Positions 1 through 64,000 of a DNA stretch of 64,000 nt are shown here, in pieces. Positions within the stretch are counted from its first letter, which is position 1, and each line of letters begins with the position of its first letter. The position numbers and the translations under genes were made by a program. Origin of the DNA: an uncultured Candidatus Peribacteria bacterium (lineage in GTDB: Bacteria > Patescibacteriota > Gracilibacteria > UBA1369 > LOWO2-01-FULL-3). The stretch lies in the NCBI GenBank assembly GCA_964356355.1, contig CAYHGX010000005.1, positions 495 through 64,494 on the forward strand, written 5' to 3'. The notes under the pieces are model-generated. The model was not told the DNA's origin, did not search any database, and saw nothing but the letters and a program-made list of their open reading frames with translations.

Positions 1-3000
1 CCTGATGTACTTAAGGCACATGACAATATTCTGAAGCGTGGGCGCTTGACTGATGGTGAGAAAGTTATTGTAAATGAACGAATAAAATTTCAGGCTGATC
101 AATTAGAGCGGATGAGAGATGCTCTTTTGATGAAGCTTGCTGGTGAACATGATTACTTTATGTCACTTGGCGTAAGTCAGATTGGTGATTTGCCTGCGGC
201 AGAGCGTCCTTATGTTGCCCAGAGGCTTGATGGATATTTACAGTTGCTTGGTGAGAATAGAAAGGTTTGCGCTCGCCTTATTGGTGTGAATTCTGATTTT
301 AAGCTCGTAAATTCTAAGGATCTTTTTATTCCTGATGAGATTTCTTTATTTAAGACTACTGATTCAGATATTGTTGGTCAGGTCAAAGAAGTGGCTCATT
401 TTCTTGGTGGCGAAAAGGCTGTTGCTGATATGAAGGTCTCATCTATTGAGGAGATGTCTATGTCTCCTTTGCAGGATAGGCTACTGTCCAAGGAAACCGA
501 ACCTTTTGCGAGAAATGCTGCTGATATTGTTAAAAACCTTGATAAACCTTTTGTGGCTGTCTCTACAATTGGTAAGAGGTTTAATGATTTCCGTGCTGAT
601 CCAGAAAAGGCAAAGGAGAAGGGAGTTACTGCATTTAAGTTGTTTGATGGCACAATTAGGGATTACGATAAATTAATTACTGGAATTCAGGGTGCCCGCG
701 GTGAGCTTGGTGGTTTAAGAAAAAAATTAGAGGCTCAATTGCTGCATAAGGCTGATAAGGATCTGAGTCCGGAGCTGAGGGCGGCCAGGGCGAAGGTATT
801 TAATAATGCGATTGATAATATAGATTTTCTTTTAAATGATGATAAGTCCCCTCTTAGCTTAAAGGTGCTTGCTGGGATAGAGGCTAAGAGAACTGAACTA
901 TCAGATGCTCAACGTGATTTCGCCAATAAGGAGGGCTGGAAAATTATAGCTTTTGCGGGTGTGCTGGCCACTGCGTTGGCTGGTGGTATCATTCTGGGTG
1001 CCATAGGGCGCTCTGCAGGAATGGCCTTGTTTAGTGAAGGAGCGATTGGTGCTCAGGTAGGCCTTGGAGCGAAATTAGGCATTGGACTTTCCTCAATGGC
1101 AGGGACGGCAGTTGGTGCAACTTTGGGTCAAAGAATCGGATCAGAAATCACTGATGCCATGGGAATTTCAAATTTTGATGTAAGTTGGAAGGCTGAGGAT
1201 TTAGCGATGGATATGGGTACAAATTTTCTTTGGTCTGCGGGATTTGTAGTTGGGGCCAAGGGGATTGTTGGTGGGCTTAAAATGATGGGCGCTTCTGAAT
1301 CTGCACTTTTATCATCTGTTGGTGCTAAGGGACTTGATTCACTTGGAGCTTTGCAGAAACTTGCTTCTCCTCATGAATGGTATGCACAGGGCGCTTCACA
1401 TACTGCAAAAGGATTTCTGAAGACTTTTGGGATACAATTTGGTAGAGAATTTGGGGAGGAATCGGTTGAGGGTGCTGGTGATGCCGTGAATCCTATTCTT
1501 GGAGGACTTTTATCGCTGGTGAATTCGGCTGATGGCATGAATATTTCACTTTCCAAGATTGGAATGGACATGAAGAAATTAGGTCTTTCATTAGAACATG
1601 GTTCAGCAACTTACAATTTAAATTCTCCGCAGGAGCTTGTGGCTAACCTGGAGAGTTATTTTGGGAAAAGAGCCTTTTTGGATGCTGATGTAAAGGTTAA
1701 TCCTGATGGAAGCGTGAGAATTAGGGTGATTGGTCAAAACTTAGCTCAATCCGGTGAGGTAACTATAAGACCTGCGGACATTGGTATGACTCCTCATGCT
1801 GAGATTGCTCAGGTACCGGGTGTTGATGTTGTTTCTGGCGGATATCGAGTGAAGGGTGCTCAGAGTATGGGCCGTGCGTTAACAAGTCTAACAGCGCGTG
1901 GCTTTACGGTGGAAATGACTGAAAAGGGTATCAAGGCTTCTAAACCCGGCAGCGAGTCTGTGGACATTGCAGTGGATGCGAAGACGAGGGCGGAATTTGA
2001 GGCCAACCTGGATGGTTTAAATAAGAGGGCTGAGAGGATGGCCGATTTGGCAACTCTTGTGAGGGAGGGGCGCGCTACGGGTGAGACTGTTCAAGGTTTT
2101 TATAAGGAATTTGGTTTTTTTGCAGTTTCTCTGATTATGACAGGATGTGGTGTAAGAGAAACTATTGCTGGGGGTATTGGCCTGGGAGGTTTGCTTCCAC
2201 TTGCAATAGTTGGCATTAAGGATGGGTTAATTGGCCAAAGAGTTGGAAGGAACAAGGTTCACTTTAAGGGTCTGATGGATCTTCTAAGTCACTTGAAAAA
2301 TAAGGACTTTGCTACTCAATTAGCCGATGTTGCAACTAATTTAGATAGTGCAAGTGCTATGATTCCTGATCCTGTAGCTGGAAGCCCGGCTCATCCGCGT
2401 GCAGCAGTGAAGTCAAAAATCGATGATCTTAATAGTCGTATAGTAAGGGGTAGTTTGCTTGATTTAAGTGACCCAGCAGGCCCTCAAGTGGGTGAAGTTC
2501 TTGGTGACATTGAGGATGCTTTGTATCGCACATGGGATAGAGCTAAGGCAACTGCGTTGATGGACGCCATTAGAAATGATGTACGTCTTATTCTTAGAGA
2601 TATCAATTCTCCTGCTAATTTGACGGAAAATTTAAATAGACTTGAGGCAAATTTGAGTGCGTTAGGAGACCCCGTGAATAAAATTGGAAAATTTAAATCC
2701 CCCTATGTTGGGGCTGTAATTTGGGCCATACTAGGTGCTCTTTTAGCAGCTGGTATTTCTCCGTCAAACAGTGTGTCGTCAGTAGGTACTGCTCCACCTG
2801 CGACTGGGGCGGGTCAGATTGATACTACGCCTGCTACTGTGTCTGCTCCTCCTGCTACCGGGGCGGGTCAGGTTATTCCAGACGGTGCAGCGGCTAAGGC
2901 GGCTGCTGAAGCTGAAGCCAGGGCTAAAGCGGCGGCTGATGCTGAGGCGGCTGCTGAGGCTAAAGAGGCAGCCAAGGCTAAAGAGGCAGGCAAGCCTAAG

Positions 3001-3024
3001 CGGAAGGAGTTAATTGTGGAATAA
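1..3024 (+). CDS. Large hypothetical membrane-associated protein; 5' end lies outside the window
   Basis: The track ORF is 46..3024 (992 aa), but the same frame is open back to nt 1 and the listed M at 46 is a TTG. It has Gly/Ala-rich hydrophobic blocks (WKIIAFAGVLATALAGGIILGAIG, IAGGIGLGGLLPLAIVG, YVGAVIWAILGALLAAGI). APPATGAGQ occurs twice, and the tail is Ala/Glu/Lys-rich. No family recognised. Confidence 0.6.
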   Translation, partial: PDVLKAHDNILKRGRLTDGEKVIVNERIKFQADQLERMRDALLMKLAGEHDYFMSLGVSQIGDLPAAERPYVAQRLDGYLQLLGENRKVCARLIGVNSDFKLVNSKDLFIPDEISLFKTTDSDIVGQVKEVAHFLGGEKAVADMKVSSIEEMSMSPLQDRLLSKETEPFARNAADIVKNLDKPFVAVSTIGKRFNDFRADPEKAKEKGVTAFKLFDGTIRDYDKLITGIQGARGELGGLRKKLEAQLLHKADKDLSPELRAARAKVFNNAIDNIDFLLNDDKSPLSLKVLAGIEAKRTELSDAQRDFANKEGWKIIAFAGVLATALAGGIILGAIGRSAGMALFSEGAIGAQVGLGAKLGIGLSSMAGTAVGATLGQRIGSEITDAMGISNFDVSWKAEDLAMDMGTNFLWSAGFVVGAKGIVGGLKMMGASESALLSSVGAKGLDSLGALQKLASPHEWYAQGASHTAKGFLKTFGIQFGREFGEESVEGAGDAVNPILGGLLSLVNSADGMNISLSKIGMDMKKLGLSLEHGSATYNLNSPQELVANLESYFGKRAFLDADVKVNPDGSVRIRVIGQNLAQSGEVTIRPADIGMTPHAEIAQVPGVDVVSGGYRVKGAQSMGRALTSLTARGFTVEMTEKGIKASKPGSESVDIAVDAKTRAEFEANLDGLNKRAERMADLATLVREGRATGETVQGFYKEFGFFAVSLIMTGCGVRETIAGGIGLGGLLPLAIVGIKDGLIGQRVGRNKVHFKGLMDLLSHLKNKDFATQLADVATNLDSASAMIPDPVAGSPAHPRAAVKSKIDDLNSRIVRGSLLDLSDPAGPQVGEVLGDIEDALYRTWDRAKATALMDAIRNDVRLILRDINSPANLTENLNRLEANLSALGDPVNKIGKFKSPYVGAVIWAILGALLAAGISPSNSVSSVGTAPPATGAGQIDTTPATVSAPPATGAGQVIPDGAAAKAAAEAEARAKAAADAEAAAEAKEAAKAKEAGKPKRKELIVE

Positions 3025-3047
3025 TAAAAACTTATATATCTCTACTT

Positions 3048-4067
3048 ATGATAAATCCAATCGATGTAATTAGTAAGTTTGTAGGAGATGACGAGGCGAA
3101 GGCTGGTGAAAAGTCGGCTGAAAAGAAGGGTGAGCCCGGGTTTCTTGATAAGTTTAAAATTGCTTATGAGAGGGCTTCTAAGGCCAAGGATAAGGGGATG
3201 TTTGAAAGGGTGAAGATTTTCGCTACTACTTTAGTTATGGAATTCTTGGGGTTGGATGAGGAACAAAAGGCGGTGACAAAAAAAACTGAGACAGAGGTGA
3301 AATCTGCTGTAGATGATGCGATGAAGGGTGCCAAAGATAAAGCTAATCTGAGCGGGGCAACTCCTGAGGATTCTGCTGCCTATGATGAGGTGCTGGCGAT
3401 AGGTGTGGCGAGCAAGGCTAGCTTGGATGCCGAGCATACTGCCCTTGCTGATTCCGCTATGGGGAAGGTTCAGGAGCGTGTGGCAGGTAAAAATTCCGAT
3501 ATGTGCACATTTGATGAAACTACTACAATGGCTGGAATGGCCTTAATGACTTTGGCTCAGCTTCGTGACAAATACCCTGACAAATTCACCTTTATCAAGG
3601 CGCTACAGAAATTTTCCGAAGTTTCTGAGAAAAGTAAATTCCCTATTTCAAAGCTTTTCGCTGATAATGTACTTGCCCTGTTTAGAATTGATTTAGATGA
3701 TAATCAGCTTAATGCTGCCTCTTTGCTTGGGAAATTCGGAATGGGCGCACTAGGAATTGGTGTGCTTGGTAAATTTGGCAAGGAGGATGCCATTGCGGCC
3801 TTCAACTCATTGAAGAGCTCTCCCATGACTGACGAGGAGAAGACTGTGGATTTCTTTAAAGATCATATCTTTGTAAATACCGAGAAGGACAACGTGAAGG
3901 ACGCATTGCATACTATCAATTCGATGCTGCTTGCGGGAGATAAAAAACTGGATCCTTTAGCGTTGACTGATCTGATTTTCAAGATTGATAGGAGGGACTA
4001 TAATACATTGGTAACGGCTTTGGTTGGTCCTGAAAATTATTTGGCTCGTAAGGCTGCTGTTAGTTAA
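3048..4067 (+). CDS. Hypothetical protein (339 aa)
   Basis: Long ORF starting 23 nt after the upstream stop on the same strand. Charged and helical-looking, with no recognisable motif. Confidence 0.6.
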   Translation: MINPIDVISKFVGDDEAKAGEKSAEKKGEPGFLDKFKIAYERASKAKDKGMFERVKIFATTLVMEFLGLDEEQKAVTKKTETEVKSAVDDAMKGAKDKANLSGATPEDSAAYDEVLAIGVASKASLDAEHTALADSAMGKVQERVAGKNSDMCTFDETTTMAGMALMTLAQLRDKYPDKFTFIKALQKFSEVSEKSKFPISKLFADNVLALFRIDLDDNQLNAASLLGKFGMGALGIGVLGKFGKEDAIAAFNSLKSSPMTDEEKTVDFFKDHIFVNTEKDNVKDALHTINSMLLAGDKKLDPLALTDLIFKIDRRDYNTLVTALVGPENYLARKAAVS

Positions 4068-4077
4068 CAATAATTGT

Positions 4078-4308
4078 ATGAGCTTGAAACGCGAAATTAT
4101 GGATCTTCTAACAAGCTCTACTATTAGTGAGCATAGTAAGTCGATGGTGCTTACGATGTTGCCGGTGATGAGTGATGACACGGAGAAAAAAATATATGAT
4201 GCATTGGTTTTGGAGGCTCAGAGGAATGATCAGATAGGCGATAAAAAGCGCAGGTTGCAGCTAAAGTACGAGGTGATGATGCAAAAGCTAGATAAAGTGC
4301 AGAAATAG
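4078..4308 (+). CDS. Small hypothetical protein (76 aa)
   Basis: Track ORF 4024..4308 overlaps the previous gene. The first ATG, at 4078 (MSLKREIMDLL...), lies 10 nt past the 4067 stop. Confidence 0.45.
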   Translation: MSLKREIMDLLTSSTISEHSKSMVLTMLPVMSDDTEKKIYDALVLEAQRNDQIGDKKRRLQLKYEVMMQKLDKVQK

Positions 4309-4310
4309 GG

Positions 4311-4339
4311 TTGACGCGGGGGAAGTATCCCCGTATATT
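4311..4339 (+). promoter_or_regulatory. Sigma70-like promoter candidate (TTGACG-17-TATATT)
   Basis: TTGACG at 4311-4316, a 17-nt spacer, then TATATT at 4334-4339. The spacer itself is a small hairpin (CGGGG-N7-CCCCG), so it could instead be a weak stem-loop after the upstream gene. Confidence 0.3.
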
Positions 4340-4415
4340 TAGATAGCTTTCAATCTTGATGGATTAGGATTTTAAGGCTTTTCTAGGGCGTTATGACTCC
4401 TAAGTCTAAAAAGAG

Positions 4416-4441
4416 CCCTTCCCCAAGCGGGAAGGGTTTTT
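4416..4441 (+). terminator. Rho-independent terminator (hairpin is symmetric and usable on both strands)
   Basis: CCCTTCCC-caagc-GGGAAGGG gives an 8-bp GC-rich stem. It is followed by TTTTT on the plus strand and flanked by an A-run on the other side. Confidence 0.6.
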
Positions 4442-4644
4442 GCATTTTGAAACTGCTAGGAAGCGCGCGCTACTTCGTCAACTGCGTCGCCTATTTTTCG
4501 CCGTACATTATGGTACGGCTCATGCATAGGCTCCTTGTTTCCTCGTATCGCATCGGTTCCTAGAAGTTTATCGGCTTTTACTCCTGATGCTACGCCCCGC
4601 TCAACATGATTTTTTCACGTTTATTGGTAGGCGCCTGCTTTTAC

Positions 4645-4672
4645 TTGAATTTCTGGTGGTTCCTGATAGAAT
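4645..4672 (+). promoter_or_regulatory. Promoter candidate for tRNA-His (TTGAAT-16-TAGAAT)
   Basis: TTGAAT at 4645-4650 and TAGAAT at 4667-4672, about 35 nt upstream of the tRNA. The same -10 hexamer occurs at the rplK and rpsT promoters. Confidence 0.4.
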
Positions 4673-4707
4673 CTTCCTGTTGCCGTTTTGGCGACGAAAA
4701 TCAGTGT

Positions 4708-4785
4708 GGTGAATGTAGCTCAGTTGGTTAGAGCATCAGGTTGTGGTCCTGAGGGTCGTGGGTTCGAACCCCATCATTCACCCCA
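4708..4785 (+). tRNA. tRNA-His (anticodon GTG) with encoded G-1 and CCA
   Basis: The cloverleaf can be read by eye. There is an extra 5' G, and the acceptor stem is GTGAATG/CATTCAC. The D-arm is GCTCAGTTGGTTAGAGC and the anticodon arm is TCAGG-TTGTGGT-CCTGA. The T-arm is GTGGG-TTCGAAC-CCCAT. The discriminator C pairs with G-1, and the 3' end is CCA. Confidence 0.9.
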
Positions 4786-4788
4786 TAT

Positions 4789-4971
4789 TTACATTCGATC
4801 TAATGTTGCTTTATCGGCGTTTGATTTTGTGTCGATAGATCGCTTGTCTGATGTAGCCTTTGCACTAATAGCGGCTTTCTCGGCGCTTACCCTCCTATCA
4901 ATTGCTGCTTTTTCAGCAGTTGCCGACCTGCTTATCCCTTCTCGCGCAGATGCTTTCGCAGTGGGGTCCAT
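4789..4971 (-). CDS. Small low-complexity protein with 11-residue periodicity (LEA-like?)
   Basis: 60-aa ORF with repeats such as SATAEKAAIDRRV / SAEKAAISAKAT / SDKRSIDTKSN. It sits 23 nt downstream of the lmo0937-type ORF in the same orientation. Weakly supported. Confidence 0.3.
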   Translation of the reverse strand: MDPTAKASAREGISRSATAEKAAIDRRVSAEKAAISAKATSDKRSIDTKSNADKATLDRM

Positions 4972-4994
4972 ATGAGTTATAGGTTATTAACATA

Positions 4995-5144
4995 TTATAG
5001 CACTCTTCGACCCTGAATTACCCTAATCAGTACAACGATGACGGCCAACACGAGAAGGATGTGAATGAATCCTCCAAGTGTATATGCTGTAACTAAACCT
5101 AGAGCCCAGAGCACAACTAAAATGATAGCGATTGTCCAAAGCAT
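4995..5144 (-). CDS. lmo0937-family small membrane protein (49 aa); absent from the ORF track
   Basis: My own translation is MLWTIAIILVVLWALGLVTAYTLGGFIHILLVLAVIVVLIRVIQGRRVL*. This matches the remembered consensus of the widespread two-helix lmo0937 family. ATG at 5144-5142, TAA at 4997-4995. Confidence 0.7.
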   Translation of the reverse strand: MLWTIAIILVVLWALGLVTAYTLGGFIHILLVLAVIVVLIRVIQGRRVL

Positions 5145-5168
5145 AGAATTTTTTGTTAAATAAATGAA

Positions 5169-5483
5169 TTATTTTGAATATTCAGCCTCCATTTCATGCC
5201 ATCTTGATTGCAATGCAGTTATAAGTTTATTTTTTGCATCACTAGCAAGTTTTTTCTTTCTTGCAAAGTCATCAACCAAAGTTGTTACTAATTCATTAAA
5301 GTTTTCTTTGGTTACATCTTCTAGTTGGTGGAGATTTTTTTTCAAATTTTTGGCCAACGTTTTAAGGTCTTCCCGCAATTCTTCGGTAAGTTCTTCACCT
5401 TCCTTGGTCATGGAGAATCCCGCGACGGCTGCAACCGTCAATAGTCCACCTAAAATAAGTCCTTTTTTAAATGTGTTTTTCAT
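5169..5483 (-). CDS. YtxH domain-containing protein
   Basis: N-terminal hydrophobic helix (GLILGGLLTVAAVAGF) followed by a charged helical region, the typical YtxH general-stress layout. Confidence 0.7.
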   Translation of the reverse strand: MKNTFKKGLILGGLLTVAAVAGFSMTKEGEELTEELREDLKTLAKNLKKNLHQLEDVTKENFNELVTTLVDDFARKKKLASDAKNKLITALQSRWHEMEAEYSK

Positions 5484-5495
5484 ACTTATAAGGGG

Positions 5496-5737
5496 TTAAA
5501 AGTACTTCAAGGTAAAACAAACGACTTTCCCTTCGCGATCTTTTTGTAACAGACTGGAATGCATTAAAACTTCAAGATGCTGTGAGGCCAATGGAATGGA
5601 AACAGTTAGGATCTTGGCTACACTGCTAGTAGAGATTTTTGGTTTTGTGCAAGAATGGGAAAATTCGATAACGATTCACGTCACTTAGCACTTTATCGCC
5701 GCCCCTTTAAATTATTAGTCAATGGTAAAAGTGTCAT
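5496..5737 (-). pseudogene. ArsR/SmtB-family HTH regulator disrupted by two frame changes (or by homopolymer sequencing errors)
   Basis: One frame gives ...ISTSSVAKILTVSIPLASQHLEVLMHSSLLQKDREGKVVCFTLKYF*, which is HTH plus wing with the S-x-H-L-x-x-L signature. A second frame upstream gives GDKVLSDVNRYRIFPFLHKTKNLY*. A third frame holds the only ATG (MTLLPLTNNLKGRR*). The frame switches fall at A/T and C runs. Confidence 0.5.
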
Positions 5738-5862
5738 GCAACCTGGAGTCCCAGATTGGTGGTATATCGTCTAGTGCATTGACTGGATTTACATTATTAG
5801 TCGACATGGTTGCCTATATGTGCTACAGTTATTAGGAATCGTAATATCTTAACGTCAACAAT

Positions 5863-6063
5863 ATGACTGGAACGATCAAAAAGAAAACAGATAAAGGCTT
5901 CGGCTTTATCGCTGCAGAGGGCTTAGATAAGGATTTATTCTTTCACAGCAAATCTCTTGTAGGTGTAGCTTTCGATGACCTTAACGAAGGTGACGAAGTT
6001 ACTTTTGAGGCTGAAGAGTCTCCAAAAGGTCTTAATGCTGTTAATGTTCAGCTAGTAGGCTAA
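5863..6063 (+). CDS. cspA: Cold-shock protein (CspA family)
   Basis: 66 aa with RNP1 KGFGFI and RNP2-like LFFHS. Confidence 0.9.
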   Translation: MTGTIKKKTDKGFGFIAAEGLDKDLFFHSKSLVGVAFDDLNEGDEVTFEAEESPKGLNAVNVQLVG

Positions 6064-6079
6064 TTGTTTTCACATGAAG

Positions 6080-6109
6080 AGACCGCCCCAATTGGAAGCG
6101 GTCTTTTTT
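6080..6109 (+). terminator. Rho-independent terminator after csp
   Basis: AGACCGC-N11-GCGGTCT followed by TTTTTT. It lies between the convergent csp and typA genes. Confidence 0.6.
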
Positions 6110-6129
6110 GTTGTCTTTATGTTCCTGTA

Positions 6130-7920
6130 TTAATTACGCTTTCTGTCGTTTTCTGTGAGGAACTTTTTGCGAAGACGTACGGACTTTGGTGTGATTTCTA
6201 CGTATTCGTCGTCCTTAATATACTCGATAGCCATTTCCAGTGTCATGCGGATTGGCGGTGTGAGGGTGAGGGCCTCATCGTTGCCGGATGAACGAGTATT
6301 GGTGAGTTTCTTATTTTTCAAAGGGTTTACCACTAGATCGGTGCCCTGATTGTGCTCGCCAATAATCATGCCTTCGTATACCTCCACGGCTGGGTCCACA
6401 AAGATTGGGCCGCGCTCCTGGAGCTTCCAAAGTGAATAAGCCATGGTTGGGCCAGTTTCGCCGGAGATCATGGATCCAACGCTGCGTTTTTCGATTGGCC
6501 CTCTATATGGAGCAAAATGGTCAAAAGAGTGAAAGAGTGTACCTTCACCTTTTGTCATGATTAGGAAGCTCGAACGGAAGCCAAGCAGGCCACGTGTAGG
6601 CACTTCAAATTCCATCATTGTATTACCGTTTTCTGATTTCATGTTTTTCATAATACCTTTTCTACCGGAGACCATTTCAATAACGGAACCGGCCATTTCA
6701 TCGGGGATGTTGATAACAGCGAATTCGATTGGCTCGTTTTTAACGCCATCAATATCTTGCATGATCACCTGTGGCTGGGAAATCTGCAATTCATAACCTT
6801 CACGGCGCATAGTTTCGATCAAAACCGCAATGTGCATCTCTCCCCTACCAAACACCTTAATTCCATCACTACCAGGAATATCTTCGATCTTAAGACCAAC
6901 GTTGGTTTCCAGTTCTTTTTCGAGACGTGCACGGATATGGCGGCTAGTTACGTATTTACCTTCGCGACCTGCAAATGGTGAATCGTTCACCATGAATTCA
7001 ATGGCAAGGGCTGGGGGGTCGATGCGGATCGCCGGAATGGCATCTGCATTTTCGTCTGTCGTAATGGTCTCTCCAACATAAATGTCGGGCATACCGGCTA
7101 AGGCGACGATATCGCCTGCACAAACCGTTTCTGCCTCAGTTCTTTGGAGTCCTTTGAAGGTGAATACTTTTGATAGTCGTCCAACGCGTTTTTCGCCCTG
7201 AGAGTTGATAATGAAAACATTTTTATTGGCGCTGATTTGACCCTCTGTGATGCGTCCAACTGCGATACGACCCAAAAAGTTGTCGTAAGCAAGAGTGGCC
7301 GGCTGCATGCGGAATGGCTTTGTAATGTCGTCCTGGGCAGGAGTAACATGTTCAAGAATAAAATCCAATAGTGGAGTAATGTCTTTGCGTTCGTCTGTAA
7401 GCTTCTTAACTGCAACTCCATCACGAGCAATTGTGTAAATGTAAGGGAAATCGAGCTGTTCATTACTGGCGCCAAGATTTGAAAAAAGGTCAAAAGTGAG
7501 ATCTACTACCTCATCAGGTCGAGCCATTGGTTTGTCGATCTTATTAATGATAACTAGGACCTTGAGGCCGAGTTCGAGTGATTTTCTAAGTACAAATTTT
7601 GTTTGTGGCATAGGGCCTTCATAGGCATCTACTAATAGCAGTACCGCATCAACCGTACGGAGTACACGCTCCACCTCGGAGCCAAAATCGGCATGGCCAG
7701 GCGTATCAACTATGTTTATCTTCGTGTCTTTATATGCAATTGAGGCATTTTTTGCGTAAATGGTAATGCCTCGCTCTTTTTCCTGATCGTTGGAATCCAT
7801 TACTCTTTCCTCAACTTGCTGATGCTGCTCAAATGCTCCTCCAGCTTTTAGAAGCGAGTCTACTAGAGTTGTTTTACCGTGATCTACGTGGGCAATGATT
7901 GCTATATTTCTTATTTCCAT
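6130..7920 (-). CDS. typA: Translational GTPase TypA/BipA
   Basis: MEIRNIAIIAHVDHGKTTLVD G1 motif, DTPGHADF, NKID and an EF-G-like C-terminus. The start was moved from 7974 to the ATG at 7920, which gives the canonical N-terminus. Confidence 0.9.
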   Translation of the reverse strand: MEIRNIAIIAHVDHGKTTLVDSLLKAGGAFEQHQQVEERVMDSNDQEKERGITIYAKNASIAYKDTKINIVDTPGHADFGSEVERVLRTVDAVLLLVDAYEGPMPQTKFVLRKSLELGLKVLVIINKIDKPMARPDEVVDLTFDLFSNLGASNEQLDFPYIYTIARDGVAVKKLTDERKDITPLLDFILEHVTPAQDDITKPFRMQPATLAYDNFLGRIAVGRITEGQISANKNVFIINSQGEKRVGRLSKVFTFKGLQRTEAETVCAGDIVALAGMPDIYVGETITTDENADAIPAIRIDPPALAIEFMVNDSPFAGREGKYVTSRHIRARLEKELETNVGLKIEDIPGSDGIKVFGRGEMHIAVLIETMRREGYELQISQPQVIMQDIDGVKNEPIEFAVINIPDEMAGSVIEMVSGRKGIMKNMKSENGNTMMEFEVPTRGLLGFRSSFLIMTKGEGTLFHSFDHFAPYRGPIEKRSVGSMISGETGPTMAYSLWKLQERGPIFVDPAVEVYEGMIIGEHNQGTDLVVNPLKNKKLTNTRSSGNDEALTLTPPIRMTLEMAIEYIKDDEYVEITPKSVRLRKKFLTENDRKRN

Positions 7921-7946
7921 TTTTTTGTAAATTATTATTCCAAAAG

Positions 7947-7974
7947 ATTCTACAGAAAAAATCAAGGATGGCAA
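7947..7974 (-). promoter_or_regulatory. Promoter candidate for typA (TTGCCA-16-TAGAAT on the minus strand)
   Basis: The reverse complement of 7969-7974 is TTGCCA and that of 7947-7952 is TAGAAT. The element ends about 27 nt upstream of the 7920 ATG. Confidence 0.45.
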
Positions 7975-8033
7975 GTTCTAAATGGCATTTGCCGATATCT
8001 GTGCTATGATTGTGCTTAGTTTTAACCTTACAT

Positions 8034-8243
8034 ATGGAGAATAAATTTTTAATTGATTTGGCTGTGAAGTATGGCCTTTTGGACTGGCAGATAGTTAAGA
8101 TTACCAATTGCGCGCATTTTGTTGGTGCGAATGGCGATTTCGATAAATTCAAGAGGATCGCAGAATATATTTGCGAGAATAAGATTGTTGATGAGCCCGA
8201 GGATGTGATTGCCGAAGAACTTAGGAGAAATGCGATTGTATAG
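8034..8243 (+). CDS. Small hypothetical protein (69 aa)
   Basis: Track ORF is 8010..8243. An extended -10 element (TGcTATGAT, 8002-8010) favours the ATG at 8034 (MENKFLIDL...). Confidence 0.4.
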   Translation: MENKFLIDLAVKYGLLDWQIVKITNCAHFVGANGDFDKFKRIAEYICENKIVDEPEDVIAEELRRNAIV

Positions 8244-8254
8244 CTCTCTGGTCC

Positions 8255-9022
8255 CTATTGTAGCAATTTTCGATTGTCGAGACCTTCCTCGGTTTTTGTT
8301 AGTATTCCGGAAAGGATGAACTCAGAAAAAGTGTAGAGATTGTTATACTCTTCCTCGTGTGAATTTTGCTCAAAGTATTCACGTAAAATGTAGGCAGAAA
8401 GCTGAATAAGGGCCATTTTAATTGTGCGATTCTCCTCATATTTTGGATCCTCGTAATCGTATTCTTTTGGCTGTTCAATCATTTCTATTTTATAGGCTGT
8501 TTTAATTAGCTTATGAGGGACTTGTTCGGCTATTAACAGCATGTTTTTGATCCAACTATCGAGTTCGATGCGCATTTTTAGCGGAAAACTAGAGTCTTGG
8601 CCGGTGAAGAAGACCAACTCTGATCCTTGGGAGGTTGGCTCCTCGCTATGACTCTCGTTGAGAGAGTTTGTTGGCATTTCGCTTAGCTCGCTCTTTCCTC
8701 CTGAAAGCTGAAAAAAGCTCTCCCCTACTTGGCGCTTGATATCCTCGTTGGACAACAAGATGATGGCTAAAATGAAATTTGCAGGAATATTCTGCTCCAA
8801 GGCGCGGCTGATGAGCAAGACAAGGTCGCTTTTTTGACTATGCTTAATAAAAGCGAGGAGAATCCGTAAAAGTTCCTCCTCACTCTGTTTTTGCTTTCCT
8901 TCCTCTTTTTTAATTGCGGCAATTTGAGCCGCTGCCGCTTTCATTCGCTCCTTGAAGGCTTCAAATGCCGATTCCGACATACCTTCCCCGCCATCCATTC
9001 CAATAAAATCCTCTAATGACAT
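8255..9022 (-). CDS. Hypothetical acidic protein (255 aa)
   Basis: Long ORF 24 nt downstream of rpmA on the same strand. No motif recognised. Confidence 0.6.
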   Translation of the reverse strand: MSLEDFIGMDGGEGMSESAFEAFKERMKAAAAQIAAIKKEEGKQKQSEEELLRILLAFIKHSQKSDLVLLISRALEQNIPANFILAIILLSNEDIKRQVGESFFQLSGGKSELSEMPTNSLNESHSEEPTSQGSELVFFTGQDSSFPLKMRIELDSWIKNMLLIAEQVPHKLIKTAYKIEMIEQPKEYDYEDPKYEENRTIKMALIQLSAYILREYFEQNSHEEEYNNLYTFSEFILSGILTKTEEGLDNRKLLQ

Positions 9023-9046
9023 ATTAGTTGGTGGCTTACGTGCTTA

Positions 9047-9328
9047 TTATGCAGCTGCCTTTACGTTGACAATTGTGTCTTTAAATACACGTCCGTCGAA
9101 CTTTTTAAGTGCTTTCTGTGAAAAGTGAACCTCTCCTGCAACTAGTGAGAAAATTGTATGATCCCTACCCATATCGGTGTTTTCACCTGGGAAGTATTTA
9201 CATCCTCTCTGACGAATAATGATTCCTCCAGCCTTTACAACTTGGCCTCCGAAAACCTTTACTCCAAGCCTTTTGGCTACTGAATCGCGACCATTTTGCG
9301 TTGAACCTGCTGCTTTTTTATGTGACAT
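9047..9328 (-). CDS. rpmA: 50S ribosomal protein L27
   Basis: [16 protein letters not shown]...GVKVFGGQ...G.IIIRQRG is the canonical L27 N-terminus. Confidence 0.92.
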
Positions 9329-9474
9329 ATTCTTTTGATTATATTGGCACCTCGCTGTGGCGCTCGGTGTATTTATTCGTTAGCACTTCGCTTCCGCTTG
9401 CGCTTGATACTTTGAGATTTTAATAATTACTTTTGATTTTGGCAAGAGCATTTAGTTTTTTGCTATTTTGGGGC

Positions 9475-9503
9475 TTCAAAATGTGACCAAAATGTGCTAT
9501 AAT
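9475..9503 (+). promoter_or_regulatory. Promoter candidate (TTCAAA-17-TGcTATAAT, extended -10)
   Basis: TATAAT at 9498-9503 preceded by TGc, 22 nt before the 9525 ATG. Confidence 0.4.
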
Positions 9504-9524
9504 AATGGGATTTTAACTTATTTG

Positions 9525-11042
9525 ATGAGGAAAACTGGATTTACGACAGTTAGGCGACTATTGGGACTGTTTTTGGCTATTTCATTGATTTTTGCCAATA
9601 TTTCCCTGGTTTTTGCGAGAGGTGGATTGGGAGATACCCCTAATACTACCGGAGAGTCTGTGGTGAAGGAAAGTAGTGTGAATTCTGAGATGACGGCAAA
9701 ACAGGATGAGTTTTTGAATCATATCACTACGGAGCTTGATCAATCTAAAACAAACTACAAACAGGTTTTGCGAGACATGAATGAAACTAAGACTCGTCTG
9801 AAACTTGTGGGAGAGGAGAGGCTTACCTTGCAGCAGTACATCGATAATTTGGATGCAAACATCACTAATACTAATAGTAAACTTGATAGTGTTACTAACC
9901 AGATTGCTGAGAAACAGAATCAGGTTGCGAAGATTGAAGAGGAGGTACAGGTTCGCGAGATTGCTCTGGATTATCAGAAACAGCTTTTGCAGGACTATTT
10001 GAAATTAATGTACGAGCAGCAGAACAGTATACTTTCGGTTGATGAGGCAGGCAAAATTGATGCCTTTAAGTTGTTATTGTCGGATGGTAGTGTTTCGGAA
10101 AATATTTCTCAATTGGCCTATTATGACTTGCTCACTGAAACTGGAGCCCAGCTTGCTGGCAAATTGGAGAAGATGTTTACCGAGTTGGCAGACAAGAAAA
10201 AGGAGCTGTCAGGTGAGGCCGAAAATTTAAGTGGGCTGCGTGAGGAGGTTGTTAATGAGAAGAAAGAGCTTGAGCTTCAACGAGACTCCAAGACAAAACT
10301 TTTGGCCACCACTCAGGGTCAGGAGGAAATTTACTCACAGCTACTTGCACAAACCCAGGCGCAGCAGGGTGAATACCTCCTTGATGTAAAGGCTTTGAAT
10401 GATGCACTAGAGTTTGTTCAACGTAAGATTGCGCAGGAGGGTGAAAATTTTGATCCTGAGAAATATCAATCTCTTCTTGATTATAAGACTAAGTCATTAT
10501 ATGAGTTTGAGCTTGATAGTTTGGGTCAAAATAATCAGGGTTTCAACTGGCCGGTACAACCAACTCGTGGCATTAGTGCATATTTCCATGATGGGGCATA
10601 TTTATCTACTTTTGGAATGCAACATAGTGCGGTGGATATTCCCAAGTATCAGAGTACGCCAATTCATGCAGCGGCGGATGGCGTAGTGTACACGGCTAAG
10701 GACAATGGATACGGCTATAGTTATATAATTTTGGCCCACGGTGGTGGCCTTACCACTGTGTATGGGCACGTAAGCAACATATTAGTAAAGGAGGGCGATA
10801 AGGTAATTCAGGGAGCAATAATTGGGCTCACCGGCGGAATGCCGGGCACGAAGGGTGCGGGCTATATGACAACTGGTCCCCATTTGCATTTTGAGGTTCA
10901 TAAAAACGGTACCCCGGTTGATCCGTTGCTATACTTGCCGCTTGATGTTTTGAGCCAGGCCTTTGCGGTCTCTATGCCAGATAAATACTATTCAAGGTGG
11001 CAGTTACAGGTGGTTGCAAAGGGTAAGGATGAGGAACTTTGA
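9525..11042 (+). CDS. M23-family metallopeptidase with N-terminal coiled coil (EnvC-like murein hydrolase/activator)
   Basis: The C-terminus carries HSAVDI...GHVS...GPHLHFEV, the M23 metal ligands. There is a signal/TM helix and a long coiled coil. The start was set to the ATG at 9525, downstream of the predicted promoter. Confidence 0.85.
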   Translation: MRKTGFTTVRRLLGLFLAISLIFANISLVFARGGLGDTPNTTGESVVKESSVNSEMTAKQDEFLNHITTELDQSKTNYKQVLRDMNETKTRLKLVGEERLTLQQYIDNLDANITNTNSKLDSVTNQIAEKQNQVAKIEEEVQVREIALDYQKQLLQDYLKLMYEQQNSILSVDEAGKIDAFKLLLSDGSVSENISQLAYYDLLTETGAQLAGKLEKMFTELADKKKELSGEAENLSGLREEVVNEKKELELQRDSKTKLLATTQGQEEIYSQLLAQTQAQQGEYLLDVKALNDALEFVQRKIAQEGENFDPEKYQSLLDYKTKSLYEFELDSLGQNNQGFNWPVQPTRGISAYFHDGAYLSTFGMQHSAVDIPKYQSTPIHAAADGVVYTAKDNGYGYSYIILAHGGGLTTVYGHVSNILVKEGDKVIQGAIIGLTGGMPGTKGAGYMTTGPHLHFEVHKNGTPVDPLLYLPLDVLSQAFAVSMPDKYYSRWQLQVVAKGKDEEL

Positions 11043-11072
11043 GATTAGATGAGTGTGGGATAGAATTGCTGT

Positions 11073-11711
11073 ATGGTAAATATTCATGATTTGCTGAAAA
11101 TGTTAAAGAGGGAGTATCCGAACGCGCGGATTGCTCTTAATTATAATACCAATTTTGAACTGCTTGTGGCGGTTATTTTATCGGCTCAGTGCACTGATGA
11201 ACGGGTTAATATGGTGACTCCAAATTTATTTAAGCGCTTCCCTGGCGTACGTGATTTTGCAGAATGTCGAATTGAGGAACTGGAAAAGGCAATTTTTTCA
11301 ACTGGCTTCTATAGGAACAAGTCAAAAAATATTAAGGCGATGGCGCAGATACTTTTGAGGGATTTTGGGGGAGAGGTGCCTTCTGATATGGAGAAGCTTT
11401 TGACTTTGCCTGGTGTGGCGAGAAAGACTGCCAATGTAATGATGCATTCGGCTTTTGATAATGCGGTGGGGATTGTGGTGGATACTCATGTGGCCCGGCT
11501 TGCCGGGCTACTTGGATTAGTACCAACAAGGATGAGTGAGAAGAAGGAGGCTGTAAAGATCGAAGAAGAACTGAAGCGGCTTGTACCTCGAAAGGATTGG
11601 GGAATACTTCCTCACCTTCTAATTCTACATGGACGCAAAGTGTGTATCGCAAGACGTCCACGTTGTAGTGAGTGTGTTTTAAATAAGATCTGTCCCTCTT
11701 CAAAGATATAA
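11073..11711 (+). CDS. nth: Endonuclease III
   Basis: HhH-GPD motif LPGVARKTANVMM and a C-terminal C-x6-C-x2-C-x5-C cluster (CIARRPRCSECVLNKIC). Confidence 0.9.
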   Translation: MVNIHDLLKMLKREYPNARIALNYNTNFELLVAVILSAQCTDERVNMVTPNLFKRFPGVRDFAECRIEELEKAIFSTGFYRNKSKNIKAMAQILLRDFGGEVPSDMEKLLTLPGVARKTANVMMHSAFDNAVGIVVDTHVARLAGLLGLVPTRMSEKKEAVKIEEELKRLVPRKDWGILPHLLILHGRKVCIARRPRCSECVLNKICPSSKI

Positions 11712-11718
11712 GCTAGCT

Positions 11719-12315
11719 TTATGGAACGGCAATAATGACTGATTTCTCGGTTCTTGTGGCCATGCATTTTGGGCAGCTCACGTACCAAACATATAGTTCG
11801 CGTGGTTGTTTGCCGATTTCTGTGACGAGTTCTTCTATGTCTTTAGAGATATCCTTGTATGGTTTTGTTGATACTTTTGTGTAAACTTCTGCGTTCTCGA
11901 AGGAAAGCACGTCCTTGTCTAGTTTATTGGCATTTTCAACCTCTACTAAAACTGAGCCCATAAAGGTACCGTCAATGTCGAGAATCATTGGTTTTTCTAC
12001 TGGCTTGTAGCCTTTTTTCAGTGCACCTTTCGTAGCTCGGTCGATATCAATTGCATATGAAATTGGCATATGAAAAAGACGTGGAGAAAAGGTTTTGTAA
12101 AACGATTTAGTGAAAATTAATTTCTTTTTGTCCCAATCGGCAGGATTGATGGTGGGACATTTACAGGCTGGTACGGCTGGAGTAACTGGAGGTGCTGCTG
12201 GTGTGGCTGGAGTTGGGGTGGGAGCGGAAGACTCGGTGGTAGGAGGTGTAGCAGGAACAGCCGGTGAGGTAGCCTCAGCTTGTGGTGACGGGCTTGGTTG
12301 AATTTCATCTGGCAT
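11719..12315 (-). CDS. Hypothetical protein with a Pro/Thr/Ala-rich N-terminus and paired CxC/CxxC motifs
   Basis: 198-aa ORF. The PTA-rich linker is followed by a domain bracketed by CKCP and CPKC. No family recognised. Confidence 0.55.
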   Translation of the reverse strand: MPDEIQPSPSPQAEATSPAVPATPPTTESSAPTPTPATPAAPPVTPAVPACKCPTINPADWDKKKLIFTKSFYKTFSPRLFHMPISYAIDIDRATKGALKKGYKPVEKPMILDIDGTFMGSVLVEVENANKLDKDVLSFENAEVYTKVSTKPYKDISKDIEELVTEIGKQPRELYVWYVSCPKCMATRTEKSVIIAVP

Positions 12316-12389
12316 CTTTATTTTTGTTACGTTGTAGTGTTAGCACTCGCTACGCTCGCACTTGTTGATATTAAGTTTAGCATTTTGTT

Positions 12390-12418
12390 TTGGCGACAGC
12401 AAATTCATATGATAGATT
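12390..12418 (+). promoter_or_regulatory. Promoter candidate for tRNA-Gln (TTGGCG-17-TAGATT)
   Basis: The -10 hexamer ends 10 nt before the tRNA 5' end. Confidence 0.4.
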
Positions 12419-12428
12419 GTTCGTACGT

Positions 12429-12503
12429 TGGGGCGTGGCCAAGTGGTAAGGCAGCGGGTTTTGGTCCCGCCATTCGTGGGTTCGAGTCCTACCGCCCCAG
12501 CCA
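12429..12503 (+). tRNA. tRNA-Gln (anticodon TTG), CCA encoded
   Basis: TGGGGCG/CGCCCCA acceptor stem with a U1:A72 pair. The D-arm is GCCAAGTGGTAAGGC and the anticodon arm is GCGGG-TTTTGGT-CCCGC. Close to the E. coli tRNA-Gln sequence as I remember it. Confidence 0.9.
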
Positions 12504-12679
12504 AGTGTTTCGAAACCTTTAAGGAAGGTTTCGACGCTTCCAAAATATCGGTTATTCGCAAAAACTCCATTCACTAAGCTTCGCTTTTTAAAGCTGCAGG
12601 AAACCACGAGACCTCCATCTTTAAAAAGCTACGCGCGCTCATGGAGATTTCTGCTCATATTTTTTTGTTTTACCCGATG

Positions 12680-12706
12680 AAAAAAGCACCCTTTTGACGG
12701 GGTGCT
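12680..12706 (-). terminator. Rho-independent terminator ending the pilus operon
   Basis: The minus strand reads AGCACCC-N8-GGGTGCT followed by TTTTT, about 20 nt past the pilin stop. Confidence 0.6.
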
Positions 12707-12725
12707 TTGGACTTTAATTTACTGC

Positions 12726-13166
12726 TTATCTCGTAATTGAGATTGTTGCAGATAGCTCAGCGTCTGGTGCTGACACAGTAACTCTACCATTTGCATCTAC
12801 AAGAGCCTCATAGCCGGTGTTGTAGTCTGCACAACTGGTATAATGAGCCCCGTCTGAAATAGGATCGAACGGCATTGCTGCAATGAAGGTTGGAACCAAA
12901 TCGGCACAGATGTCTACTTGCCCAACTCCACTTCCAATTACAGTTGAAGCATCTGTGAGGTTGACCGGCATAGTGCCTCTGTTATCGATTGCGTACTGTT
13001 GGATACCATCCAATAGTGCTTTCACCTCGCTAGAACGCTGCGTGTTGTTTGCCTGTGAAATTTGTTTACTCGGATTAATTGCTACGATTACAATTCCGGC
13101 AAGAATTGCGATTATTACAATTACCAAGAGTACTTCTATCAGCGTGAAACCTTTTTTGTTCCTCAT
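12726..13166 (-). CDS. Type IV pilin (prepilin leader MRNKKG|FTLIEVLL), copy 1
   Basis: Class III signal peptide with G-1, F+1 and E+5, then a hydrophobic alpha1 helix. Two conserved Cys residues lie in the C-terminal half. Confidence 0.85.
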   Translation of the reverse strand: MRNKKGFTLIEVLLVIVIIAILAGIVIVAINPSKQISQANNTQRSSEVKALLDGIQQYAIDNRGTMPVNLTDASTVIGSGVGQVDICADLVPTFIAAMPFDPISDGAHYTSCADYNTGYEALVDANGRVTVSAPDAELSATISITR

Positions 13167-13199
13167 AGTGTGAGAGTTACGTTATATTTATTTTTAAAA

Positions 13200-13640
13200 T
13201 TATCTTGTAATAAAGATTTGAGCTCCCAGCTCTGCTGTTGGAGCTGATATGGTGAGTCGCCCATTTTCATCTACTGACGCCTCATATCCAGTATCGTAAT
13301 CGGCGCAGTCGGTGTAGTGAGCACCTGTTGTGATCGGATCGAATGGCATTGCCACAACGTAATTTGGGACCAAATCATCGCAAATATCAACTTGTTCAGC
13401 TCCACTTCCAATTACTGTTGGTGCATCGGTGAGATTTGCCGGCATCGTGCCTCTATTGTCAATTGCAAACTCATGTACTGCATCTACAAGTGCTTTTACG
13501 TCACTTGAGCGTTGAGTATTATTCGCCTGGGCAACTTGCTTACTTGGGTTTACTGCTATAATTACTATTCCGGCAAGAATTGCGATTATTACAATTACCA
13601 GAAGAACCTCTATTAATGTGAAACCCTTTTTGTTTCTCAT
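13200..13640 (-). CDS. Type IV pilin, copy 2 (tandem paralog, about 78% aa identity by my count)
   Basis: The first 27 residues are identical to copy 1, the length is the same (146 aa) and the 5' leader is also similar. Confidence 0.85.
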   Translation of the reverse strand: MRNKKGFTLIEVLLVIVIIAILAGIVIIAVNPSKQVAQANNTQRSSDVKALVDAVHEFAIDNRGTMPANLTDAPTVIGSGAEQVDICDDLVPNYVVAMPFDPITTGAHYTDCADYDTGYEASVDENGRLTISAPTAELGAQIFITR

Positions 13641-13665
13641 AGGATGAGAGTTAGTTTATATTTGT

Positions 13666-13893
13666 TTACTTTTTCAATCTATCATCTGTGTATTTCTTTG
13701 ACAAGTTCTCATATTTACCCCATTCAATAACTGGAAGCTTTACGTCAAGGGCACCCGGGTCAAGCTGTACTTTGTTTACTGTGATTTCGTAATATTTGTA
13801 ATAAATTATTGCTCCTGCTGTAACCGTTATAAAAAATATTATGCATATGGCTATATAAGAGACGTAGGATTTGATTTCTTTTATGGTTATCAT
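13666..13893 (-). CDS. Small single-pass membrane protein in the pilus operon
   Basis: 75 aa with one TM helix. Its start overlaps the upstream stop by 4 nt. Confidence 0.45.
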   Translation of the reverse strand: MITIKEIKSYVSYIAICIIFFITVTAGAIIYYKYYEITVNKVQLDPGALDVKLPVIEWGKYENLSKKYTDDRLKK

Positions 13894-14459
13894 TTCTTTG
13901 TGTAAAGTTGAATAATTATATTTATGTTAGGCATTGTGTTTTCTGTTTTTTCTATAGTGGTTAGGTCTTGATAGGTTATTGATTCCACTTTTATGAAGTA
14001 TGGAATTGCCTCCAGGCGTCCAAGGAATTTATTTAAATCATCTGTTGAGCCAAAGAATAATATTTGATAGGAAATATATTCAGCTCCCTTATTTTTTTTC
14101 TTGCTCTTCGTTTTTATTACTTCTCCATAGGTTGATAACTGGAGATTGAGGGAGGATTCCTGCCCTATTTTTTCGATTTCTGAAATGAATTTGATAACAT
14201 CTTCTTCATTGCGTGGACGCAATGAAAACAGAAAGTCGATAGTGTTTCTTGCTTTTTCCGTATACATCATTAGGCTGCTTTCGAAATCCTTATGAATCGT
14301 ACTCCCTACTTCCAAAAACTTTTCAGTTTTTTTACTTTCGGTTTGTGCGTTAATCAATGCTATTCCGATGACAATAACTATGAAGGAGCCTATGCAAATA
14401 AGAAGTAGGCAAATTTTCAAAATCCTTTCTACACTATTTGGCAATTGAACTTGAACCAT
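13890..14459 (-). CDS. PilO-like pilus assembly protein (assigned by position and topology only)
   Basis: 189 aa with an N-terminal TM helix and a soluble domain, immediately after the PilM-PilN fusion. Confidence 0.4.
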   Translation of the reverse strand: MVQVQLPNSVERILKICLLLICIGSFIVIVIGIALINAQTESKKTEKFLEVGSTIHKDFESSLMMYTEKARNTIDFLFSLRPRNEEDVIKFISEIEKIGQESSLNLQLSTYGEVIKTKSKKKNKGAEYISYQILFFGSTDDLNKFLGRLEAIPYFIKVESITYQDLTTIEKTENTMPNINIIIQLYTKK

Positions 14460-16089
14460 ACTTATCTCGTTTTAAATATAATAATTTTAGTTTCATTTGG
14501 AATGAGATTTTTGTCCTTTCATCATAGTTTGAAATTGGGGCTATTACCTGGTCAATAAACTCGGCTTTTTTAAGATTGGACTGAGCTTCGAGCAAGGTAT
14601 TCCTATCATTTGCAATTCCACTTATGTCATATGCCGTATCGCTATCCGAATATTTGAGGGAGGTAATTGTTATTCCCTTGGGCATAAGCTTGTATATTTT
14701 CTCAATTTCGCTACTCACTGAAAACAAATTCTTAGAGATTCCACTTAACTCTGCAATTTCTTTGTTAAAGGTACCAATTTGTTCCTTTATCTCCTGATAT
14801 CTTGCGCCAAATATCATTCTGTCCAATGACATTTTTTGAGATAAGAGACTTTTATATTGATATCCCGTATTTTGAAATTGGAATATCGTAAACGAGGCCA
14901 ATGCGAGAACAATTGTTGTGGCTATTATTGAGGTTGCCGAGAATATTATTGCCTTTTTCCTTGTATCGAGGCTCTCAATGAATCTCTCAGGCAATAGATT
15001 TATTCCATCTGAATCTGATGAGTTTAGTTCTCTCATCGCAGATCCTATTGAGTTGTTGAAATAAATTGAGAAGGGAACATATTCATTTTTGTCTTCAGCT
15101 TCAATCGTGAATTTCTTCGGCTCTATTGTTAGTCCAAGCTGTGGATCTCCAATCACTGTATTACATCTTGGGAAGTAGCTTTTGGCGATCTTCATTGAGT
15201 CTGGGAGATTGATAAATTTACCTGTCAGAAGAACCTGGTCAATTTTTTCGCCCTTATTTTTTTCTTCAAATTCTTCAACAATGAGCTTTCCGCGTTTGTA
15301 GTTTCTATTCAGGAAGTTTTTAATTATGTCACTACCCTGGATGGTATTAAGCTTATTTTTTTCCTTGAGATCAATAATTACATTATCGGTAAGTTGAGAT
15401 TCTTTTTCCAGCTCAGTAATTAGCTTGTGGCCCCCCTCATTCACACTAAAGAAGTGTTTTACAACTAAATTTTTTATAACAATGTAATTAACCGCCAGCG
15501 TATCCATGTCGATTATCAGGCTAGTTTTTCCCAAGAGCATTTCTTCCGGTAATGAATAACGCAAGGTATCACAAGGTACGCTGAATAAAACAGGAATCAT
15601 GTCCATTTCCTCAAAAAGATCACAGTATTTATCGGCCACCTGTTTATTAATACAGGCGAATAACACATATTGTGAGGAGTGAGCAATTGATTCATCTTCC
15701 TTTTCGAGGACTGTACTGTCCCAATAAATATCGCTTATTGAAAAAGGGATGACCGTTTCCGCCTGATAGGTAATTGCTTTTTTCACTTCTTCTTTGCTTA
15801 AATTCGCAGGAAACTGAAAAATATGTGTCATTACTTTGCTTGAGGGAAATGTAATGGCTACATTTTTTGTTGCTATCGGGTTTGGATTACCATTTTGAAG
15901 CATAGACTTCAAAATCAATTTCAGATCCTCCTTTTTCTTAATTTCACCGTTGACAATTACATCCGCAGGAATGATGGCCCTGTTGTACGATTCCAGGCAT
16001 CTATTTTCACCATGTAGACTAAGCTCGGCTATCTCTACGGAGTAGTCGTGAAAGTCTATTCCTACTATTTTGTCTCCAAAAATACTCAT
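14434..16089 (-). CDS. pilM: Type IV pilus assembly protein PilM fused to a PilN-like TM/C-terminal region
   Basis: The N-terminus IVGIDFHDYSVEIAEL is the PilM actin-like start. A TM helix (AIIFSATSIIATTIVLALASFTIF) sits at about residue 380, followed by a roughly 150-aa tail. Confidence 0.7.
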   Translation of the reverse strand: MSIFGDKIVGIDFHDYSVEIAELSLHGENRCLESYNRAIIPADVIVNGEIKKKEDLKLILKSMLQNGNPNPIATKNVAITFPSSKVMTHIFQFPANLSKEEVKKAITYQAETVIPFSISDIYWDSTVLEKEDESIAHSSQYVLFACINKQVADKYCDLFEEMDMIPVLFSVPCDTLRYSLPEEMLLGKTSLIIDMDTLAVNYIVIKNLVVKHFFSVNEGGHKLITELEKESQLTDNVIIDLKEKNKLNTIQGSDIIKNFLNRNYKRGKLIVEEFEEKNKGEKIDQVLLTGKFINLPDSMKIAKSYFPRCNTVIGDPQLGLTIEPKKFTIEAEDKNEYVPFSIYFNNSIGSAMRELNSSDSDGINLLPERFIESLDTRKKAIIFSATSIIATTIVLALASFTIFQFQNTGYQYKSLLSQKMSLDRMIFGARYQEIKEQIGTFNKEIAELSGISKNLFSVSSEIEKIYKLMPKGITITSLKYSDSDTAYDISGIANDRNTLLEAQSNLKKAEFIDQVIAPISNYDERTKISFQMKLKLLYLKRDKYGSSSIAK

Positions 16090-16101
16090 GTTTTTATACT
16101 A

Positions 16102-16497
16102 TTAGTTTTTTTGCCAATTTAATAGTCTAACGTTATTTATTTCACCATTTTGAATTACTGTGATTTCTGCCTGATGATTTTGAGTGTAGTTTTCAAATGT
16201 TGTGCTTATTGATACTATTTTTGTGGTGCTTCCAATGATGGAAATTGTGCAAGTACCATAATCAAAGGTAATTGTTCCCCCTGAATAATTGATGTCCATT
16301 TTTATTTTTTGACTTGCCTCTTCAAAACAGGATTCAGCAATATAATAGGAGGATTTGTTTGATCTGGTATTTAGCTGTTGATATGAGCTGGTAACCTGGG
16401 TTTCCGATACCCCAATCACAATCAAGAGTAAAACAGCAGACATCACCAACACACTTATAAGCATAATTGCGCCTCTGATATTTTTTGTTTTCTTCAT
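16102..16497 (-). CDS. Minor pilin-like protein (PilX/GspK-like N-terminus, no Glu5)
   Basis: RGAIMLISVLVMSAVLLLIVIG hydrophobic N-terminus, 131 aa. ATGA overlap with the upstream gene. Confidence 0.5.
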   Translation of the reverse strand: MKKTKNIRGAIMLISVLVMSAVLLLIVIGVSETQVTSSYQQLNTRSNKSSYYIAESCFEEASQKIKMDINYSGGTITFDYGTCTISIIGSTTKIVSISTTFENYTQNHQAEITVIQNGEINNVRLLNWQKN

Positions 16498-17009
16498 TGT
16501 CTGAGTGATATTGATGTGTGAAGAGTGGTACTTTGGTTTAGAACCGCAAGATCACTATTTATTGGTTCGCAATTCATGTCTACGATTATCTGTGTCGGTA
16601 TTTTCGGTGTAAATATTTCTATGAATTTCAGTTGAGTACATTTCACGAAATCTGAATTAATTTTTGTTGGTCCCTCCATTCCCTCCTTGATGTAGACATT
16701 TTCACTATCAAGGTAAAGCAGGGTTGGCGACTTTTCTGCATCTGAAACATTCAGGGATATTTTTCCCGTGTTACTTTCAAAGATACTGGTTGACGAATTT
16801 ACTCCTGTAGCGCTTTGAATTGTGGAGGTTAGCCTGTTGCTCAAAAAATCCATGCCCGCCTGAATCTCCTGCATGTCAGATGTTTTTTTGCTTATGCCAA
16901 TTATTTGCAGAGAAAAGCTCATGATGGCAAACAGTACTGCGCCCGATATTGTTAAATATAGTAATATTTCTATTAATGTGGTTCCTTGATTTTTTTTGTT
17001 TTTTCTCAT
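16494..17009 (-). CDS. Minor pilin (prepilin-type N-terminal cleavage/methylation domain)
   Basis: MRKNKKNQG|TTLIEILLYL with G-1 and E+5. Confidence 0.65.
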   Translation of the reverse strand: MRKNKKNQGTTLIEILLYLTISGAVLFAIMSFSLQIIGISKKTSDMQEIQAGMDFLSNRLTSTIQSATGVNSSTSIFESNTGKISLNVSDAEKSPTLLYLDSENVYIKEGMEGPTKINSDFVKCTQLKFIEIFTPKIPTQIIVDMNCEPINSDLAVLNQSTTLHTSISLRQ

Positions 17010-18850
17010 GGTGTGTAATTAATTCTCACACTATCAAGAATTGGGCTGGTGACACCATCTGAGGAGAGGAATGCTTTGTATTGCATATATCTTTTTCCGC
17101 TACTAGTTGAGGATAGTACTATTGGTGTGCGGGTGTCATTATAGAAGGTAGAATTTGTACCATCTGGGCCGACCCAGACGGCAGTGTCCAGGTTTTCAAT
17201 ACTGTCTGCTGTTTTAATTTGAAATTGGATTGTGCTGCCGGGCACGTAGGTATTTTCCCATTCTATAAAATGGTAGTCCGTATCAGAGCTTGTAGTGTCC
17301 AAAACGTCTGAGGTGTAGCTACCACTTGTGGCTACGCCTGAGGCGGTTTCGCCCACTATTACCATTCCCCTATTTGCAGTATCAGTAGAAATGTAAATGT
17401 GGTCTGTATCGGCATCAATGCCGGTGCCTTTGCCTCCAATGTCGAAACTATAGAGATAGTAGGGGGCATAGGTATTTGAAATATTTATAGCTGCAAGTCC
17501 AGCGCCTACTTTATCAATGGCGGCATATAAATAGTTACCCGATACTACCAAGTCCTCGATTTTACCGTTTGTATCTATTGAGGTTACTAATGATGGTGCA
17601 GCTGGATTTGTAATATCAATAATTTTCAATGAATTGCTCGTATTGTTTATGCCAACATAGGCGATATTGCCATTTAACTCTACGGCTTTCACTTGTCCTC
17701 CTACGTTTAGAGATCCAACTAATACCGGATTTGTTGGGTTTGAGATATCTAAAATCTTAAATCCACTGGTGTTGTTTACCAGTCCCACATAAGCATAATT
17801 CCCTCGTATTTTTAGTACACTTATTGTGCTGGCAAGGTTCACAGTTCTGGAGATGGTGGGAGAGCTCTTTGTGGTAATATTGTATATTTTCAGGCCATTT
17901 GTGATTTGACTTATTGTCGCATATAGATAATTACCCGTAACGGCAGGTTGATTTCCGTAGTCTCCCAGATTGATGGTGCTGGCAGTGAGTGGAGAGGCTG
18001 GATTTGTTACGTCTACTATTGCCTCCCCGCTACTTGATTTTTCAACACCAAGGTAGACATAGTTACCATCCTTTACTATATAGCGACCTTTACCACCAAG
18101 ATTTTTGTAGCCCACGATGGTTGGGATTTGTCTGTTTGAAATGTCAATGATGTTTAGTCCTCTATTTGTGTCTTCAGTGGCGAGATAGGCGTAATTTCCC
18201 TCTACTGTAACATCATTTCCATGCTTTCCAACGTCACTTGAACTCACATATGTAGTTTCTCCTACTAATTCTGTAATCCTGATTCCGCAATTGTCGGTTG
18301 GTGGGCCAGGGAGGGCTGTTACTTCCGTATTGTCAAATGTCCCGCTACTAAATTCGGTACAGGTTGTGCGGAGAATATCGTCCGTCCGCCAGTTGGACAG
18401 GTATTCTGTTAAAATTATTGATCGTGGAATTAGTCCGTTTTGCATCCAGCTTATCGCTGATTCTACTTTTTTCATGTCATCATCGACTGTGATTCCATCT
18501 TCGCTGATGTTTCCGCCTTCATCTCTGTAAACGTCTGAGATCGTAATTGTTCTTTCATAAAAGTTGTCGATTAATTCCGGTGCTTCATTGTAGCTCCATG
18601 AATTTGATACAAGAGTTAATCCATATGTTCCATTTTCAAGAGCAAGAAAGTCTTTATCTCTGATGTTGCGAGTTGCCTCCAGTCCTTCTTGTGCGTAAAG
18701 GAGAGCCTCGTTGCTTATTTTTACGGTTGCATCTCTCCCCAGTGTATCCAGTGAAAGATAAGCTATTCCAATTGTAAAAATTGAAAAGATGCTTATTGCC
18801 AGCAATATTTCTACCAGTGAAAATCCTGATTTGTTTTTAGTGAGTTTCAT
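17006..18850 (-). CDS. Large pilin-like protein with an LVIVD-repeat beta-propeller
   Basis: MKLTKNKSG|FSLVEILLAI prepilin N-terminus. It is followed by about 7 repeats of G-N-Y-x-Y-[LVA]...G-L-x-I-[IV]-D-I-[ST]-N-P-x-x-P. Confidence 0.75.
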   Translation of the reverse strand: MKLTKNKSGFSLVEILLAISIFSIFTIGIAYLSLDTLGRDATVKISNEALLYAQEGLEATRNIRDKDFLALENGTYGLTLVSNSWSYNEAPELIDNFYERTITISDVYRDEGGNISEDGITVDDDMKKVESAISWMQNGLIPRSIILTEYLSNWRTDDILRTTCTEFSSGTFDNTEVTALPGPPTDNCGIRITELVGETTYVSSSDVGKHGNDVTVEGNYAYLATEDTNRGLNIIDISNRQIPTIVGYKNLGGKGRYIVKDGNYVYLGVEKSSSGEAIVDVTNPASPLTASTINLGDYGNQPAVTGNYLYATISQITNGLKIYNITTKSSPTISRTVNLASTISVLKIRGNYAYVGLVNNTSGFKILDISNPTNPVLVGSLNVGGQVKAVELNGNIAYVGINNTSNSLKIIDITNPAAPSLVTSIDTNGKIEDLVVSGNYLYAAIDKVGAGLAAINISNTYAPYYLYSFDIGGKGTGIDADTDHIYISTDTANRGMVIVGETASGVATSGSYTSDVLDTTSSDTDYHFIEWENTYVPGSTIQFQIKTADSIENLDTAVWVGPDGTNSTFYNDTRTPIVLSSTSSGKRYMQYKAFLSSDGVTSPILDSVRINYTP

Positions 18851-19315
18851 CTAGTAATTTATAGTCCCATTTTGGTTTATAATAATTGTAATTGTTCTGT
18901 TTATTGCCGGGCTATTAAGTGAAACTGCTCCATAATTTGGAGTTTCCCCATCTATTTTTGAAAAGATGACGTTTGATCCCCCTTCGTTTAGGCTAATGCT
19001 GTTTATTCTCATGCTCTCCGGAAGATCAATCTCAAAATTTGATGGATCTTCACTGTCATAGACGTTTCCTTCGAATATAGTGTAGGAGGAATTTTCAAAA
19101 TGAATGCCATGGTCGTTGTCATTTAGTCCTGAGGCGGCGCTACTGCTTGCCAAGCGCAAGGAGTGGGCAATATTTGATGCTTGTGAATTAATATCAGCTT
19201 TAATCTGCAAATTACTGTAATAAGTTGACGCAAGGCCTATTAGCACTGCCATTATTGTGATAACCAGCGCTATTTCTATCATTGAGAAGCCACATTTTCT
19301 GATATTTTTTGCCAT
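18851..19315 (-). CDS. Minor pilin (GspH/FimT-like)
   Basis: MAKNIRKCG|FSMIEIALVI prepilin N-terminus, 154 aa. Confidence 0.65.
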   Translation of the reverse strand: MAKNIRKCGFSMIEIALVITIMAVLIGLASTYYSNLQIKADINSQASNIAHSLRLASSSAASGLNDNDHGIHFENSSYTIFEGNVYDSEDPSNFEIDLPESMRINSISLNEGGSNVIFSKIDGETPNYGAVSLNSPAINRTITIIINQNGTINY

Positions 19316-20523
19316 TATTTTTGAATAAGGTTTGGCAACTGGTAGATTGGCATAATAATTGAAATTGCGATTCCACCTACCAGTGCCGCCATTAGCACTA
19401 GTAATAAGGGCTCGATTGCCACTGATAAGTTTTTTGTTTTTGTATCAACTTCCCGCTCATAGAGGTCTGCGATTTTTCCGGTTGTGGTTTCGAGTGTTCC
19501 CGTTCTTTCTCCCAGCTCAACCATTTTTGTGCACATAGGTGGAAATAATTTAGGACTCCTTTCCAGACTTTCTCCAATCTTACCTCCCTGCTCTACCTTT
19601 TCAGCTGTTTCTAGTAAGACTTTTTTGTAAAGTGAGTTATCCAACATTTCAGCAGTGACGTGTAATGCCTTACTAATCGAAACACTCGCCTGTAATAGTG
19701 AGTTTATCGTTCGTGAGAAGCGCGCAACATTTGCACCAATCAAAATGCCTCCAAATAAGGGCAACCTTATTAAAATACTGTCCCAAAAGGGCCTTAAACC
19801 CCTTAATTTGAATAGGATTGCCATTATCGTTATTATTCCAATAACCCCAAGAGTTGAGAGAAGTGGATTGTGTGTAAGAAAGTCGCTTGTGGCTATCAAC
19901 ATCCTGGTTGGCAGCGGTAGTTTTACCTTGAAGGTTTCAAATATTTTAGTAATTTTGGGCATGATGAATATCACAATTCCGATACCCATCATTAGAGTTA
20001 TTGAGATAATAATTGCTGGGTATATGAGTGCTGATACCACTTTTTGTCTAATTTCACGCTCTTTCTCAAGTTGAATATCCAGGTAACGCAGGACCTCCTC
20101 CAGATTTCCAGCCTCTTCGCCAGTTTGAACCATGTTGATAAATATATTTGAGAAGTTGTTGTCATATTCCTTTAGGCTTTTAGCCAGAGATTGTCCGGAA
20201 TTTATCATGCCCAGGATATCTTCAAACATTTTCTTTATATTGCTGTCTTTAGTCTGATTTCGCATAATCTCTATGGATTCCGTAATGGTAATTCCCACCT
20301 CAAACATGGTGGCTAGATTTTTCACAAACATTATTTTTTCCTGAGTGTTCATCTTGGGCCTACCAAATATCCATTTTTTCCCTTGAGCGTCCTCGCCAAT
20401 CGATAAGACTATTTTTTTCCTGTTTTGCAAAATTTCGATGGCCTCCTCTTTGGTTTGGGCCTCAATAATCCCTTTTTCTTTCTCTCCTGTAATGTCGGTA
20501 GCCGAATATGCAAATTTTAGCAT
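19315..20523 (-). CDS. pilC: Type IV pilus platform protein PilC (T2SS F family)
   Basis: 402 aa with a duplicated T2SSF architecture and three TM regions. Confidence 0.88.
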   Translation of the reverse strand: MLKFAYSATDITGEKEKGIIEAQTKEEAIEILQNRKKIVLSIGEDAQGKKWIFGRPKMNTQEKIMFVKNLATMFEVGITITESIEIMRNQTKDSNIKKMFEDILGMINSGQSLAKSLKEYDNNFSNIFINMVQTGEEAGNLEEVLRYLDIQLEKEREIRQKVVSALIYPAIIISITLMMGIGIVIFIMPKITKIFETFKVKLPLPTRMLIATSDFLTHNPLLSTLGVIGIITIMAILFKLRGLRPFWDSILIRLPLFGGILIGANVARFSRTINSLLQASVSISKALHVTAEMLDNSLYKKVLLETAEKVEQGGKIGESLERSPKLFPPMCTKMVELGERTGTLETTTGKIADLYEREVDTKTKNLSVAIEPLLLVLMAALVGGIAISIIMPIYQLPNLIQK

Positions 20524-20537
20524 TGTACATTTTGTTA

Positions 20538-22247
20538 TTAACTGCGCATAACTCTAAGAACCTCGTCTATCGTAGTGTCTCCTCTTAATACCTTTTGGAT
20601 TCCATCGGTAAACATAATTGTCATTCCTTCCTTCTGAGCCTGTACTTCAATGTCGCTTGCATTACCGTTTTTTAATAGAATTTGTTTGATATCGTCGCTT
20701 ACTTCTATAACCTCACTAATAGAGGTTCGTCCCTTGTATCCGCTACCTACACAGGCACCGCAGCCTTCTCCCTTGTAAAAGGTAAATTCATCAGTGTCTG
20801 TGATTGGTTTTTTGGTTATTTCTTCAATGATTTTAGTGAAATCTTTTTTAACGTTATACTTGCTTCCTAGGCCCTTTACTTCCTGGGCTGTGATTTTGTA
20901 TTCCTTTTTGCATTTTGAGCAGATATTGCGGACAAGTCGTTGTGCAACGATCATCTGGACGGTCGCTCCCAATAGGAAGGCTTCTACTCCCATCTCGAGC
21001 ATACGTGGAAGTGTTGACGATGCGTCATTTGTGTGAAGGGTGGCTAGGACTAAATGGCCTGTCAATGCTGCATTGATCGCGATTCCTGCAGTTTCTTCAT
21101 CGCGTATTTCTCCTACCATCACGATATCAGGATCCTGACGAAGAAGAGATCTAAGGCCAGCGGCAAATGTAAGATTGGACTTTGGATTTACTTGAATTTG
21201 GTTTACACCCTCTAGTCTGTACTCAATCGGATCTTCGATGGTGGAGATGTTTACTTCAGGAGAATTCAGAAGTTTTAGAATTGAGTAAAGTGTTGTGGTT
21301 TTGCCTGATCCTGTTGGGCCGGTCATAAGTACGATTCCATGCGTCTTTAAAATATTCCTTCTAATTTTTGCAAGATTTTCTCCATCGTATCCAAGGGTTT
21401 CCAGGTCCAGCTCTTGACCTGTTGAACTAAGAATACGCAGTACGGTTTTTTCTCCGTTGTATGTAGGGAGGATAGAGACACGCAGAGTTATGTCATTTTC
21501 GTCCAGAGTAATTTTGAAGCGTCCATCTTGAGCCGATCGGTGTTCATCTGTTCGAAGATTTGCTAGCACTTTGATCCTTGAGGTTATAACCTCAAGGATT
21601 GAAACTGGAAACTCTGTAATCTGTTGTAGTAATCCATCAATTCGATATCTGATGGCAACCGTATCTTGCCTTGGTTCTATGTGGATATCTGAGGCATTGT
21701 TTTGGAAGGCAAAAAGTATGATTGTATCAACAATTTTAGAGGAGTCCTTTAGTGATTCTATTTTGCTGGGGTCTGTTAGAACCCCTTCAAGAAGCTTATT
21801 AAATTTCTCATTTACGTCTTTATTGTAGGCGGACAGCGATGTCTTTATTTCCTTTTTTGTGGCATAATAGGTCTCAATTTCAAGGCCGGTTTTTTTGCCG
21901 AGAGCACTGATCAGCTCCCAATTGCAGGGATTGTTCATGGCCACTCTTATTGAGGTGCCGGTCGTTTGAAAGGGAATCAGATATTGGCTTGCCGCCAGTG
22001 TATGTGGGACAAGCCTGAGAATAGATTCGGCGATTGTTTTTTCAGAGAGCTTAACAAATGGAACCTGGTAAACTTCAGCCATCGCTGCTCCAAGCCGTTC
22101 ATCGGGAATCGTCTCCTGTTTGAAGAGCACTTCTTCTATCGGGATGTTGTCCTGGATAGCTCTTTTTTCCGCGGCTTCAAGCGCTTTACTTTGAATCAGT
22201 CCCTGTTCAAGTAGAATCTTTTTTAGAAGTGCGTCATTAATCGACAT
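20538..22247 (-). CDS. pilB: Type IV pilus assembly ATPase PilB (GspE family)
   Basis: Has a GSPII_E N-terminal domain, Walker A GPTGSGKTTTLYS, and Asp and His boxes. Also has a tetra-Cys motif (CSKC...CGAC). Confidence 0.9.
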   Translation of the reverse strand: MSINDALLKKILLEQGLIQSKALEAAEKRAIQDNIPIEEVLFKQETIPDERLGAAMAEVYQVPFVKLSEKTIAESILRLVPHTLAASQYLIPFQTTGTSIRVAMNNPCNWELISALGKKTGLEIETYYATKKEIKTSLSAYNKDVNEKFNKLLEGVLTDPSKIESLKDSSKIVDTIILFAFQNNASDIHIEPRQDTVAIRYRIDGLLQQITEFPVSILEVITSRIKVLANLRTDEHRSAQDGRFKITLDENDITLRVSILPTYNGEKTVLRILSSTGQELDLETLGYDGENLAKIRRNILKTHGIVLMTGPTGSGKTTTLYSILKLLNSPEVNISTIEDPIEYRLEGVNQIQVNPKSNLTFAAGLRSLLRQDPDIVMVGEIRDEETAGIAINAALTGHLVLATLHTNDASSTLPRMLEMGVEAFLLGATVQMIVAQRLVRNICSKCKKEYKITAQEVKGLGSKYNVKKDFTKIIEEITKKPITDTDEFTFYKGEGCGACVGSGYKGRTSISEVIEVSDDIKQILLKNGNASDIEVQAQKEGMTIMFTDGIQKVLRGDTTIDEVLRVMRS

Positions 22248-22272
22248 ACTATTTGGGTTTTTATTTCCCTAT

Positions 22273-22310
22273 ATTATAGCATGAATTAGCCAAAAAATGA
22301 AGCAGTTTGT
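22273..22310 (-). promoter_or_regulatory. Promoter candidate for the pilus operon (extended -10 TGcTATAAT)
   Basis: The reverse complement of 22273-22281 reads TGCTATAAT, about 26 nt upstream of the pilB ATG. The -35 (TTCATT) is weak. Confidence 0.35.
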
Positions 22311-23800
22311 TACCTAAGATCGTTGAGATTCAAGCTTTCGTTGAGGGTAATTTGCTCAACAAATTCCGGCATGTGTGAAACGAGAATAATGGCTCCCTCA
22401 AAGTCATCTATGGCCTTAGCAATTATGGGTAGATGACGAAAATTGATGTGGTTTGTAGGCTCATCCAGGATTAGTAGGGCAGGTTGCTGCAATACAAAAC
22501 GTGCATAACAAAGCAGCCCCTTTTGCCCTTCAGAAAGCGATCCAACCTTATTTTTCATTAGCTCAGAGGTGAGCAAGAAGTGCGCTCCAGTAGCAAATAT
22601 CTCCTCATTTTTGGGTAATTCCATCATTTCTTCCAGTGATTCATAGACGGTCTTGTTGAAATCTAGTCCTGAGAAATCCTGTTGATAATAGCCAACCTTG
22701 ACTCCTTCTGAGATCACGGCACCATCTGATTCGCTGAGGGCTAAGTCTCTTAAGAGAGTGCTCTTGCCAATGCCGTTTGGCCCAAGAATTTCAAGACGGC
22801 TGCGGCGAAAAAGCTTAATATCAACCTTTTTATCTACTCTTTCATGGTTTTTTATCACTCCAACTGAATTAATTTTCACAATTATGTCAGAGAAGCGTTG
22901 GGCTGGAATGAGGAATGGGCGAATAGTTTTATCGTCCTTTTTTACGTCCACCATATTCTCTTGGTCTTCTTCAATTTCATCACGCATTTTACTGGCTAAT
23001 CTGCGCATTTTTCCTCCTTTGTTGGCAAAGAAATTGACCTTGTCCTTGCGGTCTTGAATGTTTTTCTTGAGTTGGGCGTTTTTTCTTTCCTCCCTTTCGA
23101 TCTGACCAGCGATTTGCTCAATCACATCGAAGTAATCCCCTACGTACTGCTCCACCTTTTTGGTGTAGACGTCGAGATTCAATACACCATCGGTAAAACA
23201 ATTCAGGAAGTTGGCGTCATGGGAAATTACCACTACAGTCTTTTGGTAACCCATGAGGAAGCCGGTGAGATGATTTATACCATCTGTATCGAGATTATTG
23301 GTTGGCTCGTCGAGAAGTAAAATGTCCGGCTCCTGAATTAGGGCATAGGCCAATAGTAATCGAGCCATTTGGCCGCCTGAGAAATCCTTGATCTTTTTGT
23401 CCAGAGTGGTGGTGAGATGAACAACTTCAAGTACGTCTTTGATTAGTTTTTCGATATTGTACATTTTCTCGGAAAAGGCACTTTCAAAGTACTCAAGGAC
23501 TGTATTTTCAAAAAACCTCTTAGGCATAACCTGAAGAGCGATGGCAATTGTGGCATTATTAAAGATGTGGACACGTCCCGATGTTGGCTTAAGTATCATC
23601 TCTGACTGGCCTTCATCCTTGAAGCCTGAGGCTCCGAGAATCAACTTGAATATTGTACTTTTACCGGCGCCATTTTGACCCATGATGGTGATTTTGGCAT
23701 TTTCTCTTATTGAAAAACTGGCGTCGTCGAGGATTGGTTTGTTGCCATCATAGGAGAAGGATACTTCGTCGAATCTCACAATTACATTTCCGTGATTCAT
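22310..23800 (-). CDS. ABC-F family ATPase (two NBDs, no TM domain)
   Basis: Walker A GQNGAGKST and GPNGIGKST, signature motifs FSGGQ and LSEGQ, and a charged inter-domain linker. Confidence 0.85.
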   Translation of the reverse strand: MNHGNVIVRFDEVSFSYDGNKPILDDASFSIRENAKITIMGQNGAGKSTIFKLILGASGFKDEGQSEMILKPTSGRVHIFNNATIAIALQVMPKRFFENTVLEYFESAFSEKMYNIEKLIKDVLEVVHLTTTLDKKIKDFSGGQMARLLLAYALIQEPDILLLDEPTNNLDTDGINHLTGFLMGYQKTVVVISHDANFLNCFTDGVLNLDVYTKKVEQYVGDYFDVIEQIAGQIEREERKNAQLKKNIQDRKDKVNFFANKGGKMRRLASKMRDEIEEDQENMVDVKKDDKTIRPFLIPAQRFSDIIVKINSVGVIKNHERVDKKVDIKLFRRSRLEILGPNGIGKSTLLRDLALSESDGAVISEGVKVGYYQQDFSGLDFNKTVYESLEEMMELPKNEEIFATGAHFLLTSELMKNKVGSLSEGQKGLLCYARFVLQQPALLILDEPTNHINFRHLPIIAKAIDDFEGAIILVSHMPEFVEQITLNESLNLNDLR

Positions 23801-23867
23801 GAAACAGTTGTTGTAAAAAAATAGAGCTCGCGTAGTATAGCATAAAGTTTAATATTCACCTTATATC

Positions 23868-24533
23868 ATGAAAATCATTGCCTATGTTGGTGGTGCTATC
23901 TTGGCTTGGGCACTCGTTGTTTTGCTTTTCTTTTACTCGGAATTAAAGGCAATAAAAGAGCGTGATCCAGCTGCTAGAAGTATTTTCCCTCCAATCTTTT
24001 TAAATAGCGGATTGATGGCGTTGGTGCTGCACCGTTTCGCAAATTTCTTATGGAAACTTCACCTGCCCTTTCTTCCATGTTTAATTTCTCAAATTTCCAG
24101 ATTCTTAACTGGGATAGAGATTCACCCTGGTGCTAGGATTGGGAGAGGCTTTTTTATTGATCATGGGATGGGGGTGGTGATCGGAGAAACGGCCATTATT
24201 GGTGATAATGTAACAATTTTTCAGGGTGTAACATTGGGGGGTACAGGTAAGGAAACGGGAAAGAGGCATCCGACGCTTGGCCATAACATTGTAGTTGGGG
24301 CCGGGGCAAAGGTGTTGGGAAATATTGTAATTGGAGATGGCTCATATATTGGGGCAAATGCAGTAGTTATAAAGGAAGTGCCGCCAAATTCAACTGTGGT
24401 TGGCGTGCCAGGGAGAATAGCAAAACAGGACGGGAAACGGGTGGATAAAATGCTTGAGCACGGCCATATAGTGGACCCTATCATGGAGAAGATTGATTTG
24501 CTCTCAAGAAGGGTGGAAGAGTTGGAAAAATAA
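23868..24533 (+). CDS. cysE: Serine O-acetyltransferase
   Basis: ERDPAA, GIEIHPGARIGRGFFIDHGMGVVIGETA and hexapeptide repeats. Confidence 0.85.
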   Translation: MKIIAYVGGAILAWALVVLLFFYSELKAIKERDPAARSIFPPIFLNSGLMALVLHRFANFLWKLHLPFLPCLISQISRFLTGIEIHPGARIGRGFFIDHGMGVVIGETAIIGDNVTIFQGVTLGGTGKETGKRHPTLGHNIVVGAGAKVLGNIVIGDGSYIGANAVVIKEVPPNSTVVGVPGRIAKQDGKRVDKMLEHGHIVDPIMEKIDLLSRRVEELEK

Positions 24534-24569
24534 TGTTAATGTTTACCTCAAATACATAAACTAAACAAA

Positions 24570-24974
24570 ATGATTGAAGATAAGATTTCACAAGAAATTA
24601 AAAAGATTGGCGAAATTAAGGAGAAACTCAAAGGGATTAAAAAGGATATAAAAGAGGAGGAGAAAATTGATAATGACCAACACCGAGACCTGAAAAAGAT
24701 GGCAAAGGATGCAAAACAGCAACTCAAGGACTTTGAAGAGGAATTTTTGAAGGATCTACAGACTGACGAGATGTATAACAAGCTACGCGAGATGAAAATC
24801 CAAAAAGAGGAAGAGCTGGCTCAAACATATGAACACCTTTTTGAGCACATTAATAAATTACCGCAAAAACTTTTCATGCTGAATCTAGAAACTGAAAGTG
24901 GCATGATGAGAGTTCAGGTACAACCTGAAATGAGGGTGTATGTGAATGGAAAAGAGGAGAAGCCAAAATTCTAG
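24570..24974 (+). CDS. Hypothetical Lys/Glu-rich coiled-coil protein
   Basis: 134-aa ORF with no recognisable motif. Confidence 0.5.
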   Translation: MIEDKISQEIKKIGEIKEKLKGIKKDIKEEEKIDNDQHRDLKKMAKDAKQQLKDFEEEFLKDLQTDEMYNKLREMKIQKEEELAQTYEHLFEHINKLPQKLFMLNLETESGMMRVQVQPEMRVYVNGKEEKPKF

Positions 24975-24980
24975 TTACTG

Positions 24981-26630
24981 CTAGATCTTGGTGAAATTTC
25001 CATGGGCTGGATCGGCGTAATCGCCGATTTTTGCGTTTGTGATGTTGCCGGAAATGGTTCCGGTGGCTCCGTCTCTTTGTTTGATGGCTTTGTTGGTAAT
25101 ATTATTGAGGATTTGTGCTCCAGTGGTACCTGTGAAGCGATACTCAATTGCATTGGGATAATCGTTTTCCATTAGGATAATATTGTTTTCGACTGTGACG
25201 TCCTTGGCCGTTTCAAGGATGATTCCGGCATCACCGCGAGTGGAGTTGTGATAGATTTTGTTGTTGCGAATTGCGCCGCCATTTTCCCCTCGATCTTCGC
25301 CCATGCCGAAGCCGATGGCCCGATCACAGTTAAGAAAGGTGTTGTTTTCCACTACTGTGTTTTTTGAGCTGGACCAAAAGTGAACTGCATCTTCAGCTAA
25401 GGCCTCTTCCGGGCTTTTGATAGCTATGAAGAGATTGTTTTTCACGATCCAATTTGCGGCGTTGTGGGCATCAATCCCACCAATATAGTATTGGGGACCG
25501 ATTCCGGCAGTATATTCCAGGGTGGAGCATTCTAGGATGCCATTGTCCGCGCCCAGATCCATTTTGCTAGCATCGTAGGAGACTTTAACCAGTTGCTCGT
25601 ATCCGTCAGTGATGTGGAGATTGTGAAGGAGTGCGCCATCGGCGTCCAATTCTCCATGGATTTGGATGACATGGTTGGCAACACCACCCAGCGACATATC
25701 GGCAATGGTGATGTTTTTTCCTGCTAAAAAGAATATGCGGGTGGTTTTGCCGGTCATGCCTTCACCTTTGAGAATAACTGCATCGCGATTGCCTGATGCG
25801 CTGCGAAAAATGATATTTGAGCCGCTTACCCAGAGGCCTTCTCCTGAAAAATTGTAAGTTCCATCTTTGAGAAGAATTGTGACATTACTGGTTTCATTGG
25901 CCTTGGCTACCGCCGTACGAAGCTCATCGACGTTTGAAACATTAATTGTGGTGCCGATCACTGTGTTTAGTGGGTCGCATTTGCCAATTGTGGTCGTGTT
26001 TGGGGGTGGAGTTGATTCTTTGCCGGTAAGTAACCGATAGAGCACCTCGGCAGCGGCGCCACGGGACATCGAGTTGCCTGGGTAATAGTAATCTCCCTCT
26101 TCTTCTAGGAGATTGTTGATTTGGGCTGTTTGCAGATATGGATAGTACCAGGCTGTTGTGGGTACATCTTTGAATTCTACTGTTGGTTGATCACCTTCTT
26201 TGAGCTCATTGATGAGAGTGATCATTTTGATGGCCTCTACTTTATTCACCTCCTGTTCTGGATGAAAATTGCCATCGGCGTAGCCCTGAACCCAACCGTG
26301 AGATTTGGCAAAACAAACGTAGCTGGCAAACCACTGACCGTTAACATCTGGAAAGCATTTGTCATAGGCAACAAAAGTGGGGTAATCGAATTTGCCGTTT
26401 GCATGGGTTGCGATTACTGCAAGCTTAAGGAGCTCGGCACGATTCAGGGTGCGATTCGGCTGAAAAGTGCCATCCTGGTAGCCCTGAATGATATTTTTGC
26501 TTTGAAGATATTCGATGGCTTCCTGATGTGGATCGTTTGCAATATCACTAAATGAAATAGCACTAACTGTCGGCAGATTTGTGCCTACAATTAGGATAAA
26601 AAATAATAGCCTTGCGACTAGTTTTTTCAT
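24981..26630 (-). CDS. Secreted protein with three SLH domains and a right-handed parallel beta-helix domain
   Basis: Signal peptide, then SLH-like repeats (FSDIANDPHQEAIEYL...GYQDGTFQPNRTLNRAELLKL and two more). After these come NN-rich beta-helix turns (VENNTFLNC, IRNNKIYHN, VENNIIL). Confidence 0.8.
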   Translation of the reverse strand: MKKLVARLLFFILIVGTNLPTVSAISFSDIANDPHQEAIEYLQSKNIIQGYQDGTFQPNRTLNRAELLKLAVIATHANGKFDYPTFVAYDKCFPDVNGQWFASYVCFAKSHGWVQGYADGNFHPEQEVNKVEAIKMITLINELKEGDQPTVEFKDVPTTAWYYPYLQTAQINNLLEEEGDYYYPGNSMSRGAAAEVLYRLLTGKESTPPPNTTTIGKCDPLNTVIGTTINVSNVDELRTAVAKANETSNVTILLKDGTYNFSGEGLWVSGSNIIFRSASGNRDAVILKGEGMTGKTTRIFFLAGKNITIADMSLGGVANHVIQIHGELDADGALLHNLHITDGYEQLVKVSYDASKMDLGADNGILECSTLEYTAGIGPQYYIGGIDAHNAANWIVKNNLFIAIKSPEEALAEDAVHFWSSSKNTVVENNTFLNCDRAIGFGMGEDRGENGGAIRNNKIYHNSTRGDAGIILETAKDVTVENNIILMENDYPNAIEYRFTGTTGAQILNNITNKAIKQRDGATGTISGNITNAKIGDYADPAHGNFTKI

Positions 26631-26631
26631 G

Positions 26632-27357
26632 TTATTTGAGTTTTAGGGCCTCACTTAAATCAATAATTTTGTTGATGAATGTTTTTACATTTTCAACGTT
26701 GATTCCGGGATTTTGTGGAGTAGAACCCCAAATTGGGTGACGGGCAATCATCATTGCGGATGTTCCTTCAGTTTGAAGTAGGTCCTCATAAAAAGTGTCG
26801 TTGAAAATCAGATGGTTCTCTTCAAGCTTAAGGTTGAGCCAGCCAAATTGACCAAAGTAGTGCAGAAATTCCGCAGGAATTTCTGCGTTTCCGCTAACCA
26901 TTAGTTTTTCATCAAAAAGTTTTTCACCTGTGTCTTTTGCTACGATATTTTTACTCCTTGGTTGAATATGGAAATTTTTCTTATCTGAATTCTCCACTTC
27001 AAAGGAAATAAATTTACTCATTTTATAGCTGTAGGAACCAGTTGAAAACCCAATATGTTTGGCAGAAACTCCCATAACCAGCTCAATGTTGTGGGCACGA
27101 TATTCACCATGCATTTCGCAACCGGAATTCATGAAGGTTTTTTTGTCTGATGGGTCAGCAGTATTTTCTGAGTATTTTAGGCCGAGCTCCTGTGCCAGAA
27201 TCGGCATTTTATTCTCATAACTTGCCTGAATATTATTAGGCATTAGTGTTGAGAGATTTTGAGGAAGCATTCCTCTAATATTCTTAAGTTTATTGCCAAA
27301 AACCAAGATTGCGATTCCGATGATGATGAATGGTAGAAATTGATAGATTGTTTGCAT
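26632..27357 (-). CDS. Hypothetical membrane-anchored protein (241 aa)
   Basis: N-terminal TM helix, 1 nt upstream of the next gene in the operon. Confidence 0.55.
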   Translation of the reverse strand: MQTIYQFLPFIIIGIAILVFGNKLKNIRGMLPQNLSTLMPNNIQASYENKMPILAQELGLKYSENTADPSDKKTFMNSGCEMHGEYRAHNIELVMGVSAKHIGFSTGSYSYKMSKFISFEVENSDKKNFHIQPRSKNIVAKDTGEKLFDEKLMVSGNAEIPAEFLHYFGQFGWLNLKLEENHLIFNDTFYEDLLQTEGTSAMMIARHPIWGSTPQNPGINVENVKTFINKIIDLSEALKLK

Positions 27358-27359
27358 TT

Positions 27360-27887
27360 TTAGATTAGTTTTGAATTAAGAAAATTGAAAATTGGCTCTG
27401 GAGGCCCAAACTGGCGATTATTTGTTAGCTCCACCATACGTCCAGTGCGACTATCTGTGAAGTCAACATATTGCGCTGGTCGTCGTGTCATTGCGGGCAT
27501 ATTGGCCGCCATCGGATTTGTTATGCGAGGACTTTTTATTATATCATATGGATAGTCTTCAACCTTGCCGTTTAGAGATTTCACAACTTCTTTATCCGTA
27601 AAGATGATCATATTGCGCTTAGCATTGTAGAGATTACGGATGATGCCAACAATGGAGATGAAGAGGTAAAAATCAATTACACCAAATATTCCTGCGAAGA
27701 GATAATTAGTTGTGCCGTAGGTGGGGGCAGTATAAACGAAGGTTGTGGTGGCTCCTCCGAAGATTAAAAGTAAAATCATACGGAAGAAAATGCCTTTCAG
27801 GGCGTCTCCCTTAGCAAAATTGAAGATTGCCCAGCCGGGCTTTGCTTCACCGCGTAATACGGTATCCAAAACGCTTGTTGGTTCCAT
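27360..27887 (-). CDS. Hypothetical two-TM membrane protein (175 aa)
   Basis: Two adjacent hydrophobic helices followed by a soluble tail. Tight operon spacing. Confidence 0.55.
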   Translation of the reverse strand: MEPTSVLDTVLRGEAKPGWAIFNFAKGDALKGIFFRMILLLIFGGATTTFVYTAPTYGTTNYLFAGIFGVIDFYLFISIVGIIRNLYNAKRNMIIFTDKEVVKSLNGKVEDYPYDIIKSPRITNPMAANMPAMTRRPAQYVDFTDSRTGRMVELTNNRQFGPPEPIFNFLNSKLI

Positions 27888-27896
27888 AAGGAGTTG

Positions 27897-28133
27897 TTAT
27901 TTAACTCCCTTATTCTGCAACTGTTGAGTCTGAGTTTCAACCTTTTTAATAAGCCCTTGGTAATCGCTGGCAGAATTCATATTAAATAGTGCGTAAAGTG
28001 CCACTACTACTGCGATCCCTACGAAAATCATCGCGATGATAAACCCCTTGCTTTGGAGCAATTCTGGTTTTTTAAGAATAATTGATTCTGGATTTAAAAT
28101 GGGATTAACTTCTGGTTTGGTTTCTTCTGGCAT
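27897..28133 (-). CDS. Small single-pass membrane protein (78 aa)
   Basis: One TM helix (GFIIAMIFVGIAVVVALYALF). Starts 3 nt after the upstream stop. Confidence 0.5.
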   Translation of the reverse strand: MPEETKPEVNPILNPESIILKKPELLQSKGFIIAMIFVGIAVVVALYALFNMNSASDYQGLIKKVETQTQQLQNKGVK

Positions 28134-28136
28134 GGG

Positions 28137-30452
28137 TTACTTGGTTACGGTTATGGTGAGTTCGAAACTGCTAACTGTATTCTGGGAATCACTAACTTCC
28201 AGCTTGACCTTGTAGGTACCGGCATTTTCGAAAATATGAGTTGGTTTAACCTGTGTTGAAGTGCCGCCATCTCCAAAGTCCCAAAGATAATTATTGATTG
28301 TGCCTGTAGAACATCCGGGATCTAAAGTAGTGGTAAGAGGTGCAATGCCATGATCGAATATTGTTGAGAAACAAGCGTTCAAGGGTATCTCTCGGACTGT
28401 GATTGTGGTGGTAGCGGTGCTTTGAGTGTTGTCAGAGCCAATTGCGGTAACAGTGGCAGTGTAGCTACCAATGGATACGTACTTGTGATTCATTTTTGCA
28501 GCACCCAATTTAGTGGGTGTCCCATCTCCAAAATCCCACCTATAGCTCACTATTTTACCCTTTGGATAAGTGGAGCCACTAGCATCAAAATTTACTGTTA
28601 GAGGTACTGTCCCGTCAACCTGATCGGCCTTGATGTCGGCGACGATGCCTTGTGATTCTACTTTAACAACAATAGTTGATTTCCCAATATTGCCATCACT
28701 ATCAGTTACCGAAAGGGTAACGTTGTAGGTGCCTTCCTGATTATAGATGAAACTTGTATGAGATCCCGCTCCATCAACTTTATCATCACCTGTAAAGTCC
28801 CACTGGTAATCAACGATGTTGTTATCGCTATCAGTGGAGCCGCTGGCGTCAAATACGACTGTAAGTGGTACCTTTCCTGAAAGCACAGAGGTGCTTATGT
28901 CTACAACTGGATCAGTGGTGATTTTTGCAACTGGTATCCCCTTTACGTTTCCAACTGTAATCTTCTTCACCTCGGTTCCATCTTCACCGGCTTCATCTGT
29001 GACAGTGAGCGTCACGTCGTAATTTCCTGCATTTGCAAAGGCATGAGCGGCTGTTTTTGTAGTTTCTGTTTTAGTGCCGTCCCCAAAATCCCAAGCATAT
29101 TTTTGAATTTTTCCTTTGGGTGATGTTGATCCATCAGATTTAAATATATAACTAGTGCCAATTGTATATTTGGCAGGTTCATCTGCAATGGTAATAACTG
29201 CAAGGGGCCCCTTGTGCTCTACAACTTCAATCTCCTTTTCGGTAACCGCTGATTCTCCGGTTGTATTTGTAACACGAAGTGAAACGGTATATTTTCCGAT
29301 CTTTTCAAATGTAAATTTAACCTTTTCTCCTTCAGCGTCTGAATAATCTCCATCACTGTTGAAATCCCATTCATAGGTATCAATATTTCCATCTGGATCC
29401 GAGGATTTACTGGCATCAAAATTTACCTCGAGTGGCGCATCTCCAGATTGGGGATCGGCCTCGAATAAGGCACTAAGAGCCTCGTTTGTGATGGAAACAG
29501 TCACATGGTATTCCCCGCCAACGCTAATTTCACCTGTATCTTTGTCCTTTACGTTTACAATTAATTTCACATCGTAAATTCCTTTGGTTTCATAGATGTG
29601 TGACACAATCTGGCTTGTACCGGTACTCTTGTCTCCAAAATCCCAATCGTGGGAGACAATTTGATATTTATCTTTATTAAGTGGAACATTGGTAGCATCA
29701 AATTTAATTTCGATTGGAGCACTAATATTTAAGGTTTCAGTTGGAGTAGTAATTATCGGATCAAGGAGTGACGGGGCTACCTCGGTGCGCTTAGAGTCCA
29801 AATATACGTAGGCAAATCCCCAAACTAAAAGGATGAGAGTGAGGGCAATGCCGGAGAAAAGGCTTTGACGTAAACCAGCCTTTTTCGCCTCTTTATCGTC
29901 ATGTTTCGCCATGCTGCTGCGGAAAAGGCCAATCATGGTAAATACGAAAGCGATTAAAGCAAAAGAGATAAATATGAGATGAATGAAGGTAATGAGTCCA
30001 TTAACAAAGGCTCCTTGATCTACGCCGAGAAGTTTTGCGATCGGACTAACACCAGCACCCGATTGTCCTAAGAAAACGAAGGAAAGGACGAGAGCAATGA
30101 GCAATACTGAACCAAAAGCCCCTAAACATCCAAGCATCGCCTTTTTACGAGCCTCTGGGTTTGGAGGTAGTGGTGGCTGTGGGCCGGATGGTGGTTTGTT
30201 CACGGTCTGTGGAACTGATGGAGCTACAGGAGTGGTAGAAACGGCTGGAATAGTAGCTGCTGGAGTGACTGGCAGTGTTGTTGGAGCCGGTGAGACACCT
30301 GGCATGATTGTGCGGTTTACAATTGGAGTTACTGGACTTTGTATGTCGTTTGTATATTTTTTAATTTCTGGGGCTGCTTGAGCCGGAGCTGCTGCTATTC
30401 CATCATCATCCTCGTCAGAGCCCACGTCTAGATCAATAAGTTTATCGTTCAT
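28137..30452 (-). CDS. Polytopic membrane protein with six PKD-like domains
   Basis: An acidic and Pro-rich N-terminus is followed by about 4 TM helices. Six repeats then carry W-D-F-G-D-G-like cores (WDFGDK, WDFNSDG, WDFGDG, WDFTGDD, WDFGDG, WDFGDG). Confidence 0.85.
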   Translation of the reverse strand: MNDKLIDLDVGSDEDDDGIAAAPAQAAPEIKKYTNDIQSPVTPIVNRTIMPGVSPAPTTLPVTPAATIPAVSTTPVAPSVPQTVNKPPSGPQPPLPPNPEARKKAMLGCLGAFGSVLLIALVLSFVFLGQSGAGVSPIAKLLGVDQGAFVNGLITFIHLIFISFALIAFVFTMIGLFRSSMAKHDDKEAKKAGLRQSLFSGIALTLILLVWGFAYVYLDSKRTEVAPSLLDPIITTPTETLNISAPIEIKFDATNVPLNKDKYQIVSHDWDFGDKSTGTSQIVSHIYETKGIYDVKLIVNVKDKDTGEISVGGEYHVTVSITNEALSALFEADPQSGDAPLEVNFDASKSSDPDGNIDTYEWDFNSDGDYSDAEGEKVKFTFEKIGKYTVSLRVTNTTGESAVTEKEIEVVEHKGPLAVITIADEPAKYTIGTSYIFKSDGSTSPKGKIQKYAWDFGDGTKTETTKTAAHAFANAGNYDVTLTVTDEAGEDGTEVKKITVGNVKGIPVAKITTDPVVDISTSVLSGKVPLTVVFDASGSTDSDNNIVDYQWDFTGDDKVDGAGSHTSFIYNQEGTYNVTLSVTDSDGNIGKSTIVVKVESQGIVADIKADQVDGTVPLTVNFDASGSTYPKGKIVSYRWDFGDGTPTKLGAAKMNHKYVSIGSYTATVTAIGSDNTQSTATTTITVREIPLNACFSTIFDHGIAPLTTTLDPGCSTGTINNYLWDFGDGGTSTQVKPTHIFENAGTYKVKLEVSDSQNTVSSFELTITVTK

Positions 30453-30461
30453 ATAAGTGTA

Positions 30462-33400
30462 TTATTTGTATTTTATTTCCTGGTTCACTGAGTGCTCATT
30501 GCCATAAATGTCTTTTACAGTGAGCTTGGCAGTAGTTTTTCCCCATGATTGATCGTAATTTGTAGTCCAGGTCCCTGGGAAAACGGTTTTAAAATCTTCG
30601 TCATCGTTTGGAATTCCATTTCCGTTGGTATCGAAGTAGATATTCTTATCAATGATGTAATAGGCAATTGTGCCAATTGATTTTGAAAAATCGAATTTAA
30701 CGGTACCAACTGTGCCGGGCAGATAAACAATACCATCACTATCTGGCATTGGGTCAGTTGTGAGCATTGCTCTTAATGTTTCTAAGACATCCTTTGTTTC
30801 ATCTTTTATAGTTGAGGAGTCGGTAGTCACGGTTGAGTCACCGGGATTCACAAGATTGGTATCAACACTGTTTACTACAAAATCTTTATTGCCATAGTTG
30901 TCAGCAACTGTGAGTTTTACTTTGTAAATTCCTCCCAAAAGGTATTGGTACACTGGTTCGAATTCTGTTGAATTATTATCGTTGTCTTTTATTCCATCTC
31001 CATCACTGTCGGCTGTTGCCAGGGTGGATGCATTATCAAAGTCCCAAATATATTTTTCGACTTTTGCTCCGTGTTCTGAATCTGAAGTGGAGTTGTTTTT
31101 AAAGATCACTTTTCCGTCTACTACCTTGAAGGTAAATGCGGCGGTTGGAGGCAGAGATAAGGGTACAGTGAGGGTATTTACCACCTGATCGGTATTACCC
31201 TGATCATCGGTAATGGTAAGCTTTACTGTAAAGGTGCCTTGACCAGTAAACAGTCTTTCTGGATCTTTTGCCTGAGAGTCGACGTCGTTATCTTTGATGC
31301 CGTCGCCATCGCTATCTGAAGTTGCGGCGGTGGAGTTGGTATCGAAATCCCACTTATAGCTAATGATTTTGGCTCCGGCCTCTGGATCGGCTTCGGAATG
31401 ATTTGTGAATTTAACTTTTTTCCCTTCGCTACCATCAACCACCTTAAAGGTGAAGGCAGCATTTGGTGGCTTCGCGAGGGAATCAATGTAGATTCTTACT
31501 GGCTGAGAGATTGATTCTCCACCTTTGTCATCAACTACTTTGAGGCGTGCATTATAACCGTCAGTATTTTTCTGGGAGTAAATATATTCGTATGTGGCTT
31601 TTGTCGTGGGTTCATTATTATAAAAGCCATCACCTTCCGTGTCCCAAATATAGCTCTTTATTTGGCCATCGGAGTCGGTGGATGAACTAGAAAATATCAC
31701 CTTGTCTCCTGCATAGGCATTGGTTGTATTTACGCTGAATTTAGCTACAGGAAGCTCATTTGGTCCATTCACAACTTCTACTTTGCTAATTTCTGATTCA
31801 CTCATTGATTGATAATCCGGGGAGTAACTTAAGTTATCGGAATCTACGACCTCGAGTCCAAAGCCATATTTCATCTTTTCACCATTTTTCCCTCTAGTAC
31901 CAATTATTAGCTGAGCGTTTGGTGTTTTTGTGATCTGAATGCCAAGTGGTTCACTTGGATCGTCAACATCAAAATACCACCATTTATATTCGGTAATTTC
32001 GCCATCGATATCCTCAGCACCATAGGCTCTTACTTGAACCGTGACTGGCGTAACTAGCGCGCCAGATATGGCTACAGGTATAGCCTGAATGCTCGAAAAT
32101 CTTGGTGGTGAATTAACTACATCAATCTGAATTTCGTCGGTATCTGTTTTTTTGGCATCATCCTTGTCGGTAACAGTAAGTCTTACGGTGTAATAACCTG
32201 GATCAAGTGGACTCAGCTCCTTAAATTTGTGGTTTTCCAAGCGACTAGAGCTCTTGCCGGTGTCGCCAAAATCCCAACTATAAACTAGGTCGCGGCCGGT
32301 ACCATCTGTATTTTTTGAGGCCTCGGCATCGAAAGCAAGGATATCCTTTTTATTTACCTTAACAGGTTGAGAAAAATCACTAATGACAGCGTCATTCATT
32401 TTTAAGGTAATTTTGGCAACCGGCTTATCCCCTCCTCCAATAAAAATATTACGAGTAATCGTGGTGGAATTGTCCTCGGCATCATAAACTGTAACTTTCA
32501 CATTGTACTTGCCTGCCTGAAGGTAGTCGTGTGGAATTATTGCAGTGTTGTGAAGATCGCCGTTACTATTATTTCCGTCACCGAAGTCCACCTCGTAGGC
32601 GATTGCATTATCGCTGAGCACGTTAAAGTCCATGTGAGCCTTACCCTTGCCTTCTCCCTCTGTTGCCATAATTGAGGTAACTTCCTGCGTTGGTGCCCAG
32701 GCTACATCCAAAATATTATCGATTTTTATTTTCTTGGTTAATTCTGTGAATTCCTCCTGCTTAAGATTATCGACAACTTTGAGCGTTACATCGTAATCAC
32801 CTTTCTCGAGAAATTTGACTGTTGGGGTTGAAGTGGTAAGACCGTTGGCCACGTCTCCTTCATCTAGCTTCCATTTGCCCTCTGGCTTAATAGTCCATAA
32901 ATAACTGAAGGAATTATCATTGTTGTTATCGGGATCGAAGCTGGAAGAGCCGTCAAAGGCAACGGTGGCAGGTTGGTTTGGCTTAGGAGTTGAATAGTTG
33001 AAGAGTGCAACAGGGGGTTTTGAGCTGACTTTGTAGTCTGAAATTATAGCTGTTTTGTCTTCACTGCTGCCATCGCTAACTATTACCTGGATATCGTAGT
33101 CGAGCTGGTATTTGAATTGATGAGTAAGAGTACGAAGATTGGCTCCCGAAGCTTTAAATGGATAATCCTTGGCGATTTTAGCCTGAACCTCTGGCGGTGC
33201 CTTTTGAATGTTTTTCGCAGTAATTAGCCATTCATAGCTAACAATTTTGCCAAGATCTGAGTGAGATTCGCTGGCATCCAAAATAACATTTTGACCTACA
33301 AAAGCCTCGTTAGTTGGATTGGCTTTCAGAATTGCAGCTAATGACCCTACTTCAATTGTGAAGACTTTACTATCGGAAACTCCCAGCTGATTGGTGACGG

Positions 33401-35498
33401 TAAGCGTCACGTCGTATTTTCCGGGTTTTTTAATGCCGTCATAATCCAGAATTCCGTTTGAAGACTCAGTTGTGTAGCCATTACTTATTGTCCATTTATA
33501 TTTTTCGATGAGTTTAGTGCCGCTCGCATCAAGATGAATGCCATTGCCGCTCTTGGCGTCCTCGAGAGTTATTGAGACTGTCCGCAAATTGGACTCAAGG
33601 AAGTCTCCATTGTAGGCCATAATATCGATAGGATCGCGAGACCCAGCCTTCATGGTAAGGTTAATTTTATTTGTAGGTGGGCGTACCTTAATGGTTACAA
33701 CGCTAATACCCGGCGCAAATTTCGTGGCATCGTTGGAGTTGATTTTTACTGCCGCCGTGTAGGTACCGGGCTGATCGAAGCGACAACGTTTTGCGGTGTT
33801 GCTAACATATGAAGCCTGTTCTTCTGCTGGAATGCCGGTGAGGTCACAACTAACGCCTGGTGAGTTAATCACCTTGTTGCCACCTTCGTTGGCTGGATCA
33901 TAGTTAAATAATCCTGAAATCGTCCTTGCGCCTCCTATGTCCCAGACGATATTACTTTGACCATTTATGCTGCCTCCTGCAGGGTCGGAGCTACCAACGG
34001 TATCAAAAACTACTGTTAGTGGTGCTGCTCCCTCTACCACATTGGCACTTAATCTGGCCTGAACAAATTGTAGATTGGCCAGTTCATCATATAATATCGA
34101 ATGTTGCTTTAAGCCTTCAATCAGTAGTCCGCCAATTATATCAATGCTGGATTGAGAGTCTACGGTCCAAGCTTTTATATTTTGGAGAAGACCACCAGTC
34201 ACCGCTGAGACTGTGTAAATATTTGGATTATCGCGATCGGCTAATTCGGCAGTGTATCCATAGGCTGTTGCGCCCTTCATTATTTCGTAGGCTTTATTTG
34301 CATTACCGTCCTTTATCGCCTGGATATTCGAAAAGGACGAATAAATCTGTTCTAGTCGTTTAAATATTTCCTCAAGTTGTTTGCTATAGTCTGCAGCAAT
34401 GGGCTGAATGATTCCGTAGATATTAGGCAAAACCTCCTGCCTCAAGGGAGTACCTGCTTCATTTGCATGAATCGATGTGTAAGCCTGTTGAACCATATTC
34501 CACTTCTCGTAGAGACCAACCTGATAGGTGTCCTTATAGTGCTTTTTCTCCTTACAGTACCAATCTCTAAATTTCTCTCCATTGTAGGCCGCCCTAAATT
34601 CATCGGCAAAAGTCTTTTCGTCATCGCCAATGTCCTCCCTGGAGCAGTAGGACATTTTTCCGTCATTGCCGAGTTTCACAAGGTCTGTGTCGGTGAGAAT
34701 CTGGATGGAATCAAGGTCGGTGGCGATAGATCTGATTAATTCATTAATACGTGCCTCAGCCACAGTAAAGGCCTGCAGCTTTGATTTAATGGTTGTTAAT
34801 TTGCTTTGAACACTGATTAGGAAGTTAACAATGCTGGTTTTTGGAGGCAAGCTTTTTGGGTTCAAGGATTCCTTTTCGGCGTCATTTTTGATATTCTGTA
34901 GATCTTCGGAAGTTTCAGAAAGAAACTTAAAGCCATTGAAAATCTCAACGGCAAGCGACCGGACCTCCTCTGCTGAGGCGTTGAAGGCACCGCTACTTTT
35001 CCCCGTTGATCCCATAGATGAATTACCATCCACTCCCCCACCAGCACCCTTAATAACCGTATTAACAAAAGCATAAGACCCCATAACTATCAAAAGCCCC
35101 ACTACTGCGTAGCCGATGGCCTTTTTGGCAGTGCCCGTCTGGTCGTCATTGCCTCCGGAGATCACATAAAGCACGCCGGCATAGATAATTATAATGACAG
35201 CAATTAAGCCCAGGAAGCCAAGGGCGAAGTTCACAATTCTAATAACGAAACCTTTTAGATCGGAAGAGGAGGTAATTGCCGTGTCATAGCCATCTGGAGT
35301 AAGCTGAGCCAATTGTCCCTCGTACTGTGTGAAAGATAATCCTTGATCCCCGGTTTTAAACATTTCACCAGCGGCCTTGCCGGCATCAGCCCAAAATCCA
35401 GCATTGGCAACCGGCACAGTTGCTGCGAAAATCGAAAAAACAGCTGTAACAAGCAGCAATTTTAATAAATGTTTTTTTATTTTTAGGATGAGGGGCAT
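30462..35498 (-). CDS. Giant (1678 aa) surface protein: signal peptide, pilin-like two-helix hairpin, helical region, about 11 PKD-like domains
   Basis: The N-terminal hairpin is IVNFALGFLGLIAVIIIIYAGVLYVISGGNDDQTGTAKKAIGYAVVGLLIVMGSYAFVNTVI. PKD cores include WDFGD, WDFDT and WDFDN. DSDGDGIKDND inserts are present. Confidence 0.85.
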   Translation of the reverse strand: MPLILKIKKHLLKLLLVTAVFSIFAATVPVANAGFWADAGKAAGEMFKTGDQGLSFTQYEGQLAQLTPDGYDTAITSSSDLKGFVIRIVNFALGFLGLIAVIIIIYAGVLYVISGGNDDQTGTAKKAIGYAVVGLLIVMGSYAFVNTVIKGAGGGVDGNSSMGSTGKSSGAFNASAEEVRSLAVEIFNGFKFLSETSEDLQNIKNDAEKESLNPKSLPPKTSIVNFLISVQSKLTTIKSKLQAFTVAEARINELIRSIATDLDSIQILTDTDLVKLGNDGKMSYCSREDIGDDEKTFADEFRAAYNGEKFRDWYCKEKKHYKDTYQVGLYEKWNMVQQAYTSIHANEAGTPLRQEVLPNIYGIIQPIAADYSKQLEEIFKRLEQIYSSFSNIQAIKDGNANKAYEIMKGATAYGYTAELADRDNPNIYTVSAVTGGLLQNIKAWTVDSQSSIDIIGGLLIEGLKQHSILYDELANLQFVQARLSANVVEGAAPLTVVFDTVGSSDPAGGSINGQSNIVWDIGGARTISGLFNYDPANEGGNKVINSPGVSCDLTGIPAEEQASYVSNTAKRCRFDQPGTYTAAVKINSNDATKFAPGISVVTIKVRPPTNKINLTMKAGSRDPIDIMAYNGDFLESNLRTVSITLEDAKSGNGIHLDASGTKLIEKYKWTISNGYTTESSNGILDYDGIKKPGKYDVTLTVTNQLGVSDSKVFTIEVGSLAAILKANPTNEAFVGQNVILDASESHSDLGKIVSYEWLITAKNIQKAPPEVQAKIAKDYPFKASGANLRTLTHQFKYQLDYDIQVIVSDGSSEDKTAIISDYKVSSKPPVALFNYSTPKPNQPATVAFDGSSSFDPDNNNDNSFSYLWTIKPEGKWKLDEGDVANGLTTSTPTVKFLEKGDYDVTLKVVDNLKQEEFTELTKKIKIDNILDVAWAPTQEVTSIMATEGEGKGKAHMDFNVLSDNAIAYEVDFGDGNNSNGDLHNTAIIPHDYLQAGKYNVKVTVYDAEDNSTTITRNIFIGGGDKPVAKITLKMNDAVISDFSQPVKVNKKDILAFDAEASKNTDGTGRDLVYSWDFGDTGKSSSRLENHKFKELSPLDPGYYTVRLTVTDKDDAKKTDTDEIQIDVVNSPPRFSSIQAIPVAISGALVTPVTVQVRAYGAEDIDGEITEYKWWYFDVDDPSEPLGIQITKTPNAQLIIGTRGKNGEKMKYGFGLEVVDSDNLSYSPDYQSMSESEISKVEVVNGPNELPVAKFSVNTTNAYAGDKVIFSSSSTDSDGQIKSYIWDTEGDGFYNNEPTTKATYEYIYSQKNTDGYNARLKVVDDKGGESISQPVRIYIDSLAKPPNAAFTFKVVDGSEGKKVKFTNHSEADPEAGAKIISYKWDFDTNSTAATSDSDGDGIKDNDVDSQAKDPERLFTGQGTFTVKLTITDDQGNTDQVVNTLTVPLSLPPTAAFTFKVVDGKVIFKNNSTSDSEHGAKVEKYIWDFDNASTLATADSDGDGIKDNDNNSTEFEPVYQYLLGGIYKVKLTVADNYGNKDFVVNSVDTNLVNPGDSTVTTDSSTIKDETKDVLETLRAMLTTDPMPDSDGIVYLPGTVGTVKFDFSKSIGTIAYYIIDKNIYFDTNGNGIPNDDEDFKTVFPGTWTTNYDQSWGKTTAKLTVKDIYGNEHSVNQEIKYK

Positions 35499-35521
35499 AT
35501 GTCGCTCGGAATTATAAGTTT

Positions 35522-36511
35522 TTAATTTGATTCTTGCAAATTTGGGTTGTTTGGATCCGGAAGCTTCACAAAAGTGGACACGATTGCAAAACTACCAAAA
35601 GCAAGTAGAAGTGCCACCAGAGCGCCAATTACGATTTTCTTCACCTTCTCGGTAGCCTCTTCATTGCCAGCAGAGACGACATACCTGTATCCACCATAAA
35701 ATAGAGTAACAAAAGAAAAGAGTGCCACAAAGCCTGAAACGTAGTTCGTGAGCTGAATAAGTAGCTTCCGGCCTGCATTAACGTCTGGCAAGGCACTTCC
35801 GTTGTCTGGAAAAATTATCACCCTTACTACCAGCTCCACCAACCCAATAATTATCAATCCTGCCACGGCATATAGAATATGTGTTTTTGCTTTTCCGATG
35901 GCCTCTTCATCTCCTGCACTGCCTATCAAGGTGACTCCACGAATTACAATTACAAAAACTGCAATGGCTCCAATAAAGGCCTCTACAAAGCCCACTACTC
36001 CCCTGATCTGAGAAACGCTTTCCTGGGCGTACATCTGGGCTGTCGCCACGTTTTCAAAGGCATCGCCGTTTTCGCCAAAGAACATTTTTTTCACAACGAC
36101 ATCGGCAAGTTGAATTACTAATAGTCCAATTGTTCCATATATAAGAGTATCTTTATTTTCTTCTGCTTTTGATTCGTCCGAGGTGGAAATTAGGCGGATA
36201 GCTGAAACAATAATCATTACGAGGGCAATTCCGCTCATAAAGTAACGGAATAGATCGAGTGCAAATAAAATTGGACTTGAAACTATATCGACTCCTTCTA
36301 GTGCAACCGGGGCGTCGGGATGAGTCGCTGCTGGGCCCGAAGTATAGTAATCGGGCAGGTTGGTCCCCTTTCCTATCTCTATCAATCTTTCTCCTGGCGT
36401 TTGCGTTGAGGATCCCGTTGCCTGGGCGTAAGTAAGGGTATTGGCATGTAACACAAGTACGAACGCGGTAAGTACTAAAGATGCTCCGAGTTTTACTAAA
36501 AATCTCTTCAT
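35522..36511 (-). CDS. Membrane protein built from three tandem VirB2/TrbC-like (T4SS-pilin-like) hairpin modules
   Basis: Signal peptide plus three copies of helix-turn-helix-type hairpins whose turns read LISTSDESKAEENK, LIGSAGDEEAIGKAK and VVSAGNEEATEKVKK. Confidence 0.7.
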   Translation of the reverse strand: MKRFLVKLGASLVLTAFVLVLHANTLTYAQATGSSTQTPGERLIEIGKGTNLPDYYTSGPAATHPDAPVALEGVDIVSSPILFALDLFRYFMSGIALVMIIVSAIRLISTSDESKAEENKDTLIYGTIGLLVIQLADVVVKKMFFGENGDAFENVATAQMYAQESVSQIRGVVGFVEAFIGAIAVFVIVIRGVTLIGSAGDEEAIGKAKTHILYAVAGLIIIGLVELVVRVIIFPDNGSALPDVNAGRKLLIQLTNYVSGFVALFSFVTLFYGGYRYVVSAGNEEATEKVKKIVIGALVALLLAFGSFAIVSTFVKLPDPNNPNLQESN

Positions 36512-36512
36512 A

Positions 36513-37475
36513 TTATTGGGCTATGGCCTGGATATCTTCTAAGCGACCAGCTAAAACGGTACTAACAAGAGCAAATGCGCCATAAACAATCACTATCCCA
36601 CCAATTGAGGCAAAAATTATACGCTTTGCGCGCTCTACGGCTGTGTCTTCGCCTCCTGCGGTGGCATACATAACTCCGCCAATCAACAACATGAGTACAG
36701 CTGCAGGACCAACAAAACTCACAACAAGATTAGTAATTCCTACTATTTGCTCAACTCCAGCTTTGGCATCGGAATACGGATGAGCTCCAGTAATGCCAGA
36801 ATAGGAGGTTTTATCAATTTTATAGAAGACCTTATTAATAAATACATCTCCAAGATAAACCAGAACCAATCCTGACAAACTATACATAATGCTTTTTTTG
36901 TGCTTCGCTGTAGTCTCCTCATTTCCACCGGCTGTTATCAATTTCGCTGCGGACCGGACAATCATTACCACGGCGTATGAACCGATCACGTATTTCACAA
37001 AGGTCACAAATATCTCCACTTGCTTATCAAAAAGATGTACCCGCTGAAGAATGCTCTGTGGGCTACCAAAAAGAGTATCTTTGCGCATATCAAAAATAGC
37101 AGCAACATCTTGGGACATACTGATCATCACGAAGGCGATAATACTATAAATGATGCCGCGAGTAGCTCTGGAGACCTCTTCTTCGTTGCCACTTGCCGTA
37201 ATAAGGGTGAAGCCCATCAAACTAATAAAAAGCAAACCAATTACGCCTGTGAGCACTTTTACATATGGCAAAACTCCATTAATCACAAATTCAACTACTG
37301 CCTGCTGCCCTTCTCCTGACCCTATGTCCGGAGTGGGAATTTGAGCAGATTTATAAATACCATATGCACTATCCGGCATAGGCAAAGAGCTTGCCAAAGC
37401 CATGTTTCCAATTAAGACGGCCGAAACCGCCATGATCGCTAGAAACTGCAGTGCTGTTTTTAGAATTTGTTTCAT
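36513..37475 (-). CDS. Paralogous three-module pilin-like membrane protein
   Basis: Same architecture as 35522..36511, with turns LITASGNEEEVSRATR, LITAGGNEETTAKHKK and YATAGGEDTAVERAKR. 1-nt gap to the next gene. Confidence 0.7.
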   Translation of the reverse strand: MKQILKTALQFLAIMAVSAVLIGNMALASSLPMPDSAYGIYKSAQIPTPDIGSGEGQQAVVEFVINGVLPYVKVLTGVIGLLFISLMGFTLITASGNEEEVSRATRGIIYSIIAFVMISMSQDVAAIFDMRKDTLFGSPQSILQRVHLFDKQVEIFVTFVKYVIGSYAVVMIVRSAAKLITAGGNEETTAKHKKSIMYSLSGLVLVYLGDVFINKVFYKIDKTSYSGITGAHPYSDAKAGVEQIVGITNLVVSFVGPAAVLMLLIGGVMYATAGGEDTAVERAKRIIFASIGGIVIVYGAFALVSTVLAGRLEDIQAIAQ

Positions 37476-37559
37476 TTTTATTTTAATTTTCCCTATATTT
37501 TAGCATATTTCAGCCTTTTTCTCAAGCACAACAGTACAAAAGCGCTAAATTAAGTTCCC

Positions 37560-37588
37560 TTGCATTTCCAGACTATTATATGTACTAT
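37560..37588 (+). promoter_or_regulatory. Promoter candidate for secE-nusG (TTGCAT-17-TACTAT)
   Basis: Hexamers with 17-nt spacing, about 50 nt upstream of secE. Confidence 0.3.
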
Positions 37589-37638
37589 GCACACAGAAGG
37601 CCAAGGCCTTTTTAGAGATATCAGAAAACCGTACTATT

Positions 37639-37833
37639 ATGAATGCAATCAAATCTTATGTTAAGCACAGCTTTGAAGAGCTGACACGTGTTACTTGGCC
37701 AACTAAGGCCCAGGCAGTGAAGTTAACAATTATCGTTTTTGGTTTTTGTTTGGTAATGGCCTTTTTTCTTGGCTTTGTGGACTATGTTTTAACTTATGGT
37801 TATGACTTATTACTTAAGGCAGCAGCCAAATAA
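37639..37833 (+). CDS. secE: Preprotein translocase subunit SecE
   Basis: 64 aa with a single C-terminal TM helix, the ELTRVTWPTK motif, and a position directly upstream of nusG. Confidence 0.8.
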   Translation: MNAIKSYVKHSFEELTRVTWPTKAQAVKLTIIVFGFCLVMAFFLGFVDYVLTYGYDLLLKAAAK

Positions 37834-37839
37834 ATCACT

Positions 37840-38385
37840 ATGGCACGACAAGTAGAAGGAACAGGTAGGCATTGGTATGTAATTCACACATACTCAGGAT
37901 ATGAGGACGCAGTAAAGGATGCTCTACTTCAGAGAATTGAGTCTTTGGGTATGCAGGATAATATTTTTGACGTTGTAGTTCCAAAGGAAACACAGATTGT
38001 TATTAAAAAAGGACAGCCTGTAACTGAGGAAAAGCGAATTTTTCCTGGTTATGTTTTGGTAGACATGGTTGTAACTGATGATAGCTGGTATGTGGTTCGA
38101 AACACTCCTAATGTAACTGGTTTCGTTGGGTCTGGTACAATTCCAGTTCCCGTTTCGCCTGAAGAGTGGAAGGTGATCAAGAGGCATATGGGGCAGGCCG
38201 AACCTAAATTTAAAATTGACTTTACTCTTACTGATAACGTTATCGTTCTTGATGGTCCGTTTGCGAATTATGATGGAATCATCAGTAATATCGACGAAGA
38301 AAAGGGTAAGGTAAAGGTACTTATCACTATTTTCGGACGCGAAACACCAGTAGAGCTCGATTTTACTCAGATAAAAAAGAAGTAA
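37840..38385 (+). CDS. nusG: Transcription termination/antitermination factor NusG
   Basis: HWYVIHTYSGYE NGN start and a C-terminal KOW (GPFANYDGIISNID...KVKV). Confidence 0.92.
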   Translation: MARQVEGTGRHWYVIHTYSGYEDAVKDALLQRIESLGMQDNIFDVVVPKETQIVIKKGQPVTEEKRIFPGYVLVDMVVTDDSWYVVRNTPNVTGFVGSGTIPVPVSPEEWKVIKRHMGQAEPKFKIDFTLTDNVIVLDGPFANYDGIISNIDEEKGKVKVLITIFGRETPVELDFTQIKKK

Positions 38386-38459
38386 TAGGTCTCTAATTTA
38401 TTGCATTTTTAAATGCTATCGCTTAAGCTGTTCCTGTTTGGTGTACCCTCTTAATTCCT

Positions 38460-39386
38460 ATGAGAAAGTTTACTGTTTTTACAGTGATTCTAGCGATTAC
38501 GGTGATTGTGACCGTGTCAGAAATGTTCGTAAACAATTATTTGCCTAGTCTACAGAGTGGAGAGAAAAAAGATCTTTCACTTACTCTTCCGGAGAGTCTT
38601 GATTTATCAAAAATCGTAAAAACAGATACTTTTGCTGCGGATGAGAATAGCGATGTAGACCCAACCCTCACGAACAAACTGGGTTCTGATGTAGTAAAGG
38701 AAAGCACCTCCACATTCGTAGATGAAACCAGTCCAACTCCAACCCCTATCGCTCCTGTCAAGAGTAAACCTGGCGAGTTGGCCAACCTGTATGACACCGA
38801 CCCTACTTTCACGGGCTCATATGACAACGCTATTCCAGTTCCAGCTGATCAAACTGGAAAATCGCCAGTACCAACCGTTCCGGCAGTAACTGCAAACAGT
38901 AGTGGAAAGGCCGATGATTTTGAGGACCCAAACTACAGTGCCAGTGGCGTAAACGTGACTTTAAGGCAGGACCAAATAGAAAGTGCAGGTTTTTATAATG
39001 CATACATTGAATCAGAGGCTAGCGATGGAAAATTATTCAAGACGATTGATGTGCTTGATCTTTACGACACCCAGATGCAGAAATTTGTCATTCGCAGCAA
39101 AGAGGAAATGATGGCTAAGGCTTACATTTTCAGCGTTGGATCGAGTACTAAAATTGACGAGGTGTATCAATTGATCAAGTCTAGATGTGGACAAACCCCG
39201 CTTGTTACAATCAACGAAACAAATGGCTTTGGTAGTGAGAGTTTTTACATGAATGACTCAAGCAGAAGTAATACTGTGTTTTTGACTGTTCGAGTTGGGC
39301 AAGCTATTTATGCTTTTTCATACCCTAAAACCTATCATCAGCAGGTTAAAAACCTACTGCAGCTGATTACTTGGGAAATAGATTAA
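38460..39386 (+). CDS. Hypothetical membrane-anchored/secreted protein inserted between nusG and rplK
   Basis: 308 aa with an N-terminal TM helix, a Pro/Thr-rich linker and an unrecognised C-terminal domain. Confidence 0.6.
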   Translation: MRKFTVFTVILAITVIVTVSEMFVNNYLPSLQSGEKKDLSLTLPESLDLSKIVKTDTFAADENSDVDPTLTNKLGSDVVKESTSTFVDETSPTPTPIAPVKSKPGELANLYDTDPTFTGSYDNAIPVPADQTGKSPVPTVPAVTANSSGKADDFEDPNYSASGVNVTLRQDQIESAGFYNAYIESEASDGKLFKTIDVLDLYDTQMQKFVIRSKEEMMAKAYIFSVGSSTKIDEVYQLIKSRCGQTPLVTINETNGFGSESFYMNDSSRSNTVFLTVRVGQAIYAFSYPKTYHQQVKNLLQLITWEID

Positions 39387-39406
39387 ATCTATACTTCGAA
39401 AAGGTT

Positions 39407-39434
39407 TTGACTTTTTGCGTAAAATCAGTAGAAT
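39407..39434 (+). promoter_or_regulatory. Promoter for rplK-rplA (TTGACT-16-TAGAAT)
   Basis: Near-consensus hexamers about 45 nt upstream of the rplK ATG. Confidence 0.55.
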
Positions 39435-39479
39435 ACTGCCAATTACGCGCTCGTTTTTTACTATTAATTTCCAATCAAC

Positions 39480-39905
39480 ATGGCGAAAGAAGTAACCAGA
39501 GTGATTAAACTGCAAATCCCTGCAGGAAAAGCTAATCCAGCTCCTCCAGTAGGTACTGCACTTGGTCCGGCCGGTGTAAATATTCAAGATTTCTGTACTC
39601 AGTTCAACAATCAAACTCGTGACATGGGAGATACTATTATCCCAGTAGAGATGACGGTTTATGATGATAGAAGTTTTACCTTTATCTTAAAGAGTCCTCC
39701 AGCTGCTGTACTTATCAAGAAGGCCATTTCTTTGGCTAAGGGCTCAGGAAAACCAAACAAAGAAAAGGTAGGAACAATTACTCGGGCTCAGCTTGAGGAA
39801 ATTGCTAAGATCAAGATGGAAGATTTGAATGCTAACGACGTGGATGCTGCTGTGAAGATTATCAGCGGTACAGCTCGAAGCATGGGTGTGAAGGTGGAAG
39901 GCTAA
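39480..39905 (+). CDS. rplK: 50S ribosomal protein L11
   Basis: [35 protein letters not shown] is the canonical L11 N-terminus. Confidence 0.95.
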
Positions 39906-39957
39906 GCGAGCCCGTAGGGCGAGTTTTTGCATTCTGGATTTGAATTTTACTTATATC

Positions 39958-39986
39958 GTGGGAGGCCTTCGCGGCCGCTTGACCAC
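39958..39986 (+). promoter_or_regulatory. Candidate L1-binding stem-loop (23S rRNA L1-stalk mimic) upstream of rplA
   Basis: GUGG-GA-GGCC-uucgc-GGCC-GCUUGA-CCAC forms an outer 4-bp helix, an asymmetric internal loop and an inner GC helix. The GGGAGGC...GCC..GAC pattern resembles the L1 site as I remember it. Ends 13 nt before the rplA ATG. Confidence 0.3.
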
Positions 39987-39999
39987 TAACCAAAATACT

Positions 40000-40701
40000 A
40001 TGTCTAAACATGGAAAAAAGTATGAAGAGGCTGCAAAGCTAATCGTAAAAGATGTTCACACTCTTGATGAGGCAGTGGCTCTTTTGAAGAAGACTTCAGT
40101 AACTAAGTTTGATTCAAGCTGTGAGGTGCATTTCAATCTTGGAGTTGATCCTAAACAGGCTGATCAGAATATCCGTACAAGTGTAGGACTGCCTCACGGT
40201 ACAGGTAAGGATGTGAGAGTTGTGGCATTCGTAGGAGAAGAGCAGATCAAGGAGGCTAAAGAGGCCGGTGCTTCTGTTGCTGGTACCGAGGAATTAGTGG
40301 CGAAAATCGAGAGCGGTTGGTTAGAATTTGACGTGGCTGTTTCTACACCAGATCAGATGAAGGGACTTGGTAAGGTTGCTAAAATTCTTGGTCAAAAGAG
40401 ACTGATGCCAAATCCAAAGGCTGGTACTGTGGCTCCAGATTTTGTTCGTGTAATTAAGGAACTAAAGCAGGGTAAAGTGGAACTTCGTGTGGATAAGGAT
40501 GGAAACCTACACAATATTTTTGGTAAAGTTTCCTTCGGCGAAGATCAGCTTAAGGAGAACTTGAAGACTATTGTGAAAACAGTACTAGAAGTGAAGCCTT
40601 CTAGCTCAAAAGGAACTTACGTACGAAGTCTAGTGGTTACTACTACTATGGGTCCCGGCATCAAGCTTGACGCTAATGGGGCTATTGCTGAGAGCAAGTA
40701 A
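40000..40701 (+). CDS. rplA: 50S ribosomal protein L1
   Basis: MSKHGKKYEEA...VGLPHGTGK. The start was moved from the track's 39940 (TTG) to the ATG at 40000, which gives the canonical N-terminus. Confidence 0.93.
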   Translation: MSKHGKKYEEAAKLIVKDVHTLDEAVALLKKTSVTKFDSSCEVHFNLGVDPKQADQNIRTSVGLPHGTGKDVRVVAFVGEEQIKEAKEAGASVAGTEELVAKIESGWLEFDVAVSTPDQMKGLGKVAKILGQKRLMPNPKAGTVAPDFVRVIKELKQGKVELRVDKDGNLHNIFGKVSFGEDQLKENLKTIVKTVLEVKPSSSKGTYVRSLVVTTTMGPGIKLDANGAIAESK

Positions 40702-40723
40702 TAAAACTTTGGTAACCGAGCTG

Positions 40724-41305
40724 TTAAATCAGCTTTTTTACCAGTTTAAGTAGAGCCGAGGCTGTTGCTTTGATTTCGTGTTTCATCTTGAAACGGTGCC
40801 ATCCGTGCTTCGTGGCGAGGTGGGAGAGGATTTTGCGGCATTTTTCGGAGAGATCGTCGTCTTGTTCGTGGAGGTGAGTTTTTTCGCGGGCGGCGAGTTT
40901 TCGTTCACCTTCAAAAAGGATGGATATATCTTCCTTGAGCAGATGCTTATTAGCTTGTTCAAGCCATGATTCACTCAGGCCTTTGGCTACTCCCCAAGCG
41001 ATTCCGGTGCCAATGTAGTCCTCGGCGATCACCACGTCGTGAGTAGCGATGAGGTGCTTGAGAGTAGGCTCAAACTGGTAGCGGTTGAGGATAAACCAGA
41101 GCTGAAGCTCGGATTCAGAAATTTTTTGACCTTCAGGTGAGCGCAAGGTTTTATCGAGAAATGGACCAGTAGGTGGGAGATCGTAAATTGGATATTTAAG
41201 GAAATTTACCTTAAGGCCCTCAGCCTCAAGTGACTTAATTAAAAGCTTGGCCTGTGTGCTTTTGCCAATGTTGTTGATGCCGTAAAGTGTGATGAATTTT
41301 CCCAT
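40724..41305 (-). CDS. Thymidylate-kinase-like P-loop kinase
   Basis: GINNIGKST P-loop at the N-terminus and an EDY (DRY-like) motif, 193 aa. Lies 2 nt downstream of dut. Confidence 0.6.
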   Translation of the reverse strand: MGKFITLYGINNIGKSTQAKLLIKSLEAEGLKVNFLKYPIYDLPPTGPFLDKTLRSPEGQKISESELQLWFILNRYQFEPTLKHLIATHDVVIAEDYIGTGIAWGVAKGLSESWLEQANKHLLKEDISILFEGERKLAAREKTHLHEQDDDLSEKCRKILSHLATKHGWHRFKMKHEIKATASALLKLVKKLI

Positions 41306-41307
41306 AA

Positions 41308-41772
41308 TTATTGTGATAATTTCGCTTCGCTCCGCGCTTCATAACCACCAGTTGAGCCGAAGCCTCCCCTGCTTTCTTTGTTGATTTCAGTTACTTCTTG
41401 CCATTCGAAGCGGTCGATTTTCACAAAAACGCCTTGGGCAATTTTTTCGCCGCGGGTGATTTGAACAGGCTGATCAGTAAAGTTGTATACGAGAACTTTG
41501 ATTTCGTCGGTGGGGCCGCAGTAGTCGTGATCGATGATGCCGAAGCCGTGGGGAGGAGTGAGGCCTTTTTTGATTGGAGTGGAGCTGCGGGAGGCCACTA
41601 CTAGCATATAACCTTCTGGGACCTCGACAATTAGGTTGGAAGGTACCATTTCGATGCTTTTGGGCGCGATTTCTACATTTGTGCGAGCGGAAATGTCGAA
41701 GCCAACGGAGCCGGCAGTTTCATAAACTGGAAGGGAAAGATCTTGTTCGAGGCGTTTGATTTGCACTTTCAT
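41308..41772 (-). CDS. dut: dUTP diphosphatase
   Basis: AGSVGFDISAR, RSS..IKKG, GIIDHDYCG and RGGFGSTG motifs. Confidence 0.88.
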   Translation of the reverse strand: MKVQIKRLEQDLSLPVYETAGSVGFDISARTNVEIAPKSIEMVPSNLIVEVPEGYMLVVASRSSTPIKKGLTPPHGFGIIDHDYCGPTDEIKVLVYNFTDQPVQITRGEKIAQGVFVKIDRFEWQEVTEINKESRGGFGSTGGYEARSEAKLSQ

Positions 41773-41848
41773 GGTTGCGGTGCCGGCGGGCTTTATTTTT
41801 TGGTGAGATTAGGATAAATTATAACTCAAAAAGTAACAAACATTTGGC

Positions 41849-42916
41849 ATGAAATTTTTCAAAAAGGTGAATTTGATGGTAACGAGTGCGCTTTTAGCTA
41901 AGGTGGAGGAACCTGCGAGCCAGCAGAAGGAAGCAGTGGCACCCCCAAAAATTGATTTTGCGGTTGGCGGGCAGGCGGTAATTGAGGGCGTAATGATGAG
42001 GTCTTTGAGTTACATTACAATTGCTGTGAGAAAAACTGATGGCAGCATAAGGGTTCGCGAAAAGAAATTTAAAAATTTAACTCAGAGATACAAGTGGCTT
42101 AATATTCCAATTTTGCGTGGAGTAATAAATCTTTTTGAGATGATGGTCATTGGAACCGAGGCAATAAATTTTTCAGCAAATGAATCGTTGGAAGAGCCAA
42201 ATAGCAGTAAGAATGGAGTGGAAAGTGAAAAGGTGCGAGAACCTCAAATGGAAAAGGCTCCATCCAGAGCCAGTGTATTTTTTGAATATCTGATGTTTGC
42301 TTTATCTTTGGTTTTTGCTTTGGCGGTGAGTGTCTTTTTATTTAAGTTTGTACCTCTCTGGGTGGCAACATACTTTGATGGTAAGAGTGCCTATATTCAC
42401 GATAACTACATCGTTTTTAACTTGATTGATGGTGCAATTAAAATATCCGTATTCATTCTTTACATGGCTATTTTGGGTGTAATACCAAGTTTTAAGCGAA
42501 TCTTCGAATATCATGGGGCTGAGCACAAATCTATTTTCAACTATGAAAAGAAGTTGCCACTAACTGTAGAAAATGCCCGCGGAATGACTCGCTTTCATCC
42601 TCGCTGTGGGACAAGTTTTATTTTGATTGTCTTTTTGATTAGCGTGATTGTGTATACCTTCATTCCTAAGCAGGAGAGTTTTAGTGCAAATCTACTTTTG
42701 CGAGTAGCAATGCTACCTTTGATTGCGGGAATTTCTTATGAGTACCTGAAATTGAGTGCCAAATATGCGCAGAATTCTTTCGTAAAACTGCTGATTTTGC
42801 CGGGGCTTTGGTTTCAGAGACTTACTACGAGAGAGCCGAAGGATGACCAGCTCGAGGTTGGGCTGGAATCACTTAAGGCGGCGTTGAGATTGGAGGGACT
42901 GGATAAAGGAATATAA
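41849..42916 (+). CDS. DUF1385 family membrane protein
   Basis: VGGQAVIEGVMMRS and EYHGAEHKSI signature stretches plus several TM helices. Confidence 0.8.
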   Translation: MKFFKKVNLMVTSALLAKVEEPASQQKEAVAPPKIDFAVGGQAVIEGVMMRSLSYITIAVRKTDGSIRVREKKFKNLTQRYKWLNIPILRGVINLFEMMVIGTEAINFSANESLEEPNSSKNGVESEKVREPQMEKAPSRASVFFEYLMFALSLVFALAVSVFLFKFVPLWVATYFDGKSAYIHDNYIVFNLIDGAIKISVFILYMAILGVIPSFKRIFEYHGAEHKSIFNYEKKLPLTVENARGMTRFHPRCGTSFILIVFLISVIVYTFIPKQESFSANLLLRVAMLPLIAGISYEYLKLSAKYAQNSFVKLLILPGLWFQRLTTREPKDDQLEVGLESLKAALRLEGLDKGI

Positions 42917-42939
42917 TCATAGCCATTAACTGCATGTGA

Positions 42940-43872
42940 ATGCCTGACACTCCTGAATTTTCTGAGGTGATAGAGAGTGCTTGTAGACAGCTCAATGTGG
43001 CGTGGGCAAAGGGCATCGTGGAGGTGAGGGATTTTATTCGTGAGGCCACAATGAAGCTTGCAAGGGAGGCTACTTCCAATGAGCAGAAAAATGACGACGC
43101 ACTGAATACTGATGCCGAGCCAAAAAGTGCTAAGGATAAACTCCTTGATTCACTGGGGATGAGGTTTAATAGGCAGGTGGAGGTGCCTGCGGCAGAGATG
43201 ATTGAAGAAATCCTTAGTGATGCGATTAAGGCTGCGGATAGTCGCCTTGTAGTACACTACGCCAACCACATTCATCATCGGGCCATGCATGCGTTTCATC
43301 GTGGTAGCAGGTTTGAATCAATAGTGAATGAGGGCGGAGATCTGGAGGCTTTTATTAACAGCATTAATGAGAGCTTTCCCAGTGAGATTGCAGTGGATGG
43401 ATTGGAGTTTAGAAAATTGGATATCGTGGGTATGTTGGAACAGATGAATCGGGGGTTTTCTTTTGGATACTCCAAAGTAAGGGCACCTAAAGGCGTGGAT
43501 ATTTCATTGGTGTTAGGGCCTGGGGCGGAGGCAAGGGTGTTGGGGCATGGCGACATGATGCAGGAAATCTTTTGGGAGTTGTGCAAGAACGCTTTTGAGC
43601 ACATGAAGGAGGGTGGAAGATTGGAAATTCGCACTCGAAGAGAAGGAGATGAGATGATTATAGAATTTGAAGATAGCGGTATGGGGATAGCTGAGGAGGA
43701 TATTGGTAGAGTCTTTGAAGATGGATTTACCAAGAGAAAGGACGGAACAGGAAAAGGACTCTATAATGCAAAGCTTTACATTGAAGAATTCATGAAGGGC
43801 AGGATTGAGGTGGAGTGTTTAGCGGGGAAGGGTGCTACTTTTAGGATCACGTTGCCGCTTGCGAGAGACTAG
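42940..43872 (+). CDS. GHKL/HATPase_c domain protein (histidine-kinase-like); no clear H-box or TM helix
   Basis: N-box ELCKNAFEH, G1 EDSGMGI and G2 GTGKGL in the C-terminal approximately 120 aa. The N-terminal approximately 190 aa are unrecognised. No response regulator is adjacent. Confidence 0.7.
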   Translation: MPDTPEFSEVIESACRQLNVAWAKGIVEVRDFIREATMKLAREATSNEQKNDDALNTDAEPKSAKDKLLDSLGMRFNRQVEVPAAEMIEEILSDAIKAADSRLVVHYANHIHHRAMHAFHRGSRFESIVNEGGDLEAFINSINESFPSEIAVDGLEFRKLDIVGMLEQMNRGFSFGYSKVRAPKGVDISLVLGPGAEARVLGHGDMMQEIFWELCKNAFEHMKEGGRLEIRTRREGDEMIIEFEDSGMGIAEEDIGRVFEDGFTKRKDGTGKGLYNAKLYIEEFMKGRIEVECLAGKGATFRITLPLARD

Positions 43873-44791
43873 CCTGATGCTTCTCTCTATATCTTTGATC
43901 AATCAGATGCGCAATTTGGTGGTGTTCGCGGCACATGGGTGCGATGTAGCGAGGGTCGTGGACGCGGACGAGTGAGAGTCTTTGAGAGTGGTGGTTTTCC
44001 ACCGCCGGTTTGCAGCAGCCGGGAACCGAGCATTTGGTGCCATGTTCTTCGTCGAGCACGGCCTGCACTTTGACTGAAATGTAGCCTGAGGTTTTTAGTT
44101 TTTCGCCAGGTTTGAGCGTTGCTCTTTTGGCTTCCATGCGGGCAATTGCTTCTTTCGCTAGTTCTTCTTTTCTCGCTTCAATTTCCTTCTGCCTTTTCTC
44201 TAGCATTTGTAAAATAATTTGATTGATGTCGTGGCCTTGGAGTTGAAGGTGATTAAATTTTTCGATTACTTCATCAGAGAGTTGAAAATTTGGCAAAGAT
44301 ATTTTGAATTGCGTGTGCACGTGCACAGACTTACCACCGAAAAGTGGCTTTCCTTGGCCACCCGAGGTTTCATTCCTAGATGGATTTTCTGCTGAAATTT
44401 TGTAATCCCGAACCATTGTTTCTAGAGCTCCGCGCGGCAAAACTTTTACAATTTCAGCTAATTCTTCTTCGTTTTCCGGCGTGGCGATTGAGGCTATACG
44501 CGTAAGCTTATTTACGCTCACTGCTCCTTCAATTAATATGTTTTTGAGAGTTGGCATTGAGGAAAAACGCTGTTCTAGGTTGATTGCGCGGCGTACTTGT
44601 TCTTGCGATAATCCGGCCAATTTAAAGGCGAATTCAAAAATGGAATCGAATCCTTTCTTTTCATAAAGTTTGCGGCGGTCCACTTCGGGTAAGAGCCCAA
44701 TGAATCTTCTGCGCCATTTTAAGGCGCGGGCACCAAATTTTAGGCAGAGATTTAGTAAATCGGAATCGGAAATATTTTGGAGATTTTTCAT
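43847..44791 (-). CDS. HNH endonuclease domain protein (DUF222-like N-terminal region)
   Basis: The C-terminus reads CSVPGCCKPAVENHHSQ...APMCREHHQIAH. The start was set to the ATG at 44791 (MKNLQNISDSDLL). The 3' end overlaps the convergent gene by 26 nt. Confidence 0.8.
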   Translation of the reverse strand: MKNLQNISDSDLLNLCLKFGARALKWRRRFIGLLPEVDRRKLYEKKGFDSIFEFAFKLAGLSQEQVRRAINLEQRFSSMPTLKNILIEGAVSVNKLTRIASIATPENEEELAEIVKVLPRGALETMVRDYKISAENPSRNETSGGQGKPLFGGKSVHVHTQFKISLPNFQLSDEVIEKFNHLQLQGHDINQIILQMLEKRQKEIEARKEELAKEAIARMEAKRATLKPGEKLKTSGYISVKVQAVLDEEHGTKCSVPGCCKPAVENHHSQRLSLVRVHDPRYIAPMCREHHQIAHLIDQRYREKHQASLSQAAT

Positions 44792-45029
44792 AAGGTAGTT
44801 GGTAAAAATTAATGGTAGTACCACTACCTAAGATCGAATTCATTTTACCATGATGAGTCTAAATAATCAGCATTTAAAGCCAATAAGTGCGTATTTGCTG
44901 TTGCAAATTTTGTTAATCATTTCGTAGTGAGTGTTTACTCACCCGGTATAGTTGTTAATTCATTTCAGAGAGCATGCATAACTCCACGCACGCGGGTGAT
45001 GAATGTATATTCAACGCTGGCCTAAAAGG

Positions 45030-45058
45030 TTGACTCCCAAGCGGTAAAACTATATTAT
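45030..45058 (+). promoter_or_regulatory. Promoter candidate for folD-purF-purD (TTGACT-17-TATTAT)
   Basis: Hexamers with 17-nt spacing, 50 nt upstream of folD. Confidence 0.5.
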
Positions 45059-45108
45059 GGAATTGCTTTTCGAGGGGGCTGGTTTTACTTTTTCATCCAA
45101 CACACTAC

Positions 45109-45975
45109 ATGGCGATAATGGATGGGCTTAAAGTTTCGAAGGAGTTGCTATTGGCACTCCAGAGTGAAGTGAACGAACTTGAGTCCAAACACGTCCGCCC
45201 GAAGATGGCCGTAGTACTGGTGGGAGAGGACCCCGCTTCTTTGGTATATGTAAGACAAAAACAGAAGGCTGCGAATCTGTGTGGCATTGCCTGGGAGCAA
45301 TTTGATTTTACTCCAGAGGATGTGACTACGGAGGGCCTTGTTGCGAAAATTGAGGAGCTTAACAATGATGAGTTGATTCACGGAATTTTGGTTCAACTGC
45401 CCTTGCCGGCACATGTTTCTGTGCCCCTTGTAATGAGAGCTATTAATCCTAAAAAGGATGTTGATGGATTTACTGCTTACAACATTGGAAAGATGTTTAT
45501 AAGTACTGACTTTGAAGATTTAGCGCCGTGTACTCCTACTGGAGTGATTCATTTGCTAGATCATTATGGAGTGGAAATTCAGGGCAAAGAGGTGGTGGTA
45601 GTTGGGCATAGCAATATTGTGGGAAAGCCGTTGGCAATGATGCTCCTAAATCGGAATGCAACAGTGACTGTTTGTCATATACATACTAAAAATCTGGCTG
45701 AGCATACGCGACGAGCAGATATATTGTGCGTGGCCGTTGGTAAACCAAATTTAATTACTGGTGAAATGGTAAAGGAGGGAGCTGTGGTTGTGGATATTGG
45801 GATAAATCGGATGGAAGATGGAAAATTGTGCGGAGATATAAATTTTGCTGAGGTAAGTGCTAAGGCGAGCCTGCTTACTCCTGTGCCTGGTGGAGTGGGG
45901 CCGATGACAGTGGCGTGTTTGATGGAGAATACCGTGAAAGCAGCTAAGCGAAGCACTTTGCAAGCTAGTGATTAA
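45109..45975 (+). CDS. folD: Bifunctional methylenetetrahydrofolate dehydrogenase/cyclohydrolase
   Basis: VGEDPAS..YVR.K, ILVQLPLP, VVVVGHSNIVGKP and PVPGGVGPMT motifs. Confidence 0.93.
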   Translation: MAIMDGLKVSKELLLALQSEVNELESKHVRPKMAVVLVGEDPASLVYVRQKQKAANLCGIAWEQFDFTPEDVTTEGLVAKIEELNNDELIHGILVQLPLPAHVSVPLVMRAINPKKDVDGFTAYNIGKMFISTDFEDLAPCTPTGVIHLLDHYGVEIQGKEVVVVGHSNIVGKPLAMMLLNRNATVTVCHIHTKNLAEHTRRADILCVAVGKPNLITGEMVKEGAVVVDIGINRMEDGKLCGDINFAEVSAKASLLTPVPGGVGPMTVACLMENTVKAAKRSTLQASD

Positions 45976-46002
45976 TGTTCCAATAATTTAAACTAATCAT
46001 AT

Positions 46003-47520
46003 ATGTGCGGAATTGTAGGCATTTACGGGTATGGTCATGTTGCTCAGGATCTGTATGATGGATTGCTTACATTGCAACATCGTGGTCAGGATGCTGCGGG
46101 AATTGTGACTTTTGACGGCAAATTTCATGTCAGAAAGGATATTGGACTTGTGATGGATGTGTTTCATGCGCGTCATATGAAGACATTAACTGGATATGCG
46201 GGAATCGGGTTTAATAGATATGCAACTTTTGGCTCTGATAATGTGGAAGATGTGATGCCATTTATTGGCCAGGCGCCTTTTGGTGTGGCGATGGCTTTTA
46301 ATGGAAATGTATTTAATGCACGCGAACTCAAACAGGAGCTTTATGAAAAGGATCACCGTCTTGTAAATTCTGACAATGATGGTGAGGTAGTTTTGAATAT
46401 TTTCACTAAGGCGTTGACAAAGCAGAACCCTGAAAAGGTTACAGCGGATCACATTTGGAAGGCGGTTGAGAGTGTTTATGAGCGATGCAAGGGCGCGTAT
46501 GCGGTGATTGGCTATATTGCGAAGCAAGGTATGTTTGCCTTCCGTGATCCCTTTGGGATTCGTCCGTTGTTGCTTGGGAGACGCAAGGAAGGGCTTGAGT
46601 ATGAATATATTTTTGCTTCTGAGTCTGTGACTTTTGATATTTTGGGATATGAGTTTGTGGATGACGTAGGACATGGTGAGGCTATTTTTATTGAAGAAAA
46701 TGGGCGGAAGGTTCATAGAAAAATGGTGGGGCCGAAGACTTTGTCACCTTGTTTGTTTGAATACGTATACTTCGCAAGGCCAGACTCAATTATCAACGGT
46801 ATCTCTGTGCAAAAATCTCGCTTACGAATGGGTAAGAAACTGGCTCTGAAAATAAAGAAGGCCAAGTTGGATATTGACGTGGTGATGCCGGTACCTGACT
46901 CTTCACGAACGGCGGCATTTGCGATTGCGGATGAGCTGAATCTACCCTATAGAGAGGGACTAATTAAGAATCGTTATATTGGGCGAACGTTTATCATGCC
47001 AGGGCAAAGTGCCAGAAAAAAATCGATTAGGTACAAGCTAAATCCGATGCCCTTGGAGATTAAAGGCAAGAAAATCCTGCTAGTTGATGACAGTATTGTG
47101 AGAGGAAATACCTCAAGACAGATTATTGAAATGGTAAGAGGGGCAGGGGCTGAAAAAGTTTATTTTGCTTCGTATTCTCCGGAGATTTTAAGTCCAAATC
47201 TTTATGGCATAGATATTGCAACGAAAGAAGAGCTGATTGCTGTGGGAAATACTGTAGAGCAAATTGCAAAAATGATCAGTGCTGACAAACTGTTTTATGG
47301 TGATCTCCCGGATGTGTTTAAGGCCTGCACTGAGGGGAATCCGAAGGTGAAAGATATGGACATGTCTTGCTTTGATGGCAGATATGTGACCGGAGATATC
47401 ACTGATGAAATACTGAAAACTCAGGCGGATTCAAGAACAAAGGAGAGGCATACTGGCGAGGTAGAACGTGATAATTTTGGAGAAGAAGCGGCATTGGCTG
47501 GTCAATTAAACCTATTATAG
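46003..47520 (+). CDS. purF: Amidophosphoribosyltransferase
   Basis: MCGIVGIYG Ntn-type start and a PRTase loop (ILLVDDSIVRGNTS). Confidence 0.95.
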   Translation: MCGIVGIYGYGHVAQDLYDGLLTLQHRGQDAAGIVTFDGKFHVRKDIGLVMDVFHARHMKTLTGYAGIGFNRYATFGSDNVEDVMPFIGQAPFGVAMAFNGNVFNARELKQELYEKDHRLVNSDNDGEVVLNIFTKALTKQNPEKVTADHIWKAVESVYERCKGAYAVIGYIAKQGMFAFRDPFGIRPLLLGRRKEGLEYEYIFASESVTFDILGYEFVDDVGHGEAIFIEENGRKVHRKMVGPKTLSPCLFEYVYFARPDSIINGISVQKSRLRMGKKLALKIKKAKLDIDVVMPVPDSSRTAAFAIADELNLPYREGLIKNRYIGRTFIMPGQSARKKSIRYKLNPMPLEIKGKKILLVDDSIVRGNTSRQIIEMVRGAGAEKVYFASYSPEILSPNLYGIDIATKEELIAVGNTVEQIAKMISADKLFYGDLPDVFKACTEGNPKVKDMDMSCFDGRYVTGDITDEILKTQADSRTKERHTGEVERDNFGEEAALAGQLNLL

Positions 47521-47521
47521 T

Positions 47522-48853
47522 ATGAAGAAAATTCTCTTGATTGGATGTGGAGCGAGGGAGCATGTGATTGCCGAAACATTGAAAAAAAGTAGGCATGATG
47601 TGGAGCTTTATGTGGTGGGAAAAACTAGAAATCCCGGGATTGTGGCACTGGCTGAGGAGTGTTGTTTTGCTGATGTGTGTGACTTGGAGGCCATTGGGCA
47701 TTTTGCTAAGAGCGTGGAGCCGGACTTTGCGGTGGTGGGGCCGGAGGCCCCGATTGAGGCCGGTGTGACAGATATGCTTTTGGAGATGGGAATTCATAGT
47801 GCTTCACCGCTGAAAACGGTAGGAAGGCTGGAAAGCTCAAAATCTTTTACGAGAGACCTGATGGAGAAATATGGAATTGCTGGGAATCCAAAGTTTAAAA
47901 CGTTTTATAGTATTGAGGGAGTTGAGAAATTTTTAAAGGAACTGGATGAGGCTTTTGTCGTGAAGGCTGATGGGCTTAAGGGAGGAAAAGGCGTGAAGGT
48001 TTCAGGAGAACATTTGAATACGAGAGCGGAAGCGATGGCCTATATTTTAGAGTGTATAGAGGATTGCGGAAAGGTAGTGATTGAAGAGAAATTGGTGGGA
48101 CAGGAGTTTAGCTTGATGAGCTTTTGTGACGGCGTACATACGGTGGAGATGCCGTGTATTCAAGATCATAAGAGGGCTTACGAGGGAGACACGGGGCCGA
48201 ATACTGGTGGGATGGGAACATATGGATGTGCCAATCACCTACTTCCATTTTTGACGGAGGCAGATGTGATGGCTGCGGCTGAGATTACCAGGAAAATGGC
48301 ACGGGCTTTATTTGAGGAGACTGGAACTTATTTTAAAGGCGTAATGTATGGTGGATTTATGGCAACAAAAAAGGGTGTTGGACTGATTGAGTATAATGCT
48401 CGATTTGGTGATCCCGAGGCAATGAATGCACTATGCTTATTGAAGAGTGACTTGGTAGATATTTGTGAGGCTATTATTAGTGGTGGACTTGGCGATGTGA
48501 AGGTGGAGTTTGAAAAAAAGGCCACAGTTTGCAAATATGTGGTGCCGGAGGGATATCCTGATGAGGCGGTGAAAAACGTGGGAGTGGAGGTGGAAGAGGC
48601 TTTTGCGGAGAGTGAGAAAAACGAGGGCCTGAAAATTTACTTTGCTTCTGTGGATGAGCGGGAGGATGGCTTGTACCTGGCTGGATCAAGAGCGATTGCT
48701 ATGGTGGGAATTGCCGATACACTAGAGAAGGCGGAGCAGATTGCGGAAAATGGAGCAGGAATGATTAAGGGGCCGGTGTTTCATCGCAAGGACATTGGGA
48801 CTTCAGCGCTTGTGGAAAAGCGCATTCAGATGATGCGAGATTTGCGGGGCTAG
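47522..48853 (+). CDS. purD: Phosphoribosylamine-glycine ligase
   Basis: MKILLIGCGAREH start and an ATP-grasp core (VVKADGLKGGKGV, EFNARFGDPE). Confidence 0.93.
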   Translation: MKKILLIGCGAREHVIAETLKKSRHDVELYVVGKTRNPGIVALAEECCFADVCDLEAIGHFAKSVEPDFAVVGPEAPIEAGVTDMLLEMGIHSASPLKTVGRLESSKSFTRDLMEKYGIAGNPKFKTFYSIEGVEKFLKELDEAFVVKADGLKGGKGVKVSGEHLNTRAEAMAYILECIEDCGKVVIEEKLVGQEFSLMSFCDGVHTVEMPCIQDHKRAYEGDTGPNTGGMGTYGCANHLLPFLTEADVMAAAEITRKMARALFEETGTYFKGVMYGGFMATKKGVGLIEYNARFGDPEAMNALCLLKSDLVDICEAIISGGLGDVKVEFEKKATVCKYVVPEGYPDEAVKNVGVEVEEAFAESEKNEGLKIYFASVDEREDGLYLAGSRAIAMVGIADTLEKAEQIAENGAGMIKGPVFHRKDIGTSALVEKRIQMMRDLRG

Positions 48854-50865
48854 GCGACGGCTCTTATTAGGGCGGCGTGGTCGAAGGCCTTGATGGTGGT
48901 TTTTAATTTTTTGTAGCGGGCGAGTTTATCTTCCATGGAGTATGGCGGCTGAACTTCTGTGGCCTCTGGGGCTTGCGCTGGTTTGGCAGCAGTTTTTTTG
49001 GTGGACATTGATGCACCATAAAACTGTGCCCTTTTCTCATTTACGAAGTTAGAAACTTTCTCTCCCAACTGATCCAGGAAGGACTGAAGGGCAGGAAGTG
49101 CGCTCTTGAGTGTAGCAATCGCTTTTTGCAGCGTAGTGGTTGCAGTAGCCTCTGCAACAGCCTCTGTTTTTTCTTCCTCGGTAACTGCATCTTTTGGTAC
49201 AGGATTTAGCTCGGTACCTTTGAGCAATCTGAGTTGTCTCAAAAGTTTGTTGTAGAGTTTGAAGTATTGAACAAACATACGGTCATAGTTCTCGGTATTA
49301 ATATCTCGAGCTACCTCCTGGTTTTTGAGGAGGTCTTTTTGACTTTGTAACTCCTTCTCGAGATCGTCGGGATTGATGGTTTCCGGAGAGAGGGCGACGC
49401 GTTCGTAGGTAGCCTTAAGTCGATCCATTGAATGAACGGCCTTGGTGAGAACGTACATATTCATAAATTGGGTTGCAGCTGCGTGCTGATCACCATCATT
49501 TAGCGCCTTTATCGTGGCCTCAATGTGAACTATAAACTTTTGACTGAAAGACAATAATGGTTCGAAGGTCATTTTTGCGGCTTCGCCCTTCATGTATTCG
49601 AGGTTTCTGATCATTGCAGCCTTTTTATTCCAATTTAGAGGCTGGCTTGGGTTGAGGATGGAAAATGATCGATGTGTAGCCTCGACTTTTCTCAGGAATA
49701 AAGCCATTGGCTGGATATTTGAAGCACGGATTTGCTCAACTTTAATGGAGTCCTTGGCAAGGTATTCCCAGCTTTCTTCGATGGTTTGGAGACGGGCACC
49801 AAGATAGTCTTTGGCTCTTTCTATTTGGACTATCTTTGCCTGTGGATTGAAGCGACCTTTAATATCTTTGAGTGTGATGGCGCGTTTTACCATTTCCCTG
49901 AGCTTGATTTTATCTGGGTCATCAACATTTTCTAGTTGATCGATGCACTTGCCCATCGTTTCTGAAATTTTTTCTCGCGTCGCTGGATCCAAATTTCTCC
50001 ATGCGTCCAGATCTGCGATGATGGAGTTGAGCAGCTCTTCAATCATTTTCAGAATTCCAATTTCATCTTCGTAGCTTTTGTCGATCTCTTTTAGGCGAAG
50101 ACTAGAGTCGTAAAGATCTGTTTTGAAAAGAGTTTTTGTCTTTTCTCTTTCGCCCTCGCGGCCTGTGTAAACATGCTGGGTGCCGACTAAATACCCCTGT
50201 ACGGTGCGCATGAGGCGGAAGTAGCGGCCCTGGGCGGGGTCTTTTTCGTCGGGCCGGCGGATCGGCTCTAGCGCCATGAGCATATCGCGAACGGCTTCAA
50301 CTGCCTGATTTCTAAGTTCGCCACGCTGCACCATGTCGGCCCCTTTTGGTGGAAGGAATCTATCTAGGCCAAGATTTCTGAGCCTGGTATTGGTATTGCG
50401 GCGGGAATCAAGAATAACTCTACCCAGTGTAGCTGGATCATTGCCCTCTTCTCTTTTTTTAAGCGCTATGCGCTCTGTTGAATGGGAGCCAATGTCTATT
50501 ACTGTTTTAGCCATGCTGCGCGGACTTGCATCATATTCTTCAGGAGTGGCGGGACCATATTGGGCCCAAAGTGGATTACCCTCCATTTGCCTTAGCTTAG
50601 AGCGGATTACTCCATGAAGAACCTTAATGCGGCGACCAATAGCCGCGTCGGTTCTTGGCTCCTGCCTTTCTCTGTCCTTATAGAAAATATCAAATAATTC
50701 TCGGTCAACTTGGGGATTAGAGAATCTACCATGACCATCTCCTGTGCCATAGGCAGGATTTTGCTGGATATACTTATTGTAGTCGGAGGCAAATCCGGGA
50801 GAAAACCTATCTACCGTATCTACTGATTCGTTTGCTTCATTTTCCAAGTTTTCTGATGCCATCAT
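48850..50865 (-). CDS. Large hypothetical soluble protein (671 aa)
   Basis: Uninterrupted ORF, charged and helical, with no TM helix and no recognisable motif. Its stop shares a CTAG with the purD stop. Confidence 0.6.
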   Translation of the reverse strand: MMASENLENEANESVDTVDRFSPGFASDYNKYIQQNPAYGTGDGHGRFSNPQVDRELFDIFYKDRERQEPRTDAAIGRRIKVLHGVIRSKLRQMEGNPLWAQYGPATPEEYDASPRSMAKTVIDIGSHSTERIALKKREEGNDPATLGRVILDSRRNTNTRLRNLGLDRFLPPKGADMVQRGELRNQAVEAVRDMLMALEPIRRPDEKDPAQGRYFRLMRTVQGYLVGTQHVYTGREGEREKTKTLFKTDLYDSSLRLKEIDKSYEDEIGILKMIEELLNSIIADLDAWRNLDPATREKISETMGKCIDQLENVDDPDKIKLREMVKRAITLKDIKGRFNPQAKIVQIERAKDYLGARLQTIEESWEYLAKDSIKVEQIRASNIQPMALFLRKVEATHRSFSILNPSQPLNWNKKAAMIRNLEYMKGEAAKMTFEPLLSFSQKFIVHIEATIKALNDGDQHAAATQFMNMYVLTKAVHSMDRLKATYERVALSPETINPDDLEKELQSQKDLLKNQEVARDINTENYDRMFVQYFKLYNKLLRQLRLLKGTELNPVPKDAVTEEEKTEAVAEATATTTLQKAIATLKSALPALQSFLDQLGEKVSNFVNEKRAQFYGASMSTKKTAAKPAQAPEATEVQPPYSMEDKLARYKKLKTTIKAFDHAALIRAVA

Positions 50866-50895
50866 TGTTGTTTTAATGGTAGTGAATTATAACAT

Positions 50896-50923
50896 TTGAC
50901 AGCTAATGCACAAGGAGTAGTAT
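50896..50923 (+). promoter_or_regulatory. Promoter candidate (TTGACA-16-TAGTAT)
   Basis: Consensus -35 hexamer, 26 nt upstream of the 50949 ATG. Confidence 0.5.
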
Positions 50924-50948
50924 TTGGTTGGGCATGTAACTACATTGT

Positions 50949-51173
50949 ATGGCAACTTTTGATGGAATTATGGTTGCTATGTTGATAGGTTCAGTTGGGT
51001 TCTTTTTGCTCATACTGAATCGGCTTTTTGCGTACAATCGTATCTACAAATTCCCAGAGGATCGATACACTAAACTTTTCTGGGTTTTAACTAAGGAGCA
51101 TGTACTGATGATTTATCTTTCCATGGTGATTGCACACCTATTACTTGGAGTGTGGTTTATAACAAAAATTTAG
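50949..51173 (+). CDS. Small two-TM membrane protein (74 aa)
   Basis: Two hydrophobic helices, preceded by the promoter candidate. Confidence 0.45.
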   Translation: MATFDGIMVAMLIGSVGFFLLILNRLFAYNRIYKFPEDRYTKLFWVLTKEHVLMIYLSMVIAHLLLGVWFITKI

Positions 51174-51182
51174 AGATTAAAT

Positions 51183-51821
51183 ATGAGTGAAGATTTTCCT
51201 AAATATTTCAGGGGGCAGCACCAAGGCGAAAAATTTATTACCTTTTTCCGTCATCATTGGTTTTATTTGTTGAAAGATTTTGTCTATTTCATATTAATGA
51301 TCTCTGGTACGGTTTTGGTTTTAACTAACTTTGGAATGATAAGTGCACTACTAGTTGGGAGCACTGCTATGAAGATGCTTTTTCTGATCGTATTTAGTGT
51401 GGCGACAATCTACTTGCATAGATTTTTTTACAAGGTTTTTACACTATTTTTGGATACTGGCATTATCACCGATATTCGCATAATCGATCACCAGAAGACT
51501 CTGTTATTTCGGGATACAATGGATTCAGTTGATATGGCGCAGATTCAAAATCTCGAAAAGGTTGAGGAGGGAATTCTGCCAAAAATACTGAACTATGGGC
51601 ATTTGAAAATTTTCTTAACTGCTTCCTCCTCTATAAAAACTTTCCATGATGTTCCGAATGCAGCCTATTACTTTAAGCTACTCAATACACTAAAAGAGAA
51701 CAGGCAGTATAAGTTGATTCGTGAACATGGAGGAACCAATATACCTATAGAGACACAGGCGGACGACGAGGCACTTGAGGCTAGTGAAACCTCAACGGGT
51801 TACCTGCACTACCGAAGCTAG
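51183..51821 (+). CDS. Membrane protein, possibly with a bacterial PH (YdbS/YdbT-like) domain
   Basis: FRGQHQGEKFITFFRHHWFYLL is followed by two TM helices and a roughly 100-aa soluble domain. The assignment rests on layout only. Confidence 0.5.
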   Translation: MSEDFPKYFRGQHQGEKFITFFRHHWFYLLKDFVYFILMISGTVLVLTNFGMISALLVGSTAMKMLFLIVFSVATIYLHRFFYKVFTLFLDTGIITDIRIIDHQKTLLFRDTMDSVDMAQIQNLEKVEEGILPKILNYGHLKIFLTASSSIKTFHDVPNAAYYFKLLNTLKENRQYKLIREHGGTNIPIETQADDEALEASETSTGYLHYRS

Positions 51822-53536
51822 TAGCAGCCGAGAATTTTTAAATAGGCAACCTTTTTCTTTAGCAGTTCGAGGATTTTTGAAACCTTAAGATCTTTGGGCG
51901 TGCCCTTGAAATCGAGATAGAAGAGGTAATCACCGAAATGGGATTTTGTGGGACGGGATTCGATTCTAGTGAGGTTAATTTTGGCGGTGGCAAAGTCTTG
52001 AAAAACGGAAGAGAGACTACCGGGCGAGTCCTCATCAAAGTGAAAAACGATGGCAGTGGCCGTGGCGGATTCCGGAATCTGCTGGACGAAAAATTGGCCC
52101 TTTTTGATTAGGTAAAACTTAGTGAAATTTTCGGGATTGTCTTGAATATTTTGTGCGAGAATTTTTAGATTTAAGTGAGAGGTGGCGGCGGCTGGTGAAG
52201 TAATGACGGCGAGGTGGGGATCGGCTGAGTGAAGGAGAGTTTGAAGGGCCGCCGACGTTGAGGAGGCGGCCTCTTTTGTTGCTTTTGAAAAGTGCTTTTG
52301 CAAATATTTGCGACATTGGCTTAGCGCCTGTGAGTGTGAAATTATTTTTTTAATATCTGATTTCTTTGTAGCGTTAAGTGTAACTAGGCAATGGTCGATT
52401 GGAAGTTCGATTTCACCTTCAACGTGTACCTTTCTTTCAAAAAGGTTATCAAGGGTTTCTCTTACTGTACCCTCGAGCTTGTTTTCTACTGGCACAATCC
52501 CCTCCTTTACATTGCCTTTTTCCACAAGTTCGAAAACTTCTGAAATTTCGCGGCAGTAAAATTTATTCAGTGAGCTTTTAGTGGTATCTAGGTATTTGGT
52601 GGCAGCGGCATCACTGAAGGAGTGGGCCGGACCGAGCAGAGCGAGGTGCGATGAGGTGGGAGAAACTACTTTTGGTTGATCCGGTTTACCTGAATTAAGT
52701 ATCTCCCTGGAAGTAAGAAGACAATCAATTAAATGGCTGGTGTCCTTGTAGGCAGAATCGAGGTGAGTTTTAAAAAACTTACGGTCCTTTTCGAAGTACT
52801 TTTGAAATCCCTTCAAATCTTTTTTTGCCACAATCTTGTAAAGTTCATCTGTGCTCTTGCGGAAATTTTTCAAAGAGGCCAAAGAAACCGGATTTTGGAT
52901 CTGAATATTGCCGTAAAGTGCAGAATCTTGAGCAAAAATTCTGGCTGCAAGAAGGATCTTCAGTTCAGAGGCCTTGCCTGTAAATTTGAGTAACTTTTCC
53001 AGTGGCATCTTGCTGCGACGAAGTGCGTCGCCAAAAACGATTTCAGTGAAGTGCACGAGCCCTTGGGCGATATTCATGGTTTTATCGTGATCCTTGGCTG
53101 ACATGTGCTCAATCTTTACCTGGTTCTCTTTTAGAAAGGTTTCTAACCACTCACTCCATTTGCCGGATTTTTTGGTACGACAAAGGATCACGGTTTGACC
53201 TGGGATGGGGTTGGTGGAACCAAACATAGGATGAAGGCCGAGCACCTCATTTTTTCCTTTGAGCATTGCCTTTACTGGCTCTGCCTTTACGGAAGTAAGG
53301 TCCATAATTGCGCTGCCGTTTTTGAGATACGGAAGCACTTGGGAAATTATTTTTTCGGTTACCATTATTGGAACAGAAACAATAGTAATGTCTGCTTGGC
53401 TGGCCAGCTTTTCATTGGAAATAGTGGTGCCTAAATCAGAAACGAGAACTTTAATATTCCTCTCACGAAAAAAATCGGCAAAGAGCTTTCCCATCTGGCC
53501 CTTACCGCCGATTATTCCTATGAGAGGGGGCTTCAT
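51818..53536 (-). CDS. Fusion of prephenate dehydrogenase (TyrA) with prephenate dehydratase plus ACT domain (PheA)
   Basis: The N-terminal half has IGIIGGKGQMGKLF (Rossmann fold) and LGLHPMFG. The C-terminal half has LGPAHSFSDAAA, VPVENKLEGTV, SHSQALSQC and an ACT segment (LTRIESRPTK). Confidence 0.8.
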   Translation of the reverse strand: MKPPLIGIIGGKGQMGKLFADFFRERNIKVLVSDLGTTISNEKLASQADITIVSVPIMVTEKIISQVLPYLKNGSAIMDLTSVKAEPVKAMLKGKNEVLGLHPMFGSTNPIPGQTVILCRTKKSGKWSEWLETFLKENQVKIEHMSAKDHDKTMNIAQGLVHFTEIVFGDALRRSKMPLEKLLKFTGKASELKILLAARIFAQDSALYGNIQIQNPVSLASLKNFRKSTDELYKIVAKKDLKGFQKYFEKDRKFFKTHLDSAYKDTSHLIDCLLTSREILNSGKPDQPKVVSPTSSHLALLGPAHSFSDAAATKYLDTTKSSLNKFYCREISEVFELVEKGNVKEGIVPVENKLEGTVRETLDNLFERKVHVEGEIELPIDHCLVTLNATKKSDIKKIISHSQALSQCRKYLQKHFSKATKEAASSTSAALQTLLHSADPHLAVITSPAAATSHLNLKILAQNIQDNPENFTKFYLIKKGQFFVQQIPESATATAIVFHFDEDSPGSLSSVFQDFATAKINLTRIESRPTKSHFGDYLFYLDFKGTPKDLKVSKILELLKKKVAYLKILGCY

Positions 53537-53538
53537 GT

Positions 53539-53910
53539 TTATTTCGTAACTCTCTTCACAACTTTTTTCACCGCCTTTTTAGCCTTCTTTACTGTCTTTT
53601 TTGCTTCTGGCGATTCAACTGCTTTTTTCGCCTTTCCATAAACAGTTTTCGCACCAGCAACGCCCTTTTTTATCGCCTTTTTAACCTCGGGGTTTTCACT
53701 GATTTTCTTGTATGTTTTTACTGCTGTTTCTTCTATGTCCTTGCCCATTTCAGTCATTGTATCTTTTATAATCCCAAGGCCATTGCCGCCAGCTTTAATA
53801 TCTTTCTTGAGTTTTGTGCGAGTTTCGTCGCCTTTTTTAGGAGCAAAAAGTACACCTAAAGCTGTACCAGCGAGCACGCCAGCAAATAATGATTTCAAGC
53901 CTTTTAACAT
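53539..53910 (-). CDS. YtxH domain-containing protein
   Basis: LFAGVLAGTALGVLFAPKKGDETR is the hallmark YtxH N-terminus. The tail is Lys-rich. Confidence 0.7.
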   Translation of the reverse strand: MLKGLKSLFAGVLAGTALGVLFAPKKGDETRTKLKKDIKAGGNGLGIIKDTMTEMGKDIEETAVKTYKKISENPEVKKAIKKGVAGAKTVYGKAKKAVESPEAKKTVKKAKKAVKKVVKRVTK

Positions 53911-53996
53911 GGGAATGAGGTTATTTTGTTTGACTGAATTTTAGCAGTTTTTACTACGTGGGAGCAAGAACTTAATCGGAAGTTCTGTGGTGAAGA

Positions 53997-54623
53997 TTAG
54001 GATTTATTCCAAGGAAGCCCTTTCCTCAAACCGGCAAGTGCTTGGCTGAGGCGTGATCTTGCAGCTGCTTGTGGGACGGCAATCTCTGGATCGGGCTGGG
54101 CGCTTGCGGGTTCGGCATCTGCGGATTCGGTGACGGATGGGGACGTGAACTCTGCAGGTGGAGTTGGAAATTGGTGGTAAATACGGACGGGGTCTGTGGC
54201 TGAGGCAAATTGAAATCCTGATTGGGCGGTGGTAGTTGAAAGTATTCCTCTACCAACACTGTCATCTGGCTGAAGTACCTGGAGGCTTCCTTCAGTTAGG
54301 AATAATTGGCCATTGATTGGCCTTATGGTATTACCCTTTCCGTAAGTACCCTCAACTTCATAAAGTACAACCACTCCATTCTTTCCATCTTGAACATCCC
54401 TGATGTTGAGTACTAACGAGGCCACCTCTCCTTTTTTAACATCTCTATCGGCAGCGCGGTGGATTGTGAGGCTATCCCCTGTTTTTACTGTGCCTTTATT
54501 TCTGAGTAATTCATACCTTATTTCTCGTGAGCTTATTCCGCTCTCAGGAGAGGCTGTTAATTTGGCAGCTTCGAAGAGAGTGTTAACATCTGGGCTTTCT
54601 GTGGGTGCAGTTTCAAGAGGCAT
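53997..54623 (-). CDS. Hypothetical protein (208 aa)
   Basis: ORF only; no motif recognised. Confidence 0.5.
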   Translation of the reverse strand: MPLETAPTESPDVNTLFEAAKLTASPESGISSREIRYELLRNKGTVKTGDSLTIHRAADRDVKKGEVASLVLNIRDVQDGKNGVVVLYEVEGTYGKGNTIRPINGQLFLTEGSLQVLQPDDSVGRGILSTTTAQSGFQFASATDPVRIYHQFPTPPAEFTSPSVTESADAEPASAQPDPEIAVPQAAARSRLSQALAGLRKGLPWNKS

Positions 54624-54637
54624 CGAATTTCTGTTAA

Positions 54638-55984
54638 TTAAATATTGGAGTAACGGTATAGCATATCGGCCATTGAGGCGCGAGTCATGGCATAACCGGG
54701 ATAAAGATAAACATCACTGTTTGTAAGATGTTTGTCGCGGGTATACCAGGCAAAACTGAGGTACCATTTGGTGTCCGCGGTATTTGGTGTGTCGTAATAT
54801 GGCTGACCGTAGGTATTCGAAGGGATAACAATGTGATCTTTAACCATCGCAGCATTTAACAACATAGTAATCGCCTCAATGCGGGAGACCTGATTATTTG
54901 GACGGAAGGTGCCATCGGAATAGCCACGGACAATGCCAAGGTCGATAGCGGCCTTGAGATATTCAGAATACCAGTCATATTGTGCAACATCACTGAAATT
55001 GAGAAATTCGCCGTGATAATCCTGGGTGTTAATGTTTAGGGTTTCGATAATCACTTTGAGAGCTTCAGCGCGGGTGATGGCTTTTTCTGGACCAAAAGAG
55101 CTATCGGAATAACCTTCAAAGATGCCATTATCCTTGGCCCAAAGGATGGAGTCGCATAGGTTGTAATCTTTTGAAACGTCTTTAAAATCGCCACATTTGC
55201 CTGCAGGATTTTTCGCAGTGTAACTATCTTGGATTTCAAAATTGCCAAATTCAACATCCTTGCCTTTGGAATTTGCAGCAATTAATTTATAGGTGTAGAT
55301 ACCGTCCTCTACCTGATCGCCGTATTTATCTTCACCGTTCCAATATAGTTCGGATTGTCCGCCGGAGAGGCTATTTTCTGTGACTGGTGTTGCTATTACC
55401 TCGTCGTCTAGGCGAATTTCGAGGGTAACATCGGCATCACGATCGAGCTTGAAATCAATATTGAGATTGTTGTACTGAGGAAAATATGGAAGATCTTGAA
55501 TTTCATCACGCGTGATATTTGGCTTGCCGGTTGATTTTTCTTCCTCAGCCACCTGGATATCGCCAGTGGCTGAGTCGTTGCCTTTGGAGTTTTCGGCAGA
55601 GATTTTATAGGTGTAAACATCGGTTTCAACACCATCTCCGTCCCACTCAGCGGCATAGGTGCCTGCATCTAGGTTTTGTTCGTCGTAAATCGTGTCGATC
55701 TTTTTGGCATTGCGATAGATGGTAATTTTCGTGTCGGCGTCTTCACTGAGGGTAAAAACGATCTGTGTAATTTCGTTGATGCCGGGATCGAAGGCGTCTT
55801 TGGTTGCAAAAACATTTGTAAGGCGTGGTGCAGACAGGCTGCTGGAGTAGCTGTTTGAGCCATTGTTAGAGCCGGAATCTTGATATTCGTCCTTTAGAGT
55901 TGGGTGCATGGCAGAGGCGAAAACGGTTGCGGAATTGGCAACAAGGATCGTTGCTAAGAGGCTGATGAGAATTCGAGTTTTCAT
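54638..55984 (-). CDS. Secreted protein with FlgD-Ig-like repeats and C-terminal SLH-like domains
   Basis: Signal peptide, then repeats such as GTYAAEWDGDG / SELYWNGEDKYGDQVEDGIYTYK. These are followed by FKDVS...GYSDSSFGPEKAITRAEALKV and FSDVA...GYSDGTFRPNNQVSRIEAITM. Confidence 0.75.
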   Translation of the reverse strand: MKTRILISLLATILVANSATVFASAMHPTLKDEYQDSGSNNGSNSYSSSLSAPRLTNVFATKDAFDPGINEITQIVFTLSEDADTKITIYRNAKKIDTIYDEQNLDAGTYAAEWDGDGVETDVYTYKISAENSKGNDSATGDIQVAEEEKSTGKPNITRDEIQDLPYFPQYNNLNIDFKLDRDADVTLEIRLDDEVIATPVTENSLSGGQSELYWNGEDKYGDQVEDGIYTYKLIAANSKGKDVEFGNFEIQDSYTAKNPAGKCGDFKDVSKDYNLCDSILWAKDNGIFEGYSDSSFGPEKAITRAEALKVIIETLNINTQDYHGEFLNFSDVAQYDWYSEYLKAAIDLGIVRGYSDGTFRPNNQVSRIEAITMLLNAAMVKDHIVIPSNTYGQPYYDTPNTADTKWYLSFAWYTRDKHLTNSDVYLYPGYAMTRASMADMLYRYSNI

Positions 55985-56038
55985 AAGTTGTGTATGAGAA
56001 AAAATAGAACGTAAAGTAACACAGTTTCATGCGGCTGG

Positions 56039-56623
56039 TCAAGCTTGATTTAATAATGTAATTCCGAGCTTTTTCAACATTTTGCGAAGACGGTAGAGAG
56101 GCAGGCCTACAACGTTGAAGTAGTCACCTTCTATTTTTTTGATATAGAGGGCGCCGACGCCTTGTATGGCGTAGCCCCCTGCTTTATCGGCGCCCTCACC
56201 GGAAGCGATGTAGGCTTCAATTTCTTTTTCTTCAAGCCGGTCCATGGTTACTAAAGTTGTTTCGATGGCGGTTAAACATTTATGAGCCTTTGTATCCATG
56301 ATACAAATTGCTGTTAGAACCCTTTGTGTGGTGCCACTTTGAAGGCGGAGCAGGCGCACGTGGTCTGCGTGGTCTTTGGGCTTGCCGAGACAGTGTTCCC
56401 CTACTGCCACGATGGTATCGGCGCCGATTACAAGTGAATCGCGATAATGGCGGCCCACCTCCTGAGCCTTACCGATGGCGTTGTGGAGAGCTAAGTCCTC
56501 TGGAGTTAAATGTGTATCCTTTTCTGTGAAGTCACTGGAATGCACTATAAAGTCGAGTCCGATGGAGTCTAGAAGCTCTTTTCTGCGTGGGCTGGCTGAG
56601 GCAAGAATGATTTGTTTGTGCAT
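56039..56623 (-). CDS. maf: Maf-like nucleoside triphosphate pyrophosphatase
   Basis: IILASASPRRKELL start and GAD.IV, GGYAIQG motifs. Confidence 0.9.
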   Translation of the reverse strand: MHKQIILASASPRRKELLDSIGLDFIVHSSDFTEKDTHLTPEDLALHNAIGKAQEVGRHYRDSLVIGADTIVAVGEHCLGKPKDHADHVRLLRLQSGTTQRVLTAICIMDTKAHKCLTAIETTLVTMDRLEEKEIEAYIASGEGADKAGGYAIQGVGALYIKKIEGDYFNVVGLPLYRLRKMLKKLGITLLNQA

Positions 56624-56629
56624 TTATGA

Positions 56630-56658
56630 TTGACTTAATGGTGACGTTATCTTAGAAT
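56630..56658 (+). promoter_or_regulatory. Promoter for rpsT (TTGACT-17-TAGAAT)
   Basis: Near-consensus hexamers 34 nt upstream of the rpsT ATG. Confidence 0.6.
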
Positions 56659-56691
56659 CGCACAGCAAATTATCATATTAAATATCAGAAA

Positions 56692-57060
56692 ATGCCAGTA
56701 ATTAAGTCCGCAAAAAAGCAAATGCGCCAAAATGCTAAGCGCAGAGCACGAAATGTCCCTGTGAGAAGTGAGCTAAAAACTGTTGTAAAAAATCAGTTGG
56801 CTAGAATTAAAGATGGAAAAGTGGAAGAGGCGGTTAAATTTATGGCAATGGCTTACAGCGTAATTGATACTGCTGTTAAGAAACAAATTATTCACAAAAA
56901 CAACGCGGCTCGAAAGAAATCTCTTTTGGCTAGAAATTTGAATGACTTGGTAACTAAGACCGGCCACAAGGCTGCCGAGGGAGAAAAAGCTACTCCAAAG
57001 AAGACAGCTAAAAAGGCCCCAGTGAAAAAGGCTGCTGCGAAAAAAGAGAAGGCTGCATAA
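56692..57060 (+). CDS. rpsT: 30S ribosomal protein S20 with a Lys/Ala-rich C-terminal extension
   Basis: MPVIKSAKKQMRQNAKRRARN is the canonical S20 start. Confidence 0.9.
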   Translation: MPVIKSAKKQMRQNAKRRARNVPVRSELKTVVKNQLARIKDGKVEEAVKFMAMAYSVIDTAVKKQIIHKNNAARKKSLLARNLNDLVTKTGHKAAEGEKATPKKTAKKAPVKKAAAKKEKAA

Positions 57061-57072
57061 GCTTGATAGATC

Positions 57073-57720
57073 ATGAATAACAAAATTCCTCCGAGTGTGA
57101 ATCACAGAGAGGGATTTTTTTTGCTTAAGTTGAGGTTTCTGTGGAAGATTTTGTGGGGACGGACGCGGGGCGCGGATGCCTTTTTGGATAGGTTTGCAGA
57201 CTTTGATGTGGTGGAACTTAGGAGGTTAACTGGGAAGAGGCTTTTGAATTTGATTGTGGACATTGATGGCTGTATCGCGCCAGGCTACGGTGAGATTTTG
57301 CCTGAGAATATTGAAAAAATCAGGGAACTGATTGGGCAGGGCGTGGGCGTGGGGATTTATTCCAATGCGAGCTTGGTTGAGCGCTTGAAACCTTTGGCCG
57401 ATCTTGGAGTGGAAATTTATGATGGCAAATATCCAAAGCCCATGGCTGAGGGCTTTTTGGAGGCCTGCGAGGAGTTTGGATTTGGGCCCGCCGTGACTTG
57501 GATGATCGGAGATAACCCGGCCACTGACGGCGGGGCCGTAGGCGTGCTGGAAGGCATGGCTTTTGTGAAGCCGATAAAACAGAATAGCAAAATCCTGGAT
57601 TGGAGGAAGAGACTAAGCCTGGTAGTACAAAAGACTTTAAGGGCAGTTGCTCTTTGGATCACACGAGTTGGCAACAAAAACCTGCTTACTTCAGAGGATT
57701 TGGTAACAATTAAACAGTAG
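57073..57720 (+). CDS. HAD-superfamily phosphatase (YqeG-like, subfamily IIIA)
   Basis: Motif I is LIVDIDGCIAP and motif IV is MIGDNPATDGG. Confidence 0.75.
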   Translation: MNNKIPPSVNHREGFFLLKLRFLWKILWGRTRGADAFLDRFADFDVVELRRLTGKRLLNLIVDIDGCIAPGYGEILPENIEKIRELIGQGVGVGIYSNASLVERLKPLADLGVEIYDGKYPKPMAEGFLEACEEFGFGPAVTWMIGDNPATDGGAVGVLEGMAFVKPIKQNSKILDWRKRLSLVVQKTLRAVALWITRVGNKNLLTSEDLVTIKQ

Positions 57721-57744
57721 CAGACTGCTGGTGATAATTGTTGA

Positions 57745-58476
57745 TCAGGCGCTAAGTTTAACTTTCAAATCTTGAGCCCCATCAGCGAATATACATAATG
57801 ACCAAAATGGAGGGATGCCTACGTTATCCAGGCAGAGATCTTGTCTGATTTCTACTCTTTTAGGTGTGTTTGGAGTATCCGAAGAGAAAAATTGTAACCT
57901 TTGAGTAAGAAAACTGTGAACAAATTTCCTTAAATGGCTGACAAATTGTTGAGTAAAAAGTTCCCTTGGATGATTCTGATCTGTATATGGATGGTTCACC
58001 TCCACTTTTCCATAGACTCCGTCTCGTTGTGTAGCCTCATAAAAGCCAAAATGTGTTGCAAAATCTGAAATAGGGAATGTTAATTGCTGTACTCCTGTGT
58101 TGAAATTCTCAAGGCTGTCGCCATTGGCAAGGACACTGCTCAGGGAGGCCTCCAATTTAGGAGCTAATTCATTAAAATAAGCTATGGCACGGGTTTGTGC
58201 TGCTAAGTGGACTGCATTAGTTGTGGCTTCTATGGATTTTGGTGCTTGAGAATTCGGATGGGCTCCTTTTGGACCTCTATGGGAATATAATGAGTGGCCC
58301 TCAATGGCAACTGGTTTATCTGCTGCAGTGGATTCATCATCTTGATTGGCTTTAATTTCAGCCTGAGTATCTCTTAATTGGCTATATACCTCCTCCCTTA
58401 GAATTGGGTCATCAAAGCGAGGTGATCTATCGAGCTGATCTGGTGGCGGCAAAATAAGCGAGTTCTCTAGAGACAT
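57745..58476 (-). CDS. Hypothetical protein, paralog A (243 aa)
   Basis: Shares blocks with 59092..59928: LILPPPDQLDRSPRFDDPIL vs LVLPRGLDRPVRSDDPLV, and AYFNELAPKLEASL vs AHFEALKPALEAKL. Confidence 0.6.
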   Translation of the reverse strand: MSLENSLILPPPDQLDRSPRFDDPILREEVYSQLRDTQAEIKANQDDESTAADKPVAIEGHSLYSHRGPKGAHPNSQAPKSIEATTNAVHLAAQTRAIAYFNELAPKLEASLSSVLANGDSLENFNTGVQQLTFPISDFATHFGFYEATQRDGVYGKVEVNHPYTDQNHPRELFTQQFVSHLRKFVHSFLTQRLQFFSSDTPNTPKRVEIRQDLCLDNVGIPPFWSLCIFADGAQDLKVKLSA

Positions 58477-58537
58477 AATTTCAAATTAGGATAAGTTATC
58501 CTATAGCAATAGCCGTTAAACTGTCAAGAGCTTGGAA

Positions 58538-58847
58538 CTAAAAAGGCCCCAGTTTTTCCAGCAATGGAATAATGGCTTATTTTAGCTTTATGTCTGAACT
58601 CCAACTTTGAACCACTGCCTCAATCGGCCCCGGATGAGTTGGCTAGCGGTGTTGACGTGAAAGTATATAAAGTTGTCCCCGGTGAGAGCCTTGCTGGAGA
58701 CGAAATGGCCTGTGCAACCCCTTGTTTTAGTGTGAATCTGTGCGCGCGCACATGCGAAAATAATATTTTCAGCTTTACGTCAAACTCACGATATTGCGCG
58801 GTATTGAGTTTTTATGTGAAATTCCGGAAAAACTGGGGCCTTTTTAG
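58538..58847. repeat. Perfect 22-bp inverted repeat pair flanking 266 bp
   Basis: 58538-58559 reads CTAAAAAGGCCCCAGTTTTTCC. 58826-58847 reads GGAAAAACTGGGGCCTTTTTAG, its exact reverse complement. Confidence 0.85.
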
Positions 58848-58848
58848 C

Positions 58849-59045
58849 TTGGGGGATAACCCAGCTACGGACGGCGGGGCCGTGGGCGTGCTGGAAGGTG
58901 TGGCTTTTGTGAAGACAATAGTGTTTTGAGTGGGAAGCAACGAATAAAGTTGATAATGCAAAAACTTTCCAGAGCCTTGGCCGTATTTATTACACGTGTT
59001 GGGAATAAAAGATTGCTGGGGTCGGATGATTTGCGGATAGGCTGA
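58849..59045 (+). pseudogene. Relic of the 3' end of a second HAD phosphatase gene
   Basis: GDNPATDGGAVGVLEGVAFVK matches 57073..57720 (roughly 88% nt identity over the first 60 nt by eye). After that come stops and a frame change, and then QKLSRALAVFITRVGNKRLLGSDDL matches QKTLRAVALWITRVGNKNLLTSEDL. Confidence 0.65.
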
Positions 59046-59091
59046 AATTGGCAATCAAAAAATCACGCTTCAGCCATTAATCCCTGGAGCC

Positions 59092-59928
59092 TTAAGCTTG
59101 GAACCTTAGGATTTCCTTCACGTCATTAGTAGCAAAAGCTATTTTAATGCTCCATCCAATTATCTTTTGATTATCCAAATATGGTTCAACGCTTATAAGA
59201 GGATTGTACGTTCCAAAACGCCTGAGTGTCTCACCTTCCATTGTGCATGTGACATGGGAATCTACGAATGCTTTTATCATACCTTGTAATGCCTGCTGGA
59301 ATTCTTGATAGAATGTGGCTCTTGGATGTTCGTAAGATAGGTACTCGGGCGGAGCACTAAAAGGTTCAACAGGAAGATTTGCCTTATTCAGATTGGCCAA
59401 TGCAACCTTTGGGGTTGTATCAGGAATTAATGTTTCTAGAAACACTCCTGTACCTCTCAGAGAATTTTCAAATATTTGATTGAATCCATATGGAGATGGC
59501 TCTGTAGCTAGAGATTCTCGCAGTTTTGCCTCAAGTGCTGGCTTTAAGGCTTCGAAATGAGCCTTGGCGCGTTGGAGAGCTGCGGGTATGATCGCCTCTT
59601 TTAATCTCGTGTGGTCTTCTTGGCTTCTACTCCTGCGGAATGCCGCGTCTTGAGCGGCTATTGGAGATGGCTGGTGTTGGCCGGCTAGTCCAACCTTCTG
59701 CCCCCCATCAAAAGAAACTGTCCTTTTCTCTACTGTGACCGCATTTTCTCCTATCTGCACACCAAGCCCCATTACTCTTCTCATTGCGTCAGAAAGCTCA
59801 GCTACCTCAGTGTATTTTCCCTCATCGACAAGTGGATCATCAGAGCGCACTGGGCGATCTAACCCTCTGGGGAGGACTAATCCGTGGCCTAAATCGTCAA
59901 TTTCTGCACTTCGAGATTCTGAACTCAT
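59092..59928 (-). CDS. Hypothetical protein, paralog B (278 aa)
   Basis: Diverged paralog of 57745..58476 in the same position relative to the HAD 3' end. Confidence 0.6.
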   Translation of the reverse strand: MSSESRSAEIDDLGHGLVLPRGLDRPVRSDDPLVDEGKYTEVAELSDAMRRVMGLGVQIGENAVTVEKRTVSFDGGQKVGLAGQHQPSPIAAQDAAFRRSRSQEDHTRLKEAIIPAALQRAKAHFEALKPALEAKLRESLATEPSPYGFNQIFENSLRGTGVFLETLIPDTTPKVALANLNKANLPVEPFSAPPEYLSYEHPRATFYQEFQQALQGMIKAFVDSHVTCTMEGETLRRFGTYNPLISVEPYLDNQKIIGWSIKIAFATNDVKEILRFQA

Positions 59929-60064
59929 AGATTTGTGTTACGTCTTGGCAATTAAATATATCGCAGAATCAAATTATGTCAAACTTGGAGATGCTATGGG
60001 TTCGGAGTATTTGCTGGCACAGGATAAGGCAGAAGTATAAAATAAGAAAAAGTAACCAAATCAT

Positions 60065-61342
60065 ATGAAGAAAATAAGTTTATCAGTGTTTGCTATAGCA
60101 CTTTTCATAAATACAGCGTCGATGAGCTTGGCACTAGAGCCTATGGGCGGAAGTTTTAGTGATGTTACCGTTTCTACCTATTATCGCAACTCTATCAACT
60201 GGATGGATGAAGCTGGCGTGATAAATGGTTATCCTGATGGGACTTTCAAACCAGATCAGTGCGTGAATCGCGTAGAATTTCTAAAAATGATGTTCAAGAC
60301 CTTTGAAATAGCAACAAGTGCTTATGATGCAACGCTGTTTTCTGATACTCCTGAGGGACAGTGGTATACCCCATATGTTAAAGCGGCAATAGCGCGTAAG
60401 ACTATAAATGGCTATCCTGATGGGACATTTAAACCAGGACAATGTGTAAACCGAGTTGAGGCGATTAAGATGGCAGTTTTGGAGTTCAATATGGGTGAAA
60501 ATCCCGGAGCTTGGGGAATGTACACTAATCCATATGACGTTGCACTGGTGAAAGATGCCTGGTGGAAGCCCTATTTTGCAACCGCAATGGGTGCAAATTT
60601 TGTAGGTATAGATCATTTCGTTCAATATGATGCAGATTGGATGAAACTAGGTATTGATAATAACTTTGGAAATCCAACCTATGATTTCGGGCCAGGAGAA
60701 TCGATGACTAGAAAAGAAGTTGCTGAGATGCTTTATAGAATGAAGGCGGCAAATGATAATAATAAAGAATATTATAGTGAAGGGTTTACACCATTGATGT
60801 TGAAGGCAACTTTTGAACCTGACTGCAGCGGACTTGGGGATTCATGGATAAGTAGTGTGTGGAAGGGCAACGATCCTTTGGCGTTTTGTTATAAAACTAC
60901 ATGGGGAACACCAGAGCTGAAGGATTCCTCTATTAGTCCTGAAGCAAGAATCGGACAAATTTACTACGTTACTTTTTCTAAGGCTGACGGCAATTCTCCT
61001 TTGCTAGGATATTCTACTTTGGATTTTCAAAAACTTGGAGATAGCGATGTCTCTGAAATTGCAAATTGGGATGCTATAGATTTCAGCAAAAGCGAAGCAG
61101 AATTGGCAGAGCTTTTCCCTGAGAATGAAAATCCCGTGGTAGAAAAGATAGTTATCAACGACAAGCAGATACTTAAGGTGAGTACTGATTATATTTCCTC
61201 CTTCACCCAAGAACATATTCAAACGATTTATTACTTGGCACCGAAGGTTTCAATCAATGGTACAGATTATAATTTGTTTGCCTTGGGAGGGATATCAATC
61301 GAAAGTGATTTGAAGAAAGTGATGGAGTCGATGAGATTTTGA
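60065..61342 (+). CDS. Secreted SLH-domain protein with an unrecognised C-terminal domain
   Basis: Signal peptide, then FSDVTVSTYY...GYPDGTFKPDQCVNRVEFLKM and FSDTPEGQWY...GYPDGTFKPGQCVNRVEAIKM, plus a third degenerate SLH. Confidence 0.75.
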   Translation: MKKISLSVFAIALFINTASMSLALEPMGGSFSDVTVSTYYRNSINWMDEAGVINGYPDGTFKPDQCVNRVEFLKMMFKTFEIATSAYDATLFSDTPEGQWYTPYVKAAIARKTINGYPDGTFKPGQCVNRVEAIKMAVLEFNMGENPGAWGMYTNPYDVALVKDAWWKPYFATAMGANFVGIDHFVQYDADWMKLGIDNNFGNPTYDFGPGESMTRKEVAEMLYRMKAANDNNKEYYSEGFTPLMLKATFEPDCSGLGDSWISSVWKGNDPLAFCYKTTWGTPELKDSSISPEARIGQIYYVTFSKADGNSPLLGYSTLDFQKLGDSDVSEIANWDAIDFSKSEAELAELFPENENPVVEKIVINDKQILKVSTDYISSFTQEHIQTIYYLAPKVSINGTDYNLFALGGISIESDLKKVMESMRF

Positions 61343-61382
61343 TCACTCAAAACCTTTGCCTACAAACGCATTTTATATTACA

Positions 61383-61411
61383 ATCCCCTGCGATGTCGGG
61401 GGATTTTTTTT
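61383..61411 (+). terminator. Rho-independent terminator
   Basis: ATCCCC-N10-GGGGAT followed by T8. Confidence 0.65.
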
Positions 61412-61464
61412 GCCACGTGGCAAGAAATCGGTGGACCTCCTATCGGCAGTGCGCTTTGAAAAAT

Positions 61465-61541
61465 GGGCCTGTAGCTCAGCTGGTTAGAGCAGTCGGCTCA
61501 TAACCGATTGGTCCCTGGTTCAAGTCCAGGCAGGCCCACCA
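61465..61541 (+). tRNA. tRNA with anticodon CAT; elongator type, probably tRNA-Ile2 (lysidine) rather than tRNA-Met
   Basis: GGGCCTG/CAGGCCC acceptor stem with a G1:C72 pair, so not an initiator. The anticodon loop is CTCATAA. The body (TTAGAGCAG.CG.CTCATAA.CG.TTGGTC.CTGGTTCAAGTCCAG) resembles E. coli ileX as I remember it. CCA is encoded. Confidence 0.85.
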
Positions 61542-61554
61542 AGAATTATTATTT

Positions 61555-61965
61555 ATGAGCGAAGTAATCACCATTGAAGTAACTGTGCAGGTGCCGGCGG
61601 AAAAGGCGTGGGATGTTTACACTAAGCCCGAATATGTCGTGCAGTGGAACCATGCCTCAGAAGATTGGCAGTGTCCGAAGGCGGAAAATGATTTGCGTGT
61701 GGGAGGAAAATTCAGTTCAAGAATGGAGGCGAAGGATGGGAGTTTTGGCTTCGACTTTGGGGGAACTTACAGCGAGGTAAGGCTCCATGAATATATTGCA
61801 TATAGTATGGATGATGGGCGGACTGTGGAAATTAGTTTTATTCCAAGTGGTGAGGAAACAAAGGTAGTGGTAGCATTTGACCCAGAAACTGAGAATTCTC
61901 TTGAGCTGCAACGTGGCGGCTGGCAAGCGATTCTGGATAATTTCAAGAAGTGTGCGGAAAAATAG
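61555..61965 (+). CDS. SRPBCC-superfamily protein (AHSA1/START-like)
   Basis: 136 aa with PAEKAWDVYTKPEYVVQW...FGFDFGGTYSEV, typical of Aha1-like SRPBCC proteins. Starts 13 nt after the tRNA. Confidence 0.75.
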   Translation: MSEVITIEVTVQVPAEKAWDVYTKPEYVVQWNHASEDWQCPKAENDLRVGGKFSSRMEAKDGSFGFDFGGTYSEVRLHEYIAYSMDDGRTVEISFIPSGEETKVVVAFDPETENSLELQRGGWQAILDNFKKCAEK

Positions 61966-62032
61966 GCACCTTGTATAAAGTAAATTATAGGAGGAGAATA
62001 AAAGATGATTTATATTTCTTGACCTCATTTTT

Positions 62033-62134
62033 ATGGCTGGATTAGGAGATTTTATTAAGGCAGGTATCGTTTCATGGCTTTTGGGTGGAGGGCTGATTGC
62101 GGCGATCGTTATCTATTTTCTTTTCTTTAGGTAG
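62033..62134 (+). CDS. Possible 33-aa membrane peptide
   Basis: MAGLGDFIKAGIVSWLLGGGLIAAIVIYFLFFR*, one hydrophobic helix. Not in the ORF track and weakly supported. Confidence 0.2.
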   Translation: MAGLGDFIKAGIVSWLLGGGLIAAIVIYFLFFR

Positions 62135-62219
62135 AAATTGGATAGAATGAGGGCATGGCTGCAATTCGAAGTACATGTAAGGCGTGCTCCAAGGACTTTT
62201 TGATCGTTGATGAGGAGGT

Positions 62220-64000
62220 CTAGTTTTTATTCTCACAGACCCGGCCCGGCTTGTTATTTTCTAAATAGGGCAGCCAGTGGGCAAAAATACCGCTTCCGTT
62301 GGGGGTGACTTGGGCGAGAAAATCACTCCATTGCACTCCCTGCTCCTTAAGTATTGATTTGAGCTTTTCTACTTTGTTCCAAGCAACTGCGGTGTAGTCG
62401 CCTCTCTTTTGTCCCTCTTGGAGGTCTACCTCAAACACCTCTTTTAGTTGAGGAAATTTTTCTTTCGGGAGGTGCCAACGCTCAGCGAAATCTTCGATGA
62501 ATCTTCCAAGCTTAGAATTCATAAAAATGTCAGTATTGCTTTTTATGCGCCAATTTAGCATTGCGTTGTAGGCCTTGGGATCTGTGAGACGGAGGCTATA
62601 AAAGTCAGAACCAAGTGAGGCAACTAAAATGGTGTAAGGATGGTAGGTGTCAACGGGTTTGGTGCTTGGGAAGGCTACCGTGAGGAGTAGTTCATCACTT
62701 CCCTCCTCATATTGGCTGGGACGGACACCCTCCCACTCTAGCATATTCATGAGGTGTAGAATCTCATGGAAAAGAGTTTGCACCAGCTGATCCTCGGTGT
62801 AGGCAGTAACCACAACTTTATTTGTGTCTGCTGTTCCCCAATAGTTATCTGGTCGGCCGCTGTGTTGGTATTTAAATGTTTTTCCTTTTTGCGCTTTGGC
62901 CAATCTGTTGGCCATCGCCTGTGGGTCTGCTCCAGTGGCCTTAGCTAAACGAGCGAAGGCTTGGGCAAGCACCTGCTGCCGCTCTTGAGTGATCCAGGAA
63001 GCTTTTATATCATTGGAATATTCAGTGCGTTTTATGTTAAGGGCATCAGTAAATACTTTCACCTCTTCAGCGCTGGGGACATTGGCTTCTATTTGTTGAT
63101 CAAGTACTTCCTGGTGGGCACTGCGATCTTTATAGATCTGCTGATAGGTACGGATTTGCTGCAGATACTCAGAAAGGTTTTTGAGCACTTCCGGATCATC
63201 CACGGTCTCATTATGATGGTTGGCAAAAAAATTGGCGTGAATTTTTGGCGTACCATCTTCACAAACTGCTATGTAATCATCTCTGCCTGAGTAAACAAGA
63301 GGAGAAAGAGCAACATCTGTAATGTTATTAGACTCATCTATTTTGCCGGTGAATAAAATATCGCTAACTATTAACATGGATTTGTCGTGTGAGGGGTCCA
63401 AGGTTTGTGCCTCCTGAATACAGGCTGAATCATCTCCACGTCTAAAACTACTATTACTCGAATCATACCTATCAATCAGAAGCGAAAAGGTACCATCTGG
63501 CCGGATACTTGCTAGATCGGTATCGGAATAGAAGTCATTGGTGCGTGGTAATGATGTGGCACTGAATGAGGCTGTGTCCTGAGCGCTATCTGAATTGGTT
63601 TGGCAGTCGTAATCTGTGGAGCTGTCTTTATAGAAATCTACCGTAATGCCAAGTGGACGACCAATTTGCACCTGAACCTCCGGGGAATGAAAAGTTGTAG
63701 TTCGCGCTTCTACTATGTCTTTAAGCCTTTCAGTTTTTCCTTTTAAAACATCCTTGAGTCTGTTTGGCCCTACTACAGCAGAGACTTCGGACTCAAAGTC
63801 TTCAAGGCGATTGTGCCGCGTAGTCTCAACTAAAACACCCGTGCCTACTAGACCAAGAACTGCCATGACAACTCCGCCAATATTTTCGCGGAGCGCCTTA
63901 AGGGCTTTGAATTTGTAGGCTTCTGGGGTTGTTTTTGCATTGCCGTCTTTGGCGAGCGCGATTCTGCGACGCAAAGATTCTACTTTTTGGTTCGCTTCAC
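62220..64000 (-). CDS. Hypothetical membrane-anchored protein with an HExxH motif; 5' end may lie outside the window
   Basis: The frame stays open to nt 64000, and the listed M at 63974 is a TTG. TM helix GGVVMAVLGLVGTGVLV. LFHEILHLMN is a possible zinc-metallopeptidase motif. Confidence 0.6.
   Translation of the reverse strand, partial: EANQKVESLRRRIALAKDGNAKTTPEAYKFKALKALRENIGGVVMAVLGLVGTGVLVETTRHNRLEDFESEVSAVVGPNRLKDVLKGKTERLKDIVEARTTTFHSPEVQVQIGRPLGITVDFYKDSSTDYDCQTNSDSAQDTASFSATSLPRTNDFYSDTDLASIRPDGTFSLLIDRYDSSNSSFRRGDDSACIQEAQTLDPSHDKSMLIVSDILFTGKIDESNNITDVALSPLVYSGRDDYIAVCEDGTPKIHANFFANHHNETVDDPEVLKNLSEYLQQIRTYQQIYKDRSAHQEVLDQQIEANVPSAEEVKVFTDALNIKRTEYSNDIKASWITQERQQVLAQAFARLAKATGADPQAMANRLAKAQKGKTFKYQHSGRPDNYWGTADTNKVVVTAYTEDQLVQTLFHEILHLMNMLEWEGVRPSQYEEGSDELLLTVAFPSTKPVDTYHPYTILVASLGSDFYSLRLTDPKAYNAMLNWRIKSNTDIFMNSKLGRFIEDFAERWHLPKEKFPQLKEVFEVDLQEGQKRGDYTAVAWNKVEKLKSILKEQGVQWSDFLAQVTPNGSGIFAHWLPYLENNKPGRVCENKN

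Follow-up and report, generated by a model that had tools for sequence, protein, structure and literature searches.

Four genes, P1 to P4, form a conserved and previously undescribed surface-structure cassette of Peregrinibacteria/Gracilibacteria-type CPR bacteria. Sequence comparisons place seven hairpins of the VirB2/TrbC family on three Sec-exported chains and identify them as position specific and non-interchangeable. Our preferred but tentative reading, with a probability of roughly 45%, is that the hairpins form a membrane assembly of fixed composition that would carry PKD stalks and be genomically uncoupled from T4SS. The search covered the window, i.e., the whole 64-kb stretch of DNA analysed, and the flanks of related loci.

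Gene Layout and Conservation of the Cassette

The cassette opens a row of eight minus-strand ORFs, each ATG-initiated and spaced 1, 23, 9, 3, 9, 2 and 1 nt apart; their coordinates and the 1–23 nt spacing are exactly those claimed in the initial annotation. No terminator-like sites were found between the eight genes, and a candidate promoter-like site precedes the P1 start by ~22 nt, inside the 163-nt region divergent from secE. The features of the locus are:

37497..37525, minus strand: candidate promoter-like site, TTGAGA, 17 nt, TG-extended TAAAAT (consensus scan match alone)
36513..37475, minus strand: P1, 320 aa, signal peptide and three PF18895 hairpins (Pfam, AF2)
35522..36511, minus strand: P2, 329 aa, signal peptide and three PF18895 hairpins (Pfam, NCBIfam)
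30462..35498, minus strand: P3, 1678 aa, signal peptide, one hairpin and PKD-like array (Pfam, custom PKD HMM)
28137..30452, minus strand: P4, 771 aa, three TM segments and six PKD domains (Pfam, hydropathy)
27897..28133, minus strand: P5, 78 aa, single TM (hydropathy)
27360..27887, minus strand: P6, 175 aa, two TM segments (hydropathy)
26632..27357, minus strand: P7, 241 aa, N-terminal TM anchor (hydropathy)
24981..26630, minus strand: P8, 549 aa, signal peptide, 3xSLH and right-handed beta-helix (Pfam)
13890-22247: type IV pilus genes of the same organism, apart from the cassette

In all 20 distinct relatives, which are MAGs of Peregrinibacteria, Peribacteria and Gracilibacteria, the order P1-P2-P3-P4 is kept as far as the contigs reach, and the cassette is almost always divergent from secE-nusG. 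Identities to these relatives are 46–60% for P1, 45–56% for P2, 38–49% for P3 and 48–61% for P4, similar to the 51–64% of SecE, and the 3+3+1 hairpin architecture is invariant (21/21 loci). A cassette is retained even at 27% identity (L027). Other lineages have 10 hairpins, fused as 8+1+1 or 4+4+1+1, and with totals of 7 and 10 across the cassette types there is no universal stoichiometry. Orthologues of P4, including its TM region, were found in L005–L024, L027, L029 and L031, and the re-fused cassette forms (L025, L029 and L031) each end in one, making P4 the constant partner across all cassette variants.

The initial annotation had treated the eight genes as one module. Conservation of gene order, which it had named as a check, was found for P1–P4 but not for P5–P8: the latter adjoin no other cassette among the loci compared, and in relatives with contigs reaching far enough an fn3 protein follows P4 instead. 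The three small proteins P5, P6 and P7 do have the membrane character ascribed to them (one, two and one hydrophobic segments). P5 has no family match in Pfam or NCBIfam and P6 only sub-threshold ones, both being absent from related loci, while P7 has no family match and no relative in the metagenome scan. In P8, Pfam confirmed both the 3xSLH part (aa 26–200, E=2.7e-25) and the beta-helix domain (aa ~385–530; Beta_helix PF13229, 27.0 bits when scanned alone, the cut-off being 25.9). Its sequence matches in the PDB are Sap SLH domains only, and its 15 metagenome relatives are similar in the SLH part only, none of them adjoining a cassette. The beta-helix fold is common among glycan-active enzymes, and the earlier designation of P8 as such an enzyme came from the fold alone, domain searches having assigned no catalytic family.

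These observations bear on the idea of an eight-gene adhesion apparatus, consisting of a membrane platform (P1, P2 and P5–P7), a PKD fibre (P3 and P4) and a wall-anchored glycan-active enzyme (P8). The short gaps on one strand, uninterrupted by terminator-like sites, and the wall-binding SLH domains and beta-helix fold of P8 agree with it, but the fn3 protein in place of P5–P8, the isolation of P7, the relatives of P8 and its missing catalytic assignment make it improbable. Judging from these comparisons, P5–P8 encode envelope proteins specific to this genome; the four genes lie outside the conserved machine and are probably co-transcribed with it.

Seven Position-Specific Hairpins

Three stretches each of P1 and P2 match Pfam PF18895 (T4SS_pilin; E=1.6e-18 and E=1.4e-19, respectively), and P3 has a single match (aa 87–145) that, at 24.8 bits, is slightly below the cut-off of 26.6. 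An HMM derived from the modules, run over the window's 649 six-frame ORFs, recovered exactly 3+3+1 modules and none in any other ORF. The Pfam matches and this HMM thus confirm the seven modules counted initially, and the seven polar turns quoted for them were all found exactly as written. The hairpins are located at:

37086-37301, minus strand: P1 hairpin, aa 59-130
36822-37034, minus strand: P1 hairpin, aa 148-218
36540-36761, minus strand: P1 hairpin, aa 239-312
36074-36286, minus strand: P2 hairpin, aa 76-146
35798-36022, minus strand: P2 hairpin, aa 164-238
35552-35773, minus strand: P2 hairpin, aa 247-320
35043-35258, minus strand: P3 hairpin, aa 81-152

P2 is a collinear paralogue of P1 (26% identity, module for module) and scores 49.3 bits against NCBIfam NF045849 (cut-off 40); P1 has more than 196 homologues at 46–76% identity. 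The assignment to a VirB2/TrbC-like pilin family held up: besides the PF18895 membership, the canonical TrbC/VirB2 model PF04956 is matched by 56 of the 77 P1-family members (best E=8.7e-7), the window's own proteins scoring below its threshold (17.9 vs 27.9 bits). Modelling with AlphaFold2, a check proposed earlier, gave three helix-turn-helix hairpins for P1 (pLDDT 76.9), with a pTM of 0.45 at which the packing between hairpins is not confidently predicted.

Hairpin identity is 54–72% between orthologues, compared with 20–40% between positions. The P3 hairpin, with a mean identity of about 69–72% and many invariant residues, is the best conserved part of that protein and keeps 60% identity even in the cassette farthest from this one. 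Between hairpins, the linkers show 51–62% identity and contain invariant aromatic, Pro and Gly residues, which argues for a folded, specific assembly. The same linkers speak against P1 and P2 being polyprotein precursors, each cleaved into three single pilins like those of ordinary CPR pilin arrays. Some loci (e.g., L032) have single-hairpin genes of ~106 aa beside fused forms, which speaks for such precursors, and the coexistence indicates that the two forms are evolutionarily interconvertible; but no conserved Ala-X-Ala-type signal-peptidase site precedes hairpins 2 and 3 and the fused 3+3 form is invariant across 21 loci, so that we regard cleavage as very improbable. Proteins with several fused hairpins make up a large family of 3,176 representatives. 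The earlier view of the module as mostly a single ~100-aa protein is only partly right, and its concatenation is not unusual.

PKD-Array Proteins and a Proposed Assembly

As described initially, the hairpin of P3 comes after the signal peptide and is followed by PKD-like repeats. Between them, aa 153–480 are non-PKD, mostly helical and without a Pfam match; the custom PKD HMM identified 10 PKD-like units at aa 480–1548 and a weak 11th, and TSP3-like Asp-rich motifs occur near the C terminus.

30462-34061, minus strand: P3 PKD-like region, aa 480-1678, about 10-11 units (custom PKD HMM)

P4 was likewise correctly recognised as a polytopic six-PKD protein. It has no signal peptide and consists of a cytoplasmic, Pro/Ala-rich N terminus of ~100 aa, three hydrophobic segments (aa 103–220) and six PKD units (aa 233–770; Pfam PKD_4, E=1.5e-94). 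The membrane anchor of P3 is its hairpin, that of P4 its three TM helices. A candidate eighth hairpin in TM2–TM3 of P4 found no support: HMM E values were at least 0.05 and hhalign gave a probability of 1–12%, compared with 0.5–1% for control TM segments. Given the signal peptide, two TM helices and extracellular PKD array of P3, the turn of its hairpin must face the cytoplasm. Within P3, conservation is higher in the distal PKD domains than in the membrane-proximal part, and a host-specific adhesin tip does not fit this pattern.

In the assembly that we propose, the hairpins would insert after signal-peptide cleavage with the acidic/basic turn in the cytoplasm and the ends and linkers outside, and the seven of P1, P2 and P3 would lie packed against one another in the cytoplasmic membrane as one hetero-oligomer of fixed composition. 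This would hold the base of the P3 stalk, whose about 10–11 PKD units could span tens of nanometres if extended, and associate with the shorter six-PKD stalk of P4; together, the hairpins, P3 and P4 may build a constitutive fibre or spike that reaches out across the wall. On this view the pilin hairpin would serve as a module for assembly within the membrane, a reuse distinct from its role as the repeating subunit of a T4SS-extruded pilus. A pilus tip or initiation complex could account for the conservation and position specificity of the hairpins as well.

T4SS Machinery and Alternative Functions

A Pfam search and a Walker-A survey of the 64-kb window identified no VirB4- or VirD4-type protein, as the initial annotation had stated, VirB6-type proteins being not strictly excluded; the only Walker-A proteins of at least 250 aa are BipA, PilB and an ABC-F protein. 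None of about 27 related loci has a T4SS ATPase within 10 kb. A free-standing gene for a candidate major pilin is absent from the window and from the flanks of L005–L024, and the module profile retrieved no solved structure of a VirB2, TraA or TrbC pilin at E values up to 10. All of this counts against a pilus in which P1–P3 are subunits, or a tip or initiation complex, extracted by a VirB4-powered T4SS encoded elsewhere, the PKD arrays of P3 and P4 serving as pilus-borne adhesins. VirB2-type pilins have their N and C termini on the pilus exterior (F- and T-pilus structures), and because of this a T4SS-built pilus would tolerate covalent linkage of the hairpins. The PF18895 and TrbC/VirB2 matches and the resemblance of distinct, conserved, non-interchangeable subunits to minor-pilin tip complexes also speak for such a pilus, and one may speculate that the ten hairpins of some lineages are two pentameric layers. 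In Saccharibacteria, the essential predicted pilins of Southlakia epibionticum sit within a T4SS cluster (PMC10633639). VirB4 is widespread in Patescibacteria and its homologues are generally present in the class Gracilibacteria, where T4SS components are often dispersed (PMC12102498); a VirB4-type T4SS and single-hairpin pilins may be encoded elsewhere in the genome. For Peribacteria, the account of five complete genomes (PMC4736985) names a T2SS and type IV pili without any T4SS, a weak argument in the other direction. On balance, we regard a T4SS-built pilus as a serious rival of our reading, though the less likely of the two.

The acidic-then-basic turn, GG[ND]EE...K.KK, is strongly conserved across all seven hairpins. 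The corresponding loop of VirB2 lines the lumen of the pilus, and the related NF045849 family belongs to the membrane part of conjugation by Mycoplasma ICEs, from which one could picture the hairpins as a ring or bundle around a pore for uptake or export, e.g., of host material, with the charged turns lining or gating it and the PKD proteins guiding contact. Such a channel is purely inferential and seems a long shot, as the cassette contains no energising ATPase or substrate-related gene and a Foldseek search of the PDB matched no channel structurally (best match E=0.6).

Relation to Known Systems

The nearest described counterparts of the cassette include the VirB2-like arrays of Patescibacteria, with which the S. 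epibionticum pilins (PMC10633639) can be grouped. The described arrays consist of 2–11 separate genes with a mean identity of 25%, have been read as variable, and are often neighbours of virB4, pilin genes lying near virB4 in 1,135 of 1,948 assemblies (PMC12102498). They share with the cassette the PF18895 domain, Sec signal peptides, tandem paralogous hairpins and CPR hosts; the cassette hairpins, in contrast, are fused as 3+3+1 with each position conserved at 54–72%, are always paired with PKD-array membrane proteins and, in the loci seen, lie beside no T4SS gene that we found. With VirB2/TrbC/TraA (PF04956), the cassette shares a signal peptide and two hydrophobic helices joined by a short polar/basic turn, but its hairpins are multi-copy fusions, one of them joined to a 1,500-aa ectodomain, and no VirB4, VirD4 or, with the reservation above, VirB6 was seen nearby. 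The Mbov_0395-family pilin-like conjugal transfer protein of Mycoplasma ICEs (NF045849) resembles P2 in its hairpin family and single-membrane host, whereas it has a single hairpin and lies in a mobile element with conjugation genes; the cassette is chromosomal, kept beside housekeeping genes and free of conjugation genes. The Pam pilus, too, is a CPR surface filament with Ig-like domains, and the PKD units match the PamR model weakly, with 40.6 and 18 bits where its cut-off is 300, but Pam pilins use donor-strand exchange with chaperone-like partners (bioRxiv 10.64898/2026.03.03.709456), none of which are present at the cassette. Type IV pili and T2SS offer an analogy, not a homology: their minor-pilin tip complexes and adhesin-fused pilins are unrelated to the cassette in fold and assembly machinery, yet there too a set number of distinct, non-interchangeable pilin-type modules sits in the membrane, and one module carries a large adhesin-like ectodomain.

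Gene Set and Conservation in Relatives

The eight minus-strand ORFs lie exactly at the positions given by the initial annotation, and each of them starts with ATG:

36513–37475, minus strand: P1, three hairpin modules
35522–36511, minus strand: P2, three hairpin modules
30462–35498, minus strand: P3, signal peptide, one hairpin (aa 81–152), an unannotated stretch (aa 153–480), and ten PKD-like units with a weak eleventh
28137–30452, minus strand: P4, no signal peptide, a Pro/Ala-rich N-terminus of ~100 aa, three hydrophobic segments, and six PKD units
27897–28133, minus strand: P5, one hydrophobic segment
27360–27887, minus strand: P6, two hydrophobic segments
26632–27357, minus strand: P7, one hydrophobic segment
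24981–26630, minus strand: P8, SLH domains and a beta-helix

From P1 to P8, the intergenic gaps are 1, 23, 9, 3, 9, 2, and 1 nt. The 163-nt region from which P1 and secE diverge contains two promoter-like sites, one of which has a TG-extended −10 element ~22 nt before the start of P1. Between the eight genes, no terminator-like hairpin was found. A single P1–P8 transcript is plausible because of the short spacing, the shared strand, the promoter-like sites before P1, and the lack of an internal terminator-like site.

P1 has more than 196 homologues of ~320 aa with 46–76% identity, and those with a named source come nearly all from Peregrinibacteria, Gracilibacteria, or Patescibacteria. The identical sequence occurs on an ENA contig of 89 kb. 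For comparison, we assembled 20 distinct related loci, 2 on contigs of 591 and 775 kb and 18 from reference MAGs. The order P1–P2–P3–P4, called here the cassette, was the same in each of these loci whose contig extends far enough, and in almost all of them the cassette was divergent from secE-nusG. Identity to the window proteins was 46–60% for P1, 45–56% for P2, 38–49% for P3, and 48–61% for P4; in the same loci, SecE showed 51–64% and NusG 87–92%. None of P5, P6, P7, and P8 was found in the 20 related loci, two of which (L005 and L006) have an fn3 protein directly after P4. A metagenome scan found no relatives of P7 and 15 of P8, the latter 39–47% identical in the SLH part only and beside a cassette in 0 of 15 loci, and a PHROGs scan of the tail genes gave nothing useful. 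As P1–P4 recur together and P5–P8 are absent from the relatives, the conserved unit consists of four genes, and P5–P8, three small membrane proteins and the SLH/beta-helix protein, are, judged by these sequence comparisons, a tail specific to the window's genome. The eight genes had been proposed to form one dedicated module; joint conservation holds for P1–P4 but not for P5–P8, which stand beside no other cassette found. An adhesion module of eight genes including P8 would suit the close spacing, but with such a distribution of the tail we consider it very improbable.

Four of the MAGs with a Peregrinibacteria-type cassette (L011, L012, L015, and L016) are labelled "Nitrospirota bacterium." In L011 and L015, where the contig extends upstream, the cassette adjoins secE-nusG, and in isolate CSMAG_680 it is on three separate contigs. 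The labels probably reflect mis-binning or strain mixture.

Hairpin Modules

The seven polar turns originally quoted for the ~65-aa helix-turn-helix unit (ITASGNEEE, ITAGGNEET, ATAGGEDTA, ISTSDESKA, GSAGDEEA, VSAGNEEA, and ISGGNDDQ) are all present in that wording. A module HMM returned the same count of seven, exactly 3+3+1 in P1, P2, and P3, and found no further module-bearing ORF among the 649 six-frame ORFs of the window. The Pfam family PF18895 (T4SS_pilin; cut-off 26.6) matched three stretches in both P1 (67.0 bits, E = 1.6e-18) and P2 (70.4 bits, E = 1.4e-19), and gave one match in P3 at 24.8 bits, slightly below the cut-off. The module HMM detected the P3 hairpin with an E of about 1e-22, and P3 orthologues have unmarked PF18895 matches. 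All members of the P1 family (77/77) match PF18895, and P2 is above the cut-off of NF045849, a related Mycoplasma ICE pilin-like family of NCBIfam. For PF04956 (TrbC/VirB2), the best match in the window was P3 with 17.9 bits, below the cut-off of 27.9, and 56 of the 77 P1 homologues matched at E ≤ 0.01 (best E = 8.7e-7). Among PDB sequences, the module profile retrieved no solved conjugative pilin at E up to 10. For the kinship with VirB2/TrbC proposed in the initial annotation, the PF04956 matches of the P1 homologues give support at the family level.

The AF2 model of P1 (pLDDT 76.9, pTM 0.45) contains three helix-turn-helix hairpins with helix pairs at 56–93/98–127, 139–181/186–217, and 237–272/277–319, whose packing against each other is uncertain in the model. 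Whole-chain Foldseek against the PDB gave generic helical proteins only (best E 0.6), which is uninformative because a three-hairpin chain cannot be matched this way to pilins of ~65 aa. P1 and P2 are collinear paralogues with 26% identity. A candidate for an eighth hairpin, TM2–TM3 of P4 with a weak NCBIfam match of 17.6 bits, was rejected, as the module HMM gave an E of 0.05 or worse and hhalign a probability of 1–12%, the controls having 0.5–1%.

Patescibacteria VirB2 arrays consist of separate genes with ~25% mean identity and have been interpreted as variable, and pilin genes are near virB4 in 1,135 of 1,948 assemblies (PMC12102498). In contrast, the hairpins of the cassette are fused in chains, each of the seven hairpin positions shows 54–72% identity among orthologues from 22 genomes, and the 3+3+1 architecture is invariant (21 of 21 loci). 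Between different hairpin positions, identity is only 20–40%. The P3 hairpin is the best conserved, with an average identity of 72%, 60% identity to the distant locus L027, and many invariant residues. The linkers between hairpins are 51–62% identical; that the chains should be polyprotein precursors, with the linkers so retained, seems to us very unlikely.

PKD Arrays and the SLH Protein

PKD domains (PF18911/PF00801) were found in P3 with E = 1.7e-47, a custom HMM resolving the 10 units and the weak 11th, and in P4 with E = 1.5e-94. The stretch between the hairpin and the PKD array of P3 had no Pfam match. A model of the N-terminal 520 aa of P3, computed from a four-sequence alignment, was unusable (pLDDT 36.9), and searching for homologues of this N-terminus, both singly and in profile form, gave at least five matches. 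With a signal peptide in front, two TM helices, and its PKD array outside the cell, P3 must have the turn of its hairpin on the cytoplasmic side. The Pam pilus was considered as a relative and rejected: against NF058578 (PamR; cut-off 300), P4 scored 40.6 and P3 18 bits, and the matches were on generic Ig/PKD repeats. Giant membrane proteins with PKD domains are described from a sister lineage in a paper on Vampirococcus, which does not link them to pilin-like genes.

The most variable part of P3 is membrane-proximal (aa 281–470, 22% identity), and the distal PKD units are well conserved (50–62%), with 55% for P3 PKD7–10, 51% for the P3 C-terminus, and about 61% for P4 PKD5–6. Were the tip engaged in recognizing variable hosts, the reverse would be anticipated. 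The conservation suggests instead a partner that is itself conserved, perhaps the envelope of the same cell or the other PKD protein.

In P8, both the three SLH domains (88.5 bits, three stretches) and the beta-helix (Beta_helix PF13229, 27.0 bits against a cut-off of 25.9 with the C-terminal domain scanned in isolation) were recovered. The protein had also been read as a glycan-active enzyme; profile searches assigned it no enzymatic family. Two more proteins with SLH domains are encoded at 54638–55984 (minus strand) and 60065–61342 (plus strand); one of the two also has a FlgD Ig-like domain. SLH anchoring therefore seems a general envelope feature of the organism.

Distant Relatives of the Cassette

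An exhaustive search with P1 returned 3,176 representatives at E ≤ 1e-3 and 381 at E ≤ 1e-10, the top matches being mostly three-hairpin proteins of 300–350 aa, some reaching 900 aa. Fused hairpins are therefore common, and their concatenation, initially taken to be unusual, is what dominates the top P1 matches.

The number of hairpins and the way they are fused vary among the more distant loci. L027 (27% identity) has secE-nusG followed by proteins of 315 and 334 aa, a 2076-aa giant, and a 694-aa PKD protein. L025 encodes an 820-aa chain of eight hairpins, a 155-aa single hairpin, a 383-aa protein with a hairpin and PKD, and a 718-aa PKD protein, whereas L029 and L031 distribute 4+4+1+1 hairpins on four chains before a PKD protein of ~729 aa. 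The total is thus 7 in the window clade and 10 in L025 (8+1+1), L029, and L031. L032 has 14 hairpins, with five 106-aa single pilins and a 606-aa protein of seven tandem hairpins, and no PKD partner was found there. In L027, L029, and L031, the PKD protein at the end of the cassette is orthologous to P4, with alignments that include the TM region (E 1e-93 to 1e-151); in L025, its alignment to P4 is confined to the PKD part (38% identity, E = 9e-85). No large ATPase was present in any of the flanks.

Proposed Assembly and the Absence of Adjoining T4SS Genes

The prevailing view is that CPR bacteria live attached to other cells, and little of their surface machinery has been characterized. Genes annotated as "T4SS pilin" rank among the CPR families with the highest enrichment and are essential in the one organism tested, and to our knowledge no one has seen the structure that their products build. 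We found no published description of the cassette in the literature searched, and the cassette-bearing genomes do not occur in the supplements of a T4SS survey.

Our main reading, to which we give a probability of about 0.45, is that the seven hairpins would join laterally within the cytoplasmic membrane to give a single fixed-composition hetero-oligomer, which would root the P3 stalk and associate with P4, the result being a constitutive envelope-spanning fibre. That the hairpins form a channel instead has, in our judgment, very little probability.

The main rival is a pilus or tip complex made by a T4SS encoded elsewhere in the genome. VirB4 is widespread in the phylum (PMC12102498). The cassette hairpins are PF18895 members, and in gene context they differ from a T4SS pilin, as no T4SS genes adjoin them in the loci compared. 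The initial annotation saw no T4SS machinery in the window, and this holds for the ATPases: the only Walker-A proteins of ≥250 aa are BipA, PilB, and ABC-F, and Pfam found no VirB4-, VirD4-, or TrbL-type protein in the 64 kb. Likewise, no Pfam match to VirB4, VirB6, or VirD4 was found in the 10-kb flanks of the related loci (L005–L032). A description of five complete Peribacteria genomes reports T2SS, type IV pili, S-layer genes, and large extracellular proteins and mentions no T4SS (PMC4736985), which is weak negative evidence. On balance, we consider such a T4SS-built pilus or tip complex rather unlikely. Of the initial interpretation, the hairpin family, the absence of ATPases, and the P1–P4 order are retained, and the eight-gene module is not.

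If the lateral assembly exists, it may extend beyond the window clade. We tentatively propose that the conjugative-pilin hairpin was co-opted across a CPR class into a T4SS-independent membrane assembly of fixed composition that would root long PKD fibres in the envelope and, encoded next to secE-nusG, would be a core housekeeping feature of the cells, with seven hairpins on three chains in the window clade and ten elsewhere via different fusions. Such co-option would add a new type of base to those known for bacterial surface appendages. Should the hairpins assemble without a T4SS, the "T4SS pilin" annotation would be misleading for a whole bacterial class, and the family would show how a pilin fold can come to serve as a scaffold in the membrane. 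With only four genes, the conserved cassette is a compact and concrete target, and its fixed layout and conserved PKD arrays suit co-folding, co-expression, and cryo-EM.

Other Genes of the Window

A cluster of type IV pilus genes, weighed as a possible partner of the cassette, was set aside: between the two lie an ABC-F gene and a cysE-like gene on the opposite strand, and the cluster was not seen in the flanks of the relatives. Its features are:

13890–22247, minus strand: type IV pilus cluster, not a T4SS, with a PilM/N fusion, PilC, PilB, and prepilin-like proteins
14434–16089: PilM-PilN fusion, 551 aa
17006–18850: prepilin-like protein of 614 aa, in which LVIVD beta-propeller repeats are joined to an N-methylation motif
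18851–19315: small prepilin

The secE-nusG-rplK-rplA cluster, divergent from P1, contains between nusG and rplK a 308-aa ORF (38460–39386, plus strand) that has a TM segment at its N-terminus and matches neither Pfam nor PHROG. The ORF is found at the same position in all relatives with 35–45% identity and looks like a lineage-specific insertion in a usually invariant cluster. Three further ORFs, of 992 aa (46–3024, plus strand), 671 aa (48850–50865, minus strand), and 584 aa (62220–63974, minus strand), gave no match at E ≤ 1e-3 in either Pfam or PHROG; only the last has a Walker-A-like motif, probably a chance match.

The gene content of the window is of the Peregrinibacteria type, with purF, purD, folD, a pheA/tyrA fusion, and several SLH proteins. 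The TyrA-PheA fusion ORF (51818–53536, minus strand; 572 aa) contains prephenate dehydrogenase, prephenate dehydratase, and ACT domains, and alongside purF, purD, and folD it is an unusual biosynthetic capacity for a CPR genome.

Follow-up and report, generated by a model that had tools for sequence, protein, structure and literature searches.

Paralogous genes encoding triple tandem VirB2-like hairpins beside genes for giant PKD proteins in an uncultured Candidatus Peribacteria bacterium

Introduction

The pilins of the VirB2/TrbC type (PF04956, with PF18895 as the branch of CPR bacteria and monoderms) are small, stand-alone, polymerising subunits with a leader, two hydrophobic helices, and a short charged loop. 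In Patescibacteria, VirB2-like pilin genes occur in tandem arrays of 2 to 11 divergent members, and such arrays were found near virB4 in 1135 of 1948 assemblies (PMC12102498). Ca. Southlakia epibionticum has six such genes, all essential, within its T4SS locus (PMC10633639, PMC12857230); in Saccharibacteria, separate pilin genes lie inside an essential T4SS cluster (PMC10633639). PrgF, which is encoded by the plasmid pCF10, is also VirB2-like, and its loop, with both acidic and basic residues, lines the lumen of the modelled pilus (bioRxiv 10.64898/2025.12.18.695078). Few gene sets have been shown to be essential for cultivated Patescibacteria to live as epibionts, and the VirB2-like arrays are one of them. 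Fusion of hairpins is familiar from a different setting. In the c/K proteolipids of V- and A-type ATPases, a self-associating hairpin has been fused into chains of 2, 3, and up to 13 hairpins, and the number of units per chain is fixed.

Here we describe two adjacent genes, P1 and P2, in a 64,000-nt stretch of DNA from an uncultured Candidatus Peribacteria bacterium (the window; all coordinates are positions in it). P1 and P2 share the leader, the two hydrophobic helices, and the short charged loop with VirB2/TrbC pilins, and they match the profile of the Mbov_0395 pilin-like protein (NF045849), a pilin-like family of mycoplasma ICEs. Unlike VirB2/TrbC pilins, they have three hairpins per chain and lie outside a T4SS cluster, as chromosomal core genes beside secE-nusG. 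As in the patescibacterial arrays, divergent units (about 15 to 30% identical) stand side by side, here six plus one on a third protein, P3. In contrast to those arrays, the units of P1 and P2 are domains covalently joined 3+3, their order is invariant across the phylum, and the locus, which is without VirB4, is linked to genes for giant PKD proteins. PrgF, from a Gram-positive plasmid, resembles P1 and P2 in its monoderm setting and in the mixed charge of its loop, but it is a single hairpin, it belongs to a conjugation operon that includes the VirB6-like PrgH, and experiments have established its part in conjugation (bioRxiv 10.64898/2025.12.18.695078). With the c/K proteolipids P1 and P2 share an evolutionary logic by analogy only: the proteins are not homologous, P1 and P2 are not surrounded by ATPase genes, and nothing points to a ring.

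Results

P1 (320 aa; 36513..37475) and P2 (329 aa; 35522..36511) are both on the minus strand. The initial annotation described each protein as a signal peptide followed by three copies of one hairpin, and the three hairpins were borne out by the ORFs, which lie exactly at the coordinates given there, and by profile searches. PF18895 (T4SS_pilin) matched P1 and P2 with 70.4 and 67.0 bits, respectively (cut-off, 26.6), in three stretches each, and NCBIfam NF045849 likewise matched three stretches in either protein. When isolated hairpins were compared to Pfam, PF18895 was found in 43 of 43 and PF04956 (TrbC/VirB2) in 20 of 43, with a best E value of 3.6e-6. No transporter family was above threshold in Pfam or NCBIfam. 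Both proteins start with a signal-peptide-like segment (aa 1-28 in P1) that has AXA-like cleavage sites, judged by eye only; if this N-terminal helix were left uncleaved, the orientation of the hairpins would not change.

Only 1 nt separates the stop codon of P1 from the start codon of P2, a spacing that is compatible with coupled translation. The P1/P2 module is divergent from secE-nusG, and the 163-nt spacer between P1 and secE contains two sigma-70-like promoter matches (37497..37604, minus strand), which are matches to the consensus only.

By local profile search, the first two hairpins of P1 are at aa 55-128 (37092..37313) and aa 143-222 (36810..37049), and those of P2 are at aa 71-151 (36059..36301) and aa 160-239 (35795..36034), all on the minus strand. 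The first P1 hairpin forms a conserved class (P1r1), the second has the class-specific motifs RVxLFDKQVEIF and GDIFINKVFYKVDK, and each of the two P2 hairpins has a conserved class of its own. The third hairpins, at aa 237-314 of P1 (36534..36767, minus strand) and aa 244-321 of P2 (35549..35782, minus strand), are of a "terminal type"; that of P1 is nearest to single-hairpin pilins and to the hairpin of P3, and that of P2 was used for a single-hairpin AlphaFold2 model. P2 also has a conserved outer segment of about 50 aa.

We compared the six repeats and the P3 hairpin in all 21 pairs by Smith-Waterman alignment with 500 shuffles. In 19 of the 21 pairs z was 5 to 21, with the observed score reached by at most 1 of the 500 shuffles, and the repeats are significantly similar; the two weak pairs both include P2 repeat 1. 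The P3 hairpin was the nearest relative of repeat 3 in both P1 and P2. P1 and P2 aligned in register with an E value of 1e-24, versus 5e-16 with a shift of one repeat, and the profiles of the two families also aligned in register (hhalign E value, 1.4e-28). Judged from these alignments, P1 and P2 are true paralogues, as the initial annotation had it, and they arose when a gene that already had three hairpins was duplicated long ago.

Hydropathy plots of P1 and P2 show the N-terminal hydrophobic segment and six more hydrophobic segments in each. The AlphaFold2 model of P2 (87 sequences; pLDDT, 85.8) has six helices of 31 to 43 residues, with turns of 3 to 4 residues inside the hairpins and linkers of 9 to 10 residues between them. 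Because the motif at the turn is G-G-x-E-E followed by K-x-K-K, the turns are mixed in charge, not purely acidic. The six-helix architecture proposed earlier and the topology logic that places the linkers outside are upheld, but the description of the turns as simply acidic is not. Charged residues are also conserved inside the hydrophobic stretches. A Foldseek search of the PDB with the full P2 model gave nothing meaningful (best E value, 0.29); with the single-hairpin model the best E value was 1.5, and the matches were generic helical hairpins, with no pilin among the best 50. The fold comparison with solved conjugative pilins (TraA, VirB2, TrwL) was uninformative and should not be read as a negative, and it favours neither a filament nor the ring or platform suggested by the initial annotation. 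Searching the PDB sequences with the repeat profile gave no match.

All 213 P1 and P2 orthologues have exactly three hairpins, including every one of the 120 P1 orthologues. The six hairpin positions fall into six conserved classes: hairpins scored 128 to 146 bits against their own class but 13 to 58 bits against the others, and class-specific charged motifs lie at the outer ends of the hairpin helices. Because of the constant three hairpins and the six distinct classes, a fixed composition is supported for P1 and P2.

The same is not true of the hairpin family at large. A search with a single-repeat profile gave 259 representative proteins at an E value of ≤1e-30. Among the best 150 of these, all had 3 to 17 matched stretches except one that had 2, and about 100 were not orthologues of P1 or P2. 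The multi-copy proteins belong to many unrelated families and include one archaeal protein, and they extend a median of 2 residues beyond the last repeat. In other CPR lineages fused and single forms are mixed within the same arrays, and syntenic loci have 6x versus 7x proteins; therefore, a fixed number cannot be generalised to the family, and the fixed stoichiometry that had been suggested is supported for P1 and P2 but not family-wide. A universal rule of six hairpins could be read from six being the third commonest copy number and from the six pilin genes of S. epibionticum, but it was rejected because of the syntenic 6x and 7x proteins. From the profile matches, fused hairpin proteins are recurrent and not unique to P1 and P2, which weakens the initial claim that such concatenation is unusual. 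The case against that claim is half made, since the fused forms recur and are already labelled in databases as PF18895, "pilin," or hypothetical.

Downstream of the pair is P3 (1678 aa; 30462..35498, minus strand). Its signal-peptide-like start is followed by a single hairpin (aa 76-155; 35034-35273), and the long remainder, which is predicted to be extracellular, contains at least seven PKD/Ig-like domains. P4 (771 aa; 28137..30452, minus strand) is without a signal peptide; its N-terminus is Pro-rich and precedes a first TM helix, and the protein has six PKD domains. A weak hairpin-like helix pair in P4 (aa 149-209; 29826-30008) scored 7.6 bits, a score as high as which was given by 0 of 100 shuffles; a hairpin-like anchor of P4 is weakly supported. 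P3 also weakly matched the NCBIfam family PamR. CPR bacteria do have Pam pili, which are Ig-like donor-strand pili (bioRxiv 10.64898/2026.03.03.709456), but such pilins are unrelated to the hairpin and we rejected the link.

The gene order [3x][3x][giant with one hairpin and PKD domains] is constant in about 35 Peregrinibacteria and Peribacteria species genomes, in which the giant third protein has 1450 to 2030 aa. A P3-type giant follows the 3x pair at every orthologous locus with enough sequence, and at the three loci with Pfam-annotated neighbours (L001 to L003) the P3 counterpart is followed by a PKD protein of 719 to 765 aa. This invariable coupling of the 3x pair to hairpin-anchored giant PKD proteins, which the initial annotation missed, is the strongest clue. 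Within one phylum, slow rearrangement could be part of the cause of the constant order. Related arrangements occur elsewhere: one other lineage has 8x, 1x, a fusion of 1x with PKD domains, and a PKD protein, in that order; a second Peregrinibacteria locus has a 7x protein followed by a PKD protein; and other CPR groups have single-hairpin giants of 1340 to 3458 aa beside a smaller hairpin gene.

The 64-kb window contained none of VirB4, VirB6, and VirD4, and no VirB4 or VirD4 was found within ±10 kb of the module at L001 to L003 (Pfam gene lists). At 88 loci with hairpin arrays, we found no VirB4 among ORFs of at least 450 aa with a Walker A motif, which comprised only ComM, FtsH, SMC, ClpB, and a VirD4-like protein (L007). 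One Peregrinibacteria contig has a 7x hairpin gene with a VirD4-like gene 4 kb away; beside other Peregrinibacteria arrays the large ORFs are housekeeping, except for one 347-aa ATPase of the T2SSE family. T4SS parts are frequently dispersed in the class Gracilibacteria (PMC12102498).

Discussion

The most likely reading, to which we give a probability of roughly 45%, is that P1 and P2 constitute a fused, fixed-order form of the CPR pilin array from which a hairpin assembly of defined composition is built, one that anchors or presents PKD adhesins. P1 and P2 would be polytopic proteins of the cytoplasmic membrane whose turns face the cytoplasm and whose helix ends and linkers are external, and would be the fused, fixed-order counterpart of the single-hairpin pilin gene arrays of other CPR bacteria. 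Transcribed as one operon, they would be made together. We infer that P1 packs against P2, and both against the N-terminal hairpin of P3 and probably that of P4, to give a hetero-oligomer. This assembly may anchor the long PKD adhesin-like proteins and present them at the cell surface, and it may either stay in the membrane or be extruded, as a short stalk resembling a pilus, by a T4SS encoded elsewhere. In favour of this reading are the three PF18895 hairpins and six long helices per protein, the constant hairpin number and the six distinct classes, the in-register paralogy, the conserved gene order, the like arrangements in other lineages, the mixing of fused and single forms in arrays, and the absence of VirB4 and VirD4 from the window and from the surroundings of the module at L001 to L003. 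Extrusion of P1 and P2 as a pilus is possible, since by sequence the hairpin family is homologous to polymerising pilins and the separate pilin genes of Saccharibacteria lie inside an essential T4SS cluster (PMC10633639).

That homology, seen in the match of P1 and P2 to VirB2/TrbC profiles, is also the starting point for a different reading, in which P1 and P2 are T4SS "poly-pilins" that a VirB4-type machine encoded elsewhere extracts from the membrane and that polymerise into a conjugative-type pilus, each chain supplying three neighbouring subunits, and P3 is a minor subunit that bears an adhesin. The predicted helices, like those of pilins, exceed the length required to span a bilayer, and the mixed-charge loop is like the lumen-lining loop of PrgF (bioRxiv 10.64898/2025.12.18.695078). 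The VirB2-like arrays of S. epibionticum are essential and lie within its T4SS cluster (PMC10633639), T4SS parts are often scattered in Gracilibacteria (PMC12102498), and the VirD4-like gene near the 7x gene points the same way. However, VirB4, VirB6, and VirD4 were absent from the window and from the surroundings of the Pfam-checked orthologous modules. In addition, six non-equivalent, separately conserved hairpins are a poor fit to the quasi-equivalent positions of a helical homopolymer, six helices would presumably be harder to extract from the membrane than the two of a pilin, and the Foldseek matches were generic helical hairpins with weak E values (0.29 and 1.5). We regard this reading as possible but, on balance, doubtful.

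The same lack of machinery genes close by also fits a reading of P1 and P2 as ordinary polytopic proteins (a channel, a transporter, or a membrane organiser) that descended from hairpins and sit beside PKD genes by inherited order, with no functional link. Their six TM helices each, the conserved charges within hydrophobic stretches, and the absence of extracellular domains of their own (multi-copy proteins end a median of 2 residues past their final repeat) are consistent with this. We nevertheless consider it improbable: the coupling of multi-hairpin and PKD proteins recurs in another lineage with another copy number and at the second Peregrinibacteria locus, the P3 hairpin is closest to repeat 3 of both proteins, and no transporter family was detected above threshold. 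Very improbable, in our judgement, is that the triplets form a closed ring like the c/K rotor of A/V-type ATPases, with the hairpins per chain setting the ring size. The idea comes from analogy with archaeal A-ATPases, in which the hairpin of the proteolipid occurs in duplicated, triplicated, and 13-fold forms, and E. coli subunit c was among the fold matches, although not significantly (ranks 3 and 50; E values of 1.9 and 4.7). Against it, P1 and P2 had no sequence match to ATP-synthase subunit c in Pfam or the PDB, the window has no atp or ntp genes, the fold matches were generic, and copy number ranges from 3 to 17 and differs between syntenic loci.

Beyond this locus, a large share of the CPR hairpins now called T4SS pilins might belong to a VirB4-independent envelope apparatus, in which poly-pilins (3x to 8x or more) and the single N-terminal hairpins of giant PKD/Ig adhesins form an anchor or stalk of fixed composition on which host-attachment proteins are displayed. 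We think this extension unlikely. If it were true, it would describe how wall-bearing, ultrasmall symbionts display such proteins, and the label of secretion pilin would be wrong for many hairpins.

The pairing with giant PKD proteins suggests a testable role for P1 and P2, the surface display of attachment proteins, and the separate conservation of each hairpin position hints that one unit cannot stand in for another. If P1 and P2 do polymerise, the short outer linkers would limit which neighbouring positions in the polymer are open to one chain. With two genes, six fixed hairpins, a defined stoichiometry, and a phylum-wide distribution, the pair is also a simpler system to study.

Two adjacent genes encode triple VirB2-like hairpins

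The paralogues P1 (320 amino acids [aa]; positions 36513 to 37475) and P2 (329 aa; 35522 to 36511) are adjacent open reading frames (ORFs) on the minus strand, with 1 nucleotide (nt) between the P1 stop codon and the P2 start codon. Pfam family PF18895 (T4SS_pilin; cut-off, 26.6 bits) matches three separate stretches per protein, with 70.4 and 67.0 bits, and the NCBIfam model NF045849 (Mbov_0395 pilin-like conjugal transfer protein) also matches three stretches in each. Both proteins have an N-terminal hydrophobic leader and six hydrophobic segments by hydropathy. Thus, the two adjacent triple-hairpin proteins described in the initial annotation are real. The similarity among their repeats was confirmed by local alignment of the six P1/P2 repeats and the single hairpin of P3, the gene downstream of P2, with 500 shuffles per pair: 19 of 21 pairs had z values of 5 to 21, their observed scores being reached by at most 1 of 500 shuffles. 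P1 and P2 align in register with an E value of 1e-24 and shifted by one repeat with an E value of 5e-16.

The AlphaFold2 model of P2 (87 homologues; pLDDT 85.8; pTM 0.64) has six helices of 31 to 43 residues each, with predicted turns of 3 to 4 residues within hairpins and linkers of 9 to 10 residues between them. An N-terminus that faces outward requires cytoplasmic turns and external linkers, regardless of leader cleavage. The initial annotation had the linkers facing outward if the acidic turns were cytoplasmic; given an outward N-terminus the topology stands, but the turn motif, G-G-x-E-E followed by K-x-K-K, is of mixed charge and not simply acidic.

When hairpins were searched in isolation, PF18895 matched all 43, PF04956 (TrbC/VirB2) matched 20 (best E value, 3.6e-6), and DUF6112 matched 18. 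Judged by these profile matches, the P1/P2 hairpins belong to the VirB2/TrbC superfamily. A sequence search of the PDB with the hairpins gave no match, and fold searches with the model of whole P2 and with that of one hairpin (pLDDT 87.4) returned only generic, nonsignificant helical matches. The Pam pilus, a system described recently in CPR bacteria, was considered and ruled out because its Ig fold is unrelated. VirB2-like proteins include PrgF of Gram-positive plasmids (bioRxiv 10.64898/2025.12.18.695078) and the products of tandem arrays of 2 to 11 genes in Patescibacteria (PMC12102498); Ca. Southlakia epibionticum has six essential pilin genes within its T4SS locus (PMC10633639, PMC12857230). 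The patescibacterial arrays consist of separate genes, whereas the P1 and P2 hairpins are fused, three per gene. We found no description of VirB2-like hairpins fused in one gene in the searchable literature.

The triple architecture is conserved and predates the gene duplication

The named homologues belong to Candidatus Peregrinibacteria/Peribacteria, within CPR/Patescibacteria. Homologue searches gave about 100 P2-type and 200 P1-type clusters at 90% identity, 300 to 400 aa long and labeled "pilin," "Type IV secretion system pilin," or hypothetical. All 213 full-length orthologues have exactly three hairpins, which supports, for this phylum, the fixed stoichiometry proposed in the initial annotation. 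The 3x architecture is therefore real and well conserved. Hairpins of the six gene-and-position classes score 128 to 146 bits with their own profile and 13 to 58 bits with the other five, and their outer helix ends carry conserved charged motifs specific to each class, such as GDIFINKVFYKVDK (P1, hairpin 2), IQLADxxVKKMFFGEQGE (P2, hairpin 1), and SEVVVRGxIFPEAG (P2, hairpin 2). Profile-profile alignment matched the P1 and P2 families at full length and in register (255 columns; probability, 99.8%; E value, 1.4e-28); the duplicated gene was therefore already triple, and the duplication occurred long ago. The two copies are now 26% identical. The P3 hairpin is the nearest relative of repeat 3 in P1 and P2, and repeat 3 also resembles the final repeat of other multi-hairpin proteins.

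The triple pair is partnered with giant PKD proteins

The P2 gene is followed on its strand, after gaps of 23 nt and 9 nt, by two PKD-domain genes. In P3 (30462 to 35498, minus strand; 1678 aa), a leader and one hairpin (aa 76 to 155) precede at least seven PKD/Ig-like domains. P4 (28137 to 30452, minus strand; 771 aa) lacks a signal peptide; its N-terminus is Pro-rich, and it contains a first transmembrane (TM) helix, a pair of helices weakly resembling a hairpin, and six PKD domains. That pair scores 7.6 bits against the hairpin profile, a value reached by 0 of 100 shuffles. P4 seems to enter the membrane by its first TM helix, and the helix pair after it, a degenerate hairpin with the turn KHDDKEAKKAG, would be an eighth hairpin-like unit of the operon. 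A profile scan found no further hairpin genes in the window.

Scanning one genome per GTDB species gave 158 related stretches, from which 79 loci were retained and covered by a six-frame hairpin-profile scan. All of the approximately 35 Peregrinibacteria/Peribacteria loci with enough sequence have the order 3x, 3x, and a giant protein of 1450 to 2030 aa with one hairpin. Loci L001 to L003, from two Pfam-annotated genomes with only 46 to 48% protein identity to the window, have divergent secE-nusG, two 3x genes, a hairpin-plus-PKD protein of 1522 to 1633 aa, and a PKD protein of 719 to 765 aa.

Fused hairpins recur in other lineages

We searched 1.84 billion representative proteins with a profile built from the seven hairpins of the window. 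There were 60,351 matches at E ≤ 1e-3; the number fell to 8,338 at E ≤ 1e-10 and to 259 at E ≤ 1e-30. All except one of the best 150 of these 259 had 3 to 17 matched stretches. A recount of 149 of the best 150 gave copy numbers of 3 (n = 99), 4 (n = 29), 5 (n = 4), 6 (n = 9), 7 (n = 4), and 2, 8, 9, and 16 (n = 1 each); only about 48 were P1/P2 orthologues. The sequences inspected were clean hairpin concatemers. By these searches, hairpin fusion is a recurrent theme of the family, yet a rare one, at roughly 0.4% of representatives at E ≤ 1e-30. Because such proteins recur and already bear a Pfam label, the earlier description of the fusion as unusual has to be toned down.

Fused and single units occur together. 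Arrays of single-hairpin genes contain 4x, 6x, and 7x proteins, and in one other lineage the genes after an 8x protein encode a single hairpin, a 1x-PKD fusion, and a PKD protein, in that order. Two syntenic loci have 6x and 7x proteins; thus, a constant copy number is a feature of Peregrinibacteria and not of the family in general. The peregrinibacterial locus L007 (3691 to 6288 and 10001 to 14347) has a 7x protein followed by an 803-aa PKD protein, with a gene for a VirD4-like coupling protein 4 kb away; neighboring genes encode peptidoglycan-binding and DPBB (RlpA-like) domains. At L009, a cysteine-rich protein of 1775 aa (10001 to 15328; listed Pfam matches, PF04956 TrbC and PF18895 T4SS_pilin) has 17 hairpin stretches in the library search and 10 in the local scan. 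It looks archaeal, judged by its rpl39e neighbor; a Cas4-like gene is also nearby. Its 11x relative P0185 has a non-hairpin C-terminal domain.

Arrays of 5 to 12 single-hairpin genes occur in Magasanikbacteria, Kerfeldbacteria, Buchananbacteria, Doudnabacteria, and Saccharibacteria, and some of these groups have giant one-hairpin proteins of up to 3458 aa. The hairpin appears to be widespread in CPR bacteria as the N-terminal anchor of giant surface proteins. Giants of about 3450 aa with a single hairpin are found at L059, L065, L070, and L079 (Magasanikbacteria and a Patescibacteria MAG), preceded in three of the four by a one-hairpin protein of about 710 aa.

Peregrinibacteria/Peribacteria also have a second hairpin locus, a 1x-1x-2x-1x array (L066, at 7232 to 11101; L069; L085), followed in all three by metG on the opposite strand. 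A 347-aa T2SSE-family ATPase, VirB11- or PilT-sized, directly precedes the L066 array. It may be this array that is associated with a machine, rather than the 3x pair. CPR-type hairpin loci also occur in several GenBank records titled Nitrospirota or Gammaproteobacteria MAGs (L010, L011, L016, L030, L057, L061, L062, and others); their gene content looks patescibacterial, and the bins may be mislabeled or contaminated.

Possible nature of the assembly

The simplest reading, which is tentative (probability, about 0.45), takes P1 and P2 to be a fused pilin array. Their hairpins, with the P3 anchor and perhaps that of P4, would form a defined hetero-oligomeric assembly that holds or presents the adhesin-like P3 and P4 at the surface. 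This assembly may be a ring or platform, as the initial annotation suggested, or a filament. Four results point this way: two co-expressed chains supply six non-equivalent, individually conserved hairpins; their partnership with giant PKD proteins, whose sole membrane element is one hairpin of the same family, is invariable; a secretion ATPase is absent nearby, with no VirB4, VirD4, or VirB6 genes found within the 64-kb window; and fused and unfused units mix freely in other lineages.

The main alternative, which we consider somewhat unlikely, is that P1 and P2 are subunits of a T4SS pilus whose assembly machine is encoded elsewhere, P3 being an adhesin-bearing minor subunit. The homology of the family to pilins and the long helices agree with such a pilus, as does the dispersal of T4SS genes reported in the class Gracilibacteria (PMC12102498). 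The pilus and the surface-presenting anchor differ mainly in that only the former would leave the membrane. It is improbable that P1 and P2 lie next to the PKD giants purely incidentally, given that the coupling recurs in the lineage with the 8x protein. A c-ring-like rotor, for which analogy is the sole support, is very improbable. The triple-hairpin pair is of value mainly as a sign that, in CPR bacteria, assemblies of hairpins and giant surface proteins may be linked.

Surroundings of the operon

The window is a stretch of ordinary chromosome, in which secE, nusG, a 308-aa gene, rplK, and rplA lie divergent from P1. The 308-aa gene (38460 to 39386; N-terminal TM helix, no Pfam match) interrupts the otherwise universal secE-nusG-rplK-rplA cluster, and L001 and L002 have a gene of 261 to 297 aa without a Pfam match at the same spot. 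Beyond P4 lie genes for two small membrane proteins and for one protein with an SLH domain, and about 8 kb farther along is a type IV pilus operon. The three SLH-domain proteins of the window (24981 to 26630; 54638 to 55984, which also has a FlgD-Ig-like domain; and 60065 to 61342) suggest an anchoring system of the S-layer or secondary-cell-wall-polymer type.

The type IV pilus operon (12726 to 22247, minus strand) is complete and encodes a PilB-like ATPase with an MshEN domain (20538 to 22247), PilC (19315 to 20523), a 551-aa PilM-PilN fusion (14434 to 16089), and two paralogous pilins of 146 aa each (12726 to 13166 and 13200 to 13640). It also has several pilins with the N-methylation motif; one pilin of 614 aa (17006 to 18850) carries LVIVD/beta-propeller repeats. 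At E ≤ 1e-5, Pfam matches nothing in three large ORFs of 992, 671, and 584 aa (46 to 3024, 48850 to 50865, and 62220 to 63974). Elsewhere in the window are purine, folate, and aromatic amino acid genes, and a single 572-aa ORF (51818 to 53536) is a TyrA-PheA fusion of prephenate dehydrogenase (PDH_N, PDH_C), prephenate dehydratase (PDT), and an ACT domain.
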